Shown here: piece after piece, positions 1 through 55,242 of the stretch
Numbering within the stretch: the first letter of the stretch is position 1
How the letters are laid out: each line of letters opens with the position of its first letter
IMG/VR virus record: IMGVR_UViG_3300047160_036265
Length of the DNA: 55,242 bases
Source of the DNA: a virus
Reading direction: 5' to 3' (one strand)
Notes under the pieces: generated by a model
What the model was told of the DNA's origin: nothing
Seen by the model: only the letters and a program-made list of their open reading frames with translations
Databases searched by the model: none
Made by a program: the position numbers and the translations under genes

Positions 1-237
1 TCAGCCGTCTGTAGGCGGCGCAGGCACTTCATGGTTGTCCGCATGGGCCTTCTTCTTATTTTTTCGCTTGCCGCCCCGAACGATTTTGATGTAGTTCTTC
101 AGGTGGCGGCGAACGTCCTTATAGAACTGGACGGTTTCCTTGGGGTCCAGCCCTTCGTGCTTGTCCTGAAGGTAGTGGAGGACTTCCACCACTACCTCCG
201 TCACTTTGGCGCTCCTGGTCTTCTTCTTTTTTGGCAT
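1..237 (-). CDS. hypothetical small basic protein (78 aa)
   Basis: Complete ORF with stop at 1-3. Lys-rich N- and C-termini. No recognisable domain. Confidence 0.45.
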   Translation of the reverse strand: MPKKKKTRSAKVTEVVVEVLHYLQDKHEGLDPKETVQFYKDVRRHLKNYIKIVRGGKRKNKKKAHADNHEVPAPPTDG

Positions 238-1343
238 CAGTCAAACCTTCCTCCCACGGTCCACGAGGCGACTTCGGTGTTGAGGCATACCCTATGCCAC
301 TGGTCGCCCAACTTCAAGGTACGATGCTCGTTGGTCACTCGGTCGTTCCAGCCGTTCCGGTGGTAAACGGAACCGAAGGTGTAGATGCCTTCGTCCACCA
401 CAAAGAACTGCCGGCAACAGTGCTTGTTGCGGGTTCGCGTGTCCACGTCGATGTTGGCACGCTGGCGCTGGGGTAGCGGGGCGATCTTCGCCAGTTCCAG
501 CACCTTGGTTTTGGTCAGGCCGACCTTCTGCGCGAACCCGGCGTGATCCAGCCCGGTGGGAATGAAGAACCACTCCCCTTGGCGCACCACCGCCAGGCCC
601 GCCCGCTCGGCCCGCCGCACTAGCTGGGGCTTCAGGGCGTTGAACGCCTGGTCGATATTGCGGACGGTGTGTGGAAGCTGAGCCACGAAATACTGGCCCT
701 CGTCCAGCGAACACAGGAAGTCCTGGTCCGCCCGGCGAATGAGGGCAGCCCCCAGGATGTGCCAGCAGCCCGACTTGTAGCGGTCGTCATCCTCCTGACC
801 GCCATAAGGCACGAACATGCCCTGGCGTGGTGGCACGAAGGGATTACTGAAGTTGGGCCGCTTGCTCTTGAGGGTCTTGTAGTCCAAGTCCCTCCAATAG
901 CCACCTTCCTTGTCCCGGTAGATATGCTCCCGGAAGTCCGGGCGGTAGGCGATGACGAAGGCGGGAAGACGGTTGTTATACGTCTGGTCGCTGTCGGACT
1001 CGTAGCGGCGTTCCTTCTGTTCCACGACTGGCGGCAAGGCCAGGTTGTAGAAGTTGATGCCGGCGGCGCGAAGGGCGCTGACGGACACCGTGGGGCCTTT
1101 GCAGGCCCCCTGGGTGATAGACTGGTGGCCGCTGGTGCTGCTGCTGTAGCGGTCGCCGTTCTTGATGAAGACGGACTCCCCAGCCTTCTCACCCAGGAAG
1201 CGGGCCAGGGGGAAATGGGAGCCGTAGGAATAGAGGGTGTCGCCGGAGGCGTACATCCGGCTGCCGGACCAACTGCAATCGCCGGTGCGGCGGTTCAACT
1301 TCCTGGCGGCAAACTTCTTGGCAATCTCGGAGTGCGCAACCAC
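237..1343 (-). CDS. hypothetical protein (368 aa)
   Basis: Long ORF. ATG at 1343 preceded by AGGAGA Shine-Dalgarno. No motif recognised. Confidence 0.6.
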   Translation of the reverse strand: MVAHSEIAKKFAARKLNRRTGDCSWSGSRMYASGDTLYSYGSHFPLARFLGEKAGESVFIKNGDRYSSSTSGHQSITQGACKGPTVSVSALRAAGINFYNLALPPVVEQKERRYESDSDQTYNNRLPAFVIAYRPDFREHIYRDKEGGYWRDLDYKTLKSKRPNFSNPFVPPRQGMFVPYGGQEDDDRYKSGCWHILGAALIRRADQDFLCSLDEGQYFVAQLPHTVRNIDQAFNALKPQLVRRAERAGLAVVRQGEWFFIPTGLDHAGFAQKVGLTKTKVLELAKIAPLPQRQRANIDVDTRTRNKHCCRQFFVVDEGIYTFGSVYHRNGWNDRVTNEHRTLKLGDQWHRVCLNTEVASWTVGGRFD

Positions 1344-1391
1344 TTGATTTCTCCTGTGTGGCTTGTTGTGCGCATATATTTCGGGTGTTCC

Positions 1392-1646
1392 TTATTCGTC
1401 GTCAATGCTGCGATGTTGCTGCTTGGGCTTGGCCGGCTTCACCGGCGGCTTGGGCTGGGCCAACTGCCAACGGCCATTGGCGTCACGCTCGATCTTGTTG
1501 TCCTTGCGCAAGGCGTTGAGGGCCTGGAGGACCATCTTGCCGTGCGTGGAGGCGTCGGCGCTATTGGTCAGGCGGATTATCTCCGATAGCGACAGACCAC
1601 TCGATACCCGCAGGGCTGCCTCAACCTGTTCTTGCAGAGAATTCAC
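1392..1646 (-). CDS. hypothetical protein (84 aa), Pro/Lys-rich C-terminus
   Basis: ATG with AGGAG Shine-Dalgarno. Confidence 0.5.
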   Translation of the reverse strand: MNSLQEQVEAALRVSSGLSLSEIIRLTNSADASTHGKMVLQALNALRKDNKIERDANGRWQLAQPKPPVKPAKPKQQHRSIDDE

Positions 1647-1656
1647 CGGGGAACTC

Positions 1657-2178
1657 CTAGTTCAAACTGAAGCCGGGAATGCTGGTGATAACGGGGCAGA
1701 TATTGTCCCACAGTTCGTCGGGATCGCCGTCGAGGACAAGCTCCGGGGTGGCATCGACTACATGCCAGGCCCCGTGCGCGATCTCGCTTTCAAGCTGCCC
1801 AGGTGCCCAGCCGGCGTAGCCAGTGACCATCTTGAAGCGGTGGTCGTCCATCGGGATGGTGTTGATGATCTTGTTGAGGATTTTGGGCGTGCCGTGCCAC
1901 AGTCCAGGCACGATCTTGTACTTTTCCTTGCCGAGACGTTCGATTCCGTGAAGCATCGTGATCCGGCTGTTGATGTCGCAGGGTCCGCCGACATACATCG
2001 GGAACGGGTTCTTGGGGCATTGCCCACAGGTGCATTCCACTTCCTCGGCCTTGCGGTTGACTGTCACCCCGTAGGCCCCCTGCTCTTCGTCATGCTCCAG
2101 CATGTAGATCACCGCACGGGCGAATGGGGTGTCCATCATGCGGATCGAGGCGACCAGGAACTTGTTCTTCAGGTTCAT
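1657..2178 (-). CDS. YqgE/AlgH family (UPF0301) protein with a Cys-rich insertion
   Basis: N-terminal FLVAS...ARAVIYMLEHDEEGAYGVTVNR matches the YqgE/AlgH signature. Strong GGAGG Shine-Dalgarno. Own TTTACA-N17-TATAAT promoter. Confidence 0.7.
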   Translation of the reverse strand: MNLKNKFLVASIRMMDTPFARAVIYMLEHDEEQGAYGVTVNRKAEEVECTCGQCPKNPFPMYVGGPCDINSRITMLHGIERLGKEKYKIVPGLWHGTPKILNKIINTIPMDDHRFKMVTGYAGWAPGQLESEIAHGAWHVVDATPELVLDGDPDELWDNICPVITSIPGFSLN

Positions 2179-2212
2179 CTCTTCCTCCTTTGACTTCCCC
2201 TATTATAGTTAG

Positions 2213-2230
2213 GCGTCTTGTGGTTGTAAA
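2213..2230 (-). promoter_or_regulatory. sigma-70-like promoter P1 (TTTACAACC-N-TATAAT)
   Basis: Minus strand reads TTTACA + 17 nt + TATAAT, about 30 nt upstream of the ATG at 2178. Confidence 0.65.
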
Positions 2231-2264
2231 CCACAAACAATAACGGGGCCGACGTGAAGAGAAG

Positions 2265-2337
2265 CGCCCCCAGGGGGAATCGAACCCCCGTAGTCACAGT
2301 TTTAGAGACTGCCGCTACACCACTCAGCTATGGGGGC
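2265..2337 (-). tRNA. amber suppressor tRNA, anticodon CUA, tRNA-Trp-like body
   Basis: 73-nt cloverleaf read by eye. Acceptor stem GCCCCCA/TGGGGGC, discriminator G. T-arm GGGGG-TTCGATT-CCCCC. Anticodon stem GCAGT/ACTGT with loop CUCUAAA, so anticodon CUA with U33 and A37. This is one base away from the tRNA-Trp loop CUCCAAA. CCA is not encoded. Has its own promoter. Confidence 0.7.
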
Positions 2338-2349
2338 ATCGTATACTGT

Positions 2350-2379
2350 ATTGTACGGCAGCAGGCGACTGGTTGTAAA
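2350..2379 (-). promoter_or_regulatory. promoter P2 driving the tRNA
   Basis: TTTACAACC + 18 nt + TACAAT. The -10 ends about 12 nt before the mature tRNA 5' end. Confidence 0.65.
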
Positions 2380-2383
2380 CCAA

Positions 2384-2668
2384 CTATTTCCGGCGCTTGC
2401 CGGGCCACTTGTTGTGCAGGTCGTGGGCGATCTTGCCCTCGCCCACGGTGATCGGCGGGATTAGGCCCTGAGCCGCAAGGTCTTTGGCAATCGCGTCTTC
2501 CGTCTCCCCAAAGAAGAGGAGGATTTCACCGTCCCAGGGCAGGCCAAGCTCGGAGAACTTGACATGGATCGGCTTGCCCTGCTTGAGCAGTTCGACGTTG
2601 GCGGCGGTGATGCCAAGTCCGATCAGCTTGCTGCCGCTGTTAGGGTTGGTGGCAGTGAATTTTATCAT
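2384..2668 (-). CDS. hypothetical protein (about 94 aa)
   Basis: Internal ATG (MIKFTATNPN...) with GAGGA Shine-Dalgarno. The upstream part of the track ORF is low-complexity other-frame sequence. Confidence 0.4.
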   Translation of the reverse strand: MIKFTATNPNSGSKLIGLGITAANVELLKQGKPIHVKFSELGLPWDGEILLFFGETEDAIAKDLAAQGLIPPITVGEGKIAHDLHNKWPGKRRK

Positions 2669-3236
2669 GATCTGGTCCTCGGTAGGGATACAGCTTGGAG
2701 GATGCCGGCACTTCCGTCCACCCCATGTTATCGAGGATTTCCTTGAGGGGTTTTGTTTCCTGCCAGCCCATTCGCAAAATAAAAGCCGGGTCTTCTTTGC
2801 TCCACTTGTGCCACTGGTCGATGGACATTCCCGCAACCGGCGATTCGTAGGCGGCGTAAAAGCTGCTGGCCCAGAACCAGCCGACAATATAGTTGAGCCA
2901 GCCGCCCACCGTCAGGTGCGGGATATTTTTGAAATTCCCGTGGCAGAAGGAGCTAAAGTGCTGACCCATTGGCAGCCCGCAGCCTGCCAATGGGTCGGTA
3001 AGTTGCTTGAGGGGCGATTTGCGCCAGGCCAGCCGAATGTCCAGCAGCCACATGGGGAAGAACAACCATCCCGGACCTGGGCGACGGTAGCTCAGCAGCA
3101 TATATTGGTACGGCAGAGCCAGGTACGTCCACTTGTTTCCCATGAATATGTGCCGGGCGCTAGGCGGATATTCAAGGATGATGATGCCGGCGGTTTTCTC
3201 CTTGTAATGGAAACGCATGGCTTCCCTGACGTTCAT
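2640..3236 (-). CDS. hypothetical Trp/aromatic-rich protein (198 aa)
   Basis: ATG with AAGGA Shine-Dalgarno. Protein-like composition. Confidence 0.5.
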   Translation of the reverse strand: MNVREAMRFHYKEKTAGIIILEYPPSARHIFMGNKWTYLALPYQYMLLSYRRPGPGWLFFPMWLLDIRLAWRKSPLKQLTDPLAGCGLPMGQHFSSFCHGNFKNIPHLTVGGWLNYIVGWFWASSFYAAYESPVAGMSIDQWHKWSKEDPAFILRMGWQETKPLKEILDNMGWTEVPASSKLYPYRGPDHDKIHCHQP

Positions 3237-3251
3237 GATGCCATCCTTGAA

Positions 3252-4196
3252 TCAGGCCACCTTCTCCACCTTGACCGGACGGGCGGCGGGTCGGCCAAGC
3301 ACCACGCCACCTTTCAGTTCTTTGAAAATCTCCGAGAGGGGCCGCTGATCGCGTTCCTGAGCCGTCTGGCGGCGCTGGTAGCCCTCGACACCGTGTTTGA
3401 CGGCGAAGCCACGGAACTGCTGCTCGTTGTTCAGGATCATGATATAGCGCATGATGAGGCTGTCGGTCGGCGGGAAGTTCCCCGTCAGCACCACGCACAG
3501 CCGCTCCACCAGCTTTTCCCCTTCGTAGACACAGGTGATGCCGTGGCCGGGGAATATCTGGTACATGCGCCCGCTCTTGGCTTTGACTGAGACGAAGCCG
3601 CACTTGATGAAGTTGCGGAACTTGGCCTCGCCCAGCACCCGGCGCAGCGTATCGCGTGCCCGCTGTTCACGCTCGTCGGGAGACATTTGCAGCGACTTGC
3701 GGGTGCCAATGACCATCGGGGCCTGACGAGCCTGGAGGATTTCCTTGAGGCGTTCTTCGGGGGTCTTGGCGGCGAACGGGTAAACCACGCCTGGGCAGTC
3801 GATCCAGCCCTCGCCCACCCGATAAAGGACTTTCATCGTGTGGCGGCATGTCGTAGCGTTGGTTCCTTGCCAAGCCCACTCCTGCTCATGCTCGGCAAGC
3901 GTGACACAGTTGGTGGCGCTCGTCCCCCGGTCCCAGGCGACCTGGACCCAACGGTTATCGTTGGCAGCGCGCACCACCCACCCGGCAGTGCCATCACAGC
4001 CGGTGCCCTGGATGGTATGGGGCCACACGTCGTATTCGACTTGCACAGTAGCACCCCCGGTCATGCTGTGGTTCATGGTGGCCCGCCGCACGCTGCCTGG
4101 GAACTCGACAGTATTATTGCCAGTGGCGTTGGCAACTTTGAAATAAACGGTTGGACCATTTCCGATGGTGCCAACCGCAGTATTGGTGAAGATCAT
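3252..4196 (-). CDS. hypothetical protein (about 314 aa), beta-rich N-terminal domain
   Basis: Internal ATG (MIFTNTAVG...) with GGAAGGA Shine-Dalgarno. The track start is TTG with no ribosome-binding site. Confidence 0.5.
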   Translation of the reverse strand: MIFTNTAVGTIGNGPTVYFKVANATGNNTVEFPGSVRRATMNHSMTGGATVQVEYDVWPHTIQGTGCDGTAGWVVRAANDNRWVQVAWDRGTSATNCVTLAEHEQEWAWQGTNATTCRHTMKVLYRVGEGWIDCPGVVYPFAAKTPEERLKEILQARQAPMVIGTRKSLQMSPDEREQRARDTLRRVLGEAKFRNFIKCGFVSVKAKSGRMYQIFPGHGITCVYEGEKLVERLCVVLTGNFPPTDSLIMRYIMILNNEQQFRGFAVKHGVEGYQRRQTAQERDQRPLSEIFKELKGGVVLGRPAARPVKVEKVA

Positions 4197-4200
4197 GACC

Positions 4201-4425
4201 CTATCCTTCCAGCGCCCCGGCTTGGCGGTAACAGTCCTTGATAAAGGCGGTCGTCTCGACAATCGCCTGAATCTGAGGAGTTACCACCCCGTCCGGGCGG
4301 GTGTAAATCTTCGTATGGTAGCTGAACTTGGCGGTTTCGGGGTTGGACACGACGAGGAAATAGCTGAGGCCCCGCTTCTCAGCTTCCTGGGCCATGAAGT
4401 TGGCGAACTCCCGTTCCGGTGTCAT
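4201..4425 (-). CDS. hypothetical protein (74 aa)
   Basis: Internal ATG (MTPEREF...) with AGGGGG Shine-Dalgarno. Lies 1 nt after the upstream stop. Confidence 0.45.
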   Translation of the reverse strand: MTPEREFANFMAQEAEKRGLSYFLVVSNPETAKFSYHTKIYTRPDGVVTPQIQAIVETTAFIKDCYRQAGALEG

Positions 4426-4426
4426 A

Positions 4427-4768
4427 TTAGCCCCCTGCGACCATCGCCACCGGGACGAAGATGATTTCCTCAGCCAGCGGATCGAATTCGACCATGATCT
4501 CAGCGCTGGCCCGCCCGTCCACGCCAACCCGGTGCGGAACCAGGCCCTCGGCCACGCACTTGTCGAAGAAGGCTTTGGCCTCCTGAATCTGGGCGAAGTC
4601 GTGACGGTCCCAGGAGTAGCGCTTGTCGCCGTCCTTTTCCGTCATGACCCGGAAACAGCCGAAACCTGCGGGAGCATGGTTCGCGCCAAGCTCCGGCAGG
4701 CCGGTTTTAATTTGCACAGTGCCCTTGCCGCCCTTGAACACCGGCAGTTCGAGGACATTCTCAGTCAT
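4427..4768 (-). CDS. hypothetical protein (113 aa)
   Basis: Internal ATG (MTENVLELPV...) with GGAGGAGG Shine-Dalgarno. Confidence 0.5.
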   Translation of the reverse strand: MTENVLELPVFKGGKGTVQIKTGLPELGANHAPAGFGCFRVMTEKDGDKRYSWDRHDFAQIQEAKAFFDKCVAEGLVPHRVGVDGRASAEIMVEFDPLAEEIIFVPVAMVAGG

Positions 4769-5126
4769 CGCCTTGACCTCCTCCGAAGTGTTCAAACCAG
4801 AGTTCGCGCATCCGCACGTCACGGATGTAATCGGCAGAGTCTATCACGGCCCCGTCGCGTGCGTTGGCTTTGATCCGGTTGGTGAAAGGTTCCTTGGAGT
4901 ACGCCGACTTGGGAACGTGGACTTCCTCCTCATACGACCCACTCACGGCGTCGTTGTATTCCACGATATGGCCGTCCTTGGTGGCGCGAGGATGGGGGTG
5001 GTGGCAGTTGGGGCAGCACATTTTGATGCGAATGTTCAGGCCCATGTCCAGCTTGACCCGGAAATAGCCCTGGCAGTCGTTGCAGTAGAACTCTTGCCAA
5101 ATCTTAGCCACGGGAACCCCCTTCAT
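4761..5126 (-). CDS. zinc-ribbon protein (about 121 aa)
   Basis: CNDC...CPNC four-Cys ribbon. Start is uncertain: ATG at 5126 with a weak Shine-Dalgarno. Confidence 0.4.
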   Translation of the reverse strand: MKGVPVAKIWQEFYCNDCQGYFRVKLDMGLNIRIKMCCPNCHHPHPRATKDGHIVEYNDAVSGSYEEEVHVPKSAYSKEPFTNRIKANARDGAVIDSADYIRDVRMRELWFEHFGGGQGDD

Positions 5127-5406
5127 ACATGATGCGGTAGTACAGTATCCTGAAGTATTCCTGGGCCATGCGATGATGCTTGCGGTCGATATAACGCGCA
5201 CGCAGCAGGATCAAATCCAGCGGCTCGTAGTCGGTGAAGCCAAAGAACCGGCGGGCGTTGATCTCCTCCGGCGCATCCGCATCATATCCCTCGACCACAG
5301 GGGCGGGCGGCTGGGGTGCCAGGAGCCGGGGACGACTCCTGGCACCGTAGTAGAAAACGCCATCCTCGTAGACGCCATCTTCTCGCCCAACGCCTGAAGG
5401 CGTCAT
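5104..5406 (-). CDS. hypothetical protein (100 aa)
   Basis: ATG at 5406 with GAGAGG Shine-Dalgarno. Confidence 0.45.
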   Translation of the reverse strand: MTPSGVGREDGVYEDGVFYYGARSRPRLLAPQPPAPVVEGYDADAPEEINARRFFGFTDYEPLDLILLRARYIDRKHHRMAQEYFRILYYRIMYEGGSRG

Positions 5407-5436
5407 ATACTGCCTGCCTCTCTGCCCAAAACGGCG

Positions 5437-5874
5437 TCAGCCCTTTTTGATGTTCAACATGCCCGTCAGCATCCGCCCCACCTGAATGAGCCGGAGTTGA
5501 GCATAGCATTCCACCACGTTGCCGTCAACGTAGGGTGTGAAGGTAATGATGGTGCCGAACTTGTGGTCCAGGTAGTTGCACGCCTGCATCATCTGGACCT
5601 GGCGAAGCATCAGGTAGTAGTCGGCCACCGGGATCGCCGCCTTGAGGCGGTTGGCGTCGTCGTGGAAGTGAACCTCCGCACCGCTCAGGTGGAAGCGGAG
5701 CGTCTGGGCAGCGCCGCCCTTGGGCGGGGCCGGCGGCGGCTCCACCGTGGCCCCGGCAACCGGCGGCGAGGCCGTGGCCTGGGGCTGAGCGCCCGGCGGC
5801 TGCTGGATGATGGTTTCGCCGCCCTTGTCGCCGGGCTGCTGCTGCGGAACCGTGGACTCATACTGACCGCCCAT
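5437..5874 (-). CDS. hypothetical protein with Pro/Ala-rich linker (about 145 aa)
   Basis: Internal ATG (MGGQYEST...) with AAGGAGA Shine-Dalgarno. Confidence 0.5.
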   Translation of the reverse strand: MGGQYESTVPQQQPGDKGGETIIQQPPGAQPQATASPPVAGATVEPPPAPPKGGAAQTLRFHLSGAEVHFHDDANRLKAAIPVADYYLMLRQVQMMQACNYLDHKFGTIITFTPYVDGNVVECYAQLRLIQVGRMLTGMLNIKKG

Positions 5875-5927
5875 CTTGCTTCTCCTTCTCTTTAGGAGTG
5901 TCAGGAGTTTCTTTAGCCACTGTGGGA

Positions 5928-6167
5928 TCACTCTTCGATTTCCTCAAAGTCCCCTTCTTCCTCCAAGCCGTGTTTGCGGGCTACGTCCTCGTCCTCCGTG
6001 ACGAGCATGGCATAATCGTCGTCCGCTCCCCCTTCCAGTCGGACCTTGCCGGTCTGCTGGATTTCCACCAGTTCGGCGGTGGCCGCTTTCAAAGCGACCA
6101 CCATTTCGTCCAGGGTCTTGGCGTCCACGGTGAGGAACTTATTGCGCCAGGTCCGTGTGTACCTCAT
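5928..6167 (-). CDS. small acidic protein (79 aa)
   Basis: ATG at 6167. Very acidic C-terminus. Confidence 0.4.
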   Translation of the reverse strand: MRYTRTWRNKFLTVDAKTLDEMVVALKAATAELVEIQQTGKVRLEGGADDDYAMLVTEDEDVARKHGLEEEGDFEEIEE

Positions 6168-6538
6168 AACGACTCCGGGTAAGGGGGAGGAATGGGCGGA
6201 ATCTGCACCGGCACCTGCGTGCGGGCGAACGTGACGCCCTCGATCTTCCTGACCTGCTCCAGCAGTTCCATGCTGGGGATGGAGCAGGTGATGGTGTTGA
6301 GCGGTTCTTGGATGTTGATGTTAGTGGCACCGAGTTCGAGCAGTTGCGCCTCCACCAGCGCCGGTTCCATCTGGTCGTGGATGGTCAGGACGATGCCAAC
6401 GGGGTCTTCTTGGATCACAGGAACGCCCTCCATAAATAGTAGCCAGCGATCACCAGGGCGACGAGGCCGAATATAAGCCCGTGATATACCGCCACCACGA
6501 TGAGCAGTGAATACGAGCTTAACAGTGTCCTCTTCCAT
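6164..6538 (-). CDS. hypothetical protein (124 aa; start ambiguous)
   Basis: The ATG at 6538 has an AAGGAG Shine-Dalgarno but overlaps the 6415-6624 ORF by 124 nt. Alternative start at 6433. Confidence 0.35.
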   Translation of the reverse strand: MEEDTVKLVFTAHRGGGISRAYIRPRRPGDRWLLFMEGVPVIQEDPVGIVLTIHDQMEPALVEAQLLELGATNINIQEPLNTITCSIPSMELLEQVRKIEGVTFARTQVPVQIPPIPPPYPESL

Positions 6539-6624
6539 GACTCCTTAAAAGGGGCGTTGTAGTCTCTGGGTGGCCACAACGCCCGTTGAATGTGAAACCA
6601 GTACCAGGCCCAAAACCTCTTCAT
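6415..6624 (-). CDS. small membrane protein (69 aa)
   Basis: ATGA overlap with the HNH gene stop (translational coupling). Hydrophobic C-terminal helix. Confidence 0.45.
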   Translation of the reverse strand: MKRFWAWYWFHIQRALWPPRDYNAPFKESWKRTLLSSYSLLIVVAVYHGLIFGLVALVIAGYYLWRAFL

Positions 6625-6983
6625 GGCAGAAATTCTTCCGGGATCGTCCTGATCCCGTCCTCCACTTCACCGTGACAATTTGCACATAACAGCACGCACT
6701 TCCTGGCTTCTTGCAAGAGCTTGGGTATCGAAGTCACTGTCCTATTCATAACCCCGAAGCACTTGCCGTCCTTGTCAACATGGTGAAAATGAAGGTTCCT
6801 TTTGCACTTCCCGTAGCCGCAGAGGACGCACGCCTCGCCAAATTCGGATAGCAGGGCGTCCTTGATTTTTTTGCGATGGGCGGCGGTGTGTTCCCGATTG
6901 CACTTTATGCACCTTCGCCACTTGCCCCTCCTGGTAAACTCGGTTAGTCCATGTTTCCGACATTGATCTTTATACGACTGCAT
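6621..6983 (-). CDS. HNH endonuclease
   Basis: Cys pairs CxxC...CxxC flank HFHH and a C-terminal CANCH (HNH bba-Me motif). Confidence 0.75.
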   Translation of the reverse strand: MQSYKDQCRKHGLTEFTRRGKWRRCIKCNREHTAAHRKKIKDALLSEFGEACVLCGYGKCKRNLHFHHVDKDGKCFGVMNRTVTSIPKLLQEARKCVLLCANCHGEVEDGIRTIPEEFLP

Positions 6984-7558
6984 ACCTTATTGTAGTGCGC
7001 AGTCGTGATAATATCGGCCCGAAAACCATCCTTCATTTAAGCGTCGGCGCATTCAGCAATGGAAAACCACACGCATTGAACCTGGGCGAACCGACACGAA
7101 ACGCAGGGTGAATTCCAGGGCGGGTTCGTTTATCGCCAAACCAGGGCTACCCATTAACGTGTGAGGAACGGCGAGTTTTCACCCGAATCTGCTAAAACGG
7201 GGACCAGTACGGTGGTCGGCGGCGGTTTTTTATCGTGAACCTGCTGAAAGTCACTAGGTCGTTGAGACTGACTCCCGCCGGCTCTATGCGTCGAGCGCCC
7301 ACGGATTGTTTTACCTGTACGTCTAACAGGGTGGTTTTCGACATCACCAGTCGCCCTTATATTCCCCAAAGGGCCGGGCCTAGTTGCGTATAGGTACGGG
7401 CCTTACGCTCGCCAACGGCTGCGATTTTTCGACTCGTAGCTGCCGTCTAGGTTGGCTTCCTTACGGCACGGGGGCGCGATTCAGAAGCACTACGCCACCA
7501 ACTCCAGGCGGGAATACCATGCCGAATACTAATTCGACACCTGCGCATTCCAGGCAGG

Positions 7559-7789
7559 TCACACTTTGGCAGTGACACGCCCGTTGCAACGACGCTGCCG
7601 GCAGACCGCACAATATTTGCTGATCTGACGGTATTTCTGCTTGTCCGAGTCCCACTCCCGCAGGGCGTAGCAGCACCCGCAACCCTTGCAGACCTTGGGA
7701 GGCTCGTTGGCCCCCGGCGGCAGGGGCGGAAAGAGTTGACGGTACAGGTCGCTTTGCCAGAAGTCGGGTCCGATGACAGGACGGTTCAT
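7559..7789 (-). CDS. Cys-rich small protein (76 aa)
   Basis: ATGA-coupled to the upstream gene. Cys cluster CKGCGCCYA...CAVCRQRRC. Confidence 0.5.
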   Translation of the reverse strand: MNRPVIGPDFWQSDLYRQLFPPLPPGANEPPKVCKGCGCCYALREWDSDKQKYRQISKYCAVCRQRRCNGRVTAKV

Positions 7790-8067
7790 GGTTCCCTCGG
7801 TGTTAGTGCCACGCGAATCAGGCGATTGACTTCCTCGGCTGCCCGCTGGCGTTCCTGGGGGTCGTTATTGTAGCGATCAAGCGCTTCCTGGGCTTCGCGT
7901 TCCTCTTCCGGCGTCGGGGTCAGCAGCGAGGCCAAGAGAACGGCCTTGAAGTTGATCCAGTGTTCCAGCGGAATCTTCACATGGTCGCCGTCCACGACTC
8001 CCAGGCCCAGCAAGTATACAGCGGCGCGAGCGACGTTGACAACATGCAATTCGTGTTCCTCAGTCAT
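7786..8067 (-). CDS. hypothetical protein (93 aa)
   Basis: ATG with GGAAGGAG Shine-Dalgarno. Confidence 0.5.
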   Translation of the reverse strand: MTEEHELHVVNVARAAVYLLGLGVVDGDHVKIPLEHWINFKAVLLASLLTPTPEEEREAQEALDRYNNDPQERQRAAEEVNRLIRVALTPREP

Positions 8068-8809
8068 CGAAGCGTTCTCCGTACTCCTTCCATGCTTTCT
8101 CCTCCTGCGGAGACAGCTTGAATCCCAACTCCTTGACGACGCACTCGCGCAGGGCCTCGAAGCCCAGCTTGCACTTGGAAAAGGTCTTCACCCGTATGGG
8201 CAAAAAGTCGAGAAGGTACTGGTAATAGCGATGGTCCTTGAGGCGAATATATTTCGCCATCTCCCCTAGCGTTTTGAAATGGGGCAGTTCAATCGGCCTG
8301 GTGCTGAAACCCGGATCGAGGGCATATTTCACCCGCCCGGCCTTGTGGAAATCCAGAAAACGCTTGCAGTCGTTGTCAATATCATCGGGGGTCTTGAACG
8401 CCTTGGTCCCCAGCTTCTTGCCCGCCCCCAGCGTGGTTGCCGATCCGGTAATGCTGGTGGCCTCAAGCTCGTTGACGAGGCAAACACCCGACATCTGGCC
8501 CATGCGGTGGTAGTCATTCATGTCCAGAATCCAGTTCTGCTGCAAGTCTACCACCACGAGGCCGTATTCGACGGGTCGCAGGCCAGCGTAAGGACAATAG
8601 CACCAGGCCATCGGAGACTTCTGCTTGCGGCCCTTCTTGTAGTCCTCCAGCATCTCGTACCAGCCACGCACAACGTCGTGGACGTGGATGGGGTCTTTAA
8701 GGGCGATGCCAATATGATCGACCGCCCAGGGCATCATATTGGTCCACCGGCACATGCGATGTTCCTTACCGTTCTCCTCCCTGAGTGTGAAACCGATAGC
8801 ACCGCCCAT
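8060..8809 (-). CDS. hypothetical protein (about 249 aa)
   Basis: Internal ATG (MGGAIGF...) with GAAGGGAG Shine-Dalgarno. The track start is GTG inside the upstream gene. Confidence 0.5.
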   Translation of the reverse strand: MGGAIGFTLREENGKEHRMCRWTNMMPWAVDHIGIALKDPIHVHDVVRGWYEMLEDYKKGRKQKSPMAWCYCPYAGLRPVEYGLVVVDLQQNWILDMNDYHRMGQMSGVCLVNELEATSITGSATTLGAGKKLGTKAFKTPDDIDNDCKRFLDFHKAGRVKYALDPGFSTRPIELPHFKTLGEMAKYIRLKDHRYYQYLLDFLPIRVKTFSKCKLGFEALRECVVKELGFKLSPQEEKAWKEYGERFDD

Positions 8810-8820
8810 TGTGTCTCCCT

Positions 8821-9492
8821 TCAGATCGTCTCGCCTGGTCGTGGGTCCGTCCAGGGCTTGCACTCATACCAATCGCCGGGCGGCAACGAGCGGGTGCCCA
8901 GCGGATATTTCTCCATGATCTGACACTGATATTTGTTGGGCTTCCAGTCGGATTCGACTTTTTGAATGCCGAACAGCGACTCGGCCTCAAAGGCATAGCC
9001 TCGGTGAAGCGTGCCGGCGTCGATGCGGTTGTTGAAATAATCCCTGGCCTGGCTCCCGGTGCAGACCACGCCACCGAATTGCATGATGGGGTCTTTCTTG
9101 ATTTGCTCCAGCCAGTCTTCAGGGACCATGATGCAGGCGAAGCGGCCCTCAATGCCCCGGCCCGGCTCATGACGACCCTCTCCACAAAATCCGATGGTGC
9201 CGCTGGGGGTGGGGCCGATGGTGGACGGGATGACGCGATTGCCGACCAGATACCAGATCAACTTGCCCAGGTCGGTGACACGCTGGCCCAGGAATTTGGA
9301 GCGGCGCATCAAATCGACATAATGCGTGAAGGTGTTGCCGATGACGATGCACTTCTCACGAAAGTTCGCCATCTGGGGAGTAGTTTCGGTCGCCGGCATG
9401 TCCTCGACGGCAAGCGGCTGGCCGAAGATTTGGCCGAAGATGGTGCCTGCGGTGGACACCTTGGGCTGACGTGGCAGGTCTTTCGGGAACAT
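8821..9492 (-). CDS. hypothetical protein (223 aa; start uncertain)
   Basis: Protein-like ORF. No clear Shine-Dalgarno at 9492; alternative ATGs at 9399 and 9372. Confidence 0.45.
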   Translation of the reverse strand: MFPKDLPRQPKVSTAGTIFGQIFGQPLAVEDMPATETTPQMANFREKCIVIGNTFTHYVDLMRRSKFLGQRVTDLGKLIWYLVGNRVIPSTIGPTPSGTIGFCGEGRHEPGRGIEGRFACIMVPEDWLEQIKKDPIMQFGGVVCTGSQARDYFNNRIDAGTLHRGYAFEAESLFGIQKVESDWKPNKYQCQIMEKYPLGTRSLPPGDWYECKPWTDPRPGETI

Positions 9493-9557
9493 GGTTTTTA
9501 TTCCGCAAATGGAGAAAGAGCCGGGGGCCGAAAGAACCCCCGGCTCTGTGGTGCGGT

Positions 9558-11597
9558 TTACTGCCGGTCTTCGACGTTATCGCCCTCGACCCAACTGACG
9601 CTGAGGGCCTTGAGGGCTTCGGTCAGGGCGTCCTCGGCGGCTTTGACGGCCTTGGTGAGCGCCGGAACCTTCTCGCGTTCCTGCTTCTTCAACTCCGTCT
9701 CGTTCGCCGCCAACTCCTGCCGCCAGGTATCGACCTGAGTGCCGCTGCCACCGGACTTGGACACCAGTTCCAGCTTGCGGGCCTGCTCCCGGCTGAGAAC
9801 CTGGACTTCCTGCTGCCCCTCCTGCAACTCCTCCTGGGTCTTGAGCAGCTTCTCGTACAGGTCGATCACGGCGATGATCTTCTTGGACTTGAGCAGCTTC
9901 TCCGGCGGGTTATCGACCTCGATGACGGTGCGCAGGAACCACTGGAAGTTGTTGACCGTGTTGTGGTAGAGAACCACGGTCTGGCTGACGGGCTGGGTTT
10001 CCCGGACGCGAACCTCCAACTGGCCCGCCCCACCAGCGCCCTTGGCCGGCAGCTTGCAGGGGATACGCAGGCCGTTGTCCAGGGCCGTGGTGTTGCCGGT
10101 GTTGCCACGAACCTCGAAGGTGGTGCGGGCATCACCGATGACCCGGTTATGCTCGATCTCCAGGTTGAAACCTTCGGGCTTGTTGTTGACGAAGCGATAC
10201 ACCTTCTCGTGGGTGTTCACGTTGTCGATCACCACCGTGCCCTTGGTGATCTCGATGCGGGCGCGACGGCTCGCCGTGGTGCCGGCGTTGGAGCCGGGCG
10301 GGTTGATGAACACCGTCACGCCGTTCTCCGTGGCGTGCGGCAGCACGCGATCCTGGCCGGGCTTCGTGGCCTCCAGCACCACCTGCCCCTGGTAGCAGTC
10401 GTCCAGGTACACCGTGCAACTGCCTTTGCCCAGGGAATACTCGGTGGTGTTGGTGAACTTCACCGCACGGAACGGACGCTTCGGGTTGTCCGGCTCCTTA
10501 TAGAGCAGCAGCGCCTCCCCCTTGGCCTTGGACTGGAACAGGGGCAGGACCGCCGAACGCTTGCGCCCGATATTGACGGGGTTCTTGCTGGTGTAGATGG
10601 CGAAGTCCCCCACATCCGTCGCCGTGGCCCCGGCCTGGGCCGCACGGGGCTGGGCGGGAGCCGGAGCGGCAGCCGGCATGACACCACCAGCGAACTGACG
10701 CTTGGCGACCGCCCCACGGCCACGCAGGGCTTCCGGCGCACCACCGGAATCATCCAAGGACGCGACCGCCGCCTCGGCGTTCCACTGCGGGATGTCTTCC
10801 TGCGCACCGACAGCGCCGGTAGCGGTATCGCTGATGATATTGACCCGCTGACGCCGGGGCTTGCGCACGTCGGCCAGGTCCGTCTCGAAGGTGTTGGGAT
10901 CGCCGGTGGCCACCGACACGATGTAGTCGTTCAGGTCTTCGTCGGTCGGGTTGTCCACCTTGGCGCTGCACTCGATCTCGCACTCGCCCTTCTTGAGCCG
11001 CAACTGGTAGACCGGCTGCCAGGCCGAGAACGGGATTGTCAACTGGTAGATGACTTCGCCCTCGGCCTTGCCCTCCGGGGCGATGCCGATGCTGACGTTG
11101 GTGCTTTCCGGGTTGATGGCCGAGAAGTTGCGCTCCAGCGCCTTCTTGATCTCCTGCTGCACCGTGGCGTCGAGGAACTTGATGCTCACTTCGTCATTGA
11201 AGGAACGGTAGGCGTTGGCCTCGTCGTAGATGGCCACACGGAACCGCTCCACCACGGCATCGCCAACCCGTTCCTCGTAGGGCTGGATGCCCAGCAGGTT
11301 GCCCTTGGTGGTGGGGCCATCACGCTCGATGATCTCAACCTTGGACCCGCTCAGCTTCGTCGCCAGGTCTTGGGTGACGTTGCGGGGGTCGATGGTCAGC
11401 ACCTTGTCGGCGTCGGTGACGGGGTAGGAGGCCGGCTCGGTGATCTGGACGTTGCCGAAAAAGGCGAGGGTGGCGAGGGCGTCGGCCAGGCTGGTGCGCT
11501 TGACCGGAATCTGCACGGTGGTCTTCTCCTTCACCGGCGGCAGGTGCCGGGTGAAGTGGGCCATGCCGTTGGAGAAAATCGTCAGGTAATTGCTCAT
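9558..11597 (-). CDS. large protein (about 680 aa) with C-terminal coiled coil; possibly DUF4139/TIGR02231-like
   Basis: ATG (MSNYLT...) with GGAG Shine-Dalgarno. The N-terminal pattern LTIFSNGMAHFTR resembles the DUF4140/4139 family. Family assignment is weak. Confidence 0.5.
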   Translation of the reverse strand: MSNYLTIFSNGMAHFTRHLPPVKEKTTVQIPVKRTSLADALATLAFFGNVQITEPASYPVTDADKVLTIDPRNVTQDLATKLSGSKVEIIERDGPTTKGNLLGIQPYEERVGDAVVERFRVAIYDEANAYRSFNDEVSIKFLDATVQQEIKKALERNFSAINPESTNVSIGIAPEGKAEGEVIYQLTIPFSAWQPVYQLRLKKGECEIECSAKVDNPTDEDLNDYIVSVATGDPNTFETDLADVRKPRRQRVNIISDTATGAVGAQEDIPQWNAEAAVASLDDSGGAPEALRGRGAVAKRQFAGGVMPAAAPAPAQPRAAQAGATATDVGDFAIYTSKNPVNIGRKRSAVLPLFQSKAKGEALLLYKEPDNPKRPFRAVKFTNTTEYSLGKGSCTVYLDDCYQGQVVLEATKPGQDRVLPHATENGVTVFINPPGSNAGTTASRRARIEITKGTVVIDNVNTHEKVYRFVNNKPEGFNLEIEHNRVIGDARTTFEVRGNTGNTTALDNGLRIPCKLPAKGAGGAGQLEVRVRETQPVSQTVVLYHNTVNNFQWFLRTVIEVDNPPEKLLKSKKIIAVIDLYEKLLKTQEELQEGQQEVQVLSREQARKLELVSKSGGSGTQVDTWRQELAANETELKKQEREKVPALTKAVKAAEDALTEALKALSVSWVEGDNVEDRQ

Positions 11598-11622
11598 TCT
11601 CTTTTCACTCCATGCGAGGGGG

Positions 11623-12231
11623 TTAGAAACTTCCATCATGCAGGACTACGGCCTGGGGAGTATGAATGTCCAACTCATCCAGGTCGTACCGCTTCTCTTC
11701 TCCGCTCATGATGCCCTGCTTCTCCAGAGCGGCGTCCACCAGCGTGCGTGCCTCCTTCCTGTTATTGGCCACGACGACGGCAGACACGCCTACCGGCCAG
11801 CGACCAGTGAAATTGGTGACAGTGAAGACTTTCAAAGGTTCTCGCTTGTAGTTGGGTGGGAATAGCTCCAAGCCGTCGTGCAAGGGTTTGCCAATCGGGT
11901 GGAAGCTATACCAGTAACGCTTCTGTTTGTTAGGAACCAAAACTTCAACATGCACCATATCCAAGATGATGATGTTGAAGCGGCTGTTTTCGTCGTCAAA
12001 CCGGACTTGCAACTCGCCGGTCGTCCCACGAGTGATGATATTGTTGTTGAACCACACGTCAACCTGCAATTCGCCGGTGGCCCGAACGCCATCATCATAA
12101 ACCTGGCCGTCCGCTTGTTCGGCCCATTCGTCATCTTCTTCGGTGAGGACTTCGAGGGAAACCTTCGTTTCGATGACCCGATGCTTCCCTACGGTCAACC
12201 CGCCTTTCTCGAACGTGTAAAAATCCCTCAC
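11623..12231 (-). CDS. hypothetical protein (202 aa), GTG start
   Basis: GTG with AAGGA Shine-Dalgarno, directly downstream of promoter P3. Confidence 0.5.
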   Translation of the reverse strand: MRDFYTFEKGGLTVGKHRVIETKVSLEVLTEEDDEWAEQADGQVYDDGVRATGELQVDVWFNNNIITRGTTGELQVRFDDENSRFNIIILDMVHVEVLVPNKQKRYWYSFHPIGKPLHDGLELFPPNYKREPLKVFTVTNFTGRWPVGVSAVVVANNRKEARTLVDAALEKQGIMSGEEKRYDLDELDIHTPQAVVLHDGSF

Positions 12232-12261
12232 GGCAGTGTCCTTGTTGGTTCGGTTACTGCC

Positions 12262-12290
12262 ATTCTACTGGCGGGTTTTGGGATTGTAAA
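12262..12290 (-). promoter_or_regulatory. promoter P3
   Basis: TTTACAATC + 17 nt + TAGAAT. Confidence 0.6.
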
Positions 12291-12291
12291 C

Positions 12292-12702
12292 TCAGATTAC
12301 CCGCTTGTCAACGATCAACGCGACGTGGGTGCGCTTGCTCCAGAGGAAGCTCTGGTACAGATAGACACGATCCCGCTCCGGCTCCTGGCAGGCCACGATG
12401 TCACCGTGGTAACTGCGGGGGTCGATCCGCACCAGCCGCACCGGACCCTCCGGGTACATGAGTACAGCCAGCCGCCACAGGCCGGTCTTGCTCTTGTCGT
12501 AGCCCAGGACCGTGCCCTTCTTGCAGCGGTTGCGGATCACCAGGCCGACCACGTTGCCCGGACGGAAGATGCGCAAGACCTTCTCGACCTCGCATAACTC
12601 GCTGAAGCGGCTGGTGTTGCAGTTGACCAGGGTATCGTCCACGTCGCGCTCAAGCTCCCGGCGGGCCTGCTTGTGGGACAGGAATTGGGTAAGCGTCTGC
12701 AT
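12292..12702 (-). CDS. hypothetical protein (136 aa) with DVDDT motif (possible HAD-like)
   Basis: Internal ATG (MQTLTQF...) with AGGAGGA Shine-Dalgarno. The DxDxT motif is suggestive only. Confidence 0.45.
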   Translation of the reverse strand: MQTLTQFLSHKQARRELERDVDDTLVNCNTSRFSELCEVEKVLRIFRPGNVVGLVIRNRCKKGTVLGYDKSKTGLWRLAVLMYPEGPVRLVRIDPRSYHGDIVACQEPERDRVYLYQSFLWSKRTHVALIVDKRVI

Positions 12703-12907
12703 TCTCGTGTTCCTCCTACCCTTATAAGGGACTGAAATGCCCCGTTCGGTGCAAGAAAAACGATTTTCGGGCAAGTTTTTGGACACCCCTGCTAATGACG
12801 AAACGCCGCAGAGGCCCGTTACATGACATTGCACTGAAGATGATTTTCCTGACCGAATTTTTTCTTCCACATAATAGTACGGTCGAGAAGGCCCGTATTT
12901 CCTCCCT

Positions 12908-13189
12908 TCATTTCGTCGGATTTCCGTCATCGTCTCGGTAGGTATCCCAGGGCGGCGGCTCGCCACGCTGCCACCACTTGTCCTTGTCGTTCTCCGGCTT
13001 GTCCGGGATTTTCGGAACGACGATTTTTACAAAAATGACCATCACCAGGAAACAGAGGCCAAAACCCAGCCCAAAAGCCAGAAGCAGGTGAGATGCGTCT
13101 GCTGGTGTGCCGGCGGCGGAAAGTAGGCAGCCCAGGATAGCGCCAAGTATAAACCCGATCCAAGCCTTAAATACGACATGAGTTTCCAT
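12908..13189 (-). CDS. membrane protein (93 aa, 2 TM)
   Basis: Hydrophobic segments. Confidence 0.5.
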   Translation of the reverse strand: METHVVFKAWIGFILGAILGCLLSAAGTPADASHLLLAFGLGFGLCFLVMVIFVKIVVPKIPDKPENDKDKWWQRGEPPPWDTYRDDDGNPTK

Positions 13190-13200
13190 ACTGTAGATAG

Positions 13201-13233
13201 TAAAACCCCGGCAAGTTGCGCACCTTGCCGGGG
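13201..13233 (-). terminator. candidate intrinsic terminator or 5'-UTR hairpin
   Basis: 10-bp perfect GC stem CCCCGGCAAG/CTTGCCGGGG followed by TTTTA on the minus strand. It ends only about 12 nt before the ATG at 13189. Confidence 0.4.
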
Positions 13234-13385
13234 TTCGGACATCGGCTTACGTCGGCAGTCCACGTTGGGACTTCAAAGCCTCACTCGGTCAACAGACCTT
13301 GCAATAGGGGTTGTTCCCGAAGGCCGTCACCACCTATAGCTCCATCCCGCCGCTTCACTCCGCTTTCTTGGGCCGGTGTCCCATC

Positions 13386-13676
13386 CTACTCATCGTCTTC
13401 AAGGGACCAGTTGTTTTCCTGGGCTACCTTCTTCCAAACCTCGTCCAGCTTTAATTTCAAAAGCCCGCACTCGCAGTTGGCCTCGATGAAAGGGAATTCC
13501 TTGCCCTGGTTCTTCCCCCACATCCAGCCAAAGGCGATGAGCAGAAACTCCCGGCCATGTTGCGGGGAATATTTGTACTCCTCGCATATTTTCCGGGCGA
13601 TGGCGTCGAAACCCTGCTCCGGCCAGTCCAGGTACTCTGCGTAAGCCGTCAAGAACTCAAGGAGTAGCTGGCTCAT
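13386..13676 (-). CDS. hypothetical protein (97 aa)
   Basis: Internal ATG (MSQLLLEF...) 1 nt after the upstream stop. The track's N-terminal extension is Arg/Pro-rich other-frame sequence. Confidence 0.5.
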   Translation of the reverse strand: MSQLLLEFLTAYAEYLDWPEQGFDAIARKICEEYKYSPQHGREFLLIAFGWMWGKNQGKEFPFIEANCECGLLKLKLDEVWKKVAQENNWSLEDDE

Positions 13677-13677
13677 T

Positions 13678-14262
13678 TCACACCCGGTCAGCGACGGTGA
13701 TCCAGTCCCGCCCGTAGGCGACGATCTCCTTGGCCTGGTCGATGGCCTTGGCCAGCGCCTTGGCCAGCGTGTAGCCGTTCTCCGGCTTGAACTCGTTATT
13801 GCCGCCCGCCAGGTTATGGACAAAGCGGTAGGCCGACAGGGGCGGCTCCGGGCCGGCGCTGGCGAGGACGGCGACCACGATATAGTCATAGTCCTTGCAG
13901 CGTTCCACTTCCTGGGGCGTGCAGTCGGGGTCGGCGGCGTAAGCCTTCTGAGTATAGACCACCACCTGCAACCGCTCGGTCTTGGCGGCGTGCTGGCGGT
14001 CAGCGAACAAGCTCGGCCCCTCTCGGTATTCCACGATATGGTAGCCCTCGAAGGGGACATCCCGCCGGTGGGCCACGCCGCAGCTTGCCGTGTGGGTGCC
14101 TTCCGGCACGTTGATCTTCGCCTGGCCGCTGGGCGGGAATGGGAAGGCGGCGATGGCCTGGGCGAGATGGTGCAGGAAGGCACCATGCTGGTCGGTGAAG
14201 ATTCTCGAACCCACCGCCTTGTCCTGCGCCGCCGTGCAGATGTTGGAAAAACCGATGTTCAT
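13678..14262 (-). CDS. hypothetical protein (194 aa)
   Basis: ATG with GAGGGGAGGA Shine-Dalgarno. Confidence 0.55.
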   Translation of the reverse strand: MNIGFSNICTAAQDKAVGSRIFTDQHGAFLHHLAQAIAAFPFPPSGQAKINVPEGTHTASCGVAHRRDVPFEGYHIVEYREGPSLFADRQHAAKTERLQVVVYTQKAYAADPDCTPQEVERCKDYDYIVVAVLASAGPEPPLSAYRFVHNLAGGNNEFKPENGYTLAKALAKAIDQAKEIVAYGRDWITVADRV

Positions 14263-14405
14263 TCGTCGTCCTCCCCTCGGTACGGTCGGTAGTCTTCCGG
14301 TTGCTCGAACGCTGGAGTCGTCATTGCGCCGAATTTGGCATGTTCCTGGGAGGCTTTATTGGCGTCTTCCGCCGTTTGATAAGGCCCCATGTCGATCTCT
14401 TCCAT
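14259..14405 (-). CDS. possible small ORF (48 aa)
   Basis: Below the track's length cutoff. Its stop overlaps the downstream ATG (ATGA coupling). No clear Shine-Dalgarno. Confidence 0.25.
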   Translation of the reverse strand: MEEIDMGPYQTAEDANKASQEHAKFGAMTTPAFEQPEDYRPYRGEDDE

Positions 14406-14453
14406 GTCCGCCCGTAAATATTTGTACCACCAGGCCACGGCTCCCTCCTTCGC

Positions 14454-14978
14454 TTAGGTGTCGGTAGCCCTCCGTCCTTGATCGCCCAGATGCTCAGGCT
14501 GACGCGAGGGCCACTGGTTCAGGACACTGGCAACGGCGTGCGTCACTCCCAACTGGCGGTCGGTGAACTTGGGGGCGCTATTCACCAACTCAGAGGTAAT
14601 CCACACGTTGTTGGTCCCATCGTATTTGTAATAGTCGCTGTCTTCGGCGTCCGGGTCGCCCTCATGGGAGGACTCCGGGTAGGTGTCCTCATAATTACGC
14701 AGGGTCATTACCACGACGCCACGAGGGAAGGGCGTAAACTCCACCGTGTAGGTCTTTTTGCCGACCAACCCAAACGGCAAGAAGGAACAGTCAAGGCCCT
14801 CCTCTTTATACCTGCCGGTGCGGACGGCCTCGATGTTTTTGTCCCATTGATCCACCGTCAGGCGCTCGACGGCACCCCGGATTATGTGGATCAGGTGATC
14901 GGCGTCACAGCCCAACCGGCGAATGAAATTCTTGGTGAACAGGACTTTGTACGCCACTTCTGCAATCTTCTGGGCCAT
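14454..14978 (-). CDS. hypothetical protein (174 aa)
   Basis: ATG 3 nt after the upstream stop. Confidence 0.5.
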   Translation of the reverse strand: MAQKIAEVAYKVLFTKNFIRRLGCDADHLIHIIRGAVERLTVDQWDKNIEAVRTGRYKEEGLDCSFLPFGLVGKKTYTVEFTPFPRGVVVMTLRNYEDTYPESSHEGDPDAEDSDYYKYDGTNNVWITSELVNSAPKFTDRQLGVTHAVASVLNQWPSRQPEHLGDQGRRATDT

Positions 14979-14981
14979 AGC

Positions 14982-15509
14982 TCACCCCAAGAGTTCACCT
15001 TCGATGTTGTTCACGTCTTGAAGACGTGCCCAAAAACGCCGCACCACCGCTTTGCCTCCTGCCGGTTTCCGCAAGTCATCGCACTTTTCGATTTTGAACG
15101 TCAGCGAGTCGAATGCCTCGGCCCCCTGGCGGATGTAGTAGCGGTCGAAGGCCAGGACCGTGCCTGGCGGGAGTGAGGCGTCGATATATGGCAATGGTAT
15201 CTGCGTCAGGAAGGATTTGTAAACCTCAGTTGCCGGCTCCTGGGGTTTTTCTGACCGCCGAATGGTAAAGCCGGCGTCCTTGAAGCGGGCAAACAGCACC
15301 GACCAGTCTTCGCGCTGCTTGGTGTGCCAGATCGGCTCGGCCCCCACCCCGGTCCACGGCTTGAACTTCCCCGCTGGCACGACGATCTTCTTGCTGCCAT
15401 CCAGCAGGGCGGCGAGCAGGGTGGCGTTACGGTCCTCGAAGTAGAGGCGGAAGCCCCACTCTTCGCTCAGACGAATCAGCGCCCCCAGGGGCGGAATGCA
15501 GAGTTTCAA
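14982..15509 (-). CDS. hypothetical protein (175 aa), TTG start
   Basis: TTG with GGAGGT Shine-Dalgarno and a TTGA overlap with the upstream stop. Confidence 0.45.
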   Translation of the reverse strand: MKLCIPPLGALIRLSEEWGFRLYFEDRNATLLAALLDGSKKIVVPAGKFKPWTGVGAEPIWHTKQREDWSVLFARFKDAGFTIRRSEKPQEPATEVYKSFLTQIPLPYIDASLPPGTVLAFDRYYIRQGAEAFDSLTFKIEKCDDLRKPAGGKAVVRRFWARLQDVNNIEGELLG

Positions 15510-15973
15510 ATTCCCAAACCTCCACTCAGGCCCATTTGACGTTCAAGTTCATGGGGGCATACACCCGACGCACCCCTTCCAAGATTGCAGTTGGAACAAA
15601 GCACCTGAACCCCAACGTCGGGCCAGTTATTCTTCCTCAACCAGAGATAGAACGCATAACCAGCCTTGCATTTTAATTGCCTTCGGTGCTTCGCTCCATC
15701 TTGGTTAATATGGTCCAAAGTTAAAAACTCCAGCCGTGGCTCCCCGCAGCACCGGCAGTTTATGCCGTAGTGGTCCATTACCTCCCGTTTGATTTTCCAA
15801 TAAGCCGCCGAGTTTCTTTGCTTTTCAACCTGCTTGTTCTCTTGGTATCTTTTGCCCCTTCGGCCTATCAGACAGACCTTACAATACTGACACTTGCCAT
15901 CGTGTCGGGTCTTATCGGCGTGAAAAGCCTCCGGTTTCTTCCAGCCACATCCAGGCGTTGCGCATTTCTTCAT
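15506..15973 (-). CDS. HNH endonuclease
   Basis: CxxC...CxxC pairs and LDHINQDG...H (HNH motif). Confidence 0.7.
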   Translation of the reverse strand: MKKCATPGCGWKKPEAFHADKTRHDGKCQYCKVCLIGRRGKRYQENKQVEKQRNSAAYWKIKREVMDHYGINCRCCGEPRLEFLTLDHINQDGAKHRRQLKCKAGYAFYLWLRKNNWPDVGVQVLCSNCNLGRGASGVCPHELERQMGLSGGLGI

Positions 15974-16008
15974 GCGCTATGTATGGCATTGGGAACATTA
16001 TTTCCGTA

Positions 16009-16671
16009 TCATTCCCCATATTGTTCCCATTCTTGGCCCCAGCGCTTTTTCAATTCTGCGATGTAGGCGTCGGTTTTTATTTTCCGCATCCACAGCTTGT
16101 GGCCGGTGCCGCCCTTGCACACCACGCCCTCGAACACCGGGTAGCGGCCTTCGCGCACATCACGAATAAACTTCTCGGTGAGCGTCCCTTCATAAATAAC
16201 CGACGAAACGGGCAGGTGTCCGAAAGATTTCAGAAATTCCCAGGCATCCACCAGGCCCTTGCGGTGCAGGTTGACATCAATAAGCACCACGTCCTTCGGG
16301 TCATTATGCTCGGCCTGGATGACCATGTGCTTGGGATCATGCTGACCGCTGAAGGAGTTGGGGCCGAAGAATTCACAATAGGCGATGCCGTCCGTGATCT
16401 TAGGGTACTTGTCCCGGAGGACTTTCGCAACCTGTTCCCCATATTTTTCTTGGAAGAGGCCCACGGCGCAGCCATATTCCGGGTCAGCGGCGTCAAAGGT
16501 ACGGCGGCGGGTGCCGCAGAGCCACCAGCCCTTCTTCTTATTCCACTCGAAGCGCAGGTTGGACCCGTCGTATTTGTAAAAAGCAATACAGGGCTGCCCC
16601 AGGGGCGGCTTGACCCTCGCTCCGTCGATACTCCAGTATTCCTTCATGTGCAACCACCACTCGGCCTTCAC
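16009..16671 (-). CDS. Rnl2-family RNA ligase-like nucleotidyltransferase (220 aa)
   Basis: Motif I KYDGSN (KxDG), motif III CEFFG, motif IV EGVVCKG, motif V KIK. ATGA-coupled to the upstream small ORF. Confidence 0.65.
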   Translation of the reverse strand: MKAEWWLHMKEYWSIDGARVKPPLGQPCIAFYKYDGSNLRFEWNKKKGWWLCGTRRRTFDAADPEYGCAVGLFQEKYGEQVAKVLRDKYPKITDGIAYCEFFGPNSFSGQHDPKHMVIQAEHNDPKDVVLIDVNLHRKGLVDAWEFLKSFGHLPVSSVIYEGTLTEKFIRDVREGRYPVFEGVVCKGGTGHKLWMRKIKTDAYIAELKKRWGQEWEQYGE

Positions 16672-16841
16672 TTCGGCACCTTAGTTATCATCACGTCGTT
16701 CGTGACGTGGCCCAGCTTTTCCGTGGTCAGGGTAGTCTCTGGCACCAGGGCCTTTACTGCCTCCAGAGCCTTCTCCCAGGTGTCGAACTTCTCCACCGTG
16801 TATTCCCTTGGCCCGGTCCTTCTCCAAACGACGTAAAGCAT
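16668..16841 (-). CDS. small protein (57 aa)
   Basis: ATG with GAGGA Shine-Dalgarno. Completely overlaps the ORF at 16681-17034, so one of the two is spurious. Confidence 0.35.
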   Translation of the reverse strand: MLYVVWRRTGPREYTVEKFDTWEKALEAVKALVPETTLTTEKLGHVTNDVMITKVPK

Positions 16842-17034
16842 TCTTCTCGTCCTCACGCTTCTGAATCTTATTGGAGAGGATCACCATATGCGTAATGCCG
16901 CCCCCAAAACCGATGACGGTGAATATGACGGTGAACCACGGTATTGTTCCCAACCAATGGTCGATTAAAACGCCCAAGATGATCGGGGCGACCATCTCCA
17001 GGCCGCACTGAGAGAGGGCCAAATACATGCCCAT
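16681..17034 (-). CDS. small 2-TM membrane protein, AtpZ/AtpI-like (PF09527-like)
   Basis: LALSQCGLEM...LIDHWLGTIPWFTVIFTVIGF pattern. ATG with GAAGGG Shine-Dalgarno. The Gly/Arg-rich C-terminal tail is probably read-through. Confidence 0.35.
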   Translation of the reverse strand: MGMYLALSQCGLEMVAPIILGVLIDHWLGTIPWFTVIFTVIGFGGGITHMVILSNKIQKREDEKNALRRLEKDRAKGIHGGEVRHLGEGSGGSKGPGARDYPDHGKAGPRHERRDDN

Positions 17035-17044
17035 CCCCTTCGGA

Positions 17045-17410
17045 TCATCGTCTGAGGTAATCTTCATATCGCTCGCACGCCTTGCGGCCCTCCTCGGTGA
17101 TCGACCAGCCGGTGTCCTGCCGTACCACCCAGCCGTAGCGCTCCATGTGGCTCATGTAATATCGCTTGAGCTTGGGGTAGCCGCAATCCATCGTGTCAAA
17201 ACCCTGTGGATTCAACCGGGTGACAAGTTCCGGCACCTTGAACCGCCAGAATATGCGTTCCTGGTTGCTGTACTTCCTCACCCCAGGATCAGGATGATGC
17301 GACATATCGCACCACTTGCCGATAATAAGCTCCCGGCCCTCTGCGAGCCACTTGAGGGTCTGGTTCTGCCAGCAAGTGGGGATGCGAGGCTTACTTTTTC
17401 TTTTTGCCAT
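17045..17410 (-). CDS. putative winged-helix protein (121 aa)
   Basis: Internal ATG (MAKRKSKP...) with AAGGAG Shine-Dalgarno. The GWVVRQDTGWSITEEGR region suggests a winged helix. Confidence 0.45.
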   Translation of the reverse strand: MAKRKSKPRIPTCWQNQTLKWLAEGRELIIGKWCDMSHHPDPGVRKYSNQERIFWRFKVPELVTRLNPQGFDTMDCGYPKLKRYYMSHMERYGWVVRQDTGWSITEEGRKACERYEDYLRR

Positions 17411-17921
17411 CGGCCCACTGCTCCTTGAGGAAAGTGGCAACTACTTCCCTCGCACGACTGGAAGTGCCAAAATACAAATCGTGGCCGCACTCCAGTTTGT
17501 CCCAGGGATGGGGTTCCTTGCACAACTTCTCGTAGAAGCCCACGCCCAGCCAGTACAGATATTCCGGCGGGTGGAACTCCATAATGGAGCAACCGTGTTC
17601 CCACGTCCAGAGGGTCACGCAGCGGCCCATGTGGTCTTCGAGGCCGTCGTAGTCCCAATCCTCCGGGTCGGTCCCTTCGGGGCACGGCGGCTTGAAGTGC
17701 ATCCAGTTGTCCCACTCCTGGCGGCTGTTTATATCGCCGGTGTGCTGGACTTTGGCCAGCGGGTAGCCGTCCGAGTCAATGGGATAGGCTTCCAAGCATT
17801 CCCAGCAGTGGTGGAGACGGGCCGCACGAGAGCGTTCGTCCGGCGGCGGCGTGTATTGCCAATAGCAGATAACGCCGTGGGGAATCCGTTCGTCCACTTT
17901 GATGCGGCCCGCCTTGCTCAT
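17391..17921 (-). CDS. hypothetical Cys/His/Trp-rich protein (176 aa)
   Basis: ATGA-coupled to the upstream gene. Confidence 0.5.
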   Translation of the reverse strand: MSKAGRIKVDERIPHGVICYWQYTPPPDERSRAARLHHCWECLEAYPIDSDGYPLAKVQHTGDINSRQEWDNWMHFKPPCPEGTDPEDWDYDGLEDHMGRCVTLWTWEHGCSIMEFHPPEYLYWLGVGFYEKLCKEPHPWDKLECGHDLYFGTSSRAREVVATFLKEQWADGKKKK

Positions 17922-18478
17922 AGCTCCACGTTCACCTTTCCCTTTTGGAGCGCCACGGAGTCCTCCACCACCTTGACGGTTCGCTCGCGCTCGCTTTCCA
18001 TCTTCTCCTGGTAGTTTGCCGGCGTCCAGCCCTCGATATTTTCGAGGTTATAGACGTTGGGACCGTCCATCGGGAAGAACTCATGCTTGCCCTGGGAGAG
18101 CATACAGGGAACGCCATCGGCAAAGCGAAGCCCGCATTCTTTCGCCAGGGCCTCAGCGGTGTGGCGGTCCTCAATGGGAAAGCCGACGACGTACCAGTGA
18201 ATTTTCCACTCATCCAGGGGCCAGTTGACGATCACCAGGCGATACTTGCAGTTCTTCCCCGACCCTGGGCGGTAGTGTTCGTGTTCCAGTCGGGTGGCAA
18301 ATACTACGACACCGGGGCGGAAGCACGCCCCGATGACGTAGAACACGTTACGGTCGCCGGCCAGCACTTCCAGCGGGATATAGCTGTCGCATGGCTCGGC
18401 GTAGACGCTCCCATCCCGCTCTTCCATCATGACGACGGGCGAGTTGTGGAAGATGGGATCAACCTCTTTCTCTGACAT
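17918..18478 (-). CDS. hypothetical protein (186 aa)
   Basis: ATG at 18478. A GCGGGCAACTGCCCGC palindrome lies just upstream. Confidence 0.5.
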   Translation of the reverse strand: MSEKEVDPIFHNSPVVMMEERDGSVYAEPCDSYIPLEVLAGDRNVFYVIGACFRPGVVVFATRLEHEHYRPGSGKNCKYRLVIVNWPLDEWKIHWYVVGFPIEDRHTAEALAKECGLRFADGVPCMLSQGKHEFFPMDGPNVYNLENIEGWTPANYQEKMESERERTVKVVEDSVALQKGKVNVEL

Positions 18479-18511
18479 GGCTGTGCGGGCAACTGCCCGC
18501 TCCTGTTACCC

Positions 18512-18745
18512 TCACCCACTCGGCCCGCAGCGACCCAGGGCCGCACCCAGCGAATGCGATTGCAAGTCCTTGAGGATCGCCTGCGCCTTGTCACTGATCT
18601 TCGGCGGTTCGACAGGAGGCATCGGGACCGGCAAAATATCGGTCTTGGGAGGGTCCATGACCTTGATCGCCGGCTTCTTGCGGGCCTTCTTGACAGCCTT
18701 CTTACGCTCCTTGTCCACCTTCTTTTTCGTCTTTTTCTTCGCCAT
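18512..18745 (-). CDS. Lys-rich small basic protein (77 aa), possibly nucleic-acid binding
   Basis: N-terminal MAKKKTKKKVDKERKK... ATG with GGAGGGA Shine-Dalgarno. Confidence 0.45.
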   Translation of the reverse strand: MAKKKTKKKVDKERKKAVKKARKKPAIKVMDPPKTDILPVPMPPVEPPKISDKAQAILKDLQSHSLGAALGRCGPSG

Positions 18746-19097
18746 TGATATTTCCCTCCGTCAGCCCCCGGACGCCGCCCGGCCCCAGGATGCTGCCACC
18801 CTGGAAACTAAGCCTGCTGCCGTCCACCTTCTGACCCCTGACCATGACCAGGGGAAGTTTATTCATGTCCCGACAGTTCTCCATGATGTCGATGAGGTAC
18901 GGTTTCCAGTGAGGATTGGCCTTCAGAATCTCCATCAGGTCCATGCCCAGGTGGAAACTTTCAGTGCCGCCAGGACGAATGGCCGAATCCTCCAGCCGGG
19001 TCCATATCAGGTCGCTCAGTTCCCTGGGAACGGCCCGGTCGTAGATGATGGCGTGGAGCTTGTCGGTATCCACCAGGAATCCTTCCAGTTGCCTCAT
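18702..19097 (-). CDS. hypothetical protein (about 131 aa)
   Basis: Internal ATG (MRQLEGF...) with GGAGA Shine-Dalgarno. Lies directly downstream of a terminator. Confidence 0.45.
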   Translation of the reverse strand: MRQLEGFLVDTDKLHAIIYDRAVPRELSDLIWTRLEDSAIRPGGTESFHLGMDLMEILKANPHWKPYLIDIMENCRDMNKLPLVMVRGQKVDGSRLSFQGGSILGPGGVRGLTEGNINGEEKDEKEGGQGA

Positions 19098-19107
19098 GCT
19101 TTTCTCC

Positions 19108-19144
19108 AAATAAAACTGGCCAGGTGCAAGGGCCACCTGGCCAG
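19108..19144 (-). terminator. intrinsic terminator
   Basis: 11-bp stem CTGGCCAGGTG/CACCTGGCCAG with a 7-nt loop, followed by TTTTATTT on the minus strand. Confidence 0.7.
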
Positions 19145-19168
19145 TGTCCCAGGAGTACCCGCAGGGAC

Positions 19169-19621
19169 TTAGTTGAGCAGCGGTTCCTCCACTTTCTTAC
19201 GGTACTTGGGCCGGGCCACGATGCCACCGACCACACTCTCACGGGAGGGGATGCAAGTCGGGACGATCTTCTTGCCCTCCTTGAGCAGTACCACGAACAG
19301 TACGTCGCCGTCTACCAGGAACGAGAATCGCTCGTAACCATAGCGCCGGTGAATGCGCTGCATGAACTCCGAGTTGTTGATGTAGGAGCATTCCTCATGG
19401 GCATTACGCAACCGGGCGGCAAGGGTGCAGTCGAGTTGATAGCGCCTCGACTTCACTTCTTCGTGCAGGTCAAAGGCCAGGTCGATGCAGGTTTCGCAAC
19501 GCTCATGGGGAGACTTCCGACAGGAACGAAAATGGTCGTAGTGTTTCTTGTGGGCGAACCGCTCGACGTACCGCTCACGCAGATGATTGGTCAGGATGTA
19601 CTCAGGCTGTTTACCCTCCAT
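19169..19621 (-). CDS. hypothetical Cys/His-containing protein (about 150 aa)
   Basis: Internal ATG (MEGKQPEY...) with GGGAGGAAGG Shine-Dalgarno. Confidence 0.5.
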   Translation of the reverse strand: MEGKQPEYILTNHLRERYVERFAHKKHYDHFRSCRKSPHERCETCIDLAFDLHEEVKSRRYQLDCTLAARLRNAHEECSYINNSEFMQRIHRRYGYERFSFLVDGDVLFVVLLKEGKKIVPTCIPSRESVVGGIVARPKYRKKVEEPLLN

Positions 19622-19649
19622 AACAATGGCCTTCCTCCCTGTTGGGGCC

Positions 19650-19686
19650 AAGAAAAAAGGCCCGCCCAGGACAGCCTGGGCGGGCC
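19650..19686 (-). terminator. intrinsic terminator
   Basis: 12-bp perfect stem GGCCCGCCCAGG/CCTGGGCGGGCC with loop ACAG, followed by TTTTTTCTT on the minus strand. Confidence 0.75.
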
Positions 19687-19695
19687 GACACGCGA

Positions 19696-20622
19696 TCACA
19701 CTTCGCTGTTGCCGATGATGTCGCCGGCAATGCCCTTCAGCCGCTCGACCTTCTCGGCGGGGGTGTCATTCAAGCCCAGCTTCGCCTTCCCGACGAAGTG
19801 GACCGGGCTGAACACCCGAAAGAACGCCCGGACGTGATCCAGGGCCTTGGCGTAGACCGGGACGCGCCCGATGACGCCCTTCTTGACCGTGACCTGCGGG
19901 GTCGTCACCAGGACCAGCTTGCGCTCTTCCGGCGTCAACTCGTTCTGGACGAACCCCATGATCTTCTTGGCGACCGCCTTCTCCTCGTCGGTCGCTTCCT
20001 TGAAGTCCTTGCCTTCCTGGTGGCCGAACAGCAACTCGTTGAAGGCCCGCAGGCTCTTCACCGGGCGCATCTCGACCTCGTTCGCCAGGAACGCCTCGGC
20101 CTGGTCCTGCGGCACGCCCATCTCCACCAGCAGCCGGACGGTCGCCGTCTGGAGGGTTTCGCCTTCAGCGGGTTCGGGCAGGTGGATGTTGTTCTTGGTG
20201 AAGCGGTCCTGCACCTGGAACAGCGCCTCCATGTCGCGCTGGCCGGGCGCACCGTCCTTGTCCAGCTTCAGGGCCGGGTTCGTGGGCTGGGCCTTGTACT
20301 TCCACAGGCTTTCCTCCCACAGTGCGAACACCACACGGTCAACCTCGTCCTCGCTGTTCTCGGCGCGCTTCTGGACGATCTCGGACAGCACCTTGGCCCC
20401 GACGAAGCGCTTGAACGCCTCGATGACGTGCGGGGGCAGGGGGACTTCGGGCCGGTCGGCCTTCTTGCCCTTCTCCTTCACCGTGGCGGAACCGTCGTCG
20501 CCCAGGGCGTCGAACAGGTCGTCACCAGCGGGGGCAGCGCCGCCACGGACAGCGCCGGGAATAGAGTGGGTGGGCTGGGAGCCAGTGGCCGGGGTGGCGG
20601 GGGTGGAACGGGAACGAGCCAT
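19696..20622 (-). CDS. hypothetical protein (308 aa), monocistronic unit
   Basis: ATG with GGAGG Shine-Dalgarno. Its own P4 promoter lies upstream and a strong terminator downstream. The N-terminus is disordered, rich in Ala/Pro/Gly. Confidence 0.6.
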   Translation of the reverse strand: MARSRSTPATPATGSQPTHSIPGAVRGGAAPAGDDLFDALGDDGSATVKEKGKKADRPEVPLPPHVIEAFKRFVGAKVLSEIVQKRAENSEDEVDRVVFALWEESLWKYKAQPTNPALKLDKDGAPGQRDMEALFQVQDRFTKNNIHLPEPAEGETLQTATVRLLVEMGVPQDQAEAFLANEVEMRPVKSLRAFNELLFGHQEGKDFKEATDEEKAVAKKIMGFVQNELTPEERKLVLVTTPQVTVKKGVIGRVPVYAKALDHVRAFFRVFSPVHFVGKAKLGLNDTPAEKVERLKGIAGDIIGNSEV

Positions 20623-20711
20623 TGCGGGAACCTCCTCCGAAGAAGGTGACTGTATGCCCCCAGCACTCGCAGGCTGGTCCAGGGCTTAGGGCACCTACTC
20701 GGTACTTTTTC

Positions 20712-20740
20712 ATCTTACTGCTGCGGCTACCCGTTGTAAA
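20712..20740 (-). promoter_or_regulatory. promoter P4
   Basis: TTTACAACG + 17 nt + TAAGAT. Confidence 0.6.
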
Positions 20741-20770
20741 GCCGCTTCTGCCGATAAAGGTACGCCAGCG

Positions 20771-21100
20771 TCAGGGGTGGTCAGAATTTTTCTCGGATTC
20801 TTCCGGGTCAGGGTCGCCCAGCCGGTCGATGGCCCGCTCCTGCTGGAGCATGATGATCTTGGCCTTGAGCAGTGTGATCTTCTCTCGACGTATCTTCTTT
20901 TCCTGTTTGAGTTTCTTCTCCTGCTTGGCCATGTCCTTGCGGAATTCTCCGTAGGCCCGGTGAAGCTCCGGGTCGCTGGGTTCGGGGAGAATCTTCAGCA
21001 ACTTCTCGATACTCGGCAGGTACTCGGCGTCCTTGCGCTCCATCTCATCGAGGGCATCGAGGATGGTGTCCAGGTCCGAGTCGGTGAAATCGACGGCCAT
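20771..21100 (-). CDS. coiled-coil protein (109 aa)
   Basis: ATG with GAGGAG Shine-Dalgarno. Confidence 0.5.
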   Translation of the reverse strand: MAVDFTDSDLDTILDALDEMERKDAEYLPSIEKLLKILPEPSDPELHRAYGEFRKDMAKQEKKLKQEKKIRREKITLLKAKIIMLQQERAIDRLGDPDPEESEKNSDHP

Positions 21101-21110
21101 AAATCGCTCC

Positions 21111-22127
21111 TCAGTTCACGTTGAGTTTGTCGCAAAAACGCTCGGCCACGTCAAATACCACGTCAAACTCTTTGAGTCCGTCCACGAGGTTGCGGGGAAA
21201 TATCGAGCTTCCGTGCAGAGCGCCCAGAAGACCCGCCAGCATCGACCCGTTACTGTCCGTGTCGCCGCCCGCCGATACCACGTCGTACAGCGACTCGATG
21301 CTAAGCGGGTTTCGCACGAAGAACATATAGGTGAAGGGCAGGGAGTCGTAGATGTAGCAACTGCCCTTCAAGTCGGTGACGATCTTGCCGGCGTCGTATT
21401 CCTCGTACTGGTAGAGCAACTTCATGCGGGCGTGCAGGTCGTCGTCGCCCTCATCGGCGCTTTTCTTGAATCGCTTGTCCTTGCCCATCAGGGCGGCACC
21501 GACCACGCAGTTGATAAAGGAGTCCACCCGAAAGTCGGCGGGGTCGCTGGTCAGGCATTTGAAAATTGCGAATGCCTGGCACAACCCACTTTGGACTGCC
21601 ATGCGGGCGTTATGGGTCATGCGGGTGTAGTTTTCAATGTCCTGCACGCTCTGACCCCAGGCCGGCTCCTCGCACTGCGGGTTGGTGATCGCCATGTATG
21701 CGCCTAGGGGCGCAATCTTCATGGGGATACCGTTGCCGGTGCCACGTTTGGGTTCCTTGGTCTTGCCGGAAGTGGTCCAGGGTACGCCTTGGGCCAGGCG
21801 AGCCACGGCCTCCTTGGTGGTCTTGCCCCAGCCCCGGACGCTCTTCTTATATTCCTCGACGTGCCAGGCAGCGATGGCATTCAGGTCCAGGCAGCCTGTC
21901 TGAATGATACCCTCGGCGGTAGCCTTGGTCAACTGCCAGTCATCGGTGGTGGTGCCCCGATGGTCGTCATCGAAATACTTGTGGCTGGAGCAGTCGAGGT
22001 AGTCGGTGATGCGCCCGTAGCGCTTCTGAATGCCCTCCAGGGTGTTGCTCTCGGTGGGCTTGCCCAGAGCATCGCCAATAGCAATGCCCAGGAACATGCC
22101 AGTAATACGGTCACGAGTAATCGTCAT
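21111..22127 (-). CDS. ADP-ribosylglycohydrolase (ARH/DraG family)
   Basis: N-terminal RDRITGMFLGIAIGDALGKPTE and C-terminal GGDTDSNGSMLAGLLGALHG, the ARH family Mg-binding signatures. Confidence 0.8.
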   Translation of the reverse strand: MTITRDRITGMFLGIAIGDALGKPTESNTLEGIQKRYGRITDYLDCSSHKYFDDDHRGTTTDDWQLTKATAEGIIQTGCLDLNAIAAWHVEEYKKSVRGWGKTTKEAVARLAQGVPWTTSGKTKEPKRGTGNGIPMKIAPLGAYMAITNPQCEEPAWGQSVQDIENYTRMTHNARMAVQSGLCQAFAIFKCLTSDPADFRVDSFINCVVGAALMGKDKRFKKSADEGDDDLHARMKLLYQYEEYDAGKIVTDLKGSCYIYDSLPFTYMFFVRNPLSIESLYDVVSAGGDTDSNGSMLAGLLGALHGSSIFPRNLVDGLKEFDVVFDVAERFCDKLNVN

Positions 22128-22617
22128 GCGGTTCTCCGGCCTTCAATTTGCGGACGGTTTCTTCCAGTTTGGCGATCTGGACACTTTGCCGCATCGTCTT
22201 GGCTTCCAATTGCCGGCGGCTTACCTGCGCACACCTATCTTCTGTCGTTTCGAGGGAGATGTCAACCATATCACGGGCGGAAAGCGTCTTCCGCCAGCCA
22301 TCCAGTTTGGCGGCGTATTCCTCCTGGCCCGCCTCGCACAACTTCTTCCACTCGAAGTCAAGAAAGGCATCCACCTTGTCAATGATGTATTCCCGGCAGT
22401 CCTTGAGCTTCTTGTCGTATTCCTCGTACAGATCAACTTCCAGTTGCTCTGTCTTTTTCCGTTCGGCCAGAAGCATCTGGTATGCTTCCTCGTAGCCCTC
22501 TTCGAGCGCCTGCTCCATTTCCTTTTTGACGGCCTCCAGCTTGCCCTTGTACTCTTCCTCCAACTCGGCCCGGACCTCGGCCTTTAATTCGGCCCGGCCT
22601 ATCCAGAAGTTTTCCAT
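22111..22617 (-). CDS. coiled-coil protein (about 168 aa)
   Basis: Internal ATG (MENFWIG...) with AAAGGA Shine-Dalgarno. Confidence 0.5.
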   Translation of the reverse strand: MENFWIGRAELKAEVRAELEEEYKGKLEAVKKEMEQALEEGYEEAYQMLLAERKKTEQLEVDLYEEYDKKLKDCREYIIDKVDAFLDFEWKKLCEAGQEEYAAKLDGWRKTLSARDMVDISLETTEDRCAQVSRRQLEAKTMRQSVQIAKLEETVRKLKAGEPHDDYS

Positions 22618-22657
22618 TGCGAAATCCTTTCTTAAATTGCGGGCGTCCTGCCATATT

Positions 22658-24073
22658 CTAACCAGTTTTCTCCGGCAACGGAAGGGTGACAATAAATTCG
22701 CTGCCCTCCCCCAACTTGCTGGTGACGGTAATGGTGCCGCTATGGGCCTCCACAATAGAGCGGACCAAGCTCAGACCGATACCCATACCGCTACCATTTT
22801 GGGTATCAACGATTTTGTGAGCCTGCACGAACAAGTCAAAAATATGGGGCAGGATGTCTTCGGGGATGCCGGGGCCGTTGTCTGTGACCTTGATCTCAAT
22901 GATGGCCTTGATGACCTGGACGGTAAGGCTTATAAGACTGCCGCTAGGTGCAAATTTAAGGGCGTTGCCGATCAAGTTAAAAAACACCTGCTGCCAGCGG
23001 GTGGGGTCGGCATAGATGAGCAAGGGTTCTGCCGGGATGCGCACCTTGAGAATTTGATTTTTCTTTTCGGCGGTAATATAAAGCGTTTCCAGCGCGTTGC
23101 GAACGGCGTGTTGCAGGATCATATCCTGCTTGTGAATCGGCAAGCGGCCCGTGGTGATCCGGGATACGTCGAGCAGGTCATCTACCAGGCGGGTGAGATG
23201 GACGGCTTGCCGCTCAATAATATCCAGGTGCCTCTGAGTGTCGATACCTTTTCGCAGAACCGGCAGCGAAGTGAAAATCGGCGCAAGCGGGTTCCGCAGT
23301 TCGTGGCTCAGCATGGCGATGTACTCGTCCTTGCGATTGTCCTCTGTGCGCAGTTTTTCTTCGGCCTGCTTGCGCTTGGTGATCTCCTCGGAGAACATGA
23401 TGATGCCGCCGATCTCGTCCACCGAACAGTACCAGGGACGCTTTTCCCAGCGCAGCCAGTGGACCATGCCGTTGGGGCGCTCAATATAGTCCTCGTCGCT
23501 GGAGACAGTTTCACCGCCCAGCGCCTTATAAATCGCCGTCTTCCAGCGTTCGGGGATTTCCGGGAATACGTCAAAGTGCCGTCTGCCGATAAGCGAGCGG
23601 CCAGCCTCGCGCTCGGCTGGAAAGAAGTCAACGAGCCAGCGGCGACTAACCGCCACATAGCGCAACTCAGTATCCAAGATGGCGATGGCGGACGGCGAGT
23701 GTTCGATGAGGAGGTTCAGAGTAGTGCGCAGGCGGTTGTAGTCAGTGATGTCATTGTTGACTTCGACAACTTGTACGGACTCGCCCTTGGTGTAAAGGGC
23801 CTGATGGCTGGCAACGGTGAGCCGGCGTCCGTCCTTGCGGGTGTGGATAAGTTCCCCGCTCCACCTGCCGTCGCGCAGAATAGTGGCGGCAATATCCTCG
23901 GCGGGAAGGGCGTGGAAGATCGTTTTGAGGAGTGAATGACTGATCTGGCCAACCGCCTCCTCCTTGGTGAAGCCGTACAGCAGGGCCGCTCCGGCGGACC
24001 AAAACTGGATACGACCGTCGATGTCTCGAATTAACACGTTAGCCACATCGAGAACATCACTCACCGATTTCAT
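22658..24073 (-). CDS. PAS-domain sensor histidine kinase (471 aa)
   Basis: Two PAS-like segments, the HisKA H-box SHELRNPL, and HATPase N/G boxes (NLIGNALKF, DNGPGI, GSGMGIGL). Confidence 0.8.
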   Translation of the reverse strand: MKSVSDVLDVANVLIRDIDGRIQFWSAGAALLYGFTKEEAVGQISHSLLKTIFHALPAEDIAATILRDGRWSGELIHTRKDGRRLTVASHQALYTKGESVQVVEVNNDITDYNRLRTTLNLLIEHSPSAIAILDTELRYVAVSRRWLVDFFPAEREAGRSLIGRRHFDVFPEIPERWKTAIYKALGGETVSSDEDYIERPNGMVHWLRWEKRPWYCSVDEIGGIIMFSEEITKRKQAEEKLRTEDNRKDEYIAMLSHELRNPLAPIFTSLPVLRKGIDTQRHLDIIERQAVHLTRLVDDLLDVSRITTGRLPIHKQDMILQHAVRNALETLYITAEKKNQILKVRIPAEPLLIYADPTRWQQVFFNLIGNALKFAPSGSLISLTVQVIKAIIEIKVTDNGPGIPEDILPHIFDLFVQAHKIVDTQNGSGMGIGLSLVRSIVEAHSGTITVTSKLGEGSEFIVTLPLPEKTG

Positions 24074-24134
24074 AATGCCCTCGATTCAGGCGCATTAGGG
24101 TGCTTCGGCCACTATGCCTCCCACGTTCCGTTCC

Positions 24135-24704
24135 TCAGATCGCGCCAAGACACTTGTACATGAACAGCACGGGCCAGGTCTTGGCGGAAAACTTGTTGCG
24201 GCTCTCGCACAGGGAACAAACCCCGGCGTAATCCAGCAGGTGGACTTCGATTTCCTCCGTAGCCTCGTTGCCGTCATGGTTGACGGTGCCTTCGCACTCG
24301 CAGAATACCAATACTACAGACTCGTCGGAAAGTCCAGCAGAAGATATGAGAGATGGACTGATTTTGATAATTCCGGTGAGGGTCAGGCCCGTTTCTTCCT
24401 TCAGTTCGCGCTTGGCATCCTGCACAGCATCGGCCTCGCACAGCCCGGCAGGGAAAGCGTACTCATAGTCGTTGAGGGGAATGCGAAACTCACGGAGGAC
24501 CACAAGGCGGCGTTGGCCCTGCTCGTTGACGTGGATGGGTACGATGATAACGGCATCGGGCTTGAGTTGCCCAGAGCCGTTGGCGGGTTCTTTTTTGCGC
24601 GAGGCGAAAATCCAGTCGCCTTCTTTATTGCGGTTCTTCCAGTGGACGGAGAACAAATTGAGCCAGCGGAAGTCGGTGAGCTTCTTAGGGGGAGTCACGT
24701 CCAT
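24135..24704 (-). CDS. Nudix hydrolase (ADP-ribose pyrophosphatase-like; 189 aa)
   Basis: Nudix box ...GLCEADAVQDAKRELKEETGL (REx2EExGL). AGGAGG Shine-Dalgarno. Confidence 0.75.
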   Translation of the reverse strand: MDVTPPKKLTDFRWLNLFSVHWKNRNKEGDWIFASRKKEPANGSGQLKPDAVIIVPIHVNEQGQRRLVVLREFRIPLNDYEYAFPAGLCEADAVQDAKRELKEETGLTLTGIIKISPSLISSAGLSDESVVLVFCECEGTVNHDGNEATEEIEVHLLDYAGVCSLCESRNKFSAKTWPVLFMYKCLGAI

Positions 24705-24933
24705 CGCCGCCTCCTACGAATTTGAAATTGATGCCGTTCTCTTCCATCAGGACGATGGTGGAGAGATAAATGAAGTCATCAGAATCAACGCCGCAGACAC
24801 CCACCATGAGGCCCAGGTGAATGTCTTCGTCGCTTGTTTTCAGAAGACCGATGGCATCAAGCGCCGCCCGGCGAGCGGATCGACGCTTGATGCGGACGTT
24901 GAAATCGCCGCTGGAGACTATAAATTCGGGCAT
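24685..24933 (-). CDS. hypothetical protein (82 aa)
   Basis: Internal ATG (MPEFIVSS...) with GGGAGGGGG Shine-Dalgarno. Confidence 0.45.
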   Translation of the reverse strand: MPEFIVSSGDFNVRIKRRSARRAALDAIGLLKTSDEDIHLGLMVGVCGVDSDDFIYLSTIVLMEENGINFKFVGGGDGRDSP

Positions 24934-24964
24934 CGCCCCCTCCCTGAAAATAAGACTTCCGGTG

Positions 24965-26050
24965 TCAGCCGTCCACATCCATGTCGGCAAATAGCCGGTT
25001 GGGGTACTTGACCTTGTACCCCTCCAGCAGACGGGCCTTGATCCCCTCGGTTACGTCCTTCTTGTCGAAGGCCGTCATGAGCGACCCGAAAATCTGGGGA
25101 TATTCGGCCTTGGCAAGCCAGGCATAATCCTTGCGCAGTTTTTCGGGGCCTGGATCGCCTACGGACGCTACCTCCATTATAGCAGCAGCCACCTTTAACA
25201 CACGGCTGGTTTCGTGCAGAAGGTCAAGCTGCGCCTCGGTATAGATTTCCTTCAGTTTCGCCTGGTGACGATCTGGTGCCTTGGCGATCAGGTCGTCCAT
25301 CAACCCGTCAAAGACGACTTCATAAAGCCGGTAGGCCGGACGCATGAGCGCATCAACAGCCTTGTGTCGCTCCAGATACCAGTTGCACTTCGCCTTGACC
25401 CACAGGCCATTTTCCAGAACGACGACGTAGCCTTCAAATTCCTCCCGCTCCAGGTGATCGAAGAGATCAGCGAACGCGAAGTCATAGCGGATCGCGCTGT
25501 CGGGGTAGGTTGGGCAGTGGTCGTAGTCTCCGGTGGCACGGCAACGGGAATGCAGGTACACCAGACGAGAGCGTGGGTATTCTACGACAATTTGGTTGTG
25601 GGGGGCCACAAACTCAAAGATCGGAGTATAACCTCGCCGTACCTCCTTAACAATGTCGTCCACCATACCCAATTTCCGTGCCAAACGCAACGCCTCCTGG
25701 GCCTGTGGCGTGTCGCAAGACATCCTGGTGGACGCACGCAGGTCGCCCTTCCATTCAAAGAAATGGATCATCGACCCGTCCAGCTTCTCGTACACCTTTC
25801 CATTCAGGTGGCAGAGCTTGTGGTACTGCGTCTCGTCCGTCTGGCCGACGTTGAAAAACTTGTGCAGGGGCAGGGAGACAATTTGCTCGGTGGCCTCGTC
25901 AAAGGTGATGCCCCGGAATTCCCGCCGAATGCCGTCGAACGACCCAGGAATCTGGATGAGGTAGTTTACGCAAACCAGGCCGTCGTACCGCTTTACGAGG
26001 AATTCCTCACGGCCTTCGAGGGCGACCAGGGCTTCGGAGAGGGTGAACAT
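24965..26050 (-). CDS. T4 RnlA-like RNA ligase 1 (about 361 aa)
   Basis: FRGITFDE...PLHKFFN, VYEKLDGSM (KxDG motif I) and TPIFEFVAPHNQIVVEY, collinear with T4 Rnl1. Starts at MFTLSE immediately downstream of P5. The -10 lies 6 nt from the ATG, so the mRNA looks leaderless. Confidence 0.8.
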   Translation of the reverse strand: MFTLSEALVALEGREEFLVKRYDGLVCVNYLIQIPGSFDGIRREFRGITFDEATEQIVSLPLHKFFNVGQTDETQYHKLCHLNGKVYEKLDGSMIHFFEWKGDLRASTRMSCDTPQAQEALRLARKLGMVDDIVKEVRRGYTPIFEFVAPHNQIVVEYPRSRLVYLHSRCRATGDYDHCPTYPDSAIRYDFAFADLFDHLEREEFEGYVVVLENGLWVKAKCNWYLERHKAVDALMRPAYRLYEVVFDGLMDDLIAKAPDRHQAKLKEIYTEAQLDLLHETSRVLKVAAAIMEVASVGDPGPEKLRKDYAWLAKAEYPQIFGSLMTAFDKKDVTEGIKARLLEGYKVKYPNRLFADMDVDG

Positions 26051-26056
26051 TTTGGT

Positions 26057-26086
26057 ATTGTACAGCCGGAACGAGGCGGTTGTAAA
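26057..26086 (-). promoter_or_regulatory. promoter P5 (leaderless rnlA-like transcript)
   Basis: TTTACAACC + 18 nt + TACAAT. The predicted start site coincides with the A of the ATG. Confidence 0.6.
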
Positions 26087-26283
26087 ACTGTGCGGTGCCG
26101 GATTCCCGATTCTCCACCGGCATCTCCGGGTGCCGGGACCGTGCATCCCGGCCCATTGTGGCTTTGCTCCCCGGCGTGTTAATTTGTGGATCGTGTCTAG
26201 CAGCCGAGTGGTCAAGTCGGCCTCTTTTTACACCAACCGCACAATTTTTGTTTTACAACCCATATATAGGAGAGGAGGGATTC

Positions 26284-26376
26284 ATGCACCCGCAAAGGAT
26301 TTGCAACCACAACATTATCGCATCGGAGGCGGTAAATATCAAGGCCATGTCACAGTTTGGCAGCCTGTTCTTCTAA
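26284..26376 (+). CDS. possible small ORF (30 aa) on the plus strand
   Basis: Near-perfect Shine-Dalgarno AGGAGAGGAGGG 5 nt before the ATG. Preceded by a plus-oriented TTTACAAC. Convergently overlaps the 3' end of the gene at 26350-27237 by 27 nt. Confidence 0.25.
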   Translation: MHPQRICNHNIIASEAVNIKAMSQFGSLFF

Positions 26377-27237
26377 TGCGGCTCTCACTCGTGTGGCGTC
26401 GGCCTTTCCTCCTAGCTCTCTTAAAACCGGGCCGATGAGCGAGTTGAGAGCCTGCTTTTTACCCTTCTTGTAGTCTTCAACCACCTTGGGTGATGCCGCC
26501 AGGTACTTCGCCACGGTGGTCGCAACTACGTCCTCCTGGGCAACACTAAGGATGTCCAACGCAAAGATTGCTGTCAAGGCATCAACGCCGTCCCAGCAAT
26601 AAGGAAACACATCCTTTACCTGCTTGGCGGACAGCACCCCCTTCAGTCGCAGGAACAGCAAGCTAGTTATATCATCAGCCAGCCACGGCAGATAGTCCAG
26701 CACGTCGGCTAATGTGAATTTGGTCTGCTCCAGCTTGGCCTGCAACTCGTTAGTCAGGAAATTAAAAACGAGCTTGCACCAGTCGGTCCACTCGGAAGGT
26801 GGCGCAGGCGGCGGTTTGTACCGGGGCATGTAGCCTTCATTCGGTATTTCCACCCACTCAATATCAGGCCAGTTCCGCTTTTTCTTGAGGCGAAGCCACC
26901 TTTCCAAACTCCCCTGCCCCAACAACCGCCAGCTAAAGCGGCGACTTTGTGGGGGATGTTGAAGCGTTTGCCGCCCCTCAACCTTTTTGCGCTCCGGGGC
27001 TTGGAGATCGGGCACAGTGATAAACATATGCCAATCTGGCACGCTTGCCTCTGCTGGCTTTCCCTGCATCTCGTAATACGGGAACTTCATCAGCCAGTAG
27101 ACTGCCTGACCCAGCTTATCGGTGGACCGCTCCCAATATTCCCGCTCGGCCTCCAGCCAAAAAGAAACGCCGTCTCCCGGTGGGGAGCCGGCGTTTTGCC
27201 ATTTGAAGTAGGCCCGCAGCCTAATGTCGTCAAGCAT
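26350..27237 (-). CDS. DUF2934-like N-terminus fused to a GatB/YqeY-domain C-terminus (about 295 aa)
   Basis: N-terminal IRLRAYFKW...WLEAEREYW. C-terminal VAKYLAASPKVVEDYKKGKKQALNSLIGPVLRELGGKADATRVRAALEEQ resembles the GatB C-terminal/YqeY domain. ATG with GAGGAAGG Shine-Dalgarno. Confidence 0.55.
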   Translation of the reverse strand: MLDDIRLRAYFKWQNAGSPPGDGVSFWLEAEREYWERSTDKLGQAVYWLMKFPYYEMQGKPAEASVPDWHMFITVPDLQAPERKKVEGRQTLQHPPQSRRFSWRLLGQGSLERWLRLKKKRNWPDIEWVEIPNEGYMPRYKPPPAPPSEWTDWCKLVFNFLTNELQAKLEQTKFTLADVLDYLPWLADDITSLLFLRLKGVLSAKQVKDVFPYCWDGVDALTAIFALDILSVAQEDVVATTVAKYLAASPKVVEDYKKGKKQALNSLIGPVLRELGGKADATRVRAALEEQAAKL

Positions 27238-27430
27238 CGGCCTTCCTCGTAATTTCAAATTTCAGCGTGGTGAGATCATAGCCCCGTGCCTGAAGCTCTT
27301 GGCATTGCGCTTCGCTCAAGATGTCGGCCAGGAGCCGGCGATCTGGACCATTGGGGCCGTCGAATAGCAACTGCTTGCCCTTGTGGCGCTCGCCCCGCAG
27401 GTAGCCGTAATAGGCACGGAGCTTCTTCAC
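27230..27430 (-). CDS. hypothetical protein (66 aa)
   Basis: ATGA-coupled to the upstream gene. Confidence 0.45.
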   Translation of the reverse strand: MKKLRAYYGYLRGERHKGKQLLFDGPNGPDRRLLADILSEAQCQELQARGYDLTTLKFEITRKADA

Positions 27431-28422
27431 AGGATCACCAGGCCCCTTTCCAGGCTCACGATGACCTTCTTGACCGTGAAGGTGTGGCGGAACTCCTTCT
27501 TCTTGTGGCTGGTGCGCTCGACCTTATTCCAGCGGTCGCATACTTCCTGTGCGAAAGCTTCATTGTGGTACACCGCCAAGCCGCTATTGGAGTATCCAAT
27601 CTCCCCCTTCTCGTCCACCAGGCCAAAACCTGGAACCGGCAGGGACAGTTCAGAAAGCCTGTGGTAGAGAGTGCGTACCACCGGCCACAAGTCGATGAGG
27701 GCCTTCTCCCGGTTGGCGCAGTCCTGCACCCGCCGGTCCATGATGGGGTGGTCCGGGTCGCCCGTTCGCAAGTTAAAACAGGCCCAGGTGTAGGCGTTGG
27801 CGTAGGAGGCCAACGCTTCCAACACCTTATGAGGGTTGTCCAGGTCCACGGTATCGTGGTGCGTGCCCAGGCCGTAGCGCAGGTGCTTCTTGGTTTTCTC
27901 GTAGAGGGCCACCAGGCGACTCAGCGGGTGTTCCGGGGGGTATTGCTCGCAGCCGTGGCCCTTGACCAATTCGGCGGCTTCGGCCAGGTGATCGGAGGAA
28001 ATCTCGTGATCCTCCCGAATCACATCCATGAGAATATCACGGATGCGACTGATATTTGCACAGCAGATAGTCAGATATTCCCCCTCCTTGTTGAGCAGAT
28101 CGGCCCACTCCTCGGCGGTGAAGTCCAGCTTGAGGGAGGAAAGCTTCTTGGGCTGGTTGTGGTCGGCAGTGACGGTGACGCCTTTCTTGCGCCACTTCCA
28201 CTCGGTTTCCTCGCCTTCGTCATCCCGCTGGCGCAGCTTGATGAGCCGCTGAATGTTGGCCTCGCGTTCCTCGCCCTTGAGACGTTTCATATGGGGCGGG
28301 CCGTTGGCATAGGCCATGACCCCATTGATAAGCTCCTGGCGATAGTTCTCCGGGAGAACGCCATCACGCTTGAGTTTGCGGGCACACAACTCATCGGCCC
28401 AGGTATGGTCGCGCTGCTTCAT
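27427..28422 (-). CDS. hypothetical protein (331 aa)
   Basis: ATG with GAGGAA Shine-Dalgarno. ATGA-coupled. Confidence 0.55.
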   Translation of the reverse strand: MKQRDHTWADELCARKLKRDGVLPENYRQELINGVMAYANGPPHMKRLKGEEREANIQRLIKLRQRDDEGEETEWKWRKKGVTVTADHNQPKKLSSLKLDFTAEEWADLLNKEGEYLTICCANISRIRDILMDVIREDHEISSDHLAEAAELVKGHGCEQYPPEHPLSRLVALYEKTKKHLRYGLGTHHDTVDLDNPHKVLEALASYANAYTWACFNLRTGDPDHPIMDRRVQDCANREKALIDLWPVVRTLYHRLSELSLPVPGFGLVDEKGEIGYSNSGLAVYHNEAFAQEVCDRWNKVERTSHKKKEFRHTFTVKKVIVSLERGLVIL

Positions 28423-28664
28423 GGCAGTTCCTCGATGGTGATGCGGATGCGCTTTCCTTCGATCTGGCGGGCTTCCACATGCTGGCCCGTCTCGTCCCAG
28501 CTTTGGACACGGACGAACATGCCGGCCTGGGCGTCGGCGGGCGGGGGCGGCACTTCATCGTAGATGGTGGCGATAAGGGCCTTGCCCCCGTCCTCGGACT
28601 TGAAGGTTTTGTTGTCATCCGGGAAGTCGTGGGCGCAGATACCTTCAAAAACCTTCCTGAACAT
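28419..28664 (-). CDS. hypothetical protein (81 aa)
   Basis: Internal ATG (MFRKVFEG...) with AAAGGAG Shine-Dalgarno, directly after a terminator. Confidence 0.45.
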   Translation of the reverse strand: MFRKVFEGICAHDFPDDNKTFKSEDGGKALIATIYDEVPPPPADAQAGMFVRVQSWDETGQHVEARQIEGKRIRITIEELP

Positions 28665-28679
28665 GGCCAACTCCTTTGG

Positions 28680-28723
28680 AAAACAAAAAGGGCTGCCGGG
28701 CGGCAGAACCACACCGGCAGCCC
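28680..28723 (-). terminator. intrinsic terminator
   Basis: 10-bp stem GGGCTGCCGG/CCGGCAGCCC with a 14-nt loop, followed by TTTTTGTTTT on the minus strand. Downstream of the Mpa/ARC gene. Confidence 0.65.
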
Positions 28724-28750
28724 ATCGGGGGATGGTGCATCCAAGGACTG

Positions 28751-30424
28751 TCAGGCCGCAGTCGGGCGCAGCTTCTCGACCTTCACGCCGCACTTCTCGA
28801 TGCCCTTGGCATCCATGAAGTCTTCGATGTCGAAATCAGCGTTCTTGGCGATGTTGTGCAGATAGGTCGTCTGCACCGCAGCCCGGAAGTCATCGACACG
28901 GACGAAGGTGCCTTTGCCGGACTTCGAGGCCATGTCGCGCTTCATGGCGGCGGACGTGGCGATGTCAATGATGCCGGCGATCATGGCCCCGGTGAGGCAA
29001 TCGCCCAGCGTCAAGTAATGTTCCTTGCCGCCGCCGTCCACGAGCTTGTACAGCACGCGCTCCTGGGAGAAAATCTCGGCGGTAGTGTGGGCAGCGATCT
29101 CGGCCAAATCCGCCGGGCCGGTCGGAATGCCCCGCAGGTGAATGCGGAAATATTCAATGGCCGTGCGGGTCGTGGGCCGACCGATGCGCACCATGCGGTC
29201 GATCCGGCCTTCCCGAACCACGGCGGGGTCGATGCGCTGTTGCTGGTTGGTGGCGAGCATCACCATGACCTTGGAGGTTTCCAGGCCGTCCATTTCCGAC
29301 AGGAACATCGGAACGATGGTGTTCTCCACGTCGCTCGACTTGCCGGTGCCCCGTTTCGGCAGGATGGCATCGGCCTCGTCCACAAAGAGGAGGGCGGGGT
29401 ATCCGTGTTTGCCGTGGTGTTCACGGCCACGCTCGAACAACTCCCGGATCATCTGCTCCGACTGGCCGACCCACTTGCTCAGCAACTCCGGCCCCTTGAC
29501 GTAGATGAAGCCGGACTGCATCTGCGGCTTCTCGTGAATCTTGGCGATGCTGTTCGCCGCCGCCTTGGCGCAGAGGGTTTTGCCGCAGCCCGGAGGGCCA
29601 TACAACAGGACGCCCTTGGGCGGCTTCTTGTTGTAGTGCTTGTAGAGTTCCGGGAACTGGTAGGGCCGTTCGATAGCCTCCACCAACTGCTCCTTGGCCT
29701 CGCGCAACCCGGCGATTTCATCCCAGGTCGTCTGGGACTCCTCGACCAGATTGAAGCGGTCCTGGCCGTCGCGCTCCAACAGGCGGACCACCACGGTATC
29801 GGAGGGGTCCAGCACCACCCGGTCGCCCGGCTTGAGCGTTGTGTTGGGCAGGCCGTGCAAGACCTGGCGGGGCCGACCATCCACGTCCACTTCGGCGTGG
29901 TCCTTGTCGATGAGGCGGGCAACGGCGCAGATCGTACCACCGCCGCTCGTCTCGGACTTCTCGTGGATTTGATAGGTCTGCAAATCGACCTTCACCACGT
30001 CGGACGGGAAGAACTTCTTGCCCGGAACGCCGTGAACTTCGTAGCGCTGGCCGTTGAAGACGATCACGCAGTTGGTGCCGTCGTCCTTGCCCAGCAGTTT
30101 GACCTGAACCGGCGCGTCCTTCAGGCCGATGGAAAACTTCTGGATGGCTCCGTTCGGCAGGCCCAGGGTGACGTTGCCCTCCTTATCGACGCCCTTGGAA
30201 GCGATCTTGCCGTAGCGTGGGCGTTTCTCTTGCTTGCGCCACTCCCTGTCAATAATGAGCATCAAGTCGCCTTGCTCAAAGGCGTCCAACTTGAACTCGT
30301 TATTGGCGCTGACCACGGTGGCATAGACCAGCGGGGCAGACAGGAGGCGGGCGACGAAGCACTCGTACTCCAGAATGGTGCCTTTGGCCTCTTCCAGCAA
30401 CGCCATCAATTCTTCTTCGTTCAT
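28751..30424 (-). CDS. Mpa/ARC-type proteasome-associated AAA+ ATPase homologue (557 aa)
   Basis: PKGVLLYGPPGCGKTLCAKAAANSIAK, VKGPELLSKWVGQSE, RGTGKSSDVENTIVP and IDPAVVREGRID are near-identical to mycobacterial Mpa blocks. Coiled-coil plus OB-like N-terminus. The C-terminus ends ...LRPTAA and lacks the GQYL docking motif. Confidence 0.8.
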   Translation of the reverse strand: MNEEELMALLEEAKGTILEYECFVARLLSAPLVYATVVSANNEFKLDAFEQGDLMLIIDREWRKQEKRPRYGKIASKGVDKEGNVTLGLPNGAIQKFSIGLKDAPVQVKLLGKDDGTNCVIVFNGQRYEVHGVPGKKFFPSDVVKVDLQTYQIHEKSETSGGGTICAVARLIDKDHAEVDVDGRPRQVLHGLPNTTLKPGDRVVLDPSDTVVVRLLERDGQDRFNLVEESQTTWDEIAGLREAKEQLVEAIERPYQFPELYKHYNKKPPKGVLLYGPPGCGKTLCAKAAANSIAKIHEKPQMQSGFIYVKGPELLSKWVGQSEQMIRELFERGREHHGKHGYPALLFVDEADAILPKRGTGKSSDVENTIVPMFLSEMDGLETSKVMVMLATNQQQRIDPAVVREGRIDRMVRIGRPTTRTAIEYFRIHLRGIPTGPADLAEIAAHTTAEIFSQERVLYKLVDGGGKEHYLTLGDCLTGAMIAGIIDIATSAAMKRDMASKSGKGTFVRVDDFRAAVQTTYLHNIAKNADFDIEDFMDAKGIEKCGVKVEKLRPTAA

Positions 30425-30483
30425 GGAAAGTCCTCGCGTCCGTTCAGGGGTTAGGGGATGCCTCTCGTCCTGCTCGTTCCGGT

Positions 30484-31212
30484 TCAGTCAGCCTGGACCA
30501 GCACTTCGCCAGCCGAGTCAGCGAAAGTATAGCCGCTGCTGGGCGAGGCGATGGTGCCAAGCGGTGTCTTGGTGATACGGACGTTGTTGTTCTCGTCCAC
30601 CGTGTATTTGGCGAGGGGCTTGCCGCCCCCGCTGGTGGGCTTCTGGACCGCCAGGGTCTTGCCGTCCTTGGTCCAGACGAACACGGTGTCCTTGGGCTTG
30701 AAGCCACAGGCCCGCAGATGCTTGGCCGGGATGCAGACCGTGCCACGGGCGTCGGGCTTGCGGCAGCCATTCGGCTTGCCCGTCCCGACCGCCAGTTGCG
30801 GCAGGCTGGAGGGCGGGGCCAGGCTGGCGCTGCTGGTGCCGTCGTCATCGTCCACGTTGGGGTCGGCCTTCCCCTGGGCGTAGAAGCTCCCCACGGCCTT
30901 GCCAACCGCCGCCGGGTTCGACACGGCGGGTCTGGGCTGCGAGGGGTTGTAACTCGTCGGATCGTCGGTGTAGCGGTGGTACAAGAAGGCCGGAACCGGC
31001 GCACCCTGAATCGGGATCAAGGTGCGGGTATAATCCGACCCCATGAGGCCACGACCATAGTAGTCATGGACCACCTGCTTCATGTTGTTGTGCCGCTCCC
31101 GGTGGCCCCGGTTGCGGACTTCCTTGGTCACGTCGTAGGCCGTGAACATCTCCCCGGCCTGAACCTTGTCGTTGACCACTGCTTCGATTACAGTCTGAAG
31201 GGCTGCGTCCAT
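30484..31212 (-). CDS. hypothetical protein with two AbrB/SpoVT-like swapped-hairpin segments (242 aa)
   Basis: RGTVCIPAKHLRACGFKPKDTVFVWTKDGKTLAV and a second, similar repeat. ATG with AAAGGAA Shine-Dalgarno, downstream of P7. Confidence 0.45.
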   Translation of the reverse strand: MDAALQTVIEAVVNDKVQAGEMFTAYDVTKEVRNRGHRERHNNMKQVVHDYYGRGLMGSDYTRTLIPIQGAPVPAFLYHRYTDDPTSYNPSQPRPAVSNPAAVGKAVGSFYAQGKADPNVDDDDGTSSASLAPPSSLPQLAVGTGKPNGCRKPDARGTVCIPAKHLRACGFKPKDTVFVWTKDGKTLAVQKPTSGGGKPLAKYTVDENNNVRITKTPLGTIASPSSGYTFADSAGEVLVQAD

Positions 31213-31241
31213 CGTTGTTCCTTTCCAGTCGTTGATGTTTC

Positions 31242-31270
31242 ACTGTACCGCCGCTGACCCCGGTTGTAAA
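31242..31270 (-). promoter_or_regulatory. promoter P7
   Basis: TTTACAACC + 17 nt + TACAGT. Confidence 0.55.
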
Positions 31271-31276
31271 GCACAT

Positions 31277-31570
31277 TTATTCGTCCAGGCTCCGGTATCT
31301 CGGAACCCCCTGGGGGTATTTCTCCTTTAGCTGCCGTTCAAATATCACCTGCTCAATGGCGTTCTGCACGTCCTGCCGCCACTCGCAATTACACTCCTCC
31401 GGGAAATGGATAGTGTGTAATATGCGAGAGCCATAAAATTCGCCACCATCGGCGTGTCGTTTGCACAAGTGCTGAACTGCCCAGAACAATATATCCTGGG
31501 CATCGTCAGTGGACCGGGCCGGTACATCATACGGCCCGGTCCACCGGAAGCTTTTCTCCATTGTCGCCAT
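31277..31570 (-). CDS. hypothetical protein (about 97 aa)
   Basis: Internal ATG (MATMEKSF...). No clear Shine-Dalgarno. Confidence 0.4.
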   Translation of the reverse strand: MATMEKSFRWTGPYDVPARSTDDAQDILFWAVQHLCKRHADGGEFYGSRILHTIHFPEECNCEWRQDVQNAIEQVIFERQLKEKYPQGVPRYRSLDE

Positions 31571-31599
31571 TTCATAGGCGACATAGCAGAAGCGCACGA

Positions 31600-33225
31600 T
31601 CACGCCGCAAATTCCACGAGGTAGCGAAGCTCGAACTGCTCCCGGCTGAAGATGATCCACTCGTTGTTCATGACCTGGGAGTGACCGCCCTTGCCGAAGA
31701 CGCAGTGATGCCCAGCCGGCGGCGAGGTATAACCCCGTGGGCCGGGGGCGACGTGCGGACGGCCCAGGGCCACGTCACCAGCGAACATGAAAGCTTCACG
31801 GCCCCGAACGGAACCACCGCCGGACGACCAGTAGCTTCCACGCAGGGACGTGTAGCCGGCGGACTTTTTCCAGTCGTCCGCCCAATACAATCCCGGCCCG
31901 AACATGGCCCCGGTGATGACCACGCCGACCAACTGGTGCGGCAGGCGCAGGTTTTCACGGAGGATGCCGGTGACGTTCACGGAACGGGTTCCGTGGAACA
32001 AGAGGCCGGTGTTGCTCTCCCGGAAGCGGCGGATGTCGTTGTTATCTTGCAAATCCGCCCGCTCGGCAGGCTGGAACAGGGGCCGCTCGTGAATCGTGGG
32101 CCGGCTGGCGACGATCTTTTCCTGGCTGCCGACCAGCTTGGCCCGGTCGCCGGTGCGCTCGACTCGCCACGCATTCTTGATGCGCATGGCACCGACGCCT
32201 CCGTGACGGTTGGCGGTGGCACGAGGCCACCAGCCATAGAGCCACTTGCCCAGGTCGGTCTTCGGGTCGATCCACTCCATCCACACCGGCATCCCGCCGA
32301 AGGGGTCGTGCTGGTGGGACACGTCATCGACGGCAGCGGCAACACCCAGAGCCGCCTCGAACGCATCCAGGTCGGCCTGCCACAGCAGAATATTGCTGGT
32401 ATTGAGAATCCACTCCTGGGGCGGGCAGTGGAGCCGCTTTTTCTTCGGGATGCGACCGTACATGAGCGCCGTCAGGTGGTTCAAGTCGGCATCGGCCACC
32501 TGATCGTCCACGTTGTCACCCACGACGATGAGGCGCTTCTGGGCTTCGGTGAGGAAGTCACGGGCCTCATCAATCGCCGCCTGAGTGGGGATCGAGTCGT
32601 CGGCCATGCTGCCACGGGTATATTGCACCGTGGCCACGTTCAGGTCACGCAGCAGAGAATGGGTCTGGCTGTCCACCGGACGGCCCGCCGCCTTGATGAC
32701 CTTCTTCTTGGCGCTCTTCTTGTCGTCGGGCTTATCATCCGGTTTGGAATCGGGCTTCTTGGGAGCGCCTTCGCTGTGTTTGATGGTACGGGCATCCGGC
32801 AGGCCGGTGCTACGGGTGGCCATGCTGCGGACGAGGTAGCAGTCCTTGCCGGCACGGGCACGCAACACCCGCTTGCTGGCGACCGTAACCCACTCGCCCC
32901 GCTTGTCGTTCTTGTCGTGCAACTGGCTGGCGAACTCCCGCTGGGCGTCCGACTCACTGGAGCAAACCACGAACTGGAAGTTGGGGTTCTTGGCCCCGGT
33001 GCGCCCCCACTCGAAGTACACAGCCCACTGGCCGCTCGTCTTATGCTTGACGATGGCCCCGTGGTAATACTTGTTGGAGTCCTTGCCGTCCTGCGTGAAG
33101 CAGCCCATGTCTGCGATCTTGCAGTTGTCGAAATCGCCGTCCGTAGTGGCGGGCGGGCCGAAGCACTGCCAGTCGTTCGGGCCGGACCCGTTAGGGTAGG
33201 TGTTCTTTTCGATCTTCGATCCCAT
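31600..33225 (-). CDS. PARP-like ADP-ribosyltransferase (WGR domain plus H-Y-E catalytic domain; about 541 aa)
   Basis: N-terminal WAVYFEWGRTG (WGR). C-terminal LLFHGTRSVNVTGIL, GPGLYWADDWKKSAGY and NEWIIFSREQFELRYLVEF, matching the PARP H-G-S/T, Y and catalytic-E blocks. ATG with GGAGA Shine-Dalgarno, downstream of P8. Confidence 0.8.
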   Translation of the reverse strand: MGSKIEKNTYPNGSGPNDWQCFGPPATTDGDFDNCKIADMGCFTQDGKDSNKYYHGAIVKHKTSGQWAVYFEWGRTGAKNPNFQFVVCSSESDAQREFASQLHDKNDKRGEWVTVASKRVLRARAGKDCYLVRSMATRSTGLPDARTIKHSEGAPKKPDSKPDDKPDDKKSAKKKVIKAAGRPVDSQTHSLLRDLNVATVQYTRGSMADDSIPTQAAIDEARDFLTEAQKRLIVVGDNVDDQVADADLNHLTALMYGRIPKKKRLHCPPQEWILNTSNILLWQADLDAFEAALGVAAAVDDVSHQHDPFGGMPVWMEWIDPKTDLGKWLYGWWPRATANRHGGVGAMRIKNAWRVERTGDRAKLVGSQEKIVASRPTIHERPLFQPAERADLQDNNDIRRFRESNTGLLFHGTRSVNVTGILRENLRLPHQLVGVVITGAMFGPGLYWADDWKKSAGYTSLRGSYWSSGGGSVRGREAFMFAGDVALGRPHVAPGPRGYTSPPAGHHCVFGKGGHSQVMNNEWIIFSREQFELRYLVEFAA

Positions 33226-33261
33226 GACTTTCTCCAAGGGGTGTTGAGGATTCTGGTTATG

Positions 33262-33290
33262 ATATTACATCGGCAACGGGCAGTTGTAAA
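33262..33290 (-). promoter_or_regulatory. promoter P8 (PARP-like gene)
   Basis: TTTACAACT + 17 nt + TAATAT. Confidence 0.6.
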
Positions 33291-33299
33291 TTAAGTTTC

Positions 33300-33809
33300 C
33301 TACCAGTCCCACAATTCGTCTATCGAGCGGTGGGCCGGTGGTTTTTCGACGTGGGGCAGCCGTCGCAGGATCGCCAGCAGGCAGTCGCCCACCGCCTTTT
33401 CAGTGGACTTGGAGGCGGCAACCGGATCGCCAGTGCCGTCGCCCGGATCGTCTTCGTCCCAAAAGCCCACGCCGGGATAACATTGGTATGGATCAGGGTT
33501 CAGGCACTCAGGCCGTTCGATATACCAACGCTGATCTTCGTCAGACCAGTAGGCGTGGAAATAACATCTGACATGACCCCGTTGGCTGTATTTGGATTTC
33601 CTGAAGGTCATATAAAGTCGGGGGCAATCATCGGGCCAATTTTCTTCCGGTCCCAAGCAGTAGTCCCGCTCCCCTAAATCCACGCTCACTGCCGCCCAGG
33701 GGTCATGGCCCTCCGCATGGTGGAAAATAACATCTGCGGAGATCAGTGTCTTCCCTACCAGAATGTCGTAGTGGCCCCGCTGGTGGTTGGTAATTGGTGG
33801 CAAAGTCAT
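33300..33809 (-). CDS. hypothetical protein (about 169 aa)
   Basis: Internal ATG (MTLPPITN...). ATGA-coupled. Confidence 0.5.
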   Translation of the reverse strand: MTLPPITNHQRGHYDILVGKTLISADVIFHHAEGHDPWAAVSVDLGERDYCLGPEENWPDDCPRLYMTFRKSKYSQRGHVRCYFHAYWSDEDQRWYIERPECLNPDPYQCYPGVGFWDEDDPGDGTGDPVAASKSTEKAVGDCLLAILRRLPHVEKPPAHRSIDELWDW

Positions 33810-34078
33810 TCTAAACCCGCCTTTTGACGCAGGTGACGCAGACAGTGGATGCACACGGGCCGCAGAAACTCGATCATCTTGTCGTAGCTGCCCAGCCGCT
33901 CCCGCCGTTTCTCGCACTGCGGGCAGATGTAGTCGAAGTCCACTTCCCGATCATCGTGGTTCTCGATGGGCAGCCATTCGGTGGTGTCGGGCCGCTCCAT
34001 GAGATGAATGCAGATGATGGCCCACGGTGCCCAGGTGTGGTCGCTGCATTGGATGAGGTTGGGAACCTTCTCACTCAT
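33806..34078 (-). CDS. zinc-binding protein (about 90 aa)
   Basis: Internal ATG (MSEKVPNL...) with AAGGAGGA Shine-Dalgarno. CPQC...CIHC motif. Confidence 0.5.
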   Translation of the reverse strand: MSEKVPNLIQCSDHTWAPWAIICIHLMERPDTTEWLPIENHDDREVDFDYICPQCEKRRERLGSYDKMIEFLRPVCIHCLRHLRQKAGLE

Positions 34079-34319
34079 CGGTTTCCTCCTTGGCTTCGGG
34101 CAACGTATGGCAGGGAACGCCTTCGGGCAGTTCCGTCTTGGTCTGGATTTTGAATCCGGTGAGGGTGATCTTGTTGAAGAATATCTCACCGCAATGGCCA
34201 CACTTGTGCGCCATCCAGCCCTGGTTGATATAAGCATCGCTCCAGGGATAGCCCCACCGACAATGGGGGCATTCGATGCGGAGCGGGATGCTCGTCAGCT
34301 TGTGGTTGGTCTTTTTCAT
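34071..34319 (-). CDS. zinc-ribbon protein (about 82 aa)
   Basis: Internal ATG (MKKTNHK...). CPHC...CGHC motif. ATGA-coupled. Confidence 0.5.
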   Translation of the reverse strand: MKKTNHKLTSIPLRIECPHCRWGYPWSDAYINQGWMAHKCGHCGEIFFNKITLTGFKIQTKTELPEGVPCHTLPEAKEETDE

Positions 34320-34471
34320 TTTCTCGAAAGTGCCAGGACAGCCAGAAGGATAAAAGCGATGCCAAGAAATCCAAACGCAAAACGCCAGCCCAGGGCCAGA
34401 CCTGTGAGGATGAAACCAGCAGCTAAGAGAAAGCATCCAACCTCATCGCCGTCATCGCGTTTGGAAGCCAT
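34316..34471 (-). CDS. small membrane protein (about 51 aa)
   Basis: Internal ATG (MASKRDD...) with GGAGAT Shine-Dalgarno. Two hydrophobic helices. Confidence 0.4.
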   Translation of the reverse strand: MASKRDDGDEVGCFLLAAGFILTGLALGWRFAFGFLGIAFILLAVLALSRK

Positions 34472-34472
34472 T

Positions 34473-34853
34473 TTATATCTCCAGGTCCACCCTTGCACGG
34501 TAGAGTCCGGCGGCTTTCCAGATGATCTTGTTGTTAGTATTGTCCAGTTCGTCGTTCATACCCTGACTCGGCGGCACATCAGGAAATTCATTCCACGCCT
34601 TCCTCGCCAGCTTTGCTGCTCTCTGTACGGCTTCCGGTATTTTGCTCAGGTCGTTCGTGTGGGCGTGATAGCACACCTTGTCGCATCGCTGGCCGTGCCA
34701 GTCCCAACGCTCGAACCAGATGGAATAGCCGAACCGGGGTCGTCGCTTAGTGCCCTCATCGCCCCAGCCCATGTAGGTGAGGCGGTCTTCACTGATCCAG
34801 CCCCTCTTGGTCATCGCCAGGCGTATTTTCATCGGGTCGGGTTTCTTCGGCAT
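34473..34853 (-). CDS. hypothetical protein (start uncertain; about 126 aa)
   Basis: Protein-like C-terminal two-thirds. Candidate ATGs at 34853, 34832 and 34772 all lack a good Shine-Dalgarno. Confidence 0.35.
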   Translation of the reverse strand: MPKKPDPMKIRLAMTKRGWISEDRLTYMGWGDEGTKRRPRFGYSIWFERWDWHGQRCDKVCYHAHTNDLSKIPEAVQRAAKLARKAWNEFPDVPPSQGMNDELDNTNNKIIWKAAGLYRARVDLEI

Positions 34854-35274
34854 GGTCGGGGTCCGTGGAAAATAAAAGCGGCCAGCACTCCCGACGACGC
34901 TTGCCGGTCTTACTGTGCTGGCGGTTGCATTCGGGGGCGGCTTCGTGAATGATCCGCATGGTGTCCCGGAACAGGCCCACCACACAGCAGCGGGCAAAGC
35001 TGTATATTTCAGGGGACAACCCCTCCTTGCCGCCCTCCAACTTCGCCAGTTTTTGGTCCCGCACCAGCGTAAGACAGTACATCAGCAAGGACGGGTCCGC
35101 CGCCAATTGCTTTCGCAGGCGGGGAATCACGTCCTTGCATTCAGCCCAGATTTTCATGACGAAGTGCGTAGTTCTGGCGTCCTTCGTCTCCATCAGGAGT
35201 TTGTTGAGGGTGACGTGGCTGGGACGGCTCCCGATAGTACCCACGTCAATATGTCGGCCCCGGCGAGTGGTCAT
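34789..35274 (-). CDS. hypothetical protein (161 aa)
   Basis: ATGA-coupled to the upstream 62-aa gene. Confidence 0.45.
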   Translation of the reverse strand: MTTRRGRHIDVGTIGSRPSHVTLNKLLMETKDARTTHFVMKIWAECKDVIPRLRKQLAADPSLLMYCLTLVRDQKLAKLEGGKEGLSPEIYSFARCCVVGLFRDTMRIIHEAAPECNRQHSKTGKRRRECWPLLFSTDPDHAEETRPDENTPGDDQEGLDQ

Positions 35275-35459
35275 ATATCACCAGTAATACCGAGAAGCCG
35301 GGCCACCTGTTCTTTGCCGCCGTTCATCGGCAACCCAGCGGCATCGGTGACAAGTTCAACCAGCGCCCGGTCGTATTCGCTGTTTTCCCCATGCTCGGAC
35401 TTGAGATCACGAGCCAGTTTGATGAGCCGTTCCACGGTGACAGTCTTGTTCTGGTCCAC
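35271..35459 (-). CDS. small helix-rich protein (62 aa), GTG start
   Basis: GTG with GGGGAG Shine-Dalgarno. Preceded by a roughly 285-nt leader transcribed from P9. Confidence 0.4.
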   Translation of the reverse strand: MDQNKTVTVERLIKLARDLKSEHGENSEYDRALVELVTDAAGLPMNGGKEQVARLLGITGDI

Positions 35460-35709
35460 AAGTCTCCCCAGCCAACGTGAGCCAGCCGGGGCTGCTCCTT
35501 TCTGAGTTTAAGAGTGCGGCGTCCTTGGCGGTTTTGACCACTTGCCCGATAGTTAAGCGAGCATCCCGTGGCTGGCTTGCGGGCCAATACCCCAGGTACT
35601 CGTCGGGAGCCAAAGAGCAAACGAACCGCAACTCGCTCGCTCCCGGTGGCAGTGCTGCTACGCTAGGCTTCTTCACCCCAGCCGCTTCTGTAGCCGCCGC
35701 TCTTGGGGC

Positions 35710-35922
35710 CTAGTTGACATTCCCCGATTCTACGTCGGGATTCTTCGGTTGTAAAGCATCATTGACGTGCGGCTCACACCAACAGCCGTGGATGCGGATG
35801 CCTCCGCAGTTACAACAATATTGGTTGAGGAAGCCCCGGATGAATTCGAGTCGGTCTTCGGGGCGGAAGTGCTTCTGCCGTTCCAGAAACTCATCGTAAA
35901 GCTGCTTGGCTGACTCCAGCAT
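35710..35922 (-). CDS. Cys-rich small protein (70 aa)
   Basis: CCNCGGIRIHGCWCEPH motif. ATG with GGAGGGG Shine-Dalgarno. Confidence 0.5.
   Translation of the reverse strand: MLESAKQLYDEFLERQKHFRPEDRLEFIRGFLNQYCCNCGGIRIHGCWCEPHVNDALQPKNPDVESGNVN
35727..35755 (-). promoter_or_regulatory. promoter P9 (inside the 3' end of the upstream gene)
   Basis: TTTACAACC + 17 nt + TAGAAT. Confidence 0.55.
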
Positions 35923-36562
35923 GATCCCCTCCGATCTGGTTCGGGACTATGGCCTGTTCCATCCAGTGAACGGAAGTCTGGACGTGGTTGGGGCGAACAT
36001 ATTTGGCGACGTGACGGGCGAAATCTCCATAAGCGAAGCCCTGGCAGGTCCGCACCACATAACCCTCGCAGGTATCGCCAAAGCAAGACCGGCGGGGCCA
36101 GAGCGATTTGATGGCCTTTTCGTCCCAGATGCCTCGGTACAGTACAGGAACGGTAGGAATGTCAAAAAGTCCAGCCCACTCCACCGTCTCATCCCAGGCC
36201 AGGCAGCCGTTGCTGCCATCATATACGCCGATCAGGTAAAAATACGCTGTGAGCCGGTCGTAGAAAATGCTGTGCTTGGCGTAGACGTTTTCGCCGCAAA
36301 GCCGCCAGCCCTCCGGGATGTTGTGTCGGATCGAGGCGTGGAACTGCTTGAGGAGATTGCGAGACGGGTGGTTCTTGGAGTTGAGGGACCGGGCGTGGTA
36401 GTGGATGCAATACATGGACGTGCATTCACCGTCCATTTTTTCCGTCACCACAACCTCTTGGCCTGCAAAATGATCCACGTCGGCCAGAACCTTGTCGTCC
36501 CGGTCGGATTTCTCGCTCCAGGGCAGGTGCGGTGTTCGGGGATATTTGTACAGGCCGTTCAT
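35891..36562 (-). CDS. RNA ligase family protein (PF09414-like; 223 aa)
   Basis: N-terminal YKYPRTPHL, motif I EKMDGE (KxDG), motif III GENVYAKH, motif IV EGYVVR, motif V KYVRP. Confidence 0.7.
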   Translation of the reverse strand: MNGLYKYPRTPHLPWSEKSDRDDKVLADVDHFAGQEVVVTEKMDGECTSMYCIHYHARSLNSKNHPSRNLLKQFHASIRHNIPEGWRLCGENVYAKHSIFYDRLTAYFYLIGVYDGSNGCLAWDETVEWAGLFDIPTVPVLYRGIWDEKAIKSLWPRRSCFGDTCEGYVVRTCQGFAYGDFARHVAKYVRPNHVQTSVHWMEQAIVPNQIGGDHAGVSQAALR

Positions 36563-36583
36563 GACCGTTCTCCTCAGCCTAGT

Positions 36584-37396
36584 TTACTGTCCGGCGGGCT
36601 GAGTTGTTAAGTCCCGTTCACGCACGATGGGCCGGTCAACGCTCCAGTGTTCCGGCAGGAATTGGGGGTCCATCGTCTCGATGAAGTGCGCCCGCCACAT
36701 TTTCACAAACGCATCCATGCTGCCGTAAGTTTCGCTGATTTTACCAACCACCGTGGGGCCATGCTCGGCATAGTCCTCGGTATAAACAACGGATTCCAGC
36801 GAATCGGCACGCTCAATATCCTCCAGGGTGATGTCGTGCTTCTGATAGAAGTCGCGCAAGGTCTGAAGCAGTTCCTCGCGCCGACCAGGAGGAATACGGT
36901 CCCAATGTTTTGCCAGGGCGCAGGCGTGCTTTTTCAATTTAACAATGGCTTTATCGCAATACCAGCCGGTGCCGGTCAGGGGAATCTGATGCTCAACGGC
37001 CAACTTTTCCTTCACCCTGGTAGCTACTTCCTCATAACGGTCGTGACAGGCCACACACATGAGGAGAACGTCATGATAGTTGTGGTCCTTGAGGACCGCC
37101 GGGAAGTAACGACGGTAGCAATAGGGGATGATATGATGCCGGGTGAGTTCCACCATCGACCCGCAGACGACACATTCGTTGCGCTTGCTGGTCAGATAAT
37201 ACTGATCGCCACTATGGCCAGGGCCGTTTGGCTGGAAGCGCAGTTGAATTGTCGGCGGGCTGTCCTTCAGCTTGTCGGCAAGGCCCCGCTCCAAGTACCA
37301 GTCGATCTTGTCCTGGTTGCAGTGGAACATGATTTCGCCCTCCGGGCTAAGGACGTGGCAGTTCCCGTATAATTTGCCCTTCAGTGGCCGTGTCAC
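36584..37396 (-). CDS. HNH-motif protein (270 aa), GTG start
   Basis: CVVCGS...LTRHHIIPY...CVACH (HNH-like). GTG immediately after the upstream TAG stop. Confidence 0.5.
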   Translation of the reverse strand: MTRPLKGKLYGNCHVLSPEGEIMFHCNQDKIDWYLERGLADKLKDSPPTIQLRFQPNGPGHSGDQYYLTSKRNECVVCGSMVELTRHHIIPYCYRRYFPAVLKDHNYHDVLLMCVACHDRYEEVATRVKEKLAVEHQIPLTGTGWYCDKAIVKLKKHACALAKHWDRIPPGRREELLQTLRDFYQKHDITLEDIERADSLESVVYTEDYAEHGPTVVGKISETYGSMDAFVKMWRAHFIETMDPQFLPEHWSVDRPIVRERDLTTQPAGQ

Positions 37397-38395
37397 CTAT
37401 ATACTCCGTTTCCTCGCCGCATTCAGCCAGGACAGGTAGAACTTCTCCATGTGAATGTCAATGAAGGCGTCGTCCCGGCCCCCTTCGACCTTACGGTAAG
37501 GGGCAAAAACCTCGTCCCAAAGGGCCTGGCTCTCCTCACAATATAAGGCCAGGAAGTCCTTCTCTTGGCAGGGTTCCATGTCGCGCAGATTGCACGAACG
37601 GTCGAAGAACTTGATGACCTTGGCTTCCCACGAGACGGACTGCAAATGCTCCCGGTCCATCTTCTTGCGTTCGGCCCGGCGCAACTTCGACCCCTTGCTG
37701 GGGTTGGTCAGTTCCAGCACCAGCTTCAAAACGTCCTCGCCCGCTGTACTGATAATGGCCGAGTGCGGAACGCCGGGGCAGTCCTCCACAACATCATGGA
37801 GCCACGCCGCCTTGCCCATGCGGAGCCACTGGTCCAGAGGGAGATCACGCCGCCACCAGTTGATGCGATCAAATACCTGCGACGGGTGCAGGATGAAATC
37901 GCCCCCACCATATTTCCGCTTCTGGCCTTCATGGGCGCAATAAGCCAGGAGAATGGTATTTCGCAGGCTCTTGTCCATGAACATGCCATGAACGAACATA
38001 TGACAGTTGACGCAGGTGCCGTCGCCGCTGAGGTTCCAACAAGTGTTGCGCCAATCGTGGTTGCACGCCAGCATCTCGGTGAGACGGGTGTGGGCCATCC
38101 GTTCGGCGGCGATCCAGCCCCCGGCCTTGTCGCCGGAGCTTCCGCCCATCACGCTGAAGCGGGCGCGATGGATGGCCTTGTTGTGCCAAAAATCGAGGGC
38201 GGTGATATGTTCTGGGACCGGCACGAACACGGTAATGCCGCAGTTGGGATCGTTGGGGTTCTCGCTCAGAACGTATTCCAGCCCCAGCTTGCGGTTATAG
38301 GAGCAGCGGATGTCAGCATCCTCCGGCCAATCGAGTTGGCACTGGTATTTACCGCCTGGGGGTGGACTGTTGATGATGGGAACGAGGGGTTTCAT
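37397..38395 (-). CDS. RelA/SpoT-type HD-domain protein (small alarmone hydrolase-like) with N-terminal Cys-rich domain (about 332 aa)
   Basis: AHEGQKR...FILHP, AAWLHDVVEDC and FDRSCNLRDM, matching the (p)ppGpp hydrolase HD motifs. ATG (MKPLVP...) overlaps the upstream TAA (TAATG). Confidence 0.7.
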   Translation of the reverse strand: MKPLVPIINSPPPGGKYQCQLDWPEDADIRCSYNRKLGLEYVLSENPNDPNCGITVFVPVPEHITALDFWHNKAIHRARFSVMGGSSGDKAGGWIAAERMAHTRLTEMLACNHDWRNTCWNLSGDGTCVNCHMFVHGMFMDKSLRNTILLAYCAHEGQKRKYGGGDFILHPSQVFDRINWWRRDLPLDQWLRMGKAAWLHDVVEDCPGVPHSAIISTAGEDVLKLVLELTNPSKGSKLRRAERKKMDREHLQSVSWEAKVIKFFDRSCNLRDMEPCQEKDFLALYCEESQALWDEVFAPYRKVEGGRDDAFIDIHMEKFYLSWLNAARKRSI

Positions 38396-38787
38396 TAGTT
38401 GCTCCATGAGGCGAAGATACGTTTGACCGCCAAGACACAGTTGCCTGGGGCTAGGACGGTCAGGACAGGTACGTTGGACGGCATCCGCAGGGTTGAGTGA
38501 ATATCGACCTGATAATCCGCCACAGAAGCGAATACCGGGCAGGCGATGACGATATGAGGGGTATTGGCGGCAACCATGCCGGATAAAGCGTTTGACCGCC
38601 CAGCAACCGTGACGAAGACCACCTGATCCTCATTTTCAAATCTGCCGAGAATTTCGAGTAGTTCCCTGGGGCTTTTATGGGCGGAACAGTAATGGATGGA
38701 AACAGGGAAAGATTCCCGAAAGGGGTTGGCGATTTGTTCAACGTGGTCCTTGTCCTTCTCGGAACCAGCGATAATAACGAGTATCAT
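38395..38787 (-). CDS. PurE-like (AIR carboxylase family) protein (130 aa)
   Basis: IIAGSEKD...SAHKSP...AGRSNALSGMVAANT...IACPV, matching PurE signature blocks. ATGA-coupled. Confidence 0.65.
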   Translation of the reverse strand: MILVIIAGSEKDKDHVEQIANPFRESFPVSIHYCSAHKSPRELLEILGRFENEDQVVFVTVAGRSNALSGMVAANTPHIVIACPVFASVADYQVDIHSTLRMPSNVPVLTVLAPGNCVLAVKRIFASWSN

Positions 38788-39017
38788 TTGATAAGGTCCA
38801 ATAGAAATTCGGGGCTGTAGAGGGAAACCTCAAACCCCTTGCCTGTCAGTTCCATGAGCAGAATGCGGAGGTTCTGCGCCCGCTGCGGGCTGTCCTTCAT
38901 GATTTGCCGCACAAGCACCTTGGCTTCCTCGTCTACTTCTTGTTCCGAGAAGTAGGGGCCGTGCTTGGTGCAGGCGAAGGTTTCGACCAGGACGATCCAG
39001 TATTCTTTGAGTTTCAT
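38784..39017 (-). CDS. hypothetical protein (77 aa)
   Basis: ATGA-coupled. Confidence 0.45.
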   Translation of the reverse strand: MKLKEYWIVLVETFACTKHGPYFSEQEVDEEAKVLVRQIMKDSPQRAQNLRILLMELTGKGFEVSLYSPEFLLDLIK

Positions 39018-39511
39018 CCTTGGAACCTCCGCAGGTCCGCAGGAACATCCTCGTAATTGACAACCACACCCTTTTCCTTCTGGATGGCACGAATGGTTTC
39101 GTGGGTATATTGCTGCCGCTTACCCATGCCGCTGAGATCGACGCCGGCTGCGAGGAAGCGCCCGACCGCATATTGTTCCACCGCCTTCTGCCACCGCCAA
39201 TAATAGCGAATGGCTTGGTGGACGCTGGCGTAGCGGCAGCGGTCGTAGAAGTCGTCCTCACGGTGGCTGGGCATGGACTCGTGTTCCCACTCTCCCAGCT
39301 TGTTAAGACAGCCGAAGGTGCCCTTGATGGCCCAAAGCTCCGGCTTGTCCTTATCGCGCCGGCCCATGTTGCGAACATGGACGCCGTGCATTTTCTGGTC
39401 GTCGGAAAAGAACTCCCACCAGAACGGAACGCCGCCCAGCAGAGGCTCAGGGCCGAGATAAAACTCGCTGGCCAACTCCAGCAGGATGCTATCAGAAACT
39501 TTGTCCGCCAT
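39014..39511 (-). CDS. hypothetical protein (165 aa)
   Basis: Protein-like ORF that overlaps the upstream gene. Confidence 0.5.
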   Translation of the reverse strand: MADKVSDSILLELASEFYLGPEPLLGGVPFWWEFFSDDQKMHGVHVRNMGRRDKDKPELWAIKGTFGCLNKLGEWEHESMPSHREDDFYDRCRYASVHQAIRYYWRWQKAVEQYAVGRFLAAGVDLSGMGKRQQYTHETIRAIQKEKGVVVNYEDVPADLRRFQG

Positions 39512-40142
39512 TCTGGTTCTCCAGGGCCAGAATCAGCCGGTCCACGCCAATGGCCCAGCCAATCCCGCAGTCATAGCGCCCGCCGCCCGCCACCTGCTTT
39601 TGGGCACCCAAGCTAGGCACTTCTACCTCGAAGCCGTCTTCAACATAATAGGACAAGCCACGCTTGACGCTCGCGTTGAGGACGTAATTCTCCAGCCCGA
39701 TTGTACGGAGAAACAGGTCCAGAAGTTTAGTCATTTCCTCCTTACTGGCGGTTCCGCCCAGGTTCTCCACCCCGAATTGCCAGAATTCCCGGTAACGACC
39801 GGCCTGGGGACGGTCATAACGGTAACACCGGCTGAGGTAGAAGACCTTGACGGGTTTGGGCAGGACTTTGCTCCAGTCGTTCTTAAATTCCGCCTGGACG
39901 ATGGCGGTGACTTCCGGGATGAGGCAGATTTCCCTGCCGCCCAGGTCGTCAAAGACGTACATCTGGCCCAGGATTTCAGGCCCGGCCTTGTCGGTGAAGA
40001 CTTCCGAAGAGGCCAACAGCGAGGGGAAGAACTCCTGATAGCCTTCAGCAATGGCGGTGTAGCGCAGGGTGTCGGTCGCGTCCCGAAACGCCTTGGCCTT
40101 GGCCCCGAACAGGTGGCGGGTGCCTCTAATCGAGTTTGACAT
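39492..40142 (-). CDS. HisRS-like class II aminoacyl-tRNA synthetase catalytic-core protein (216 aa; no anticodon-binding domain)
   Basis: GTRHLFG...MYVFDDLGGREICLIPEVTA (motif 1 region), CYRYDRPQAGRYREFWQFG (motif 2), GGGRYD (motif 3). Confidence 0.7.
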   Translation of the reverse strand: MSNSIRGTRHLFGAKAKAFRDATDTLRYTAIAEGYQEFFPSLLASSEVFTDKAGPEILGQMYVFDDLGGREICLIPEVTAIVQAEFKNDWSKVLPKPVKVFYLSRCYRYDRPQAGRYREFWQFGVENLGGTASKEEMTKLLDLFLRTIGLENYVLNASVKRGLSYYVEDGFEVEVPSLGAQKQVAGGGRYDCGIGWAIGVDRLILALENQNGGQSF

Positions 40143-41091
40143 CTCCGCTCATCAACCCTTCTCGAATGCGTTCCAGCCCCCGCTCCCGCAGTTGCCGGAC
40201 TCGTTCCTTGGTCAAGCCCAAGTCCTTGCTAATCTCCTTCAAGGTACGCTTTGTGCCGCCATTCTTCAAGCCAAACCACTGTTCGATGACGTATCGCTTG
40301 CGGTCGTCTTCATCGCCCAAGGTCTTCATCAGGCGGGCCACGTTCTTCTTGACAAGCTCCTTCCCCTCCTCATAGTCCCGCAGGTCTTCGTCGCTGGTGT
40401 CCAGGCGGGTGTCATAAATCCCGTCATCAAAACCAGTCACAAACCGCTCATTAAAGGTTCGCTCACCGGCCAGATCACGGGTGAAGTTGTTAAGCAGAAC
40501 CCAGGTGGCGTAGGTGGAGAATTTGAAACCACGGGTCCAATCGAAGCAGTCCACGGCCTTAACGATGTTCATATAAGCATCGGCAAGCAAGTCGTGCATG
40601 AGGCTGTGGGAGCGGTAAAAGTCCGTCCGCTTCCGCAACACCTGAGCGGCGAGGCGGGTGTTGGAACACACGAGTTGGTGCTTCACAACCTCGGCTTGTT
40701 TCAGACATAACTCAACCCGCTCAATAGATTTCAGCGCCCGCTCGTGTTGCTCCGGGGTCGGGGCCTTGGAGCGCCGCAAGGTCCGGGTCAGACGACGGGC
40801 TTTGTACTTGAGGAAGTTATATTTGCGAAACAAATGCCGCTCCTGGTCTTTATCCAGCAGCGGCTCCTGGTATAATGGCATCAGTTCGCTAGGAATATTC
40901 TGGTGCTTGAGCTTGGCGACTTCCTGGCGCTTCTCGTTGAATTCATCCATCCGGGGCATCTCAGCCAGGATTTCCGCCTGCATAGAGCGGAGATCGAAGT
41001 CCGGCGACTTGAATATCTTGAACTTCGGGCTGCTCACATAACTCACCAATTCTTTCGCGCGCTGCGCAATGTCATCCTTTACTGCCAACAT
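40126..41091 (-). CDS. sigma-70 family sigma factor (321 aa)
   Basis: Region 2 DLLADAYMNIVKAVDCFDWTRGFKFSTYATWVL. Region 4 TLKEISKDLGLTKERVRQLRERGLERIR. AAAGGAGG Shine-Dalgarno. Own P10 promoter. Confidence 0.85.
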   Translation of the reverse strand: MLAVKDDIAQRAKELVSYVSSPKFKIFKSPDFDLRSMQAEILAEMPRMDEFNEKRQEVAKLKHQNIPSELMPLYQEPLLDKDQERHLFRKYNFLKYKARRLTRTLRRSKAPTPEQHERALKSIERVELCLKQAEVVKHQLVCSNTRLAAQVLRKRTDFYRSHSLMHDLLADAYMNIVKAVDCFDWTRGFKFSTYATWVLLNNFTRDLAGERTFNERFVTGFDDGIYDTRLDTSDEDLRDYEEGKELVKKNVARLMKTLGDEDDRKRYVIEQWFGLKNGGTKRTLKEISKDLGLTKERVRQLRERGLERIREGLMSGDVKLD

Positions 41092-41122
41092 GGTGCCTCC
41101 TTTCGGCAGTTACGCAGAACGA

Positions 41123-41152
41123 ATTATATGCTAAATCGAGATGGTTGTAAAG
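41123..41152 (-). promoter_or_regulatory. promoter P10 (sigma factor gene)
   Basis: TTTACAACC + 17 nt + TATAAT. Confidence 0.65.
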
Positions 41153-41168
41153 TGCGAAATATAAGGAT

Positions 41169-41576
41169 TTACGGAACGGGCACCAAGAAAGAGTTGAGCG
41201 CCCGGACGATATTCCGCACCTTATATCCCTTGGGGTGGTCCACGACCACCGTTATTTCCTGATCGGCCACGGCCCAGGGCTTGCCGGCGGCGTTGCTTTC
41301 GATGATGACGTAGACCATAGAGTTGTGGGTATAGCGGCGGCTATAACCCAGGCGGTCCCACAGTTCCTTGGCCTGCGGGGATTGGAAAATAAAAAACTCG
41401 TTGCGATCCAGCCTGGAGCGACCCCGCAAGCTAGGTGCGCCGTTAGGCGGGTCGTCATACTCCACCACCATTTCCGGCCAGTGGGCTTTGCACAGACCGA
41501 GAATGCCCTTCTCGATCTGTGCATATTTCTTGCCTTCCGGCCAGGTGTAGAGCAGATCGTAACCGCCGATTTCCAT
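41169..41576 (-). CDS. hypothetical protein (135 aa)
   Basis: ATG overlaps the upstream stop. Confidence 0.5.
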   Translation of the reverse strand: MEIGGYDLLYTWPEGKKYAQIEKGILGLCKAHWPEMVVEYDDPPNGAPSLRGRSRLDRNEFFIFQSPQAKELWDRLGYSRRYTHNSMVYVIIESNAAGKPWAVADQEITVVVDHPKGYKVRNIVRALNSFLVPVP

Positions 41577-43138
41577 TATTTACCGCAGGTTGGGTCGTAT
41601 TTGTGCATCATCTGATTGATGGTAGCCAGGTCCAGCGGTTTGACCAGGAAATCATGGAATCCGGCGTCCTGGGCACGCTGGCGGTCCTTCTCCTGGCCGA
41701 AGCCGGTGACGGCGATGACTTTTGTTTCCGGCACGAGGCGGATCAACTCCTGGCAGACCTTGTAGCCGTCCATGTAGGGCAGGCCAATGTCCAGCAGCAC
41801 GATATTGGGTACGAACTCGGTCGCGCTCTTCAGGGCCGCTGGGCCATCGTTGGCCACCCACACGTCGTAGCCCTGCATCCGCAGCATGGCCACCATGCTG
41901 TCCGCCGCATCCACATTGTCATCCACGACGAGGATGCGGCAGTCCTTGGTAGGGGCGATGGGGAATGACGCAGGTTCCCCGGTATCCTCCTTGCGTGGTG
42001 AACCGCCCTCGATGGATTCCGGTACGGGAACCTCGTCGCCCACATCGCTTACGGGGAATTCGATGCTGAAGGTGGACCCCAGGTTGAGGCCCGGCGAATG
42101 AGCGGCAACGGTTCCTCCCTGAAGCTCCGTCAACTGCTTGACGAGGCTCAGACCTACTCCCAGACCGCCGTGGGTCTGGTATTCGCCCCGGCGCTCGGCC
42201 TGCACGAACAGGTCGAAAATACGGGGCAGCATGGTTTCGGAGATGCCGATGCCGGTATCCACGACTTCGATTTTTACCTTCTTCTGGTCATCCGAGAGGA
42301 GGCAGTTGAGACGGATTTTTCCACCCGGTTCCGTATATTTGGCAGCGTTGTTGAGCAAATTGGAAATCGCCTGCTCGACACGGGGCGCATCGCCCACCAT
42401 CCAGATCGCCTCGGACGGGATGGAAATGTATAAGGAGTGATAGCGGGTGTCGATGGCGGGCCGTGACTGGTCGATGGCGTTGGAAATGGCCCGCTGAAGC
42501 TGGACTGGCTCCTGCTTGATATTGATTTTGCCCCGGCTGATGCGGGCCATGTCCAGCAAGTCATCCAGCAACCGGCCCATATGCTTGACCTGGCGCTCGA
42601 TGATATTACGGTGGTCGCGCAGTACGGCGTCCTGGTTGCCGTCGCGCATCCGGGACACCTGGAGCGACGACAGGATTGGGGCCAGCGGGTTGCGCAGTTC
42701 GTGGGACAGAACGGCCAGGAACTCATCCTTGCGGCGGTCGGCCTCGGCCAGTTCGTCAATCCACTTCTTGCGTTCGCTGATGTCCCGAATAACGGCGACA
42801 ATCCCCTCCTGGTCGCCGTGGTTGAACTTGGACAGGGACATCTCGACGGCGAATTCCTCACCGTTACGACGCCGGCCCACCGTCTCGACCAGTGAGCCGA
42901 TCATGGGGCCTTCCCCGGTGGCCTTATAGTGGACGATACCCCGTGCCATCTCCTCCTGCATACGCAGCGGCACGAAGTCCGCACAGGCAACAACCTTGTT
43001 GACCATCTCCTCCTGCCGATAGCCGAACATCCGTTCCGCCGCCGGGTTGAAATGGGTGATGAGCAAGTCCTGGTTGGCGATGATGATGGCATCCTGGGCG
43101 CTGTCGAGGATGGCTTGCAACATGGCTATATCCTCCAT
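41576..43138 (-). CDS. hybrid sensor histidine kinase (PAS-HisKA-HATPase-REC; about 520 aa)
   Basis: H-box SHELRNPL, N/G boxes LLNNAAKY, DTGIGI, GGLGVGL. C-terminal receiver ILVVDDN...LLDIGLPYMDG...KPLD. TGATG coupling. Confidence 0.8.
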   Translation of the reverse strand: MEDIAMLQAILDSAQDAIIIANQDLLITHFNPAAERMFGYRQEEMVNKVVACADFVPLRMQEEMARGIVHYKATGEGPMIGSLVETVGRRRNGEEFAVEMSLSKFNHGDQEGIVAVIRDISERKKWIDELAEADRRKDEFLAVLSHELRNPLAPILSSLQVSRMRDGNQDAVLRDHRNIIERQVKHMGRLLDDLLDMARISRGKINIKQEPVQLQRAISNAIDQSRPAIDTRYHSLYISIPSEAIWMVGDAPRVEQAISNLLNNAAKYTEPGGKIRLNCLLSDDQKKVKIEVVDTGIGISETMLPRIFDLFVQAERRGEYQTHGGLGVGLSLVKQLTELQGGTVAAHSPGLNLGSTFSIEFPVSDVGDEVPVPESIEGGSPRKEDTGEPASFPIAPTKDCRILVVDDNVDAADSMVAMLRMQGYDVWVANDGPAALKSATEFVPNIVLLDIGLPYMDGYKVCQELIRLVPETKVIAVTGFGQEKDRQRAQDAGFHDFLVKPLDLATINQMMHKYDPTCGK

Positions 43139-43539
43139 CACCCCTGGTCAGGGGGCAGTTCCGTAAAGAAGTCCTCGGATTGCTCGACAACCTCTTGCCC
43201 CCCTTGTCGTGCAGCGAGTTTGTGACCCAGACGGAGCAGACCTAGCGCGATATGCGGAGGAAGGTTATGAACCTCCATTTGCAGGTCAATGCCCATAAGC
43301 TCGAACCTGGGCAGCAAGAGAACGAATTGCGGTTGCGGCCTCTTGCGCAACTCGGCCAGCAGTTGATCGGTTGTAGCCAACTCCAGGTCGAGTTGCAAGG
43401 GGTCTTTTCCCACAAGGACGTTCAGACGTTGCTGCAAGTCATGTGCCCGAACTTTGTAGCGGTACAAACGAAAAACCAGATAACCCCCCATCGCCGTGAG
43501 CAGCAGCGCCGTGAGGCTGGCAACTACGAGGTTGAACAT
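43138..43539 (-). CDS. membrane-anchored protein (about 133 aa)
   Basis: Internal ATG (MFNLVVAS...) with AAGGAGAGGG Shine-Dalgarno. N-terminal TM helix. Immediately upstream of the hybrid kinase. Confidence 0.5.
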   Translation of the reverse strand: MFNLVVASLTALLLTAMGGYLVFRLYRYKVRAHDLQQRLNVLVGKDPLQLDLELATTDQLLAELRKRPQPQFVLLLPRFELMGIDLQMEVHNLPPHIALGLLRLGHKLAARQGGQEVVEQSEDFFTELPPDQG

Positions 43540-43760
43540 GGTCCCTCTCCTTGGTAAATCATGCACTTATCGTAACGGGTGCCGTCCAGGCACCAAAGTT
43601 GCAAGGATGCAGTGTCGCAGACCATCCGCCGCCAATCCTCCAGCGGTTCGGCTGGCTGGCCCTTGGTGCAATAACAGCCCTTCCGGTCTGCGGCAATGTG
43701 AGGGCAGACTTTCTTGCCCTGGCTCTCCAGCCACAGTTCTTCCCAAAGTTGCACGGCCAC
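43524..43760 (-). CDS. Cys-rich small protein (78 aa; GTG start, uncertain)
   Basis: No Shine-Dalgarno. Eight Cys. Confidence 0.3.
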   Translation of the reverse strand: MAVQLWEELWLESQGKKVCPHIAADRKGCYCTKGQPAEPLEDWRRMVCDTASLQLWCLDGTRYDKCMIYQGEGPCSTS

Positions 43761-43765
43761 AGCCC

Positions 43766-44314
43766 TTAGAGGCGACGGATCACTTGGTTGACCAGCCTCT
43801 CACGCCACGAGAAATTGGTCCAATCCGGTGCCTTCTCGAATGAGAAGTCGTGAGGAAAAGCAGTGTATTTTACCACGCTGCCATCTCGTGTCAATAATAA
43901 TGGTTGCACGCCCTTCACAAATTCTTCATCCACGCTCACAACCCACGGCTCGACATATATGCCGTGCTGAGGCCGACAAGCCTGGCCGATGGTCAGATCG
44001 AGCATTTCATTTTGCGAAACCACGACCAAATGGCCGGACCACTTCCCTTCAGTATAACCATATCCCAGGCCAACGCTATAGGAACCGTCCGTCTGGAAAG
44101 CTTCTTCCAGAGCGGCGGTAGTGCGTGGTGCGCGTCCTTCGCTCATGCGCCTGACCAGCGGCTCATTATAAATAAGGGCCTTCACCGACAGCGGTTGAGC
44201 GGGGATTTTGAAAAAATGCAGCACGTCGAGGGCGACCCGACTGGCAAGAATGCAGCAATCGGGCCGGTGGTTGCATAGTACCTCCGGGATCAACGTCCGA
44301 AGCCGCTCCAACAT
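43766..44314 (-). CDS. hypothetical protein (about 182 aa)
   Basis: Internal ATG (MLERLRTL...) with AAGGGG Shine-Dalgarno. Confidence 0.5.
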   Translation of the reverse strand: MLERLRTLIPEVLCNHRPDCCILASRVALDVLHFFKIPAQPLSVKALIYNEPLVRRMSEGRAPRTTAALEEAFQTDGSYSVGLGYGYTEGKWSGHLVVVSQNEMLDLTIGQACRPQHGIYVEPWVVSVDEEFVKGVQPLLLTRDGSVVKYTAFPHDFSFEKAPDWTNFSWRERLVNQVIRRL

Positions 44315-44318
44315 GGGA

Positions 44319-44738
44319 TTACCCCTTACACCAGAACGCCCCGCAATCCCGTGAACCATCCACGTTGCGCTTGTAGAGATACCCTTCCGCCTGTTTGCTA
44401 TTGTAGTCCTCAAACACCTTGGTGTCAGTAGGCAAAAAGGCCAAGTTCATCTCCTTGAACTCCAGGTATTTACGCTCATACAGACCGTGGGCAACGGCCT
44501 CCACCACGTCCAGTTGCTTGAGGCATTCCTCATCAATTTCGTACAGTTCTCCGTAGATCGGACTGCCGGCCCCCTGCTCGGCGTCCACCATCGCAGGATG
44601 CCCGGCCAACTGGTGGATGCGGTAGTTGGGCTTGGTAATACCGATGCCCAGGTAACGCTGGCCCTGCAAGTAGCGGTAGCGCGTGTGGCCCTGCTTCAAA
44701 GTCCCATATACGAACATGATATGCTTTCTCGTTGTCAT
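44319..44738 (-). CDS. gamma-glutamyl cyclotransferase-like (AIG2/GGCT family) protein
   Basis: MFVYGTLKQG...GELYEI, the family signature. AGGAGAAA Shine-Dalgarno. Confidence 0.7.
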   Translation of the reverse strand: MTTRKHIMFVYGTLKQGHTRYRYLQGQRYLGIGITKPNYRIHQLAGHPAMVDAEQGAGSPIYGELYEIDEECLKQLDVVEAVAHGLYERKYLEFKEMNLAFLPTDTKVFEDYNSKQAEGYLYKRNVDGSRDCGAFWCKG

Positions 44739-44789
44739 TTTTCTCCTAAGCCAATGTAATCAAGGCGGCAGCCAACCCTCCAAGGTAAC

Positions 44790-44951
44790 TCACTTGGCAT
44801 TAAGAACCAGTGAGAAGCCCAGGGCGAAAGCCCCCGCAATACAACCGAGTAAAAAGGCCACCAAAATCCAACTCACCAGCTTGCTGAGTGGGTTGGTTTC
44901 GGTGGCCTTTTGTTGCCGCACCAGGCGGCTGGTATCCCATCTCGGCTTCAT
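44790..44951 (-). CDS. small membrane protein (about 53 aa)
   Basis: Internal ATG 4 nt after the upstream stop. Hydrophobic C-terminus. Confidence 0.35.
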   Translation of the reverse strand: MKPRWDTSRLVRQQKATETNPLSKLVSWILVAFLLGCIAGAFALGFSLVLNAK

Positions 44952-44955
44952 GCCA

Positions 44956-45231
44956 TTATGTAGCACAGCAGCGCACGAAGAAATCGTGCATCTCGAACAA
45001 CTTCTTGGCCTTGGCGTCACCGGGTTGAGGCTTGCGGCCCCGACCTCCGCTGCCGTACAGGGCGTCCATCCGCAGCAGTGCCTCAGCCATGTCGGCCTCC
45101 CCCGCCATGCCGTACTGCGCGAGGGTCGTATGCAACGCCGTCAAGCGCCGGTGCGCCCTACCATCCCGGTCGGCGGCTACCTTCAGCTTGTCGTAGAAGC
45201 TGGAGCCGGACGGCAGCAGTTGCAGGTTCAT
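44956..45231 (-). CDS. hypothetical protein (about 91 aa)
   Basis: ATG (MNLQLL...) with GAAGGGGA Shine-Dalgarno. Confidence 0.4.
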   Translation of the reverse strand: MNLQLLPSGSSFYDKLKVAADRDGRAHRRLTALHTTLAQYGMAGEADMAEALLRMDALYGSGGRGRKPQPGDAKAKKLFEMHDFFVRCCAT

Positions 45232-45277
45232 TAACACAGTCGTTCCCCTTCTTGTGAAAGCCAGTTTCTCCCGTGCC

Positions 45278-45889
45278 CTATATTACTTCCGTAGTGCCGT
45301 CAAACGAAACCGCAAACAGGTTGAGCAGCAAGTTTTCCAGTCCAACTGCCTGCCGCTCCACCAGACCGGCACCCAGGCAATATATACAGAAGCCAATGAA
45401 GGTTTCCCACAACGCAGAGGGTCCGCACAGCCATGATGCGCTGAGGGGATGGCCGTATTTCTTGACGACCCCCTCCTCGATCAAGCTGCTGGCCTTCACC
45501 CGGTTTTCAATCGTTACGACCGGGAAGACCATGTTGAAGGTTTGCTGGGGCTGAGCCTGGCAGACGAGCCTGTTGCCGGCCAGCGCAGACACTTTCCTGA
45601 TGTCGGTAAGCGGATGATTGGGCGGGCAAAACAGCCAAGGCCCTGAAGGTAGGTCGCTAACCAGGAGACTGGCGTAACGATCAATCGCCCGGTTGTCCAG
45701 ATCGGTCTGCCCAGGGACGCAGACCACTCCCAACTCCTTTAGTTTTTCTTTGCCATCCGGCGGTATTCCATAGTCCACTGCCGCTCCGGGCAGGCTCAAA
45801 GTCTTCAGCGACCTGGCCCAATTAACACCGCTGACTCTCCACGAAGTTTCATCGAACTCGGTGATGACGGTCGGGTTTATTTCATTCAT
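45278..45889 (-). CDS. hypothetical protein (about 203 aa)
   Basis: Internal ATG (MNEINPT...) with AAGGAGA Shine-Dalgarno. Confidence 0.5.
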   Translation of the reverse strand: MNEINPTVITEFDETSWRVSGVNWARSLKTLSLPGAAVDYGIPPDGKEKLKELGVVCVPGQTDLDNRAIDRYASLLVSDLPSGPWLFCPPNHPLTDIRKVSALAGNRLVCQAQPQQTFNMVFPVVTIENRVKASSLIEEGVVKKYGHPLSASWLCGPSALWETFIGFCIYCLGAGLVERQAVGLENLLLNLFAVSFDGTTEVI

Positions 45890-46592
45890 TATTCTCCTTA
45901 TTTCTGGCAAAATCAACGTATGAGAGTTCCGCAAGGCACTGGAACAGCGTGCCGTGGATGTCCATGATCTTGTCCTGGGGGTGATGCCCAAATATCCAGC
46001 GCTTGGGCTTGTGATACTCCCAGGAGAACATCTGGTCGAGCGCTTCCGCCGTGCGGCTGGGACTGAGGCCCTTGCGGTCGAAACTGCCGTTGGTCTGGAA
46101 ATGCGAGATTACCGACTTCGGGCATTCGTGGGTGATGACGAATTCGGGCTTGATACGCTGATAAAGCTCGATAGCCTCCCGAAGCGTGGCGTAGTCAAGC
46201 TGCTCCTTATCCCACCAGTTGACACCGCTGACCCGCACCACCTTATCAATGCTATCGCCGCCCCGCACGAAGAAGATATTGCCGAAGCCGGGAACCGCAT
46301 AAGTCCCGTAATCCCCAAGGAAATGGGCCGGTTGCAGGGCGAATTTACCGGCGGCGTCCTCGGTGTAGTTGTCGTGGTTGCCAGCCACAATACGGTGCCG
46401 CTTGGCGTCGAGGTTGTGGACCAGATAGCTGTAGGCGTCACCAGCGCCCGTGGTGTAACAATCCCCCACCTGGATGCTGTATTCGGCGTCCTTGGCCAGT
46501 TCGACATATTTGCCCAGCTTGCCGTGAACATCTCCGATCACGCGCAGGAATGGCTTGATGGTGAAATCGTCACGCTTTTTCTTCGTCTTCAT
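45882..46592 (-). CDS. calcineurin-like metallophosphoesterase (236 aa)
   Basis: GDVHG, GDxxxxG, GNHD and GHH motifs of the PPP/lambda-phosphatase fold. Confidence 0.75.
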   Translation of the reverse strand: MKTKKKRDDFTIKPFLRVIGDVHGKLGKYVELAKDAEYSIQVGDCYTTGAGDAYSYLVHNLDAKRHRIVAGNHDNYTEDAAGKFALQPAHFLGDYGTYAVPGFGNIFFVRGGDSIDKVVRVSGVNWWDKEQLDYATLREAIELYQRIKPEFVITHECPKSVISHFQTNGSFDRKGLSPSRTAEALDQMFSWEYHKPKRWIFGHHPQDKIMDIHGTLFQCLAELSYVDFARNKENNE

Positions 46593-47022
46593 CGTGGCTC
46601 CGCACCTTCAAGAAGGCCAATTCAAAGTACCGAATGACTTCCTCCTGCATTAAATGAGTCCAATATTCGTTGTTCCAGTCGATCTCCCGCCAGACACGGG
46701 GATCATAGCAGTATTGCAAAATCCCGAAGTGCCAGCCGTTGTGGTCGAAGTGGAACACGCTCACCAAGTCGTTCGTCTCGACGCCCTGCGATTCCTTGTT
46801 CCGCACAAAGCGGTCCAGGCCGAATACGATCTCCTTCGCCCCTTTGCACAGGAGGCAGTTCATGGCGAACTTTATCACGTCCTGCGGAGGGATGTCGAGG
46901 ATGCCGACGTTGACTTTATCGCCGGCCTCCCCTTCCCACACGCAGCGGTTGGGAACGCCTCGTTCCTCCAGGCCACGCTCACAGCACTCCACGAACACGT
47001 CCACGATGTTTTCATCGCTCAT
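46570..47022 (-). CDS. hypothetical protein (150 aa)
   Basis: ATG with GAGGAC Shine-Dalgarno. Confidence 0.5.
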   Translation of the reverse strand: MSDENIVDVFVECCERGLEERGVPNRCVWEGEAGDKVNVGILDIPPQDVIKFAMNCLLCKGAKEIVFGLDRFVRNKESQGVETNDLVSVFHFDHNGWHFGILQYCYDPRVWREIDWNNEYWTHLMQEEVIRYFELAFLKVRSHDEDEEKA

Positions 47023-47031
47023 CTTGCGTCC

Positions 47032-48024
47032 TCATCGCCACCCGCACCCGCCATATCCGCCGTACACAACGGGGGGCGGCGGAAAGTAGGTCGGCCCTGG
47101 GGCCGGGTAGTAATATCGTGGTTGCTGGTAACGGGTGTCCGCCTGGATATTGATGATGTAGTTCCCTCCAGGCACACAATCGGTCGTTATAACCTCGGTG
47201 GTTCCGAGAATGTAGCTGCGCACCTTGCCAGCAGGCACTTCGATTTTGACGGTCTGGCCCGCCTGCACAACGTACTGCTTCTTGTTGACCACCACGGTGG
47301 TGGAACGGGACAGCTTGTTCACCAGGGACAGCGTGCCGGTATCTTTGTCACTCGGAGCGGGCGGTGCCGGCGTGTCTTCCTTCTCCTTCTCCTTGGGGGC
47401 AGGCTCCGTCGAACGGACGATGATGCTGAACTTCTCGCCCGCCTTGACCGTCCTTTTTATTTTGTCAGTCACCCCCTCGATCTGGTAGGTGAAGTCACCC
47501 GGTTCCACCTGTACGGTCTTGGAATCCTTGCCGGCGACCTTGTACTTCTTGTCGTTAAGAATGACCGTAACCTCGTTGCTCCAGTTGTTCTTAACTTCCA
47601 CGACCGCCTCCTTCTTGGCCGGAGCGGGGGCCGGTCCTGGCCCCTGCTCCTTGCCCTGGGCTACCAGCAGGTCGTCAATGCTCTCGTCCACCCGGCCCTT
47701 GCCGCCGAAGACCACAAAACTACTGAACTCCCGCACCTGGGGCGGGCGCATAGGCTTGGGAGCAGCTTCCTTGCCACCCACAGCAGGGACAACCCCCGGC
47801 TGCTTTTTCAACTTTTCAACTTCCTGTTCCAGCCGGTTCATGCGCTCCTTCAGGTTGCCCACGTCCTTGCCCATCGCCTTCGCGTCCCGCCGCATCTCTT
47901 CCAGAATCTTGATGATCTGGTCGATCTTGTCGGCCTTGCCCTTGTCCTCCTGGGAGAACGAATCGCTACACATGAGGGCCAGGGGCAGAACCAACGCCAG
48001 GGCGAGGATTCCCATATATCGCAT
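47032..48024 (-). CDS. secreted/lipoprotein-like protein with coiled coil, repeats and a Tyr/Pro-rich C-terminus (about 330 aa)
   Basis: Internal ATG (MRYMGILALALVLPLALMCSDS...) with AAAGGAG Shine-Dalgarno. Signal peptide with a Cys near the cleavage site. Confidence 0.5.
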   Translation of the reverse strand: MRYMGILALALVLPLALMCSDSFSQEDKGKADKIDQIIKILEEMRRDAKAMGKDVGNLKERMNRLEQEVEKLKKQPGVVPAVGGKEAAPKPMRPPQVREFSSFVVFGGKGRVDESIDDLLVAQGKEQGPGPAPAPAKKEAVVEVKNNWSNEVTVILNDKKYKVAGKDSKTVQVEPGDFTYQIEGVTDKIKRTVKAGEKFSIIVRSTEPAPKEKEKEDTPAPPAPSDKDTGTLSLVNKLSRSTTVVVNKKQYVVQAGQTVKIEVPAGKVRSYILGTTEVITTDCVPGGNYIINIQADTRYQQPRYYYPAPGPTYFPPPPVVYGGYGGCGWR

Positions 48025-48037
48025 TATCAAACTCCTT

Positions 48038-49333
48038 TTATGCGGCCTTGACCGGCAGCAGTTTGACTTCGCCCCGCACAACTTCGGGGGTCACGACCCA
48101 CTTGCCGCCCTTGTGGTCAGGCAGTTCGTACATGATGTCGAGCATGATCTCCTCAACCACGCCCCGCAAAGCACGCGCACCCGTATCCCGTTCGATGGCG
48201 AGCTTGGCGATTTCCTTGACAGCACCGGGCGTAAACTCCAGGTCGGCCCCGTCCATGCGGAAAATCTTCATGTATTGCTTGAGCAGGGCGTCCTTGGGGT
48301 CGGTCAGAATCTTGCAGAGGAATTCCTCGTTCAGTTCGCAAAGCGTGGTGATGACCGGGAGCCGCCCGACGAATTCGGGGATCATGCCGAACTCGATCAG
48401 GTCGTCGCTTGTCACCTTGCCCATGATGGCATCGTTCTGTTCCTGCTCTGTGCCCTCCTCGTGTTTGACGCCGAAGCCGATGCTCCGCTTGCCGGTGCGG
48501 CGGGCGATGATGTCCTTGAGGCCGGTGAACGTGCCGCCGCAGATGAACAGAATGTTGGTGGTGTCCACCTGGATATATTGTTGCTCCGGGTGCTTGCGCC
48601 CGCCCTGTGGGGGGACGTTCGCCAACGTGCCTTCCAACATCTTCAGAAGGGCCTGCTGGACCCCTTCGCCCGACACGTCACGGGTGATGGAAATGTTCTG
48701 GTTGGTTTTGCCGATCTTGTCAACCTCATCGAGATAAATGATGCCGCACTGAGCGGCCTCGATGTTAAAATCTGCCGACCGAAGCAGCCGCAGCAGCAGG
48801 TTCTCAACGTCTTCGCCAACGTAGCCCGCCTCTGTCAACGTGGTAGCGTCCCCGATGGCGAATGGCACGTCCAGCTTCTTGGCCAGGGTCCGTGCCAGGA
48901 GGGTCTTGCCAGAACCAGTAGGGCCGATCAACAAGATGTTGCTCTTGTCGATGTTGACCTCGGCCAAGGGGTCCGCCTCACCATCCTTTCTGGTAAGCGT
49001 GTGGTCCTTCAACCGCTTGTAGTGGTTGGCGACGGCCACGGCCAGAATCTTCTTGGCCCGGTCCTGGCCGATAACGTACTGGTCCATGTGCGCGACCAGT
49101 TCCTTCGGAGAAGGGATGCGCTGCGGAAGGTACTGGTCGGACAATTCGCGCTTGAGATTTTGCTTCCTGACAATCTCCTCGCAGATGCCGACGCAGCCGG
49201 CGCAGATGAACACCTTATCCTCGTCGGGTGTTCGTCCGTTGGCCAGCGCCCCTGGACCTTCGATCAGCGGTCCCACTACCTTGTGGGACTGCTTGCAAAA
49301 GTCACAATGCTGATCCCTCTTCTTCCTCGTCAT
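48038..49333 (-). CDS. clpX: ClpX ATP-dependent protease ATPase subunit
   Basis: N-terminal C4 zinc finger (CDFC...CAGC), Walker A GPTGSGKT, and ClpX-typical blocks. ATG (MTRKKRDQH...) with AAGAGG Shine-Dalgarno. Confidence 0.85.
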
Positions 49334-49374
49334 GCTTGCCTCTTTCGGGTTGTGGGTAGTTGATTGCACATCTC

Positions 49375-49403
49375 AGTATACTCGCCAGCGAAGACGCTGT
49401 AAA
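49375..49403 (-). promoter_or_regulatory. promoter P14 (clpX)
   Basis: TTTACAGC + 17 nt + TATACT. Confidence 0.5.
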
Positions 49404-49413
49404 GCAGTGAGCG

Positions 49414-50481
49414 TCAAGACTTTGCTCGCCGCCTGACCTCTTCCAAGGTCCGCTTACAGTGAGCCTTAAAGTCTTCGTCGGCCAAGGTTTCCACGATTTT
49501 CTCAACCTCTTCCAGCGGCTTTCGCTCCTCCAGGGCCGTCAGGATCAGGTCCAGGTCTTTGTTCTGCTTGCGGTAACAGGCCACTTCCAGTTCGGAAAGG
49601 GCATTGCTGACACGCTCCGGGTTGGGGTAGGGCTGGTCCAGGGCCTCCATCACTTCCTCGAAGTCGGGATCGCCGGTCAATTTGCAAATTGTCAGGGTCT
49701 TCAACACGGCCTTGCGCCCGGACTCAAGCTCCAGAAAATTGGTCGCCGCCTCCGCTTCCTCGTACTTCCCGGCAGCAGCCAGCAGAAACACCTGGCGCAA
49801 CCGGCGGAATTCGGCATGGAGCTTAACGACGTTCAACTCGTTCTGCGCCATCAAGGCAATCAGAGGCATGATGAGGGCCATCAGCCACATCCGAGTTGCC
49901 AGGGCAAAGAGAAACAGGAGTATACAGGTCAACTGGCCAACCCGTACCGCCCACCATGTTGCCCGGCGGTAATCCATGAAATGACCCAGGAACGACCGCA
50001 GGATGCGGCCACCGTCCATCGGATAGGCCGGTGCCAGGTTGAAAACGATCAGGATGAAGTTGATATAGGCGAGGGTGTAGGCGAAGGAAACCGCCTGCGC
50101 CCAGCCCAAGGACGCGAACACCAGCACCAGCACCCCGAACAGGCCGCACAGGACGACATTCACCATCGGCCCCATCAGTGTGACGAAGAACTCTTTTTTC
50201 GGCTCGTCCGGCCCCATCTGGATGGAAGCAATGCCGCCGATGGGGTAAATAGTGATCCTTTCCACCGGAACATCAAAGTATTTGGCAGTGAGGACGTGGC
50301 CGAATTCATGCAGGATGACGCAGGCATATACTGCCAGCATCAATACTAACACCAAGGGGTTGGGCAGCAACAACAGGAACATGAGAGTCCATGTCCAATG
50401 CGCATACAAGGGAACTCCGAAATAAGTACCCAGATGCGGATTCAGAACCTTGCTCACTCCGTTCCAGAAGGTAGTATTCAT
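49414..50481 (-). CDS. M50 family site-2 protease-like membrane metalloprotease
   Basis: HEFGH in a TM helix and NLAPAYPMDGGRIL (LDG motif). AAGGA Shine-Dalgarno. Confidence 0.75.
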   Translation of the reverse strand: MNTTFWNGVSKVLNPHLGTYFGVPLYAHWTWTLMFLLLLPNPLVLVLMLAVYACVILHEFGHVLTAKYFDVPVERITIYPIGGIASIQMGPDEPKKEFFVTLMGPMVNVVLCGLFGVLVLVFASLGWAQAVSFAYTLAYINFILIVFNLAPAYPMDGGRILRSFLGHFMDYRRATWWAVRVGQLTCILLFLFALATRMWLMALIMPLIALMAQNELNVVKLHAEFRRLRQVFLLAAAGKYEEAEAATNFLELESGRKAVLKTLTICKLTGDPDFEEVMEALDQPYPNPERVSNALSELEVACYRKQNKDLDLILTALEERKPLEEVEKIVETLADEDFKAHCKRTLEEVRRRAKS

Positions 50482-50564
50482 CCGTGATTCCTTGGGGCAG
50501 AGACACCTACTATTATAGGGGAGTTAGTCCAAGACTCGATTTTAGCATGTTCTGATGTGGGAGA

Positions 50565-50858
50565 CTAGCTCGGCTTGTCGTCGGGCGTGATCTTAAATTC
50601 CAAGCCGGCCTTGAAACCTTCCAGGTACTCGACAGTGGTTTCCAACTCCCTGGCAACGTCGAAAAGCCAGTCGCCGGTGCAGTTTTCCGCACCCAGGAGC
50701 GGGGTTTCCAGCAAGCAGCACTGGTTTTTGGAGGGGGAGAGGCGATAGCACGAGTTGAGCGGGTCGAATGTCATCAAGGGGCGCTGGTGGCTCATGCTTA
50801 CTTTGCAGCCCAGCTTAAAGGCTACGGCGTAAGAGTCGATGAGCTTTTGGCGATTCAT
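50565..50858 (-). CDS. hypothetical protein (97 aa)
   Basis: ATGA-coupled. Confidence 0.45.
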   Translation of the reverse strand: MNRQKLIDSYAVAFKLGCKVSMSHQRPLMTFDPLNSCYRLSPSKNQCCLLETPLLGAENCTGDWLFDVARELETTVEYLEGFKAGLEFKITPDDKPS

Positions 50859-51805
50859 GCTGCACTTCCTTCTACCAACCTGAGCCAGCGAGCGAACCCA
50901 GCCAGGGTCACTTCGCCGTAGTCAAAAGGGTCCGGCATCCCAAGTTCCTTTGCCTTCAACCTCCAGTGGCCTCGTTTCCACGGGTACTTCGCTATTTCCT
51001 CTGGTGACATTTTGGACGTATCGGGGTAGTCGAGGGTTCCACCGCCGCCAAAGCCATATTTTTGCTTGAGGGCTTCCTTTTCCGCACCGATGGCGGTGTG
51101 GTAGCGGGCCAATGCCCGGATACGCTCCATGTCCTGGTCAACGGTCAATTTTTTTTTTGAGGCGAGTGCTTCGCCCAGCGTTTCCTTGAACTTCCAGACC
51201 GGCCCAAGCTCCTCGTTGCCGTTGGCAATCCGGGCGTCCTTGCCAACTTGCAACTCGTCAATGGCACCATTGACCATCTGCCAGCCGCCTTCGGGCGGGA
51301 TGCCCCAGAACATGACGACTTCTACGCCGCTGATATATCCGTGGCGACCGATGAGATTCTGGCGCAGGGCAAGCTCCCGAACCTTCCAGTGGTCGATGTC
51401 CTGCTTTTGGCCAATTTCCCGGTAGCCGCCCGTATCGGGGTCGCGTTCGCTGCTGTATATGGTGCGGGTATAGCTGATGTCAGGCAGCACCTTCTCCAGA
51501 TCGGGACCGAAGAAGCCCTTGAGTACGTCGGGGTCGCCAATATGTTGTTCGTGGCCTGTGCCGGCTGAAAAGGCATGGAGCCTGCGGCCCTGGTCGTCGG
51601 GATAGCGTGTGTAAAAGAAGGCGGTTTGGCCACGACCGTAGCGGGCGTTGACGGAGCTAGGCCGCAATACGTCCGGTCCACGGGTCAGGGCTTGCGGGGG
51701 TATGAGTTTCTGGCCGTCGCTGAAGTCCATGTGGTATTTATCCTGTGGGGTGTTTTTATACCAAGAAAGCCCTGGCGGAAACCAGGGCTTTCTTGGTGAC
51801 TTCAT
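50855..51805 (-). CDS. hypothetical protein (about 316 aa)
   Basis: Internal ATG (MKSPRKPW...) overlapping the upstream TGA (TGATG). The track's N-terminal 90 aa are Gly/Pro-rich other-frame sequence. Confidence 0.45.
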   Translation of the reverse strand: MKSPRKPWFPPGLSWYKNTPQDKYHMDFSDGQKLIPPQALTRGPDVLRPSSVNARYGRGQTAFFYTRYPDDQGRRLHAFSAGTGHEQHIGDPDVLKGFFGPDLEKVLPDISYTRTIYSSERDPDTGGYREIGQKQDIDHWKVRELALRQNLIGRHGYISGVEVVMFWGIPPEGGWQMVNGAIDELQVGKDARIANGNEELGPVWKFKETLGEALASKKKLTVDQDMERIRALARYHTAIGAEKEALKQKYGFGGGGTLDYPDTSKMSPEEIAKYPWKRGHWRLKAKELGMPDPFDYGEVTLAGFARWLRLVEGSAA

Positions 51806-52191
51806 CACTTGGTCAGGCCCCGTAGGAATTCCGCCAGGGTGATGAGGTTGTCGTAACCGCCAACCTCCTCGGCAAACTCCTTCACCCTCTTGGCCTTGGC
51901 CGTGAAGCCCTGAAGGTCGGTCGGTGGCGGGGCCGCAGGCGGCGGGGGCGAAACGGCGGAAGGGACCACCGGAGAGGCCGTGGCCTGGACCGGCTGGGGA
52001 CGTTGCTTTCGGCGGGCCTCGGCCTGCTCTTCCCGGAACCTCTTGCGCTCGGCGTAGACCAGGGACGAGTGGCAAGTCTGCTTGTAGCGCTTCTGCATCT
52101 CGTCAATGATGTCCTGGGCGTCCGTCTCGGTGCCCAGGTCCAGTAAGATCGCCCGCACCATCTGGGTCCGGCTTTGCGTCTGCTGAGCCAT
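51805..52191 (-). CDS. hypothetical protein (128 aa)
   Basis: ATG with AGGAGA Shine-Dalgarno. Confidence 0.5.
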   Translation of the reverse strand: MAQQTQSRTQMVRAILLDLGTETDAQDIIDEMQKRYKQTCHSSLVYAERKRFREEQAEARRKQRPQPVQATASPVVPSAVSPPPPAAPPPTDLQGFTAKAKRVKEFAEEVGGYDNLITLAEFLRGLTK

Positions 52192-52230
52192 CTGTTCTCC
52201 TGTTGGAATTAGGGTACACAGCCTTACTTC

Positions 52231-52259
52231 AAGGGTACTTTGAATCCTCGGAATTGTAA
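52231..52259 (-). promoter_or_regulatory. promoter P11 (weak -10)
   Basis: TTTACAATT + 17 nt + TACCCT. Confidence 0.4.
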
Positions 52260-52266
52260 AGCGGCT

Positions 52267-52296
52267 ATAAAAAACGCCCGGCAGCCATGCCGGGCG
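52267..52296 (-). terminator. intrinsic terminator
   Basis: 8-bp stem CGCCCGGC/GCCGGGCG followed by TTTTTTAT on the minus strand. Downstream of the AT-hook gene. Confidence 0.6.
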
Positions 52297-52327
52297 TATT
52301 GATATGCCGCCGCCGTGCAGAACGTGG

Positions 52328-52846
52328 TTAGGCGGCGTCCTTCTTGAAGTACCGCATGGAGTCGTTGTCCCGCACCAGAACCTTCTTCTTCATCATGCGG
52401 CCCACGGCCTGCTGGACCATGTTGTGGAAGTTCTTGCTCGTGGAGACGTAGCCGGCCTTGAGCGCCAACTCCACCATCTCGGCCAGGCTCAATCCATGCT
52501 TGGCCTTCTCGACCAGTTCAAGGAGCAGTTCTTCCAGGGGCGGCTGCTTGTCCACCCCGGACTCGGCCTTGGACGGACGGCCCCTGCCCCGCTTGTCGGC
52601 ATCGCTCGCCGCCGCCGGCTTGCTGCGAGGAGCGCGAGGGGCAGAGGGCTTGGTCTTGGCCTCGGTCGCCTTGCCCACGGTAACGGTCGGTGCCGGCTTG
52701 GTCGGGGCACCACTGACGGGGGTGCTGTTGCCGCCGGGGAGGATGACACCAAGCTCTGCGATCTTGCTGTCGATCTCGTCCAGTTCCTTTTGCTTCGCCA
52801 CCTTTTGCTGAATTAGCTCGATGGCCTGTTCCAAATCAGTAGCCAC
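52328..52846 (-). CDS. AT-hook DNA-binding protein with N-terminal coiled coil (about 172 aa), GTG start
   Basis: KRGRGRPSK AT-hook. GTG (V8 of the track ORF) with AGGAGA Shine-Dalgarno. Confidence 0.45.
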   Translation of the reverse strand: MATDLEQAIELIQQKVAKQKELDEIDSKIAELGVILPGGNSTPVSGAPTKPAPTVTVGKATEAKTKPSAPRAPRSKPAAASDADKRGRGRPSKAESGVDKQPPLEELLLELVEKAKHGLSLAEMVELALKAGYVSTSKNFHNMVQQAVGRMMKKKVLVRDNDSMRYFKKDAA

Positions 52847-52935
52847 TGGCAGGTTCTCCTGTCCCACGTTTTATTTTCCAATCACCTGCTCCGGTGGGAC
52901 TTGCCGGCAGCCGGCGAACAACCGCCCTCTATCTC

Positions 52936-52964
52936 ACTATACGCCAATACTTGTGGGTGTAAAG
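52936..52964 (-). promoter_or_regulatory. promoter P12
   Basis: TTTACACCC + 16 nt + TATAGT. Confidence 0.55.
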
Positions 52965-53045
52965 CACAGACGGAGAGCTTTTTCAAAAATAGTGATCCGA
53001 TACTCGGTTATTTCCAGCACAGGGATTATCAGAAAGGAAACAACT

Positions 53046-53252
53046 ATGCTCGTGCTATCGAGAAAGAAGGACGAAACGATCATCCTCAAAGGCCCCGACA
53101 TGAAGGAAATAAAAATCACCGTGGTGCGCATCGACAACCGCAACAAGGTGAGGCTGGGGATCGAGGCCGATAAGGAAGTCACGGTCCTCCGCTCCGAACT
53201 CAACGGCATCGGTCACGGCAATGGCAACGGCAATCATGCCGGCGAAGCCTAA
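53046..53252 (+). CDS. csrA: CsrA/RsmA family RNA-binding regulator (68 aa)
   Basis: MLVLSRKKDETIILKGPDMKEIKITVVRIDNRNKVRLGIEADKEVTVLRSEL aligns to the CsrA consensus (MLILTRK.GE...VRIGI.AP..V.V.R.E). AAAGGA Shine-Dalgarno. The only well-supported plus-strand gene. Confidence 0.7.
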   Translation: MLVLSRKKDETIILKGPDMKEIKITVVRIDNRNKVRLGIEADKEVTVLRSELNGIGHGNGNGNHAGEA

Positions 53253-53737
53253 AGCGACAAAGCCTTGGTGATGACTTCTCGAACCCGCCGGTACTCCGGG
53301 CCATTGATGTCCCAGAAATAACGGGCAAAATAACACACCGCTTCAGCGGAGTATTCGGTGCCCTTCGTCCAGCCTGCCGCACGGACTTCCTCGGCCCAGC
53401 GAACAATCTGGTCGTCAGTGGCCTGGCTGCCTTCCCACGGGTGGCCTTCGGGCTTGCAGGGTGGCTTGCCCGCCGGGACATGGACAACCGCACGGCCATC
53501 ACCCCCACTCCGGGCCTGGCGGGTTTCCACGGCTGGCGGGGTTTCGACAGGCGGGGTATCGACGGCTGGGGACTGTTCCGCATCTGAAGGTGGGGACGAG
53601 CCGGGCAGGATACCCCCGGCGGTGGCCGCAGTGTCGGCCAACTTGGTAGGATAAAAATTGTGACCGCACTCACACCGCTGGGTCCGTAACCCGACCGACT
53701 TCTTGCACTTCGGGCATTCCTTATGACCACGGGGCAT
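53249..53737 (-). CDS. zinc-ribbon protein (162 aa)
   Basis: CPKC...CECGH. GGAGGAAGG Shine-Dalgarno. Downstream of P13. Its 3' end overlaps the csrA stop convergently. Confidence 0.55.
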   Translation of the reverse strand: MPRGHKECPKCKKSVGLRTQRCECGHNFYPTKLADTAATAGGILPGSSPPSDAEQSPAVDTPPVETPPAVETRQARSGGDGRAVVHVPAGKPPCKPEGHPWEGSQATDDQIVRWAEEVRAAGWTKGTEYSAEAVCYFARYFWDINGPEYRRVREVITKALSL

Positions 53738-53781
53738 GGCTTTCTGCCTTCCTCCAGGGTGCCACGGGCGACTACGAGGCT

Positions 53782-53810
53782 ATTGTAGAACGGGACTTCA
53801 TCGTTGTAAA
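53782..53810 (-). promoter_or_regulatory. promoter P13
   Basis: TTTACAACG + 17 nt + TACAAT. Confidence 0.65.
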
Positions 53811-53820
53811 GCCCGAAATA

Positions 53821-54798
53821 TCAGGTCAGCAGGTCGCTGATGGAGTCCTCATCGTGAATACGGCGGATCGCCTGGGCGAAAAGGCGGGTGGTGTTGATAA
53901 TCTTGACGTTTTTCATGACATCCTCGCTCAAGCGAAAGGGATGGATCGAGTCGGTAATGACGATGCGTTCGATACCGGCCAGATGTTCATTGGCCTTGCC
54001 CACGCACAGGGCATGAGCGGCGCAGACGCCCCATACCTGCCCGCCGTCCCGCTCCACAGCCCGCCTGGCCTCGAACATAGTCTTGGCACTGGCAATCATG
54101 TCGTCATATATAACTACGAGTTTATCCTTGACCTCGCCGCTGATCCGGTGGCCCCGGATAGTACGCCCGGCATGTTCTTTGTCCAACACGGCAACCTCTA
54201 TTTCCACGTCGAGGTACTGGCTGAGTTTATTGCGGAAATAGCGGCAACGAGGAGCGCTACCGCTGTCCGGGCCAAGGACGCAGAGCCGCTTGGGTTCGGC
54301 GCAGTTGTCCGCTACATAACGGGCAATCAGATTTTTGGCCTCAAGATGGTCGGTGGGAACGTCGAAGGAACACTGGAACGCCGCCAGGTTATGCACGTCC
54401 ATCGTCAGGATGCGGTCCACCCCGACACTCTGGAACAGGTACTTGATGTACTTCAGCGTGATCGGGGCACGGCTCTCCGTCTTGCGGTCTTGCCGTCCGT
54501 AGCAAAGGTAGGGAATGACCGCCGTGACCCGGCGGGCAGAGGCGTCCTTGAGACTGCCGATAAAAAACAGCAACTTGAGCAGTTTATCGGAAACGGACTC
54601 CTGGTTGCAAGAGTAAAGGGACTGAATTACGAACACGTCCGCCCCACGGACGTTGACGTTGGACCGGACGTAATACTCCGAGTCATCGAAGCAGGTTTCC
54701 TCGTGTTTGGCAAGGGAACCGTCAGGTCCAAGGTGCGTGGCGACCTGCTCGGCGTAAGCTGCCGTGCCGTGAAGTCCGAATAAACGTAATCCGTTCAC
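53821..54798 (-). CDS. prs: ribose-phosphate pyrophosphokinase (PRPP synthetase), GTG start
   Basis: LRLFGLHG..., RVTAVIPYLCYGRQDRK and VGVDRILTMDVH blocks. GTG with AAGGAG Shine-Dalgarno, overlapping the folD stop (GTGA). Confidence 0.8.
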   Translation of the reverse strand: MNGLRLFGLHGTAAYAEQVATHLGPDGSLAKHEETCFDDSEYYVRSNVNVRGADVFVIQSLYSCNQESVSDKLLKLLFFIGSLKDASARRVTAVIPYLCYGRQDRKTESRAPITLKYIKYLFQSVGVDRILTMDVHNLAAFQCSFDVPTDHLEAKNLIARYVADNCAEPKRLCVLGPDSGSAPRCRYFRNKLSQYLDVEIEVAVLDKEHAGRTIRGHRISGEVKDKLVVIYDDMIASAKTMFEARRAVERDGGQVWGVCAAHALCVGKANEHLAGIERIVITDSIHPFRLSEDVMKNVKIINTTRLFAQAIRRIHDEDSISDLLT

Positions 54799-55242
54799 TG
54801 TTGCTCCTTGGCTGCGTCCAGGGTGTTGCGAAGCAGCATCGTCACCGTCATGGGACCGACGCCACCGGGAACCGGGCTGATGGCCTCCACGATCTTCGAT
54901 ACCGCCGGGAAATCGACATCCCCCACCAGCTTCTTCCCCTCCAGACGGTTCACCCCCACATCTATCACCACCTGACCAGGCCGCACCATATCGGCGGTCA
55001 GAAAACCGGGTATGCCCACCGCCACCACAACAATGTCCGCCCCCAAGACGATCTCCCGCAGCAAGGGCGACGGCGTGCGATTGTGGCACACCGTCACCGT
55101 GGCGTTGGCATACTCATCATTATCTTGAATGAGCATACTGGACAAGGGCTTGCCCACCACGTTGCTGCGGTTGATGACCACCACCTTTTTCCCCGCAATG
55201 CCGATGCCGCTCCGGCGTAACATCTCTTGGATGCCGTGCGGA
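54795..55242 (-). CDS. folD: FolD methylenetetrahydrofolate dehydrogenase/cyclohydrolase (C-terminal part; N-terminus beyond the window)
   Basis: GKKVVVINRSNVVGKPL...ATVTVCH...ADIVVVAVG...VVIDVGVNR...PVPGGVGPMT, FolD blocks. The ORF runs off the window edge. Confidence 0.75.
   Translation of the reverse strand, partial: PHGIQEMLRRSGIGIAGKKVVVINRSNVVGKPLSSMLIQDNDEYANATVTVCHNRTPSPLLREIVLGADIVVVAVGIPGFLTADMVRPGQVVIDVGVNRLEGKKLVGDVDFPAVSKIVEAISPVPGGVGPMTVTMLLRNTLDAAKEQQ

Follow-up and report, generated by a model that had tools for sequence, protein, structure and literature searches.

A PARP-type ADP-ribosyltransferase gene and its linked ADP-ribosylglycohydrolase gene in huge phages

Does a virus of bacteria encode both the enzyme that attaches ADP-ribose and the enzymes that remove and recycle it? 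A first-pass annotation of one viral DNA stretch proposed such a cycle, with a PARP-like writer, an ADP-ribosylglycohydrolase (ARH) eraser, a Nudix hydrolase, and a PRPP synthetase as a recycling arm. We analyzed this stretch at its full length of 55,242 nucleotides (hereafter the window). All of the genes named in the annotation lie where it had placed them, on the minus strand. The features used below are as follows; related loci carry L numbers.

53821..54798, minus strand: ribose-phosphate diphosphokinase (Prs); coincides exactly with a called gene; TIGR01251, 228 bits versus a cut-off of 113
35891..36562, minus strand: small Rnl2/DNA-ligase-type nucleotidyltransferase (PF09414) with motif I KMDG, upstream of PARP; Pfam, synteny
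33262..33290, minus strand: promoter-like TTTACA-N17-TAATAT preceding PARP; belongs to a strand-specific motif with 14 copies
31600..33225, minus strand: PARP1/2/3-type ADP-ribosyltransferase, 541 aa from ATG; Pfam, PARP1/2 alignment, AF2 model, Foldseek
31242..31270, minus strand: promoter-like TTTACA-N17-TACAGT upstream of the wHTH-AbrB gene; a copy of the same motif
30484..31212, minus strand: wHTH - acidic/Pro linker - AbrB/SpoVT-like protein (“hyp242”); alignment, AF2, synteny
28751..30424, minus strand: AAA+ ATPase with a proteasomal-ATPase OB domain (Mpa/ARC-like); Pfam, NCBIfam, synteny
24965..26050, minus strand: T4 RnlA-type RNA ligase (Rnl1; RNA_lig_T4_1) with motif I KLDG; Pfam, PHROG, NCBIfam
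24135..24704, minus strand: Nudix hydrolase, probably of the ADP-sugar/ADP-ribose pyrophosphatase type; Pfam, solved relatives
22658..24073, minus strand: PAS-PAS histidine kinase (PAS-PAS-HisKA-HATPase); Pfam
21111..22127, minus strand: ADP-ribosylglycohydrolase (ARH/DraG/MJ1187-type), binuclear metal site intact; Pfam, motifs, PDB relatives, synteny
16009..16671, minus strand: third ligase-like gene with motif I KYDG; weak PHROG RNA-ligase match, conserved in L027

The window is one 55-kb piece of a huge-phage genome of ~670 kb. No virion or packaging hallmark gene was found in it, so we infer the phage origin from gene order shared with LR756511.1 and with IMG/VR contigs of 340-570 kb deposited as huge phages. 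The description of the genes as phage-borne thus stands on gene order but not on a hallmark gene. Many of the surrounding genes concern RNA or translation (three ligases, GatB/YqeY, a HisRS fragment, a suppressor tRNA, HD_4, CsrA). Among 50,697 GenBank phage records, a PARP-like sequence is present in 9 and this type of ARH in 7, and the only record with both is LR756511.1, the window's single relative there. Such rarity supports a non-chance clustering of the two genes.

The HMM searches matched PARP, WGR, ADP_ribosyl_GH, and Nudix, as the first-pass annotation had led us to expect. In the gene 31600..33225, both PF00644 (PARP; 67.5 bits versus a cut-off of 26.7, E 1.5e-18) and PF05406 (WGR; 37.4 bits versus a cut-off of 22, E 2.7e-9) exceed the Pfam cut-offs. 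The start at ATG 33225, also as annotated, is preceded by a GGAGA ribosome-binding site and matches the homologue consensus MGTKL. The catalytic residues H415/Y451/E526 of the 545-aa ORF that begins with TTG (H411/Y447/E522 counted from the ATG) align with H-Y-E of PARP1 and PARP2; the triad is invariant in 59 homologues and in 44 of 44 full-length phage and bacterial sequences. The K/S/Y residues of the NAD+ site are also present, and the WGR motif retains its W in 40 and its R in 41 of 45 sequences. The AlphaFold model (pLDDT 83.5, pTM 0.78) runs from WGR through a disordered, K/D-rich linker and a helical domain to the ART domain with H-Y-E. The helical domain (residues 190-309) is predicted by the model, with no Pfam PARP_reg match at E<0.01. 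According to Foldseek, the whole chain aligns to WGR-HD-CAT chains of PARP1/2, and the top matches are such chains on DNA breaks (E 9e-21; TM 0.69 to 4dqy_C). More than 750 homologues of 520-550 aa were found at ~60-65% identity, many of them on contigs of 340-673 kb. Sequence and model confirm a PARP1/2/3-type enzyme of the ARTD (diphtheria-toxin-like ART) class; PARP3 is a mono-transferase, and H-Y-E cannot separate mono- from poly-ADP-ribosylation.

In common with eukaryotic PARP1/2/3, the phage enzyme has the WGR and ART domains, the triad, and the NAD+-site residues, together with a helical domain in the model, which overlays on the DNA-break-bound structures of PARP1 and PARP2. Like the eukaryotic PARG/ARH3 and NUDT5 sets, the phage encodes nearby a hydrolase of the ARH family and a probable NUDT5-like ADP-ribose pyrophosphatase, and the ligases near PARP echo the PARP-XRCC1-Lig3 logic. 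Unlike the eukaryotic systems, it has no zinc fingers, BRCT, or PARG, its ARH is MJ1187/DraG-like and not ARH3-like, it belongs to a virus of bacteria, and its wHTH-AbrB partner has no eukaryotic counterpart. The PARPs of Herpetosiphon aurantiacus (HaPARP) and Clostridioides difficile CD160 have the minimal WGR - helical - PARP form of ~500 aa that is predicted for the phage enzyme. HaPARP is activated by DNA, and a co-resident hydrolase reverses its modification (PMC8120803, PMC5966428). In the phage family, which is dominated by huge-phage sequences, the candidate eraser is ARH (with Macro added in Planctomycetota) instead of PARG/DUF2263. PARP genes are known in jumbo phages (Xanthomonas phage XacN1 BBA65562.1; “PARP1” of gut NAD-jumbo phages), where host-protein modification or DNA-damage sensing was proposed (PMC7824862, PMC11662467). 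These proteins have the PARP catalytic domain in common with the window PARP, which they match only over the catalytic 25-38% at 30-41% identity. A linked ARH, a wHTH-AbrB partner, or a relationship with retrons is not described for them in the searchable literature.

The other enzymes of the proposed cycle (ARH, a Nudix probably of the ADP-ribose type), as well as Rnl1, the PAS kinase, and Prs, were correctly identified in the annotation, judging by Pfam or NCBIfam matches and intact motifs. ARH matches PF03747 (ADP_ribosyl_GH) with 170 bits (E 1.2e-49), and all 7 orthologues keep its metal-site motifs GDALG, TDD, and GGDTD unchanged. Its nearest PDB relatives are MJ1187 and DraG rather than ARH3, the PAR/Ser-ADPr hydrolase; it scores far below the NCBIfam equivalog cut-offs for DraG (58 versus 337) and Tri1 (35 versus 490). 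The Nudix protein (Pfam 1.3e-8) has an intact RELKEETGL, with the G-to-R stretch of the box two residues under canonical length. Its best solved relatives (NUDT5, NudE, Ndx4) are all ADP-sugar or ADP-ribose pyrophosphatases, and the NCBIfam match to NudE has an E of 6.6e-10 and a score of 38.8 against a cut-off of 169.

Are these genes expressed as one set? The motif TTTACA-N16-18-TAnnnT occurs in 14 copies on the minus strand of the window versus 0.13 expected and in none on the plus strand, and it is kept and strand-specific in L001-L007. One copy (33290-33262) is the site that the annotation took as PARP's own promoter. In the window, L005, and L006, copies flank the stretch Rnl1..Nudix..ARH. 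This bears out the annotation's hint about the RNA ligase beside ARH and Nudix: the three genes form one predicted transcription unit, with PARP outside. Rnl1 has a probable leaderless start at ATG 26050 immediately behind a predicted promoter (26086-26057), and ARH and the ORF upstream of it share 17 nt at their start and stop, respectively. PARP and ARH lie 9.5 kb apart in different predicted units of the window. The PAS kinase sits between Nudix and ARH in the window genome only, has no counterpart in L001-L007, and is a window-specific insertion.

This arrangement suggests that two unrelated functions may merely share an auxiliary-gene region, which we consider rather unlikely. Rnl1-Nudix-ARH would then be a repair or counter-defence cassette of its own, in which Rnl1 reseals tRNA or RNA cleaved by the host, ARH strips ADP-ribose put on phage or translation components by host transferases of the DarT, CmdT, or Tre1 type, and Nudix clears ADP-ribose made by ARH or by host NADases. 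PARP would act separately, e.g., by modifying host proteins like T4 Alt/ModA/ModB, although it is of a different ART clade. The transcription unit that excludes PARP, the RNA and translation genes abundant in the neighbourhood, and five ARH loci with no PARP within 10 kb (L021-L025) agree with this possibility. So do published predictions, in which phage ARG domains target macromolecular ADPr conjugates and phage ARTs/PARPs modify host proteins (PMC9503650, PMC7824862).

Gene order in related phages speaks for a link of PARP with ARH. At least 12 huge-phage contigs (the window, L001-L006, L026, L127, L141, L142, and one of 420 kb) carry PARP and ARH on one strand and in a fixed order, with 2-9.5 kb between them; identity falls to 55% for PARP and 39-49% for ARH. 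These 12 are collinear relatives and not independent, and their shared order partly reflects inheritance, not selection. In the reverse search from ARH, a WGR-PARP gene was found upstream in 3 of 3 sampled homologues (42-49% identity). Against two separate functions, ARH stays by PARP in seven loci that have neither Rnl1 nor Nudix (L001-L003, L026, L127, L141, L142), and in L026 a tight, operon-like cluster of 5.3 kb holds PARP, the wHTH-AbrB gene (which begins before PARP ends), AAA, and ARH. Two related huge phages with the clade marker hyp270, LR756504.1 and LR756502.1, have neither PARP nor ARH. The idea that the annotated writer and eraser belong together is supported, though they are in different predicted transcription units of the window; a tight trio with Nudix is not supported. 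Nudix adjoins ARH or Rnl1 in L004-L006 and the 420-kb contig, with a Nudix-ARH gap of 3 bp in L004, and the Rnl1-Nudix-ARH unit is found in only a subset of relatives. In a sister clade (L008-L016; PARP at 51-55% identity), no ARH, Nudix, or wHTH-AbrB gene was found within 10 kb; at four loci of these ARH-less phages NADAR lies 6-8 kb downstream of PARP, possibly as a non-orthologous replacement of ARH.

By gene order, the tightest PARP partner is the previously unannotated wHTH-AbrB protein (30484-31212), which is new here. Its gene directly follows PARP in most close huge-phage relatives, with one ligase gene in between in L001. PF04014 (AbrB/SpoVT-like) was detected in its homologues, and its AF2 model (pLDDT 82) has weak Foldseek matches to wHTH regulators. 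The AAA+ gene (NCBIfam pup_AAA 2.5e-90, under the cut-off) lies between the wHTH-AbrB gene and ARH in L005, L006, L026, L141, and the 420-kb contig. The first-pass annotation mentioned neither of these two genes, nor the type XIII retron link or the ligase theme described below.

A 2018 listing of six phyla with bacterial PARPs reportedly did not include Planctomycetota. We found PARP at 50-65% identity on planctomycete chromosomes, flanked by ARH from a different subfamily (21% identity) and by a Macro gene that overlaps the PARP stop. The full cassette is ARH - HEAT/ARM_XIII - SWIM_XIII - RT_XIII - WGR/PARP - Macro; it matches PADLOC models at E 1e-154 to 1e-183 and occurs in at least 20 loci, one isolate genome included. 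PARP has thus been paired independently with ARH and Macro in Planctomycetota, which also speaks against two unrelated functions, as does the joint absence of PARP and ARH from the two huge phages. Moreover, the wHTH of hyp242 and the N-terminal part of the type XIII retron RTs of Planctomycetota are 50% identical (E 4e-27). This link between the phage PARP set and type XIII retrons, drawn from sequence similarity, is new here. Among the parts of these retrons only the wHTH domain is common to both sides; neither the window nor the phage loci contain an RT, SWIM, or HEAT/ARM gene.

Because the same set adjoins a retron defence element in Planctomycetota, PARP, its DNA-binding partner, and ARH probably work together. 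Our leading but tentative reading, to which we give slightly less than an even chance, is a three-gene core module of PARP, the wHTH-AbrB protein just behind it, and ARH a few kb downstream, acting as a reversible ADP-ribosylation switch activated by nucleic-acid ends; Rnl1-Nudix would be an accessory part co-transcribed with ARH, with Prs outside. The WGR domain would bind an end or nick and relieve autoinhibition by the helical domain, as in PARP1/2 and the Herpetosiphon PARP. With NAD+ as donor, the H-Y-E domain would then place ADP-ribose on PARP and on proteins bound to the DNA close by, or else on the nucleic-acid end. The most evident candidate for a partner, regulator, or target of PARP is the wHTH-AbrB protein. 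ARH would strip the mark to free ADP-ribose, the NUDT5/NudE-like Nudix would convert it to AMP and ribose-5-phosphate, and the adjoining ligases would seal the breaks. An NAD+ consumer triggered by DNA breaks is an odd asset for a phage unless it is under tight control. We can only infer the targets and the physiological role of the switch, whose purpose may lie in the upkeep of phage DNA, in taking over the host, or in conflict with defence systems.

The retron link also raises an explanation that we regard as improbable, namely a conflict module akin to host defence. In Planctomycetota, PARP would be a type XIII retron effector that, once the msDNA complex is disturbed, kills or arrests the cell via NAD+ consumption or ADP-ribosylation, with ARH and Macro as built-in antidotes. 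The phage copy could be an anti-retron device, in which ARH erases the marks of host PARP and the wHTH, mimicking the RT N-terminus, titrates a partner. Alternatively, it could resemble a toxin-antidote module for host control or for excluding other phages, with ARH and/or the AbrB protein as antidote to PARP. The PADLOC-matched cassettes and the similarity of hyp242 to the RT fit here, and AbrB/MazE-type domains (PF04014) are typical antitoxin DNA binders. Established toxin-immunity pairs (Tre1-Tri1, DraT-DraG, DarT-DarG) likewise couple a transferase genetically to the ARH or Macro hydrolase that reverses it, although DraT, Tre1, and DarT are R-S-E or DarT-type mono-ARTs that lack the WGR and helical domains. 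Canonical type XIII retrons (Mx162, Mx65, Ne144, Sa163) already carry a WGR-like domain (PMC7736814). What the window has in common with type XIII retrons is limited to PARP, the wHTH domain, and the ARH family. A decoy would not be expected to retain all catalytic residues at 60-65% identity over a broad clade, and for anti-defence the eraser alone would be enough. Type XIII retrons with PARP have no known defence phenotype, and no PADLOC model matches PARP, hyp242, or ARH. Bacterial PARPs also fall inside the phage diversity in a neighbor-joining tree (crude, without support values), which suggests that PARP moved from phage to host.

Prs was rejected as a member of the module, since it is translationally coupled to FolD, ~20 kb off, and has no NadV/Namat nearby. 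The overlap with FolD, immediately upstream, is 4 nt, at least five promoters separate Prs from the PARP/ARH set, and its other neighbours are CsrA and hypotheticals. The recycling arm of the annotation is thus not supported. The FolD coupling also speaks against an explanation that we consider highly unlikely, in which the genes mainly manage NAD+ and ADP-ribose pools in infection: Nudix and ARH would break down immune signals based on ADPr or the products of NADases, and Prs would regenerate PRPP for NAD+ resynthesis, as phage NadV/NatV or NARP do. Prs is a genuine ribose-phosphate diphosphokinase and Nudix is probably of the ADP-ribose pyrophosphatase type. Phages use NAD+ similarly for ADP-ribosylation by Alt/ModA/ModB, and Nudix and Prs-like enzymes in NAD+/ADPr metabolism; a Prs homologue takes part in phage NAD+ reconstitution (bioRxiv 10.1101/2024.02.11.579819; PMC12774641). 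Unlike in NadV/NatV or NARP1/2, Prs is paired here with FolD and not with an NAD+ enzyme. NadV, Namat, NMNAT, Macro, and NADAR were not found in the window among Pfam-scanned ORFs or by tblastn (Macro and NADAR also not by jackhmmer; PARG was absent among the scanned ORFs). No NAPRTase-type gene lies within 5.5 kb upstream of Prs or in the window, so the NARP1 pairing of a Prs-like kinase with a Nampt-like transferase was not seen. Pool management also leaves the conserved, catalytically intact PARP unexplained.

The proposed sealing step of the module has a counterpart in gene order: DNA or RNA ligase genes recur near viral PARP genes, an observation that is new here. A ligase gene lies within 10 kb of PARP in at least five PARP clusters that share <50% identity. 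The Rnl2-type ligase closely precedes PARP in six loci (L005-L007, L026, L127, L142), at ~1 kb or less in L005-L007, L026, and L142, and in L001 a DNA ligase gene is directly behind PARP.

All genes named in the first-pass annotation were found, with the coordinates assigned to them. That gene set missed one partner gene, hyp242. The genes of the PARP region and the PRPP synthetase gene are as follows:

31600-33225, minus strand: PARP
30484-31212, minus strand: hyp242, encoding a 242-aa protein with wHTH and AbrB-like parts
28751-30424, minus strand: AAA+ ATPase with a proteasomal-ATPase OB domain, nearest to actinobacterial Mpa/ARC (pup_AAA match 2.5e-90, below the cut-off)
24965-26050, minus strand: Rnl1 ligase
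24135-24704, minus strand: Nudix hydrolase
21111-22127, minus strand: ADP-ribosylglycohydrolase (ARH)
53821-54798, minus strand: PRPP synthetase (Prs)

Pfam matches to the WGR and PARP domains lie in 31600-33237, and the true start of the gene is the ATG at 33225, which follows a GGAGA site and agrees with the homologue consensus. The His, Tyr and Glu of the predicted catalytic triad align to those of PARP1 and PARP2. The triad is invariant in 59 homologues and in all 44 full-length phage and bacterial sequences, where K, S and Y residues near it are invariant as well. An H-Y-E triad is no proof of polymer formation. Structure prediction, suggested as a check by the first-pass annotation, gave an AlphaFold model (pLDDT 83.5, pTM 0.78) with WGR (residues 23-136), helical (190-309) and ART (318-545) domains and a disordered Lys/Asp-rich linker (157-182). 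In Foldseek it matches best the WGR-HD-CAT chains of DNA-break-bound PARP1 and PARP2.

The assignments of the other enzymes were also borne out. ARH matches ADP_ribosyl_GH at 1.2e-49 with invariant metal-site motifs (GDALG, TDD and GGDTD); its closest solved relatives are MJ1187 and DraG, ARH3 being distant. The Nudix protein keeps RELKEETGL, and its top solved relatives are all ADP-sugar or ADP-ribose pyrophosphatases (NUDT5, NudE and the T. thermophilus ADPRase); it scores under the NudE equivalog cut-off, and its Nudix box lacks two residues in the G-to-R stretch. The earlier descriptions of Rnl1, the PAS kinase and Prs also hold.

We tentatively favor the view that the PARP system is a reversible ADP-ribosylation switch activated by nucleic-acid ends. 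Binding of the WGR domain to such an end would relieve the helical domain, and the substrates of the H-Y-E domain would then be PARP itself together with DNA-bound partners, or nucleic-acid ends. ARH would take the mark off, Nudix would degrade the released ADP-ribose, and the ligases would complete the repair. All of these biochemical steps are proposed from homology to PARP1/2, HaPARP, ARH enzymes and NUDT5.

Protein-level collinearity with LR756511.1 (a 595-kb “uncultured phage”), as well as with 340-570 kb IMG/VR contigs, makes it reasonable to regard the window as phage-borne. The common order is Prs .. M50 protease - ClpX - metallophosphatase - sigma-70 - (HD_4) - hyp270 - (small ligase) - PARP - hyp242 - (AAA+) - (Rnl1 - Nudix) - ARH - hyp176/hyp308, in which hyp270 is a clade marker and hyp176 and hyp308 are hypothetical genes. 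An ARH 100% identical to that of the window is recorded on a 669,797-bp contig. Megablast with the 12-kb region gave no nucleotide match among GenBank phages. PHROGs and PDB sequence searches revealed no virion hallmark gene in the window and nothing useful for several large ORFs (237-1343, 3252-4262, 9558-11639, 50855-52075 and others). In AT-rich loci, genes were sought by all-ORF searches. One contig, CALFYV010000090.1 (L127; 546 kb, GC 0.38), comes from a “Bacteriovoracaceae” MAG, yet shows complete huge-phage synteny (ClpX - metallophosphatase - hyp270 - ligase - PARP - hyp242 - ARH - hyp308); mis-binning of a huge phage is the probable explanation. Further annotated genes of the window are:

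40126-41091, minus strand: sigma-70-like factor, the phage's own, with one copy of the promoter motif described below upstream
37397-38407, minus strand: HD_4 (RelA/SpoT-hydrolase-like) protein
39014-40142, minus strand: class-II HisRS-like core fragment
26350-27258, minus strand: DUF2934 + GatB/YqeY protein (a 420-kb relative has DUF2934 fused to Rnl1)
44319-44738, minus strand: gamma-glutamyl cyclotransferase-like protein
1657-2178, minus strand: AlgH-like protein

The earlier proposal that PARP and ARH belong together holds within this group. The two genes keep their order and strand and lie 2-9.5 kb apart in ten related loci (L001-L006, L026, L127, L141 and L142) and one 420-kb contig. In L026, PARP, hyp242, AAA+ and ARH are packed into 5.3 kb, and the start of hyp242 overlaps the PARP stop. 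When the search was started from ARH, a WGR-PARP gene was found upstream in all three sampled homologues (42-49% identity). LR756511.1 is the sole GenBank phage with both genes, and LR756504.1 and LR756502.1, which carry hyp270, have neither. Weighing against the linkage are the collinear kinship of these genomes and five ARH loci with no PARP within 10 kb.

The missed gene hyp242 lies directly behind PARP in most close relatives; in L001 an ATP-dependent DNA ligase gene, immediately behind PARP, stands between them. It is likewise directly behind PARP in L035, which belongs to a separate PARP cluster. The model of its product (pLDDT 82) shows an N-terminal wHTH joined by a disordered acidic/proline linker to an AbrB/SpoVT-like barrel at the C-terminus. 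At least six genomes have the Mpa/ARC-like AAA+ gene between hyp242 and ARH, and we saw no proteasome or Pup gene.

It also counts against the linkage of PARP and ARH that in a sister phage clade (L008-L016) we found no ARH, Nudix or hyp242 near PARP. At four loci of this clade, though, a NADAR domain is encoded 6-8 kb downstream of PARP; with the further phages listed below the distance is 5-8 kb, on the same strand. NADAR may be a non-orthologous replacement of the ARH eraser in the PARP phages that have no ARH. The NADAR domains are:

L009:19805-20293, L010:11276-11764, L012:19518-20021 and L014:17884-18381: sister clade
L044/L047/L048:3940-4503: further PARP-bearing phages without ARH

Ligases are frequent neighbors of PARP. 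Three ligases of the nucleotidyltransferase type, all with KxDG intact, are encoded in the window (35891-36562, Rnl1 and 16009-16671). A survey of 88 viral PARP loci showed DNA or RNA ligase genes no more than 10 kb from PARP in at least five clusters sharing less than 50% identity. In the T4-like group of ~430-aa PARPs (L036-L095) a DNA ligase is nearby in 38 of 53 loci and Rnl1 in 23 of 53, 3-8 kb away. A DNA ligase is found within 10 kb in smaller clusters too (L079-L081, L073 and L035); in L073 and L079 it is located some 1-1.5 kb downstream. Such neighbors would fit a WGR domain that recognizes ligatable ends, but they are only suggestive, since loci inside each cluster are not independent.

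The “consensus promoter” previously assigned to PARP proved to be one copy of a phage-specific motif, TTTACA(AC)-N16-18-(G)TAnnnT. The minus strand has 14 copies (0.13 expected from shuffling) and the plus strand none, with sites including 53810, 49403, 41151, 33290, 31270, 26086, 20740, 12290, 2379 and 2230. Copies precede PARP, hyp242, Rnl1, hyp308, the sigma factor, ClpX and a tRNA. L008-L014 and L026 lack the motif, which is conserved and strand-specific across L001-L007. A promoter lies inside the Rnl1 ORF when its start is taken as TTG 26215; since the -10 hexamer ends only 6 nt before ATG 26050, the Rnl1 mRNA is probably leaderless and its product 361 aa long, and L005 is arranged alike. 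Intrinsic terminators were of no help in delimiting operons (14 found, 14.4 expected).

Three transcription units are predicted: PARP alone; hyp242 - AAA+ - three small ORFs - DUF2934/YqeY; and Rnl1 - 101 aa - Nudix - PAS kinase - coiled-coil ORF - ARH - 109 aa, where the ARH start overlaps the stop of the preceding ORF. The compared huge-phage relatives have no counterpart of the PAS kinase. The motif likewise brackets Rnl1..Nudix..ARH in L005 and L006, and only 3 bp part Nudix from ARH in L004. A separate predicted unit for Rnl1, Nudix and ARH is compatible with these genes being an independent counter-defense and repair cassette. Given the linkage of ARH to PARP, we consider this rather unlikely; if the genes are independent, the locus is an ordinary though rich auxiliary-gene region of a huge phage.

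The proposed role of Prs in recycling ADP-ribose could not be upheld. The enzyme is genuine (TIGR01251, 228 bits against a cut-off of 113), but its gene is ~20 kb and several promoters away from PARP and is coupled to FolD instead. The two genes overlap by 4 nt in a genome that is the window's own or almost identical to it (L143:4590-6472); in L001 (L001:8268-10241) they are adjacent. FolD is a methylene-THF dehydrogenase/cyclohydrolase, so the two form a phage one-carbon/PRPP pair, pointing to purine nucleotide synthesis. Prs thus reads as support of nucleotide synthesis, outside the ADP-ribose cycle. We also rejected its identification as the NARP1 kinase Adps: it has no Namat neighbor, is coupled to FolD and scores above the Prs subfamily cut-off. 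Neither the scanned window ORFs nor tblastn yielded NadV, Namat, NMNAT, Macro or NADAR, genes for which the first-pass annotation had in part proposed a search. That the genes manage NAD+/ADPr pools, as Nudix and Prs might suggest, seems very improbable to us.

The closest cellular relatives of the phage PARP lead to Planctomycetota. A PARP-alignment scan of one genome per prokaryotic species gave 41 loci, nearly all from this phylum (Gemmataceae, Pirellulaceae, Planctomycetaceae and Isosphaeraceae). These PARPs are 50-65% identical to that of the window, and among their sources are multi-megabase chromosomes and the isolate Neorhodopirellula pilleata Pla100. In the latter (L111:2684-12126) the order is ARH (400 aa) - 617 aa - 568 aa - 643-aa reverse transcriptase - WGR/PARP - Macro, with an overlap between the PARP stop and the Macro gene. 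PADLOC assigns the middle genes to HEAT/ARM_XIII, SWIM_XIII and RT_XIII (E 1e-154 to 1e-183); judged by sequence, they are a type XIII retron. In this cassette a type XIII retron is thus physically linked with PARP and two erasers of ADP-ribose; the cassette recurs in L099/L102, L106-L109, L112-L117, L122-L125, L132 and L135. Among 42 bacterial loci, 32 have the reverse transcriptase, 20-22 HEAT/ARM and SWIM, 13 ARH and 11 Macro.

Bacterial and phage ARH are only 21% identical; therefore at least two pairings of PARP with an ARH-family hydrolase have arisen, besides the one with Macro. This repeated pairing is the strongest argument for functional coupling of writer and eraser. Over their N-terminal 88 residues, the planctomycete retron reverse transcriptases encoded directly upstream of PARP share 50% identity (E 4e-27) with the hyp242 wHTH, and tblastn finds wHTH matches in ~25 loci. 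Thus PARP and the wHTH travel together in phages and bacteria. In a crude neighbor-joining tree the planctomycete PARPs form a single clade within the phage diversity; as the tree has no support values, the direction of transfer between phages and Planctomycetota is unsettled.

Two further readings arise here. PARP, wHTH and ADP-ribosyl hydrolase could constitute a mobile nucleic-acid-sensing ADP-ribosylation switch of huge phages and Planctomycetota, wired to a retron in bacteria; as a whole we regard this as unlikely. The bacterial PARP would then be a new kind of type XIII retron effector with msDNA as the WGR ligand, ARH and Macro would act as antidotes, and the phage version would be the ancestor of the effector or a counter-measure to it. 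Alternatively, the phage genes might be a conflict module akin to the retron-PARP system, either anti-retron or toxin-antidote-like. The shared wHTH is consistent with this, PADLOC gives no match for the phage PARP, hyp242 or ARH, and we consider it distinctly unlikely.

PARP-type signaling is a pillar of eukaryotic DNA-damage biology. To our knowledge, its prokaryotic and viral roots are poorly understood, and bacterial PARPs have almost no known physiology. A few jumbo phages carry PARP catalytic domains (PMC7824862, PMC11662467), and ARG domains occur in ~5% of jumbo phages (PMC9503650). Bacterial WGR-helical-PARP enzymes with PARG erasers have already been described (PMC8120803, PMC5966428), as have type XIII retrons with a WGR-like HEAT/ARM protein; the latter were reported without PARP (PMC7736814). 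Our incomplete literature search found neither the conserved huge-phage PARP - wHTH/AbrB - ARH module nor the planctomycete retron XIII - PARP - Macro - ARH cassette described, and no account of any PARP in Planctomycetota or in retrons.

In the phages, a full WGR-helical-ART PARP is a conserved gene across a group of 350-670 kb genomes, with more than 750 homologues; a dedicated DNA-binding partner and an eraser accompany it. The cellular PARPs nearest to it sit inside type XIII retron cassettes of Planctomycetota. If the retron-effector reading is true, PARP-type DNA-break signaling, usually deemed eukaryotic, would be tied to phage-bacterium conflict, and type XIII retrons would gain a mechanism. 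Three to four soluble proteins and the Pla100 isolate with the cellular version provide testable material for questions on the activator of prokaryotic and viral PARPs, the substrates of phage ARH and the effector logic of type XIII retrons.

Every convincing gene of the window except one lies on the minus strand (third-codon GC 0.7-0.9). A conserved antisense ORF after Prs was considered as an RNA gene, which was ruled out as it encodes a CsrA-like protein. This protein is 81% identical in LR756511.1, a conservation far above that of its neighbors, and its gene is also found near PARP in the Pirellulaceae contig L110. The other small feature, a tRNA (Rfam, 60 bits), is the only Rfam match over the whole window:

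53046-53252, plus strand: CsrA/RsmA-like RNA-binding protein, 68 aa, the sole convincing plus-strand gene
2264-2337, minus strand: tRNA with anticodon CUA (amber suppressor; Pyl by ARAGORN)

The tRNA has its own TTTACA-type promoter at 2379-2350. It is a hint that stop codons are reassigned or suppressed somewhere in the phage program; the genes of the window read normally under code 11.

Follow-up and report, generated by a model that had tools for sequence, protein, structure and literature searches.

Two PAS-type histidine kinases of a probable huge soil bacteriophage: architecture, capture and possible signal output

Two histidine kinases, HK1 and HK2, are encoded on the minus strand of the window analyzed here, a stretch of 55,242 nucleotides (55 kb) from the 669,797-bp source contig of IMG/VR record IMGVR_UViG_3300047160_036265. 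Both kinases are complete and look functional as judged from their sequences, with autophosphorylation predicted, and both are orphans within these 55 kb of about 670 kb. The explanation favored here, at a probability of roughly 0.55, is that they are two functional cytoplasmic PAS kinases that were captured separately, are kept by a huge soil phage, and signal via host phosphorelay proteins. HK1 and HK2 would each have been taken from bacterial genomes, from the 'PAS S-box / hybrid kinase' subfamily, and both would be retained under purifying selection in a sub-clade of the lineage related to the 'uncultured phage' LR756511.1 (595,163 bp). During infection the PAS domains would bind a ligand inside the cell or signal its metabolic state, autophosphorylation would follow on His257 (HK1) and His147 (HK2), and HK2 would pass the phosphoryl group to Asp451 of its own receiver. 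The signal would exit when host Hpt or response-regulator proteins, the presumed and most likely targets, receive the phosphoryl group or are dephosphorylated, and host gene expression, or the timing of the phage programme, would thereby be coupled to host physiology.

The relatives used for comparison include L003-L008, L011, L012, L017, L020, LR756511.1 and the 188-kb IMG/VR contig IMGVR_UViG_3300044451_000175; the IMG/VR matches came from a degenerate pattern built by hand around the sigma motif CFDWTRGFKFSTY. Relatives of 122-151 kb include Ga0126369_10000006.

Architecture and integrity of HK1 and HK2

HK1, its domains and the adjoining gene are as follows:

22658..24073, minus strand: HK1, soluble histidine kinase PAS-PAS-HisKA-HATPase_c (ORF and Pfam; 471 aa, TAG stop)
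23741..24037, minus strand: HK1 PAS-A domain, aa 13-111 (Pfam PAS_9, E 3.5e-10)
23366..23704, minus strand: HK1 PAS-B domain, aa 124-236 (Pfam PAS_4, E 2.4e-19)
23147..23332, minus strand: HK1 DHp/HisKA domain, aa 248-309 (Pfam HisKA, E 2.9e-15)
22673..23008, minus strand: HK1 catalytic ATP-binding domain, aa 356-467 (HATPase_c, E 5.7e-29; N, G1, F and G2 boxes)
22111..22617, minus strand: 168-aa coiled-coil protein, 40 nt downstream of HK1 and kept in relatives

HK1 starts at ATG 24073 with the Shine-Dalgarno sequence GAGGG in front, and the codon of its phospho-acceptor His257 lies at 23303-23305. The closest solved structures are 3lyx and 3ewk for PAS-A (E about 1e-8) and 3luq for PAS-B (E 2.5e-30). 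A transmembrane segment is absent by hydropathy (maximum KD19 1.47) and a receiver domain is absent by Pfam. The HK1 orthologue of L003-L005 has 69% identity and a conserved gene order. The dN/dS of the whole gene is 0.18, and the best-conserved HK1 domain, the DHp, has 83% identity and a dN/dS of 0.06. HK1 is flanked by genes for a NUDIX protein and an ADP-ribosylglycohydrolase (ARH). The neighboring 168-aa coiled-coil protein is 66% identical in L003, has no family match in Pfam, NCBIfam or PHROG, and carries no HxxKG motif. The window also holds an amber-suppressor tRNA, and TAG is its rarest stop codon; recoding of TAG was considered and rejected, with no sign of it from in-frame TAG counts, which were taken in long reading frames only. 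Readthrough of the HK1 TAG would add only a Gly/Arg-rich tail.

HK2 is a hybrid kinase with the following layout:

41576..43141, minus strand: HK2, soluble hybrid kinase PAS-HisKA-HATPase_c-Receiver (ORF and Pfam; probable start 43123)
42779..43123, minus strand: HK2 PAS domain, aa 7-121 (Pfam PAS, E 9e-14; FixL-like)
42533..42730, minus strand: HK2 DHp/HisKA domain (Pfam HisKA, E 1.2e-16)
42050..42394, minus strand: HK2 catalytic ATP-binding domain (HATPase_c, E 3.6e-23; motifs present)
41609..41935, minus strand: HK2 receiver domain, aa 403-511 (Response_reg, E 6.2e-25)

The longest HK2 reading frame begins at GTG 43141; ATG 43123, which gives 515 aa, is the likelier start because a GGAGGA Shine-Dalgarno sequence lies 7 nt upstream of it and the N-termini of the orthologues P0122 and P0123 agree with it. 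The phospho-acceptor His147 is encoded at 42701-42703 and that of the receiver, Asp451, at 41789-41791. The receiver residues are DD (VVDDN), Asp451 (LLDIGLP), T (AVTG) and K (LVKP), and all are invariant across three orthologues. As in HK1, hydropathy finds no transmembrane segment. Gene order is conserved around P0122 (87% identity) and P0123 (62%). The whole-gene dN/dS is 0.27, and the DHp is 80% identical to that of the L007 orthologue compared to 58-66% for the other HK2 domains.

The best solved match of the HK2 PAS domain is FixL (1d06, E 6.4e-12 over 114 residues). In phmmer alignments to 1d06 and 1y28, HK2 has Met or Glu in place of the proximal haem histidine of FixL (His194 in S. 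meliloti, His200 in B. japonicum), and the only His near the haem-ligand position is Thr in P0123. Haem-based oxygen sensing by HK2 is thus unsupported and was rejected. The NCRFL-type motif of LOV domains is absent from HK1 and HK2 on reading of the sequences.

Both kinases are of the HisKA class, with HisKA (PF00512, above the gathering score) and HATPase_c (PF02518). They have in common the H-box SHELRNPLAPI, invariant in the five sequences compared, and the F box FDLFVQA; the N box is NLIGNA in HK1 and NLLNNA in HK2, the G1 box DNGPGI and DTGIGI, and the G2 box GMGIGLSLV and GLGVGLSLV, respectively. The original prediction of a PAS-PAS kinase and a hybrid kinase-receiver, each with complete H, N, G1 and G2 boxes, is borne out: both are real minus-strand ORFs with these domains by Pfam and these motifs in the sequence. 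Substitution of the catalytic His or of ATP-lid residues, which the prediction had named as the mark of a pseudokinase, is not seen. The orthologues have no frameshifts or internal stops, and their catalytic residues are invariant at 13-38% protein difference. HK1 and HK2 do not appear to be pseudokinases, since these motifs are invariant and dN/dS is 0.18-0.27, measured at a saturated dS of about 1; for the PAS domains it is 0.19-0.29. In both, the best-conserved domain is the DHp, the domain of partner recognition, and independent soil metagenomes carry orthologues of both with the gene order preserved.

Probable viral carrier and capture of the kinases

The element is probably a huge soil bacteriophage, as judged from homologous genes and a gene order that it has in common with deposited or classified viral records. 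The window is syntenic with LR756511.1 at 30-65% amino-acid identity, the shared order being PRPP synthetase, M50, ClpX, Metallophos, GGACT, sigma, a 270-aa protein, PARP, a 242-aa protein, ARH and a 176-aa protein, and eight window genes are matched in IMGVR_UViG_3300044451_000175. A megablast of 24.5 kb against deposited phages gives no match. That the contig is instead a bacterial chromosome segment, giant plasmid or other extrachromosomal element with ordinary host two-component genes would fit the thousands of cellular homologues of the kinases and the absence of capsid, portal and terminase genes from the window. The source contig also did not turn up in IMG/VR scans with HK1, a 693-aa protein and sigma, for which the patterns were too strict or poorly placed. 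A non-viral contig is very unlikely in view of the synteny and of several further features: (i) all gene calls but one lie on one strand over the 55 kb, including every gene with a family match; (ii) most gene calls have no family match, and a PHROG screen of the unassigned genes yields nothing beyond HNH endonucleases, RNA ligases and a single family of unknown function; (iii) the window carries free-standing HNH endonucleases and a T4-type RNA ligase (T4 Rnl1), and relatives carry endonuclease VII; and (iv) HK2 and the sigma motif have no relative in 185,579 species-representative genomes, the single match of 26% identity being due to chance. A domesticated gene in a non-viral island, which had been raised as a way for the original prediction to fail, thus gives way to a likely viral carrier by synteny with LR756511.1 and the IMG/VR contig.

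From the gene orders, HK1 and HK2 are apparently lineage-specific captures, absent at the syntenic sites in LR756511.1 and the 188-kb contig. LR756511.1 has no kinase upstream of ARH, and in L011, L017 and LR756511.1 GGACT is followed directly by sigma with no HK2. L012 has the 135-aa gene and sigma without a kinase, and L020 has the membrane protein, the 135-aa protein and sigma together without one; the sigma gene is found without HK2 in several relatives. The adjacency of the membrane protein (TM), HK2, the 135-aa protein and sigma is kept in three diverged lineages. The relatives thereby give the 'before' and 'after' of a clean kinase insertion between coupled genes upstream of sigma.

An origin of one kinase from the other by duplication inside the phage was rejected by distance ranks and a neighbor-joining (NJ) tree: many cellular kinases are closer to the core of each than the two are to one another (mutual rank 173 and 226 of 239). 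Among the 120 best HK1 homologues, about five in six are hybrid kinases that have a receiver but lack an Hpt on the protein; the HK2 homologues are nearly all of this kind. A hybrid kinase without its own Hpt normally works with separately encoded partners. The closest named homologues are proteins of Pirellulaceae and Planctomycetaceae MAGs at about 35-45% identity, which is too distant for a host call.

The kinases diverge faster than their neighbors (62-69% identity compared to 85-96% for flanking genes), which may be a sign of weaker constraint and not of adaptive tuning. This divergence, along with their absence from more distant relatives, is what would be expected of recently acquired passengers that have no phage role and are decaying. 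Such an account is highly improbable, as it is at odds with the low dN/dS at saturated dS, the intact reading frames, the invariant catalytic residues and the tight coupling of HK2 that is retained with both of its neighbor genes.

HK2 neighborhood and possible signal output

The genes and promoter-like sites around HK2 are as follows:

43867..43894, minus strand: promoter-like site TTGACA-16-TG-n-TAAAAT, within the 3' end of a 183-aa gene
43138..43539, minus strand: 133-aa protein with one N-terminal transmembrane helix (maximum KD19 2.02 at aa 4-22)
41169..41576, minus strand: 135-aa protein of a rare alpha/beta family; its ATG overlaps the HK2 stop (TAATG at 41576)
41123..41151, minus strand: promoter-like site TTTACA-17-TATAAT, near-consensus sigma-70-type, in the gap before the sigma gene
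40126..41091, minus strand: sigma-70-family factor, regions 2 and 4 (Pfam Sigma70_r2, Sigma70_r4)

The 133-aa membrane protein, encoded directly upstream of HK2, has no Pfam or NCBIfam match and is 64% identical in L006 and 45% in L020; its single-sequence AF2 model is unusable (pLDDT 53). A run of basic residues follows the single N-terminal helix, so that the soluble domain is predicted to be cytoplasmic by the positive-inside rule and the protein is probably not an extracytoplasmic sensor. In L020, which has no kinase at this point, the gene is translationally coupled straight to the homologue of the 135-aa gene; the membrane protein thus seems to predate HK2 and to be independent of it, which speaks against its proposed role as the sensor partner of HK2. 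The translational coupling that had been claimed between the two genes holds only as tight packing: the upstream TGA (43140-43138) ends 14 nt before ATG 43123 and the genes do not overlap. The position of HK2 between the membrane and 135-aa genes is, on these gene orders, best taken as an insertion into an older module and not as evidence of a dedicated partner.

The 135-aa gene, whose overlap with the HK2 stop went unmentioned in the original prediction, has no Pfam, NCBIfam or PHROG family. Its confident structure model matches only generic alpha/beta sandwiches, and an Hpt, receiver or known anti-sigma identity was rejected; as regards Hpt, the modelled sandwich is not a four-helix bundle. 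The family is tiny and lies beside this sigma gene wherever the context was readable. The sigma gene begins 77 bp downstream and encodes an RpoD/RpoS-like protein by NCBIfam, under the equivalog cut-offs, with 73% identity in L006. Of the promoter-like site in front of it, both hexamers are identical in L007 and TATAAT is kept in L012. The other promoter-like site lies upstream of the run that includes a 78-aa protein, the membrane protein, HK2 and the 135-aa protein; in L007 and L020 its TTGACA is exact and its -10 is kept as TAnnAT, part of which is coding constraint because the site is within coding sequence. On the coding strand, no terminator-like site separates the HK2 run from sigma.

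Regulators were sought with Pfam on all gene calls and with a six-frame hmmsearch that used a profile of 220 receiver domains. HK2 has the receiver of a hybrid kinase (E 1e-45 in this search) and HK1 does not; no second receiver is present in the six frames of the 55 kb (next best E 0.027). No HTH-type or other DNA-binding response regulator occurs among the gene calls of the window by Pfam, so the earlier statement that none lies nearby extends across the window. Its proteins also lack an Hpt family match in Pfam and its called genes an HxxKG motif, and the search for Hpt and response-regulator genes that the prediction had proposed thus yields, over 55 kb, only the HK2 receiver. In relatives L003-L008 the kinase flanks likewise lack a second receiver and an HTH-type regulator. 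Other parts of the phage genome of about 670 kb could still encode a response regulator or an Hpt protein.

Two further uses of the kinases have been weighed against signaling through host phosphorelay proteins. In one, the circuit is internal to the phage: HK2 would act on the phage sigma factor via the 135-aa and membrane proteins, perhaps with HK1 supplying its receiver in trans as well, and so gate a phage transcription switch. The adjacency kept in three diverged lineages, the overlap of the HK2 stop with the 135-aa gene, the lack of a terminator-like site on the way to sigma, and the constant company of the tiny 135-aa family with sigma all point this way. The DHp helices of HK1 and HK2 are also very similar (SHELRNPLAPIFTSLPV and SHELRNPLAPILSSLQV) and HK1, unlike most of its homologues, is without a receiver, and hence the HK2 receiver is a conceivable shared acceptor. 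However, the shared H-box says little on specificity because the whole cellular subfamily has it. The kinase-free states of L020, L012, L011, L017 and LR756511.1 count against the circuit too, suggesting that the TM/135-aa/sigma module worked before HK2 arrived, since relatives carry its parts without the kinase. Moreover, sigma is preceded by a conserved promoter-like site of its own, the 135-aa model is unlike Hpt, receiver and known anti-sigma folds, and the HK2 receiver has no output domain. An internal circuit is therefore considered unlikely. Its fullest form, a checkpoint in which HK2 in cis and HK1 in trans converge on the single receiver and so gate sigma via the 135-aa and membrane proteins, is rather doubtful; if true, the virus would time its transcription switch by the metabolic state of the infected cell. 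The sigma factor or ClpX as kinase output, as the original prediction proposed, is speculation.

The second use is that of a sink or phosphatase decoy by which the kinases mainly drain or block a host two-component pathway (e.g., a stress or defence response to infection). The classic form of a phosphate sink is a receiver domain without output, as in hybrid kinases and single-domain receivers, and the HK2 receiver has this form. The orphan status of the kinases in the window is compatible with such a role, as is their location among genes of host takeover (PARP, ARH, NUDIX, a SpoT-like HD hydrolase and ClpX). Purifying selection on the PAS sensors would, however, be needless for a constitutive sink, as would the complete and conserved ATP-binding site for an enzyme that acts only as a phosphatase. 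A sink or decoy is thus judged improbable, and signaling through host phosphorelay proteins is preferred.

Comparison with known systems

HK1 and HK2 are standard members of a very large protein family and viral kinases have precedents; it is the carrier that is unusual. The bacterial 'PAS domain S-box' hybrid kinases of Planctomycetota, Acidobacteriota, Myxococcota and others have the same domain order, with or without the receiver, share the H-box LSHELRNPLAPI, have no Hpt on the protein, and are 41-50% identical to HK1 and HK2 over the kinase core. By contrast, the phage kinases are shorter, with one or two PAS domains compared to the multi-PAS bacterial homologues of 600-900 aa, HK1 has lost the receiver that is present in some five of every six top homologues, and both are carried by a huge phage; among GTDB representative genomes no cellular kinase is a close counterpart. 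FixL, the rhizobial haem-PAS oxygen sensor (1d06, 1dp6), is like HK2 in placing PAS ahead of HisKA and HATPase_c. HK2 differs in that the haem-ligating His of a FixL-type haem-PAS protein is missing, and in that no regulator is encoded close to HK2, whereas FixL has its partner FixJ in the adjacent gene.

The rarity of phage-encoded histidine kinases, asserted at the outset, agrees with the finding of only one IMG/VR locus with this H-box subfamily. The AgrC of the Clostridioides difficile phage phiCDHM1 is a phage kinase of host origin that has no phage response regulator and is proposed by its authors to relay through a host regulator (PMC3901668). AgrC is of a different class, a membrane receptor for peptides that belongs to an agrB/agrD quorum-sensing cassette in a temperate phage on the 54-kb scale, whereas HK1 and HK2 are soluble HisKA-class PAS kinases, one of them hybrid, of a huge phage. 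PMC12993054 (citing Delaroque et al. 2000, 2001) describes hybrid kinase-receiver sensors in EsV-1, a Phaeovirus and giant virus of brown algae, and a suggested link of viral activation to environmental or developmental cues. EsV-1 is a eukaryotic virus (Nucleocytoviricota) with eukaryote-type kinases, one of which is a virion component, and has no sequence or evolutionary link to this phage.

A closer parallel in architecture, found in this analysis, is a 737-aa hybrid kinase (PAS-HisKA-HATPase_c-Receiver) of the 735-kb huge phage LR756501.1. It appears to be an independent capture because it has 26% identity and a different H-box (MSHDLRTPMN) and its phage seems unrelated, judging by an AT-rich coding sequence and the absence of shared genes; the same kinase architecture would thus have been acquired separately by two huge phages. 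No mention of this kinase was found in the paper reporting a 735-kb genome (PMC7162821), and classical kinases are not discussed in the huge-phage paper or in two jumbo-phage reviews.

Given that both proteins are standard family members and that virus-encoded kinases were known before, the advance is only incremental if the circuit internal to the phage turns out not to exist. The usual description of lytic huge phages is of a fixed early-middle-late programme; a phage of this kind with conserved sensor kinases would have to be measuring something inside the infected cell and acting on it. Phage receptors that eavesdrop on host signals include VqmA of vibriophage VP882 and the arbitrium receptor AimR. 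These are one-component DNA-binding receptors with a lysis-lysogeny output, whereas HK1 and HK2 are kinases with a presumed output; what is shared is the concept of a phage-borne sensor that informs decisions on the state of the cell or population.

Two PAS histidine kinases and their missing partners

Like every window gene except one weak call in a codon-usage gene call of the 55 kb, the histidine kinase genes HK1 and HK2 lie on the minus strand. The kinases and nearby elements are:

21111-22127, minus strand: ADP-ribosylglycohydrolase (ARH)
22658-24073, minus strand: HK1, 471 aa; Pfam PAS_9, PAS_4, HisKA, HATPase_c
24135-24704, minus strand: NUDIX hydrolase
24965-26215, minus strand: T4 Rnl1-like ligase
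39492-40142, minus strand: class II core-only histidyl-tRNA synthetase (HisRS)/HisZ protein, 216 aa; also in related loci L012 (1605-2249), L018 and L019
40126-41091, minus strand: sigma-70-family factor
41169-41576, minus strand: 135-aa protein
41576-43141, minus strand: HK2; Pfam PAS, HisKA, HATPase_c, Response_reg
43138-43539, minus strand: membrane-anchored protein, 133 aa
43894-43867, minus strand: promoter-like site TTGACA-16-TG-n-TAAAAT, upstream of the run of genes for a 78-aa protein, the membrane-anchored protein, HK2 and the 135-aa protein

Every HK1 and HK2 domain match far exceeds its Pfam gathering score, and the H-box (SHELRNPLAPI) and the N, G1, F and G2 boxes can all be read from the sequence. 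The HK2 receiver has its DD, Asp, Thr and Lys in place, and the catalytic and receiver motifs of both kinases are invariant among the orthologues collected. At the sequence level, both are HisKA-class kinases and HK2 is a hybrid kinase. The original prediction of two complete kinases thus holds, from the PAS, HisKA and HATPase_c domains of both and the Response_reg domain of HK2 to the intact catalytic residues that a pseudokinase would have lost. Both are real genes. The HK2 start is better placed at ATG 43123, which has a GGAGGA Shine-Dalgarno sequence 7 nt 5' and agrees with orthologue N-termini; the 135-aa gene, whose ATG overlaps the HK2 stop (TAATG), had gone unmentioned. The lack of any hydrophobic segment marks both kinases as soluble proteins of the cytoplasm.

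The HK2 PAS domain is nearest to the haem-binding PAS of FixL (1d06, E 6.4e-12), which it resembles in sequence and from which it differs in lacking the proximal histidine; Met or Glu aligns there, and the closest His varies among orthologues. Thus, HK2 is not a FixL-type haem sensor by sequence, and haem-based oxygen sensing is unsupported. HK1 PAS-B strongly matches 3luq, an uncharacterised structural-genomics PAS domain (E 2.5e-30), while PAS-A weakly matches 3lyx and 3ewk. The LOV-type NCRFL motif occurs in neither kinase.

Partners were sought with Pfam over every gene call (small ones fused into artificial polyproteins) and with a six-frame hmmsearch using a profile from 220 receiver domains. 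The sole receiver in the window is that of HK2 itself (six-frame E 1e-45; next best 0.027). No gene call in the window has an Hpt family match in Pfam or an HxxKG motif, and none is a helix-turn-helix response regulator by Pfam, as had been anticipated for DNA-binding regulators. The orthologue flanks in other metagenomes likewise lack a partner receiver, Hpt or helix-turn-helix response regulator. HK1 and HK2 do not constitute a canonical two-component locus nor, with no Hpt, a complete phosphorelay.

The carrier and its gene content

Capsid, portal and terminase genes are absent from the 55-kb window; therefore, the evidence for a virus is comparative. The protein database lists the source contig, which comes from soil, at 669,797 bp. 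Seven window proteins, concatenated and searched by tblastn, matched LR756511.1 (deposited as 'uncultured phage', 595,163 bp), which has the gene order of the window across 45 kb at 30-65% identity. The collinear genes encode, in order, PRPP synthetase, M50 peptidase, ClpX, a calcineurin-like phosphoesterase, GGACT, the sigma factor, a 270-aa protein, PARP, a 242-aa protein, ARH and a 176-aa protein. Eight of these are also found, at ~50% identity, in the 188-kb IMG/VR contig IMGVR_UViG_3300044451_000175. All window gene calls but one share a strand, and most have no family match. The window encodes a T4-type RNA ligase 1, its relatives encode endonuclease VII, and two free-standing HNH endonuclease genes are of a kind common in large lytic phages. 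The carrier is taken to be a huge phage, with a probability of roughly 0.85-0.9. A non-viral carrier is improbable, given the gene order common to LR756511.1 and the IMG/VR contig and given that 185,579 species-representative genomes contain no relative of either the sigma motif or HK2.

Other features of the window include:

2264-2337, minus strand: tRNA with CUA anticodon (amber suppressor), labelled tRNA-Pyl by ARAGORN
6621-6983 and 15506-15973, minus strand: HNH endonucleases (phrog_2255 and related families)
9558-11639, minus strand: 693-aa protein, by far the top codon-usage score in the window
16009-16671, minus strand: probable third ligase, KYDGSN motif
28751-30424, minus strand: AAA ATPase nearest the proteasome ATPases Mpa/ARC/PAN, OB domain included (TIGR03689, 303 bits, below cut-off)
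31600-33237, minus strand: PARP with WGR domain
35891-36562, minus strand: second RNA ligase
37397-38407, minus strand: SpoT/RelA-type HD hydrolase-domain protein, 336 aa (HD_4; TIGR00691 region 4-123)
53821-55089, minus strand: PRPP synthetase

The NAD/ADP-ribose and RNA-repair genes (PRPP synthetase, PARP, NUDIX, ARH, the T4 Rnl1-like ligase, the second RNA ligase and the probable third) are scattered over the window. The HD protein (79% identity in the related locus L007) is a candidate phage (p)ppGpp hydrolase, and homologues of the AAA ATPase in Brevundimonas phages are annotated as proteasome-associated ATPase. The 693-aa protein matches the DUF4139/MuiA family only weakly, lacks homologues among deposited phages and in IMG/VR, and may be highly expressed. 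TAG, with which HK1 ends, is the rarest stop among gene calls (6/65), and a count of in-frame TAGs in long reading frames gives no sign of recoding.

Capture, insertion and selection

The kinases fall within a very large subfamily of cellular proteins (matches with E below 1e-10 number in the thousands), the closest cellular proteins being 41-50% identical over the kinase core and mostly hybrid kinases with a receiver and without Hpt. When 240 cores were compared by distance, HK1 and HK2 ranked only 173 and 226 of 239 as each other's relatives, which points to two separate captures. In two lineages HK1 is flanked by NUDIX on one side and a coiled-coil protein, then ARH, on the other; LR756511.1 lacks HK1 upstream of ARH.

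Natural variants of the HK2 locus show how the gene came to be there. LR756511.1, the 188-kb contig and L017 have sigma immediately after GGACT; in L012, a 125-aa homologue of the 135-aa protein precedes sigma and a HisRS-like gene; and L020 has the membrane-anchored gene translationally coupled to that for a 135-aa homologue, with sigma next and no space that a kinase could occupy. The window and three close relatives carry HK2 at precisely this junction, flanked by the genes for the membrane protein and the 135-aa protein. HK2 must therefore have been inserted into an older module, and the L020 arrangement overturns the proposal that the membrane protein is an HK2-specific sensor partner. 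A basic stretch follows the single N-terminal helix of the membrane protein and, by the positive-inside rule, is predicted to place its soluble domain in the cytoplasm. The start of the 216-aa HisRS/HisZ-core gene overlaps the sigma 3' end in the window, L012, L018 and L019; L007 and LR756511.1 have no such gene there.

The kinases diverge faster than their flanks (62-69% versus 85-96% identity). Against the closest relative, L003 (window 21111-26215), the HK1-flanking genes retain 88-96% protein identity, whereas identity drops to 66-69% for HK1 and the coiled-coil gene that follows it, a pattern that marks a local fast-evolving pocket in an otherwise conserved block. Despite this faster change, a comparison of lineages whose synonymous sites are almost saturated (dS about 1) gives dN/dS of 0.18 (HK1) and 0.27 (HK2), against 0.07-0.18 in neighbouring genes, and clearly indicates purifying selection. 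The DHp helix pair, the seat of partner specificity, is the best-conserved domain in both (83% HK1, 80% HK2). Purifying selection and DHp conservation argue against pseudokinases and make functionless passengers very improbable; the conservation is consistent with a conserved phosphotransfer partner.

Proposed role and known viral kinases

Promoter-like sites of sigma-70 type are three to five times commoner than in shuffled sequence (minus strand: 13 versus 2.7 in 20500-26500; 8 versus 2.5 in 39500-45500) and nearly all lie on the coding strand, which suggests that host RNA polymerase holoenzyme transcribes much of both regions. The TTGACA-16-TG-n-TAAAAT site is kept in L007 and L020, but inside coding sequence. 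Sigma is preceded by GGAGG and a near-consensus TTTACA-17-TATAAT site; L007 carries the same two hexamers, so sigma is probably served by a host-recognised promoter of its own.

The window thus presents a pair of PAS kinases that are intact, conserved and soluble, one of them with a receiver, in a probable huge phage, with no cognate partners in 55 kb. Most likely, the phage would produce both in the infected cell. Each would bind a cue inside that cell, autophosphorylate and then trade phosphoryl groups with Hpt or response-regulator proteins of the host, so that the expression of host or phage genes would follow the state of the cell. A phage-internal circuit that controls the sigma factor is unlikely; that the kinases serve as a phosphate-sink decoy is equally unlikely. 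Relative to these, exchange with host proteins is favoured.

The original observation is thus confirmed, and its interpretation holds in part. The kinases represent a known protein family in a carrier that is unusual but not unprecedented. The words 'kinase', 'two-component' and 'sensor' are absent from the 735-kb phage genome paper (PMC7162821), as are the first two from a 2026 jumbo-phage review (PMC13282480); in a survey of 224 jumbo phages, histidine kinases come up only where they are said never to accompany a divergent receiver-like domain (PMC7824862). The expected rarity of phage histidine kinases is borne out by these publications and by an IMG/VR scan for the SHELRNPLAPI-type H-box subfamily, which gave one contig (10.6 kb). 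The 735-kb huge phage LR756501.1 encodes a hybrid kinase:

L010 (LR756501.1) 7215-9428: 737 aa, PAS-HisKA-HATPase_c-Receiver, H-box MSHDLRTPMN

At only 26% identity, it is tied to HK1 and HK2 at the family level alone and is an independent capture, in a second huge phage with a hybrid sensor kinase. The algal virus EsV-1 also encodes hybrid kinases, a precedent for viral kinases (PMC12993054). The AgrC homologue of phiCDHM1, like HK1 and HK2 within the 55 kb, is a virus-encoded kinase without a phage regulator, and the relay via a host regulator proposed for it follows the same logic (PMC3901668).

Follow-up and report, generated by a model that had tools for sequence, protein, structure and literature searches.

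A phage-encoded ARC/Mpa-type AAA+ ATPase that lacks the proteasome-docking tail and any observed linkage to Pup genes

ARC/Mpa ATPases act as gatekeepers of the bacterial Pup-proteasome system and are found in Actinobacteria, Nitrospirae and a few other phyla. The flexible tail of these proteins ends in a GQYL motif that inserts into the pockets of the 20S proteasome α-ring. A proteasome is not always required since in corynebacteria that lack one, ARC acts as an unfoldase on its own. Literature searches on a phage proteasome-associated ATPase or Mpa, pupylation, unfoldases and DUF1360 returned nothing relevant. The only existing labels found were unreviewed "proteasome-associated ATPase" names, carried by JGI records and by the genomes of two Brevundimonas phages.

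The DNA considered here, referred to as the window, is a stretch of 55,242 nucleotides (55 kb) that represents the readable part of the genome of one huge phage (IMG/VR record IMGVR_UViG_3300047160_036265). For relatives of the ATPase, the readable DNA consisted of flanks of 6–15 kb. The ATPase gene begins with an ATG that has a GAGGA ribosome-binding site 8 nt to its 5' side, and its features are as follows:

28751..30424, minus strand: ATPase ORF, an AAA+ protein of 557 aa
30338..30418, minus strand: N-terminal helix in the AF2 model (residues 3–29), predicted to form a short coiled coil
29777..30334, minus strand: β-rich interdomain (residues 31–216), predicted as OB1 with an insertion followed by OB2
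28925..29749, minus strand: AAA+ module of the classic clade (residues 226–500; Pfam AAA, E 2.9e-34)
28751..28924, minus strand: C-terminal region (residues 501–557 and the stop codon), homologous by alignment to the C-terminal segment of Mpa/ARC

Two other genes associated with proteolysis are encoded in the window, one for a ClpX-like protein (48038..49369) and one for an M50 peptidase (49414..50481).

A reading made earlier from the sequence alone (the sequence-only reading) had proposed that the protein is a genuine unfoldase of the ARC family. This assignment holds, as the best profile, the best sequence match and the best fold match all point to Mpa. The top NCBIfam family was TIGR03689 (pup_AAA; E 2.5e-90, 303.6 bits), aligned from residues 134–536 of the query to positions 79–494 of a 512-position profile, while the profiles for CDC48, PAN and FtsH scored lower at 201, 181 and 137 bits, respectively. 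Since the score of 303.6 falls below the curated equivalog cutoff of 504.75, the protein is best described as ARC-like and not as an equivalog, and the match does not imply that it functions as Mpa does. A Foldseek search with the ATPase model (AF2, pLDDT 90.3) gave Mycobacterium tuberculosis Mpa throughout the top 30 PDB matches (E ~1e-36, 465–497 aligned columns, TM 0.70–0.81), with matched chains that include both OB domains; Rpt subunits followed. Mpa was also the best PDB sequence match over a single stretch (query residues 176–495). Cdc48 ranked highly in the same comparison, but only as the sum of two stretches, the better of which scored 162 bits against 207 for Mpa, and a Cdc48 identity was rejected. 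Pfam scans of the ATPase identified none of the domains specific to the FtsH, Cdc48 or PAN clades, such as an M41 protease or a second AAA ring. Among 185,579 species genomes, the nearest cellular relatives were true ARC/Mpa proteins with 34–40% identity. Thus, the ATPase is a phage ARC/Mpa-type AAA+ protein and not a member of the FtsH, Cdc48 or PAN families.

Used as single-sequence queries against the PDB, the N-terminal 230 and the C-terminal 118 residues each returned no match at E values up to 10, and the homology of these two ends to Mpa is drawn from the fold match, the alignment and the profile over the full length. A search with the N-domain also returned giant proteins (P0178, P0192 and others) that were set aside as repeat-driven noise, being many short stretches matched to eukaryotic FN3/Ig repeats, and that are uninformative about the insertion in OB1. 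PADLOC reported generic AAA matches for the ATPase (IetA, TRIP13), which were not accepted as a defence-system assignment, and no match for its neighbours.

Structure prediction of the N-terminal part of the protein identified a short coiled coil and two OB domains. A heptad pattern can be read from the sequence of the N-terminal helix (L6, L10, A13, I17, Y20, V24 and L27), and the coiled coil closes at a conserved proline hinge (LLSAP31LVYATVV) in which P31 is nearly invariant. In the alignment, this helix is the counterpart of the C-terminal half of the Mpa/ARC coiled coil together with its PP-x-x-YG hinge. The interdomain that follows is composed of approximately 15 strands in the AF2 model and is predicted to fold as two OB domains in tandem, which would link the coiled coil to the AAA module. 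Residues 165–216 have a weak match to Pfam Prot_ATP_ID_OB_C (E 2.7e-4, 21.2 bits, cutoff 23). From a MAFFT alignment with five cellular ARCs, OB1 carries a lineage-specific insertion of ~65–70 residues.

The motor motifs align one by one with those of Mpa/ARC. Walker A (GPPGCGKT, K282) is identical, and both the substrate-translocating pore loop-1 (KGPELLSKWVG) and the block SSDVE..VP..L.E.DG are near-identical. The remaining hallmarks are Walker B (FVDEAD; D349 and E350), sensor-1 (T392 and N393) and the arginine fingers R404/R407. Across 74 homologues, K282, D349, E350, T392 and N393 are invariant and the two arginines nearly so.

The C-terminal region contains helices spanning residues 510–540 and a strand at 548–551 in the AF2 model, and the protein stops six residues past this last strand with the sequence ...VEKLRPTAA. 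In the alignment, the Mpa tail of ~20 residues with its terminal GQYL is absent; the sequence-only reading had already claimed that the GQYL motif is missing. No G[QHT][YF]L motif was found in any frame over the ~350 nt scanned downstream of the stop codon (to window position 28400). More than 100 homologues terminate at the equivalent position. A GQYL-like terminal motif was present in 0 of ~85 phage loci while G[QHT][YF]L ends most of 75 cellular ARC loci, and such an end is missing from every one of the 94 representatives of clusters with the N-domain. The phage family has a short extreme C-terminus that shows no conservation and carries neither an HbYX nor a GQYL motif. By these comparisons, loss of the tail is a trait of the phage ATPase family and not of one gene. 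The label "proteasome-associated ATPase" is misleading for these tail-less phage proteins.

The genes of the Pup-proteasome system were also searched for. None of the Pup_ligase or proteasome Pfam families was detected in the 46 window ORFs scanned (almost every ORF of 150 aa or more), and no ORF in the window has the Pup-like ending GG[QE]; pup, pafA and dop are therefore absent from the window, as previously noted. Of the 75 cellular ARC loci, 48 have a Pup ORF no more than 6 kb from the ATPase gene, whereas none of the phage loci does. Six ORFs from phage loci that end in GG[QE] were considered as Pup and dismissed, having no Pup motif. In the DNA examined, none of pup, dop, pafA and prcAB accompanies the phage ATPase gene.

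These results bear on the earlier suggestion that a viral ARC may sequester pupylated proteins or act as a decoy. According to this explanation, the viral ring would bind Pup through its coiled coil and sequester or process pupylated host proteins. The coiled coil does align with the C-terminal half of that of Mpa with similar residues (LMxxLxEAK/R...RL) and the proline hinge, and the nearest cellular relatives are ARCs of Pup systems. However, the helix is only ~27 residues in length compared to a coiled coil of ~50 residues in Mpa, and a pup gene is found neither in the window nor in any phage locus examined. The N-termini of the phage ARC-like proteins also diverge strongly, with many matches beginning only at residues 140–230. 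Furthermore, one relative is located in a phage isolated on Brevundimonas, a host group for which we know of no Pup system. Sequestration and decoy activity thus gain no support, and we regard them as highly improbable.

The phage ATPase is instead probably a stand-alone hexameric unfoldase of the ARC/Mpa type that is used in infection independently of both the proteasome and Pup. We infer this from two observations, the missing docking tail and the missing gene linkage. The ring would thread and unfold, or disassemble, its target proteins alone and feed no proteasome. Targets may be chosen by the divergent N-terminal coiled coil and the OB1 insertion, which together make up the most variable part of the protein across phage lineages.

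A tail-less ring might also deliver substrates to a peptidase through a different interface, the candidates being a phage or host ClpP, HslV or a 20S-like ring encoded elsewhere. The C-terminal domain of the ATPase is conserved, the window holds the ClpX-like protein and the M50 peptidase, and the 55 kb that can be read is part of a larger phage genome, all of which would be compatible with such a partner. However, no peptidase gene is recurrently linked in ~90 phage loci, where the only widespread neighbour of the ATPase is a DUF1360 membrane protein, and the short, variable C-terminus carries no HbYX or GQYL motif. Coupling to another peptidase is decidedly unlikely in our assessment.

Directly upstream of the ATPase is an ORF for a protein of 242 aa, a member of what is termed here the A2 family, with the following features:

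30484..31212, minus strand: gene for the 242-aa protein, directly upstream of the ATPase
30958-31212, minus strand: N-terminal winged helix (residues 1–85), Fur/PadR-like
residues ~95–150: disordered, acidic linker with a weak helix at residues 100–112
30487-30765, minus strand: C-terminal MraZ-like double SpoVT/AbrB domain (residues 150–242)

This protein had previously been described as double AbrB-like, which is correct for the C-terminal half; the N-terminal winged helix was overlooked. Two β-α-β-β half-barrels within the one chain superpose on MraZ, which shares this single-chain double SpoVT/AbrB arrangement. Compared to MraZ, the 242-aa protein adds the winged helix and the long acidic disordered linker, and the sequence identity is only 16%. 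Pfam PF04014 matched 16 of 44 A2-family members (best E 8.9e-7), and the window protein alone gave no match at E values up to 1. With a profile of the C-terminal domain, the top three PDB matches were AbrB N-domains (E 0.0075–0.019). The A2 family is composed of ~50 clusters and appears to be phage-specific. Since both of its domains match DNA-binding folds, regulation through DNA binding is the most likely role of the 242-aa protein.

The two genes had been viewed as a pair that is co-transcribed from a promoter, P7, and closed by a terminator. The elements in question are:

31242..31270, minus strand: σ70-like phage promoter motif TTTACAAC-N15-TACAGT, immediately preceding the 242-aa gene
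28683..28706, minus strand: hairpin CTGCCG-CCCG-GCAG that runs into a T-rich stretch and resembles a terminator, 45 nt past the ATPase stop codon (a consensus match only)

The window has 10 exact TTTACA-N17-TAnnnT sites, every one of them on the minus strand; 0.02 are expected by chance, and 100 shuffles gave none. A generic σ70 scan did not rise above chance; only this specific motif does. The site at 31242..31270 is the seventh when the minus strand is read 5' to 3', in agreement with its earlier designation. A common, non-random promoter for the two genes is thus upheld in the window, and the motif also precedes the homologous 242-aa gene in loci L001 and L008. In L002 and L005, however, the motif lies between the two genes, so they do not always form one unit. 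With respect to the terminator, at 28706..28693 on the minus strand a short GC hairpin with a T-run does follow the ATPase stop codon, and the ribosome-binding site and ATG (28664) of the next small gene come after it; however, terminator consensus sites in the region number 8 against 5.7 expected, which is not above chance.

A wider survey of gene neighbourhoods addresses the pairing itself. Relatives of the ATPase were located on 97 IMG/VR contigs, many of them 170–607 kb in length, and clustering at 50% identity gives 94 clusters with the N-domain of the form found in huge phages. In the window, L001–L005, L008, L009 and L011, the 242-aa gene stands immediately 5' of the ATPase gene; wherever both occur within the flanks examined they are adjacent in this way (9/9), at ATPase identities down to 37%. 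This arrangement would suit a dedicated adaptor or substrate of the ATPase, with the 242-aa protein serving either as a DNA tether for stripping host proteins or, through its linker, as the start site for threading. The disordered N-terminus of Pup is a threading start site of this kind, and AbrB-like barrels are fold relatives of the N-domain of VAT/Cdc48. Besides this strict adjacency, the window, L001 and L008 have one promoter common to both genes, the acidic linker with its weak helix is disordered, one A2-family member has a faint match to CDC48_N (E 0.084), and at least nine further pairs of ATPase and 242-aa family members come from contigs of identical length, so that each pair apparently shares a contig.

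The broader distribution argues against such a partnership. Three related huge phages (L166, L167 and GenBank LR756511.1) have the 242-aa gene without an adjoining ATPase, and a tblastn search with the ATPase N-domain found no relative in the GenBank phage collection that includes LR756511.1. Conversely, more than 70 phage loci contain the ATPase without the 242-aa gene, 39 of which have the DUF1360 membrane protein downstream, and the MraZ-like domain is found in no other phage ARC-like locus. The occurrence of the 242-aa gene follows that of PARP more closely than that of the ATPase. Taken with the promoter motif that separates the genes in L002 and L005 and with the standard DNA-binding folds of both domains, a dedicated adaptor or substrate is unlikely. 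The functional pairing is not conserved, and the 242-aa protein is not an obligate partner of the ATPase; in this phage, it would most likely be a DNA-binding regulator carried on the same transcript.

In eukaryotes, p97 extracts PARP1. By analogy, the phage ATPase may be the extraction arm of an ADP-ribosylation module in which a WGR-PARP writer and an ADP-ribosylglycohydrolase (ARH) eraser operate with a NUDIX protein, the ATPase clearing ADP-ribosylated or trapped proteins from nucleic acid. The gene block Rnl2, PARP, A2, AAA, Rnl1, NUDIX and ARH is indeed kept in the window, L001–L005, L009 and L011, and modules for NAD/ADP-ribose metabolism and RNA repair are typical of jumbo phages (PMC9503650). 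However, L166, L167 and L168 retain the PARP/ARH block without the ATPase, and most phage ARC-like genes have neither PARP nor ARH within 6 kb. The linkage may reflect shared ancestry of gene order in one phage clade, and a dedicated role in ADP-ribosylation is very unlikely.

A broader proposal is a free-standing phage ARC "segregase" with swappable partners, these being the 242-aa protein and WGR-PARP/ARH for work on nucleic acid, or DUF1360 for work at the membrane in many smaller phages. In the huge-phage clade, marked or DNA-bound host proteins would be pulled off nucleic acid. If true, this would constitute a tag-independent or ADP-ribose-dependent viral system for protein extraction with no described bacterial counterpart, although we assign it little probability.

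Returning to the stand-alone unfoldase, the ATPase may be made early from the host-type σ70-like promoter. Its gene appears to sit within a block devoted to takeover and counter-defence that includes a sigma factor, the WGR-PARP, the ADP-ribosylglycohydrolase, the NUDIX protein and two RNA ligases. Its likely role would be the remodelling or removal of host or phage proteins during takeover. Protein unfolding may thus count among the activities of phages in takeover or counter-defence, a subject on which the literature searches yielded no paper. The phage proteins represent a sizeable viral branch of ARC in which the whole motor is kept while the docking tail and every observed link to Pup are lost. 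Such naturally occurring ARC rings, independent of the proteasome and diverse in their N-terminal recognition domains, would be useful for asking what sets substrate choice and 20S coupling.

Among described ATPases, PAN and Rpt1-6 belong to the same classic AAA clade and share the coiled coil, OB and AAA plan with the phage protein, with Rpt being the next-best fold match, and the D2 pore loop of VAT/p97 resembles its K-W-V-G. The phage protein differs from both groups in having a single AAA ring and two OB domains, as opposed to one OB domain or an N-D1-D2 organization, and in having no HbYX motif. The closest likeness is to Mpa/ARC (TIGR03689; PDB: 5KZF, 5KWA, 7PX9), with which it shares a coiled coil with a proline hinge, two OB domains, a classic AAA module and an Mpa-type C-terminal domain. 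It departs from Mpa/ARC in the missing tail and GQYL motif, a coiled coil of about half the length, the OB1 insertion of ~65–70 residues, an identity of 34–40%, a score under the equivalog cutoff, and a gene unlinked to pup, dop, pafA or prcAB. The ARCs of Corynebacterium and Bifidobacterium, which have no 20S proteasome, likewise end without GQYL (L091, L122, L124, L127 and L160). Unlike the phage ATPases, they still adjoin pup (L091). These ARCs depend on pupylation and are proteasome-independent unfoldases that, for example, disassemble pupylated ferritin in C. glutamicum. Thus, the proteasome-free actinobacterial ARC provides a functional precedent for an ARC without its tail.

The 557-aa ATPase belongs to the ARC/Mpa family of ring unfoldases. 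Its top NCBIfam family is the proteasome ATPase family TIGR03689, with a score of 303.6 bits (query 134–536 on profile 79–494 of 512) that lies below the equivalog cutoff of 504.75 bits, versus 201, 181, and 137 bits for the CDC48, PAN, and FtsH clades; another AAA clade, the outcome that would have counted against the sequence-only reading, is thus not indicated. In PDB sequence searches, Mpa provided the best single stretch (207 bits, query 176–495), and CDC48/p97 entries top the ranking only through the summed scores of their two AAA domains. An AF2 model of the ATPase was calculated from 74 homologues (pLDDT = 90.3). The best 30 Foldseek matches to this model were all M. tuberculosis Mpa (E ~1e-36, 465–497 columns, TM up to 0.81), followed by eukaryotic Rpt subunits. 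The motor is intact: across the family, catalytic and pore residues show little or no variation, so the ATPase is predicted to be an active translocase under selection.

The C-terminal docking motif GQYL is missing, as read earlier from the sequence. The chain stops six residues past the last strand, whereas cellular ARCs run ~20 residues further to GQYL in a MAFFT alignment, and no GQYL-like motif is present in any frame of the ~350 nt 3' of the stop codon (to window position 28400). The best 120 database homologues share this end point, with variable last residues. As a control, an ARC-like ORF was taken from every fetched locus. Most of the 75 cellular loci, obtained from a GTDB scan, terminate in GQYL, GHYL, GTYL, or GTFL (Corynebacterium and Bifidobacterium are among those that do not); none of the ~85 phage loci does. 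Proteins that share the N-terminal 225 residues form a small family; its 94 representatives, from a search of 1.84 billion proteins, all lack a GQYL-like end. Absence of the docking tail is a family trait of the phage ATPases. Non-canonical docking onto a protease is an unlikely alternative; clustering of all ORFs of the phage loci revealed no recurrently linked peptidase.

Of the 75 cellular loci, 48 have a true Pup ORF (...FVQKGGQ/E) at most 6 kb from the ARC gene; no such ORF was found in any phage locus or anywhere in the window, in keeping with the earlier statement that pup is absent there. Action of the ATPase as a Pup decoy is an unlikely alternative.

The same clustering identified one widely recurrent neighbour, a small three-helix/three-TM membrane protein with a CPYCxSHW motif that matches Pfam DUF1360 (E down to 4e-9). 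This protein was not found in the window; elsewhere its gene lies ~100–900 nt downstream of the ATPase gene in 39 phage loci, and it may be a partner of the phage ARC-like ATPases:

L010, L012–L020, L023–L025, L027, L030, L032, L037–L039, L041–L043
L045, L046, L053, L055, L062, L064, L072–L078, L080, L085–L087

The ATPase is of phage origin. Its relatives occur on 97 IMG/VR viral contigs, many of 170–607 kb. Among GTDB species genomes, the full-length matches are confined to four MAG contigs (L086–L089, labelled Saccharibacteria, Gammaproteobacteria, Rikenellaceae, and Patescibacteria), one of which is 513 kb. All four lack GQYL, two carry the DUF1360 neighbour, and they probably represent phage DNA that was binned into MAGs; all other GTDB matches are true ARCs at 34–40% identity. 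The N-terminal regions of the phage ATPases differ, many matches beginning only at query residues 140–230, which would fit N-domains that set the target or partner. Some of the phage genes are interrupted by inteins (homologues P0088 and P0105, with Pfam Hom_end and LAGLIDADG_3 matches), and the long ORFs of L026, L059, and L066 (828–1032 aa) may also contain them.

Nearly all credible genes of the 55-kb window, which comes from a huge phage, are on the minus strand. The features around the ATPase, and the promoter sites of the whole window, are as follows:

31270..31242, minus strand: promoter motif TTTACAAC-N15-TACAGT, upstream of the 242-aa gene
30484..31212, minus strand: ORF of the 242-aa protein
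28751..30424, minus strand: ORF of the ATPase (557 aa), starting at an ATG preceded by GAGGA
45 nt 3' of the ATPase stop, minus strand: short GC hairpin with a T-run; a small gene begins beyond it with an RBS and ATG
5' ends 2230, 12290, 20740, 31270, 33290, 35755, 41151, 49403, 52260, and 53810, minus strand: TTTACA(AC)-N15/17-TAnnnT sites

The motif TTTACA-N17-TAnnnT represents a real promoter class: the window has 10 exact sites, on the minus (coding) strand only, versus 0.02 expected by chance. The sites are intergenic, lying for instance before the PARP, 242-aa, and sigma-factor genes, and the motif recurs in five related loci (L001, L002, L005, L008, L009). Site 31270, the seventh from the minus-strand 5' end, is the P7 of the sequence-only reading. 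No further site follows on this strand until 20740, so the two genes share a promoter in the window, and it is of the host sigma-70 type.

Pfam searches also identified an AlgH-like gene, a PRPP synthetase gene, and the following accessory genes, the first six forming a conserved huge-phage block:

31600..33237, minus strand: WGR+PARP polymerase
21111..22127, minus strand: ADP-ribosylglycohydrolase (ARH)
24135..24704, minus strand: NUDIX
24965..26215, minus strand: T4-type RNA ligase 1
35891..36562, minus strand: RNA ligase 2-like protein
26350..27258, minus strand: DUF2934+GatB/YqeY protein
22658..24073 and 41576..43141, minus strand: PAS sensor histidine kinases, one of hybrid type (receiver domain)
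40126..41091: phage sigma-70 factor
39492..40142: truncated HisRS-like ORF (216 aa)
48038..49369, minus strand: ClpX-like AAA+ (zinc finger, AAA_2, ClpB_D2-small)
49414..50481, minus strand: M50 site-2-type membrane metallopeptidase, adjoining the ClpX-like gene

The block order is kept in L001, L002, L005, and L166 and partly in the GenBank huge phage LR756511.1 (595 kb), which has PARP (808 bits), ClpX (579 bits), and ARH genes in common with the window. Gene order around the ATPase homologues is likewise the same on a 122-kb soil contig (84% identity) and a 673-kb contig (57%). Jumbo phages are known to carry blocks of NAD/ADP-ribose and RNA-repair genes (PMC9503650), and a viral WGR-PARP adjoining RNA-repair enzymes deserves separate attention. 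With such neighbours, an ADP-ribose-linked extraction role is another, unlikely alternative for the ATPase. The ClpX-like and M50 genes are a second proteolysis-related pair encoded by the phage. ARAGORN identified a tRNA with anticodon CTA (2264..2337, minus strand; amber-suppressor type, labelled tRNA-Pyl); despite this tRNA, genome-wide TAG recoding is not evident since TAG ends 19 of the 85 predicted window ORFs.

The 242-aa protein has ~50 relatives, in which the N- and C-terminal domains are conserved and the acidic linker between them varies; the C-terminal domain bears D154-x-R156 and D206...R212. Its AF2 model (pLDDT = 81.8; both domains >90, linker <50) comprises a winged-helix domain of three helices and a pair of beta-alpha-beta-beta units. 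PF04014 (SpoVT/AbrB/MazE) is matched by 16 of 44 family members and the AbrB N-domain is the top PDB match of the C-terminal-domain profile; therefore, the earlier description as double AbrB-like was right. As both domains are classic DNA-binding folds, the model points to a DNA-binding regulator.

Alternatively, this protein could be a dedicated adaptor of the ATPase. Its gene lies directly upstream of the ATPase gene in the window, L001–L005, L008, L009, and L011, even where ATPase identity falls to 37%, and in the window, L001, and L008 both genes follow the promoter motif. However, the motif falls between the two genes in L002 and L005, and the PARP...ARH block holds the 242-aa gene without the ATPase in L166 (586-kb contig), L167 (208 kb), and LR756511.1; a tblastn search with the ATPase N-domain gave no match in the GenBank phage set to which this last genome belongs. 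Moreover, the 242-aa gene is missing from >70 phage ARC-like loci, its MraZ-like domain occurs in no other locus, and it tracks the PARP gene more faithfully than the ATPase. A functional link is thus rather unlikely, and it was concluded that the two genes lie side by side chiefly because gene order is conserved in one huge-phage clade. Of the pairing proposed earlier, the common promoter in the window stands; the pairing itself is not conserved in these other genomes.

A literature search turned up no publication on ARC/Mpa homologues of phages; automated "proteasome-associated ATPase" labels are present in JGI data and two Brevundimonas phage records. The molecular identity of the phage ATPase is clear. 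In the preferred mechanism, a hexameric ring would thread and unfold proteins without delivering them to a proteasome, the short coiled coil and the OB1 insertion would select the targets, and expression would come early, amid genes for takeover and counter-defence.

The MAFFT alignment with five cellular ARCs, together with the family rank and the Mpa matches, bears out an ARC-family unfoldase. Helix 3–29 lines up with the ARC coiled coil (C-terminal half) and its Pro hinge, OB2 is alignable throughout, Walker A (GPPGCGKT) is identical, and the Arg-finger segment is conserved. The pore loop KGPELLSKWVG corresponds to KGPELLNKFVG in cellular ARC, SSDVENTIVPMFLSEMDG corresponds to SSDVETTVVPQLLSEIDG, and the C-terminal segment aligns with a 27-residue ARC segment. 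Unlike Mpa/ARC, the ATPase bears a lineage-specific insertion of ~65–70 residues in OB1. A precedent for a proteasome-independent ring is the ARC of corynebacteria that have no proteasome.

Follow-up and report, generated by a model that had tools for sequence, protein, structure and literature searches.

A variable stretch of a huge-phage operon with a predicted alarmone hydrolase, a PurE and a catalytic-core-only HisRS-like protein as probably independent accessory genes

Gene content and organization of the interval

The window, i.e. the whole stretch of viral DNA analysed here (55,242 nt, IMG/VR record IMGVR_UViG_3300047160_036265), carries a compact group of five genes between positions 37397 and 40142 of its minus strand (Table 1). 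An earlier note on this DNA had described three ORFs in the interval, coding for an HD hydrolase (37397-38407), a PurE-like protein and a HisRS-like protein, and all three are found on the minus strand at the positions it gave. Their tight, operon-like packing is equally real, since neighbouring genes overlap by 4-20 nt, but two ORFs that sit between the PurE and HisRS-like genes, p77 (77 aa) and p165 (165 aa), had been missed; family scans returned no match for either. Along the minus strand the order is sigma factor, HisRS-like gene, p165, p77, PurE, HD, HNH-like gene and RNA ligase, and minus-strand ORFs can cover ~94% of the window. The promoter-like site upstream of the sigma gene is possibly the start of the transcription unit holding the trio. 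Dense packing under one putative promoter would equally suit a functional link.

All three genes of the trio fall under the NCBIfam equivalog cut-offs. PDB sequence searches with the 270-aa HNH-like protein and the PF09414 ligase were uninformative. Rfam detected no structured RNA in the interval region and a single suppressor tRNA 35 kb off; this CUA suppressor is the sole tRNA of the whole window, from which a tRNA-His gene is absent. The window also encodes an ADP-ribosylglycohydrolase, a NUDIX protein, an Rnl1-like ligase and a GatB/YqeY-domain protein.

Table 1. Features of the interval and its immediate surroundings, in minus-strand order
Feature	Position	Strand	Basis and remarks
Sigma-70-type promoter-like site, TTTACA-17-TATAAT	41123..41151	-	Consensus match only, 11/12
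Phage sigma-70 family factor, regions 2 and 4	40126..41091	-	Family scans; conserved gene bounding the variable region on its upstream side
Mini-HisRS, 216 aa, class II HisRS catalytic core	39492..40142	-	Family scans, alignment, fold
p165, lineage backbone	39014..39511	-	Homologues in L059 (67%) and L063/64 (27%)
p77, lineage backbone	38784..39017	-	Homologues in L059 (68%) and L063/64 (39%)
Class II PurE (AIR carboxylase), 130 aa	38395..38787	-	Family scan, PDB alignment; shared only with L059
N-terminal ~150-aa domain of the HD protein	37961..38407	-	Without family or fold match
RSH-type HD (small alarmone hydrolase) domain	37397..37960	-	Family scans, conserved motif residues
HNH-like protein, 270 aa	36584..37396	-	Weak HNH match; downstream of the HD gene in 4/6 related contigs
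RNA ligase (PF09414), backbone member	35891..36562	-	Family scan and synteny

Synteny in related phages

A backbone of sigma factor, HD hydrolase, RNA ligase and PARP is kept in six related huge-phage contigs (L059, L063/64, L065, L070 and L071). The sigma gene is conserved beside the HD gene in all of them, as is the synteny of the hydrolase and the RNA ligase, with or without the HNH-like gene in between. PurE was found in one of the six contigs and the HisRS-like gene in none. L059 (69-79% amino acid identity) has the gene order of the window minus the HisRS-like gene, L063/64 have homologues of p77 and p165 with both PurE and the HisRS-like gene missing, and in L065, L070 and L071 the HD gene comes directly after the sigma gene. 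Outside this lineage, none of 52 IMG/VR viral loci with a HisRS-like gene had a PurE within 10 kb, and just five of the 52 had an HD gene nearby. PurE and the HisRS-like gene are independent accessory insertions, as shown by related phages whose syntenic stretch lacks one or both, and the view of the three genes as one unit does not hold. By GC3, neither insertion shows a sign of recent arrival.

A predicted small alarmone hydrolase with an N-terminal extension

The HD ORF encodes 336 aa, or 332 aa if translation starts at M5, which is probably the case and matches the call in L001. Family scans (HD_4, E 1e-5; spoT_relA, 3e-8; residues ~150-296) agree with the RelA/SpoT-type HD domain proposed earlier from the strings AAWLHDVVEDC and FDRSCNLRDM. 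The catalytic residues of RSH enzymes (R/K164-165, H174, H204-D205, E208-D209, D269 and N273) are all invariant or at least 90% conserved in two alignments (A2, A4), and the motifs align with those of Rel and Mesh1. A synthetase domain is absent and HD_4 is the sole domain matched, which places the protein with the small alarmone hydrolases (SAHs).

The closest known systems are the phage SAHs PaSpo (SSU5) and PbcSpo (PVP-SE1) and the RelH/Mesh1 SAHs. Compared with these single-domain proteins of ~180-200 aa, the 332-336 aa found here represent a variant architecture: an N-terminal extension of ~150 aa, without family or fold match, consists of a beta-rich module and a helix followed by a conserved zinc-ribbon-like motif (C115-x-H117...C132-xx-C135). 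The closest homologues, of 191 aa and from related phages of 390-602 kb, are without the extension.

As to function, the hydrolase would most likely cleave 3′-pyrophosphorylated nucleotides, i.e. (p)ppGpp and (pp)pApp, and so may weaken both the stringent response of the host and its defence by toxSAS/CapRel-type toxins. The latter role, also put forward in the earlier note, is plausible by homology because PaSpo of Salmonella phage SSU5, a homologue, neutralises every toxSAS tested (PMC7229694); as a role for phage SAHs it is already known. Pyrophosphorylated tRNA can be restored by SAHs (10.1101/2021.04.30.441581), and 3′-pyrophosphorylated tRNA is a possible further substrate here.

A short class II PurE outside a pur operon

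The PurE protein matches AIRC (PF00731) with an E-value of 2e-27, over the gathering score, and its best PDB matches, Treponema denticola class II PurE (3RG8) and human PAICS (2H31), align over the whole protein. Its loops are of class II, SAHK and not SAHR, AGRSNALSG and not AGGAAHLPG, the K-for-R difference being one that separates the PurE classes (PMC10484210), and these motifs are identical to those of the T. denticola enzyme. A 128-aa bacterial protein (P0037), 54% identical, is encoded in a full pur operon (purL-purM-purQ-purC-[AIRC]-purB-purF-purD-purN). The score against the NCBIfam purE equivalog is 87.6 bits for a cut-off of 149.6, the phage protein being short, ~30 aa less than T. 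denticola PurE, and lacking the C-terminal helix. Judged by its sequence, it is an ordinary class II AIR carboxylase, and the novelty earlier ascribed to it falls away. A LarB identity was rejected, as the match covers just 33 residues (E 0.012, 15 bits against a cut-off of 175).

Unlike the genes of its close bacterial relatives, the phage gene is the only pur gene of its operon: none of the other ~45 ORFs scanned in the window was a pur gene, and the sole purine-related one, coding for a PRPP synthetase, lies at a distance of 15 kb. The enzyme would carboxylate AIR directly to CAIR and would in this way contribute to the purine supply with no need for PurK or ATP.

A HisRS-like protein reduced to the catalytic core

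The HisRS-like protein matches tRNA-synt_His (4e-17) and, in two stretches, TIGR hisS (5e-45). Alignment with Thermus thermophilus HisRS, which covers residues 4-157 and 250-321 of the latter, agrees with the earlier description of a 216-aa protein with motifs 1-3 and neither insertion nor anticodon-binding domain: the insertion domain (T. thermophilus 158-249) has been lost in frame, and the protein ends after motif 3, before the C-terminal class IIa anticodon-binding domain. Its score with the NCBIfam hisS model is 154.2 bits, with an equivalog cut-off of 286.75. Related proteins form a large family of ~200 aa in huge phages, and the short architecture recurs in more than 120 protein clusters. 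Because of this conservation the gene is not a frameshifted hisS; such a fragment was rejected also in view of the in-frame deletion and of p165 downstream, an unrelated backbone gene that gives no HGTP_anticodon match and occurs in L059 without a HisRS-like gene.

Like canonical HisRS (E. coli 1KMM, T. thermophilus 1ADJ/4RDX), the mini-HisRS has class II motifs 1-3, HisA (RGLxYY) and HisB (GGGxY), together with the adenylate-binding arginines and acceptor-end contact residues. The catalytic and histidine-binding residues, equivalent to E83, T85, R113, R121, Q127, E131, R259, Y263/264, GGG-Y and R311 of the E. coli enzyme, reach 96% conservation or more across 48 sequences from phages. Among the tRNA-contacting residues (judged against PMC4357726), D-[R/K]-G, E/D110, R/K111 and R118 are conserved in the family, and the second glycine of the G-1 pocket (T. 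thermophilus G73) is D or N in most members. The AF2 model (pLDDT 89.6) superposes on HisRS with a TMq of 0.88, HisZ ranking lower. The canonical enzymes are twice as large: besides T. thermophilus residues 158-249, they have an anticodon-binding domain (starting at residue 325) and a motif 3 loop that is 11 residues longer. In canonical HisRS the insertion domain helps clamp the acceptor stem (PMC4357726), and with this domain missing tRNA charging by the mini-HisRS may be weak or require a partner.

As a class II protein consisting of the catalytic core only, it resembles the naturally anticodon-binding-domain-less PylRS of M. alvus (~275 aa), which is among its fold-search matches, and the engineered HisRS urzymes, which at 119-145 aa activate histidine (PMC3060492). 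Unlike the urzymes it is natural, widespread and under purifying selection, has ~200 aa across the family, and keeps motif 3 and HisA/HisB. A literature search of incomplete coverage turned up no publication on jumbo-phage HisRS.

Association of the mini-HisRS family with tRNA-His genes

Members of the family are embedded in tRNA arrays, preferentially adjoining tRNA-His genes. In 10 of 45 loci the nearest tRNA is a tRNA-His, although tRNA-His makes up 6% of tRNAs (p = 4e-4), and most of these nearest genes encode G-1, C73 and CCA. In phage Phosso, a G-1:C73 tRNA-His lies 306 bp from the mini-HisRS gene. As for other neighbours, single-sequence tblastn with the neighbouring genes of the window lacked the sensitivity to pick up divergent RNA ligases in the 52 HisRS-like loci. 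Clustering of the neighbours, all-vs-all, revealed no universal one and several that are clade-specific, i.e. RNA ligases, HNH proteins, a 109-aa protein and a short TrpRS/TyrRS-like protein. In LR745206 and LR756502, two PF09414 RNA ligases flank the mini-HisRS, with an HNH protein and tRNA arrays upstream.

From the conserved residues and this genomic setting we infer that the mini-HisRS most likely forms histidyl-adenylate and would charge tRNA-His by acceptor-end recognition (G-1:C73). Going further, the ~200-aa phage proteins could be working catalytic-core-only synthetases, the smallest natural aminoacyl-tRNA synthetases known, which charge phage tRNA-His purely via G-1:C73 and form a HisRS/tRNA-His pair of their own; this proposal is tentative, and we give it somewhat less than an even chance. 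In hosts such as Rhizobiales, which possess a G-1-independent HisRS of an orthogonal type (PMC3064791), the tRNA-His of Phosso would then need the mini-HisRS of the phage. Should the mini-HisRS be active, it would be a natural counterpart of the engineered urzymes and, being compact, a candidate for building an orthogonal pair of HisRS and tRNA. It would also indicate the extent to which class II synthetases tolerate reduction in vivo.

Interpretation of the locus

We read the interval as a variable stretch of an early, sigma-factor-led huge-phage operon with three functionally independent accessory genes, an SAH, a class II PurE and a minimal HisRS (probability about 0.72). Cooperation could nevertheless be imagined in the form of a tRNA damage-reversal module, in which the SAH strips the 3′-pyrophosphate left by toxSAS, the RNA ligase, together with the HNH-like protein, mends cleaved tRNA and the mini-HisRS recharges tRNA-His, PurE being a bystander. 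The SAH-ligase synteny common to all related contigs, the position of the mini-HisRS between two ligases in LR745206 and LR756502, the ability of SAHs to restore pyrophosphorylated tRNA (10.1101/2021.04.30.441581) and the Rnl1-like ligase and GatB/YqeY-domain protein of the window would all fit. We nonetheless consider it unlikely: the mini-HisRS is missing from six of the seven backbone contigs, most mini-HisRS loci have neither an SAH nor a detectable ligase nearby, no end-healing kinase or phosphatase was identified beside the ligase, and the fact that genes adjoin in a phage operon says little about whether they cooperate. The earlier note had gone further still, to tRNA mimicry or to a new nucleotide second messenger, e.g. 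a histidine/imidazole-nucleotide conjugate that the three proteins would jointly make or break. Both HisRS and PurE bind imidazole-containing ligands, and a single, densely packed transcription unit holds all three genes, but the trio is conserved in no related or unrelated locus examined, PurE is 54% identical to genuine enzymes of pur operons, the mini-HisRS family is associated with tRNA-His genes and Rfam offers nothing in the region that points to mimicry. No evidence for such a messenger was found, and we regard the idea in either form as hardly tenable.

Other doubts concern the single proteins. Rather than being a synthetase, the mini-HisRS might have a regulatory role like that of HisZ, or might capture uncharged tRNA in the manner of Gcn2 and, as a decoy, keep RelA from being activated. 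Both it and HisZ, the regulatory subunit of ATP-PRT, are HisRS paralogues that lack the anticodon-binding domain; its E-value with NCBIfam HisZ models is 1e-20, a PRPP synthetase is present in the window, and a stringent-response link through the adjacent SAH is conceivable. HisZ, however, still possesses the insertion domain and does not catalyse adenylation (PMC9437257), whereas the ATP- and adenylate-binding arginines, for which HisZ has no need, belong to the conserved catalytic residues of the phage family. With a hisS score of 154 bits against 72-75 for the HisZ models, HisRS structures ranked above HisZ in the fold search, a gene that tracks tRNA-His and not hisG, and no HisG among the ORFs scanned, a HisZ identity was rejected, and the regulator or decoy role is quite improbable. 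It is likewise very improbable that the PurE-like protein performs non-purine chemistry, such as a LarB-like carboxylation of NaAD or another nucleotide. Its shortness (130 aa), the missing helix, the want of pur neighbours and the NAD/ADP-ribose enzymes of the window (PARP, ADP-ribosylglycohydrolase, NUDIX) speak for it; against it stand the weak LarB match, the class II motifs shared with T. denticola PurE and the existence of equally short homologues inside pur operons.

With three independent accessory genes as the preferred reading, the cluster as such matters little: it is a hotspot for accessory genes, and their kinds (tRNA synthetases, purine synthesis, tRNA ligation) have been catalogued in huge phages before (PMC7162821). 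Worth following up are the mini-HisRS family, widespread in phages and uncharacterised, and the N-terminally extended SAH, which may show how alarmone hydrolases are targeted (e.g. to tRNA) or regulated during infection. The other content of the window (ClpX, PARP, RNA ligases, PRPP synthetase and sigma factor) is typical of huge phages, and the exact PurE protein (P0001) is recorded on a contig of 669,797 bp.

Three genes in a variable slot

The three ORFs described in the earlier note are present on the minus strand. Two further ORFs, p77 and p165, had been overlooked between the PurE and HisRS-like genes; family scans gave no match for either. Gene junctions in the interval overlap by 4-20 nt, and a sigma-70-type promoter match (11/12) is found just upstream of the sigma-factor gene that precedes the interval genes. 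The HD protein (SAH) carries AAWLHDVVEDC and FDRSCNLRDM in its translation and matches HD_4 and the spoT_relA model at residues ~150-296, the 130-aa ORF matches AIRC (2e-27), and the 216-aa ORF (mini-HisRS) matches tRNA-synt_His, as well as TIGR hisS at 5e-45, in two stretches. All three fall into known kinds; being shortened or extended variants, they score below their NCBIfam equivalog cut-offs.

Features of the window
Feature	Coordinates	Strand	Remarks
tRNA	2264-2337	-	sole tRNA; CUA anticodon
ADP-ribosylglycohydrolase	21111-22127	-	
PAS histidine kinase	22658-24073	-	
NUDIX hydrolase	24135-24704	-	
T4 Rnl1-like RNA ligase	24965-26215	-	second ligase
DUF2934 and GatB/YqeY-domain protein	26350-27258	-	tRNA-binding-type domain
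Proteasome-type AAA ATPase	28751-30424	-	OB domain
WGR-PARP	31600-33237	-	
PF09414 RNA ligase (Rnl)			
HNH-like protein (HNH)	36584-37396	-	270 aa
HD protein (SAH)	37397-38407	-	336 aa
PurE	38395-38787	-	130 aa
p77	38784-39017	-	between PurE and HisRS-like gene
p165	39014-39511	-	between PurE and HisRS-like gene
HisRS-like protein (HisRSl)	39492-40142	-	216 aa
Sigma-70 family factor (sigma)	40126-41091	-	
PAS histidine kinase	41576-43141	-	hybrid, receiver domain
ClpX	48038-49369	-	
M50 peptidase	49414-50481	-	
PRPP synthetase	53821-55089	-	~100-aa N-terminal extension

Related-phage contigs have a common backbone, ClpX ... sigma / HD hydrolase ... RNA ligase ... WGR-PARP, and differ exactly within the interval between the sigma and HD genes. 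The window reads sigma-HisRSl-p165-p77-PurE-HD-HNH-Rnl; contig L059 (69-79% aa identity) lacks the HisRS-like gene, with 35 nt from sigma to p165 (sigma-p165-p77-PurE-HD-HNH-Rnl), L063/L064 lack both it and PurE (sigma-p165'-p74-p77'-HD-HNH-Rnl), and sigma is directly followed by HD in L065 and by a 191-192-aa HD protein in L070 (390 kb) and L071 (602 kb). When IMG/VR was scanned by pattern plus tblastn, genes for the short HisRS-like protein turned up at 52 loci, and most of the contigs concerned measure 150-675 kb. None of the 52 has PurE within 10 kb, only five have an HD hydrolase nearby, at varying distances, and neighbour clustering returned no universal partner. PurE and the HisRS-like gene were thus inserted independently, as accessory genes, between sigma and HD, and the proposal that the three genes form one unit has to be abandoned. 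GC3 gave no sign of recent insertion for either gene.

We consider it probable (about 0.7) that the three genes have independent accessory functions and share a variable slot of an early operon: SAH would be an alarmone and toxSAS countermeasure, PurE would serve purine supply and mini-HisRS would charge tRNA-His. That SAH, ligase and mini-HisRS cooperate more loosely in tRNA maintenance is unlikely; this reading is favoured by LR745206 and LR756502 (634-642 kb phages; 5986-8470 and 5334-7594), where two PF09414 RNA ligases enclose or follow mini-HisRS, a conserved 90-aa ORF lies between them and an HNH protein is encoded further upstream. Nothing supports the tRNA mimicry or the new nucleotide second messenger also suggested earlier, and the Rfam search gave no sign of such mimicry.

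SAH and PurE

The HD catalytic residues of SAH (H174, H204-D205, E208-D209, D269, N273) are fully or almost fully conserved among homologues, which rules out the refutation by unconserved HD residues that the earlier note had named. A tblastn search returned 147 phage records, among them many phiKZ-like jumbo phages and, at 33% identity, Salmonella phage SSU5. Degrading alarmones of host toxSAS/CapRel-type defences is a reasonable candidate role, given that SSU5 PaSpo and PVP-SE1 PbcSpo neutralised all toxSAS tested, CapRel included (PMC7229694), that the antiphage system CapRel works by pyrophosphorylating the tRNA CCA end (PMC9712102) and that SAHs restore tRNA so modified (10.1101/2021.04.30.441581). 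Such a countermeasure is already known for phage SAHs; what is new is a stretch of ~150 residues at the N terminus, which consists of a beta-rich module, a helix and a conserved C115-x-H117...C132-xx-C135 motif. This stretch has no match in Pfam, PHROG or PDB, occurs in about ten clusters and is missing from 191-aa orthologues. The sigma-SAH adjacency, the region's most conserved feature, suggests that transcription takeover includes the removal of (p)ppGpp by SAH.

Among solved structures, PurE is best matched by the class II enzymes T. denticola PurE (7.5e-19) and human PAICS, and the class II loops SAHK and AGRSNALSG of the former are identical in the window protein; the K-for-R change is a noted difference between PurE classes (PMC10484210). 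A LarB identity was rejected, the match being only marginal. Bacteria commonly encode proteins of 128-140 aa that carry the annotation 'AIR carboxylase family'. The gene for P0037 (128 aa), which shares 54% identity with the phage protein, is flanked by purC and purB in a complete pur operon that has no purK. The short form is therefore predicted to be a genuine purine-pathway enzyme rather than a novel PurE-like protein. Purine-biosynthesis genes were already known from huge phages (PMC7162821).

A miniature HisRS

Of the three genes, it is mini-HisRS whose family merits experimental work. The protein aligns to residues 4-157 and 250-321 of T. thermophilus HisRS; what is missing is precisely the insertion domain, the anticodon-binding domain and 11 motif-3-loop residues. 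Its relatives form more than 120 protein clusters (171-240 aa, at least 53% identical) and include gp14 (59% identical, annotated 'histidyl-tRNA synthetase') of phage Phosso, whose host is S. meliloti (Rhizobiales). A frameshifted hisS is excluded by the in-frame alignment, the L059 synteny and the short form in those clusters. Across 48 distinct viral sequences, conservation reaches 96-100% at the positions equivalent to E. coli E83, T85, R113, R121, Q127, E131, R259, Y263 and Y264, the HisB GGG-Y and the motif-3 arginine. The AlphaFold model (pLDDT 89.6, pTM 0.87) reaches TMq 0.88 on HisRS catalytic domains, with HisZ structures below HisRS. The family resembles engineered HisRS urzymes (PMC3060492); an incomplete literature search yielded no paper on it. 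One member, P0230 (358 aa), is a fusion with an HNH_3 domain, which hints at homing-endonuclease-type mobility spreading the gene between phage genomes.

The gene is located in tRNA arrays, and the nearest tRNA is tRNA-His at 10 of 45 loci, though only 6% of tRNAs there are tRNA-His (binomial p = 4e-4); the window has no tRNA-His gene. Most of these tRNA-His genes have G at -1, G1-C72, C73 and an encoded CCA. HisRS relies mainly on G-1:C73, charges microhelices and is guided only weakly by the anticodon (PMC4357726), so a core-only enzyme could plausibly still charge tRNA-His. Of the G-1 and acceptor-end contacts in the T. thermophilus complex (70'DRG72', E114, R115, R122; PMC4357726), mini-HisRS keeps D66-[R/K]-G68, E/D110, R/K111 and R118; the second glycine of the G-1 pocket is usually D or N. 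Members of the Rhizobiales have tRNA-His without G-1, paired with an orthogonal HisRS (PMC3064791), so a phage-borne G-1-type pair would be necessary in the Phosso host, presuming that it follows its order.

An ATG trinucleotide, that is G-1 and the two preceding bases, is conserved before 27 of 32 phage tRNA-His genes (L003-L055) and may serve as a processing signal by which G-1 is retained. In LR756502 an ORF 4581 nt upstream of mini-HisRS (~1400-2130) encodes a class I TrpRS/TyrRS-like protein of reduced length (239 aa, PF00579 4e-38), which recurs near mini-HisRS at three further huge-phage loci (L039, L055, L031); these phages may miniaturise synthetases quite generally.

Other genes of the window

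The window comes from a huge phage: its exact PurE protein is recorded on a 669,797 bp contig, and jumbo phages are the nearest isolates by DNA or protein. Minus-strand ORFs can cover ~94% of it. The hybrid kinase gene is kept just upstream of sigma in the closer relatives L059 and L063/L064. WGR-PARP, ADP-ribosylglycohydrolase and NUDIX hydrolase make up an ADP-ribose/NAD-related set, of which the PARP belongs to the conserved backbone of all related contigs, and the adjoining Rnl1-like ligase and DUF2934/GatB/YqeY genes are further RNA/tRNA-related genes outside 37397-40142. The HNH-like protein, directly downstream of SAH in four related contigs as well, combines a weak HNH motif (CxxC...HH...CxxCH) with a C-terminal half that is helical; PDB and family searches gave no PDB or strong family match. 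The tRNA is of amber-suppressor type (ARAGORN 'tRNA-Pyl'; Rfam tRNA, 60 bits). TAG still terminates the genes for sigma, HD and the histidine kinase where their homologues end as well, so it is not globally recoded. CUA suppressor tRNAs also occur at loci L008, L016 and L029.
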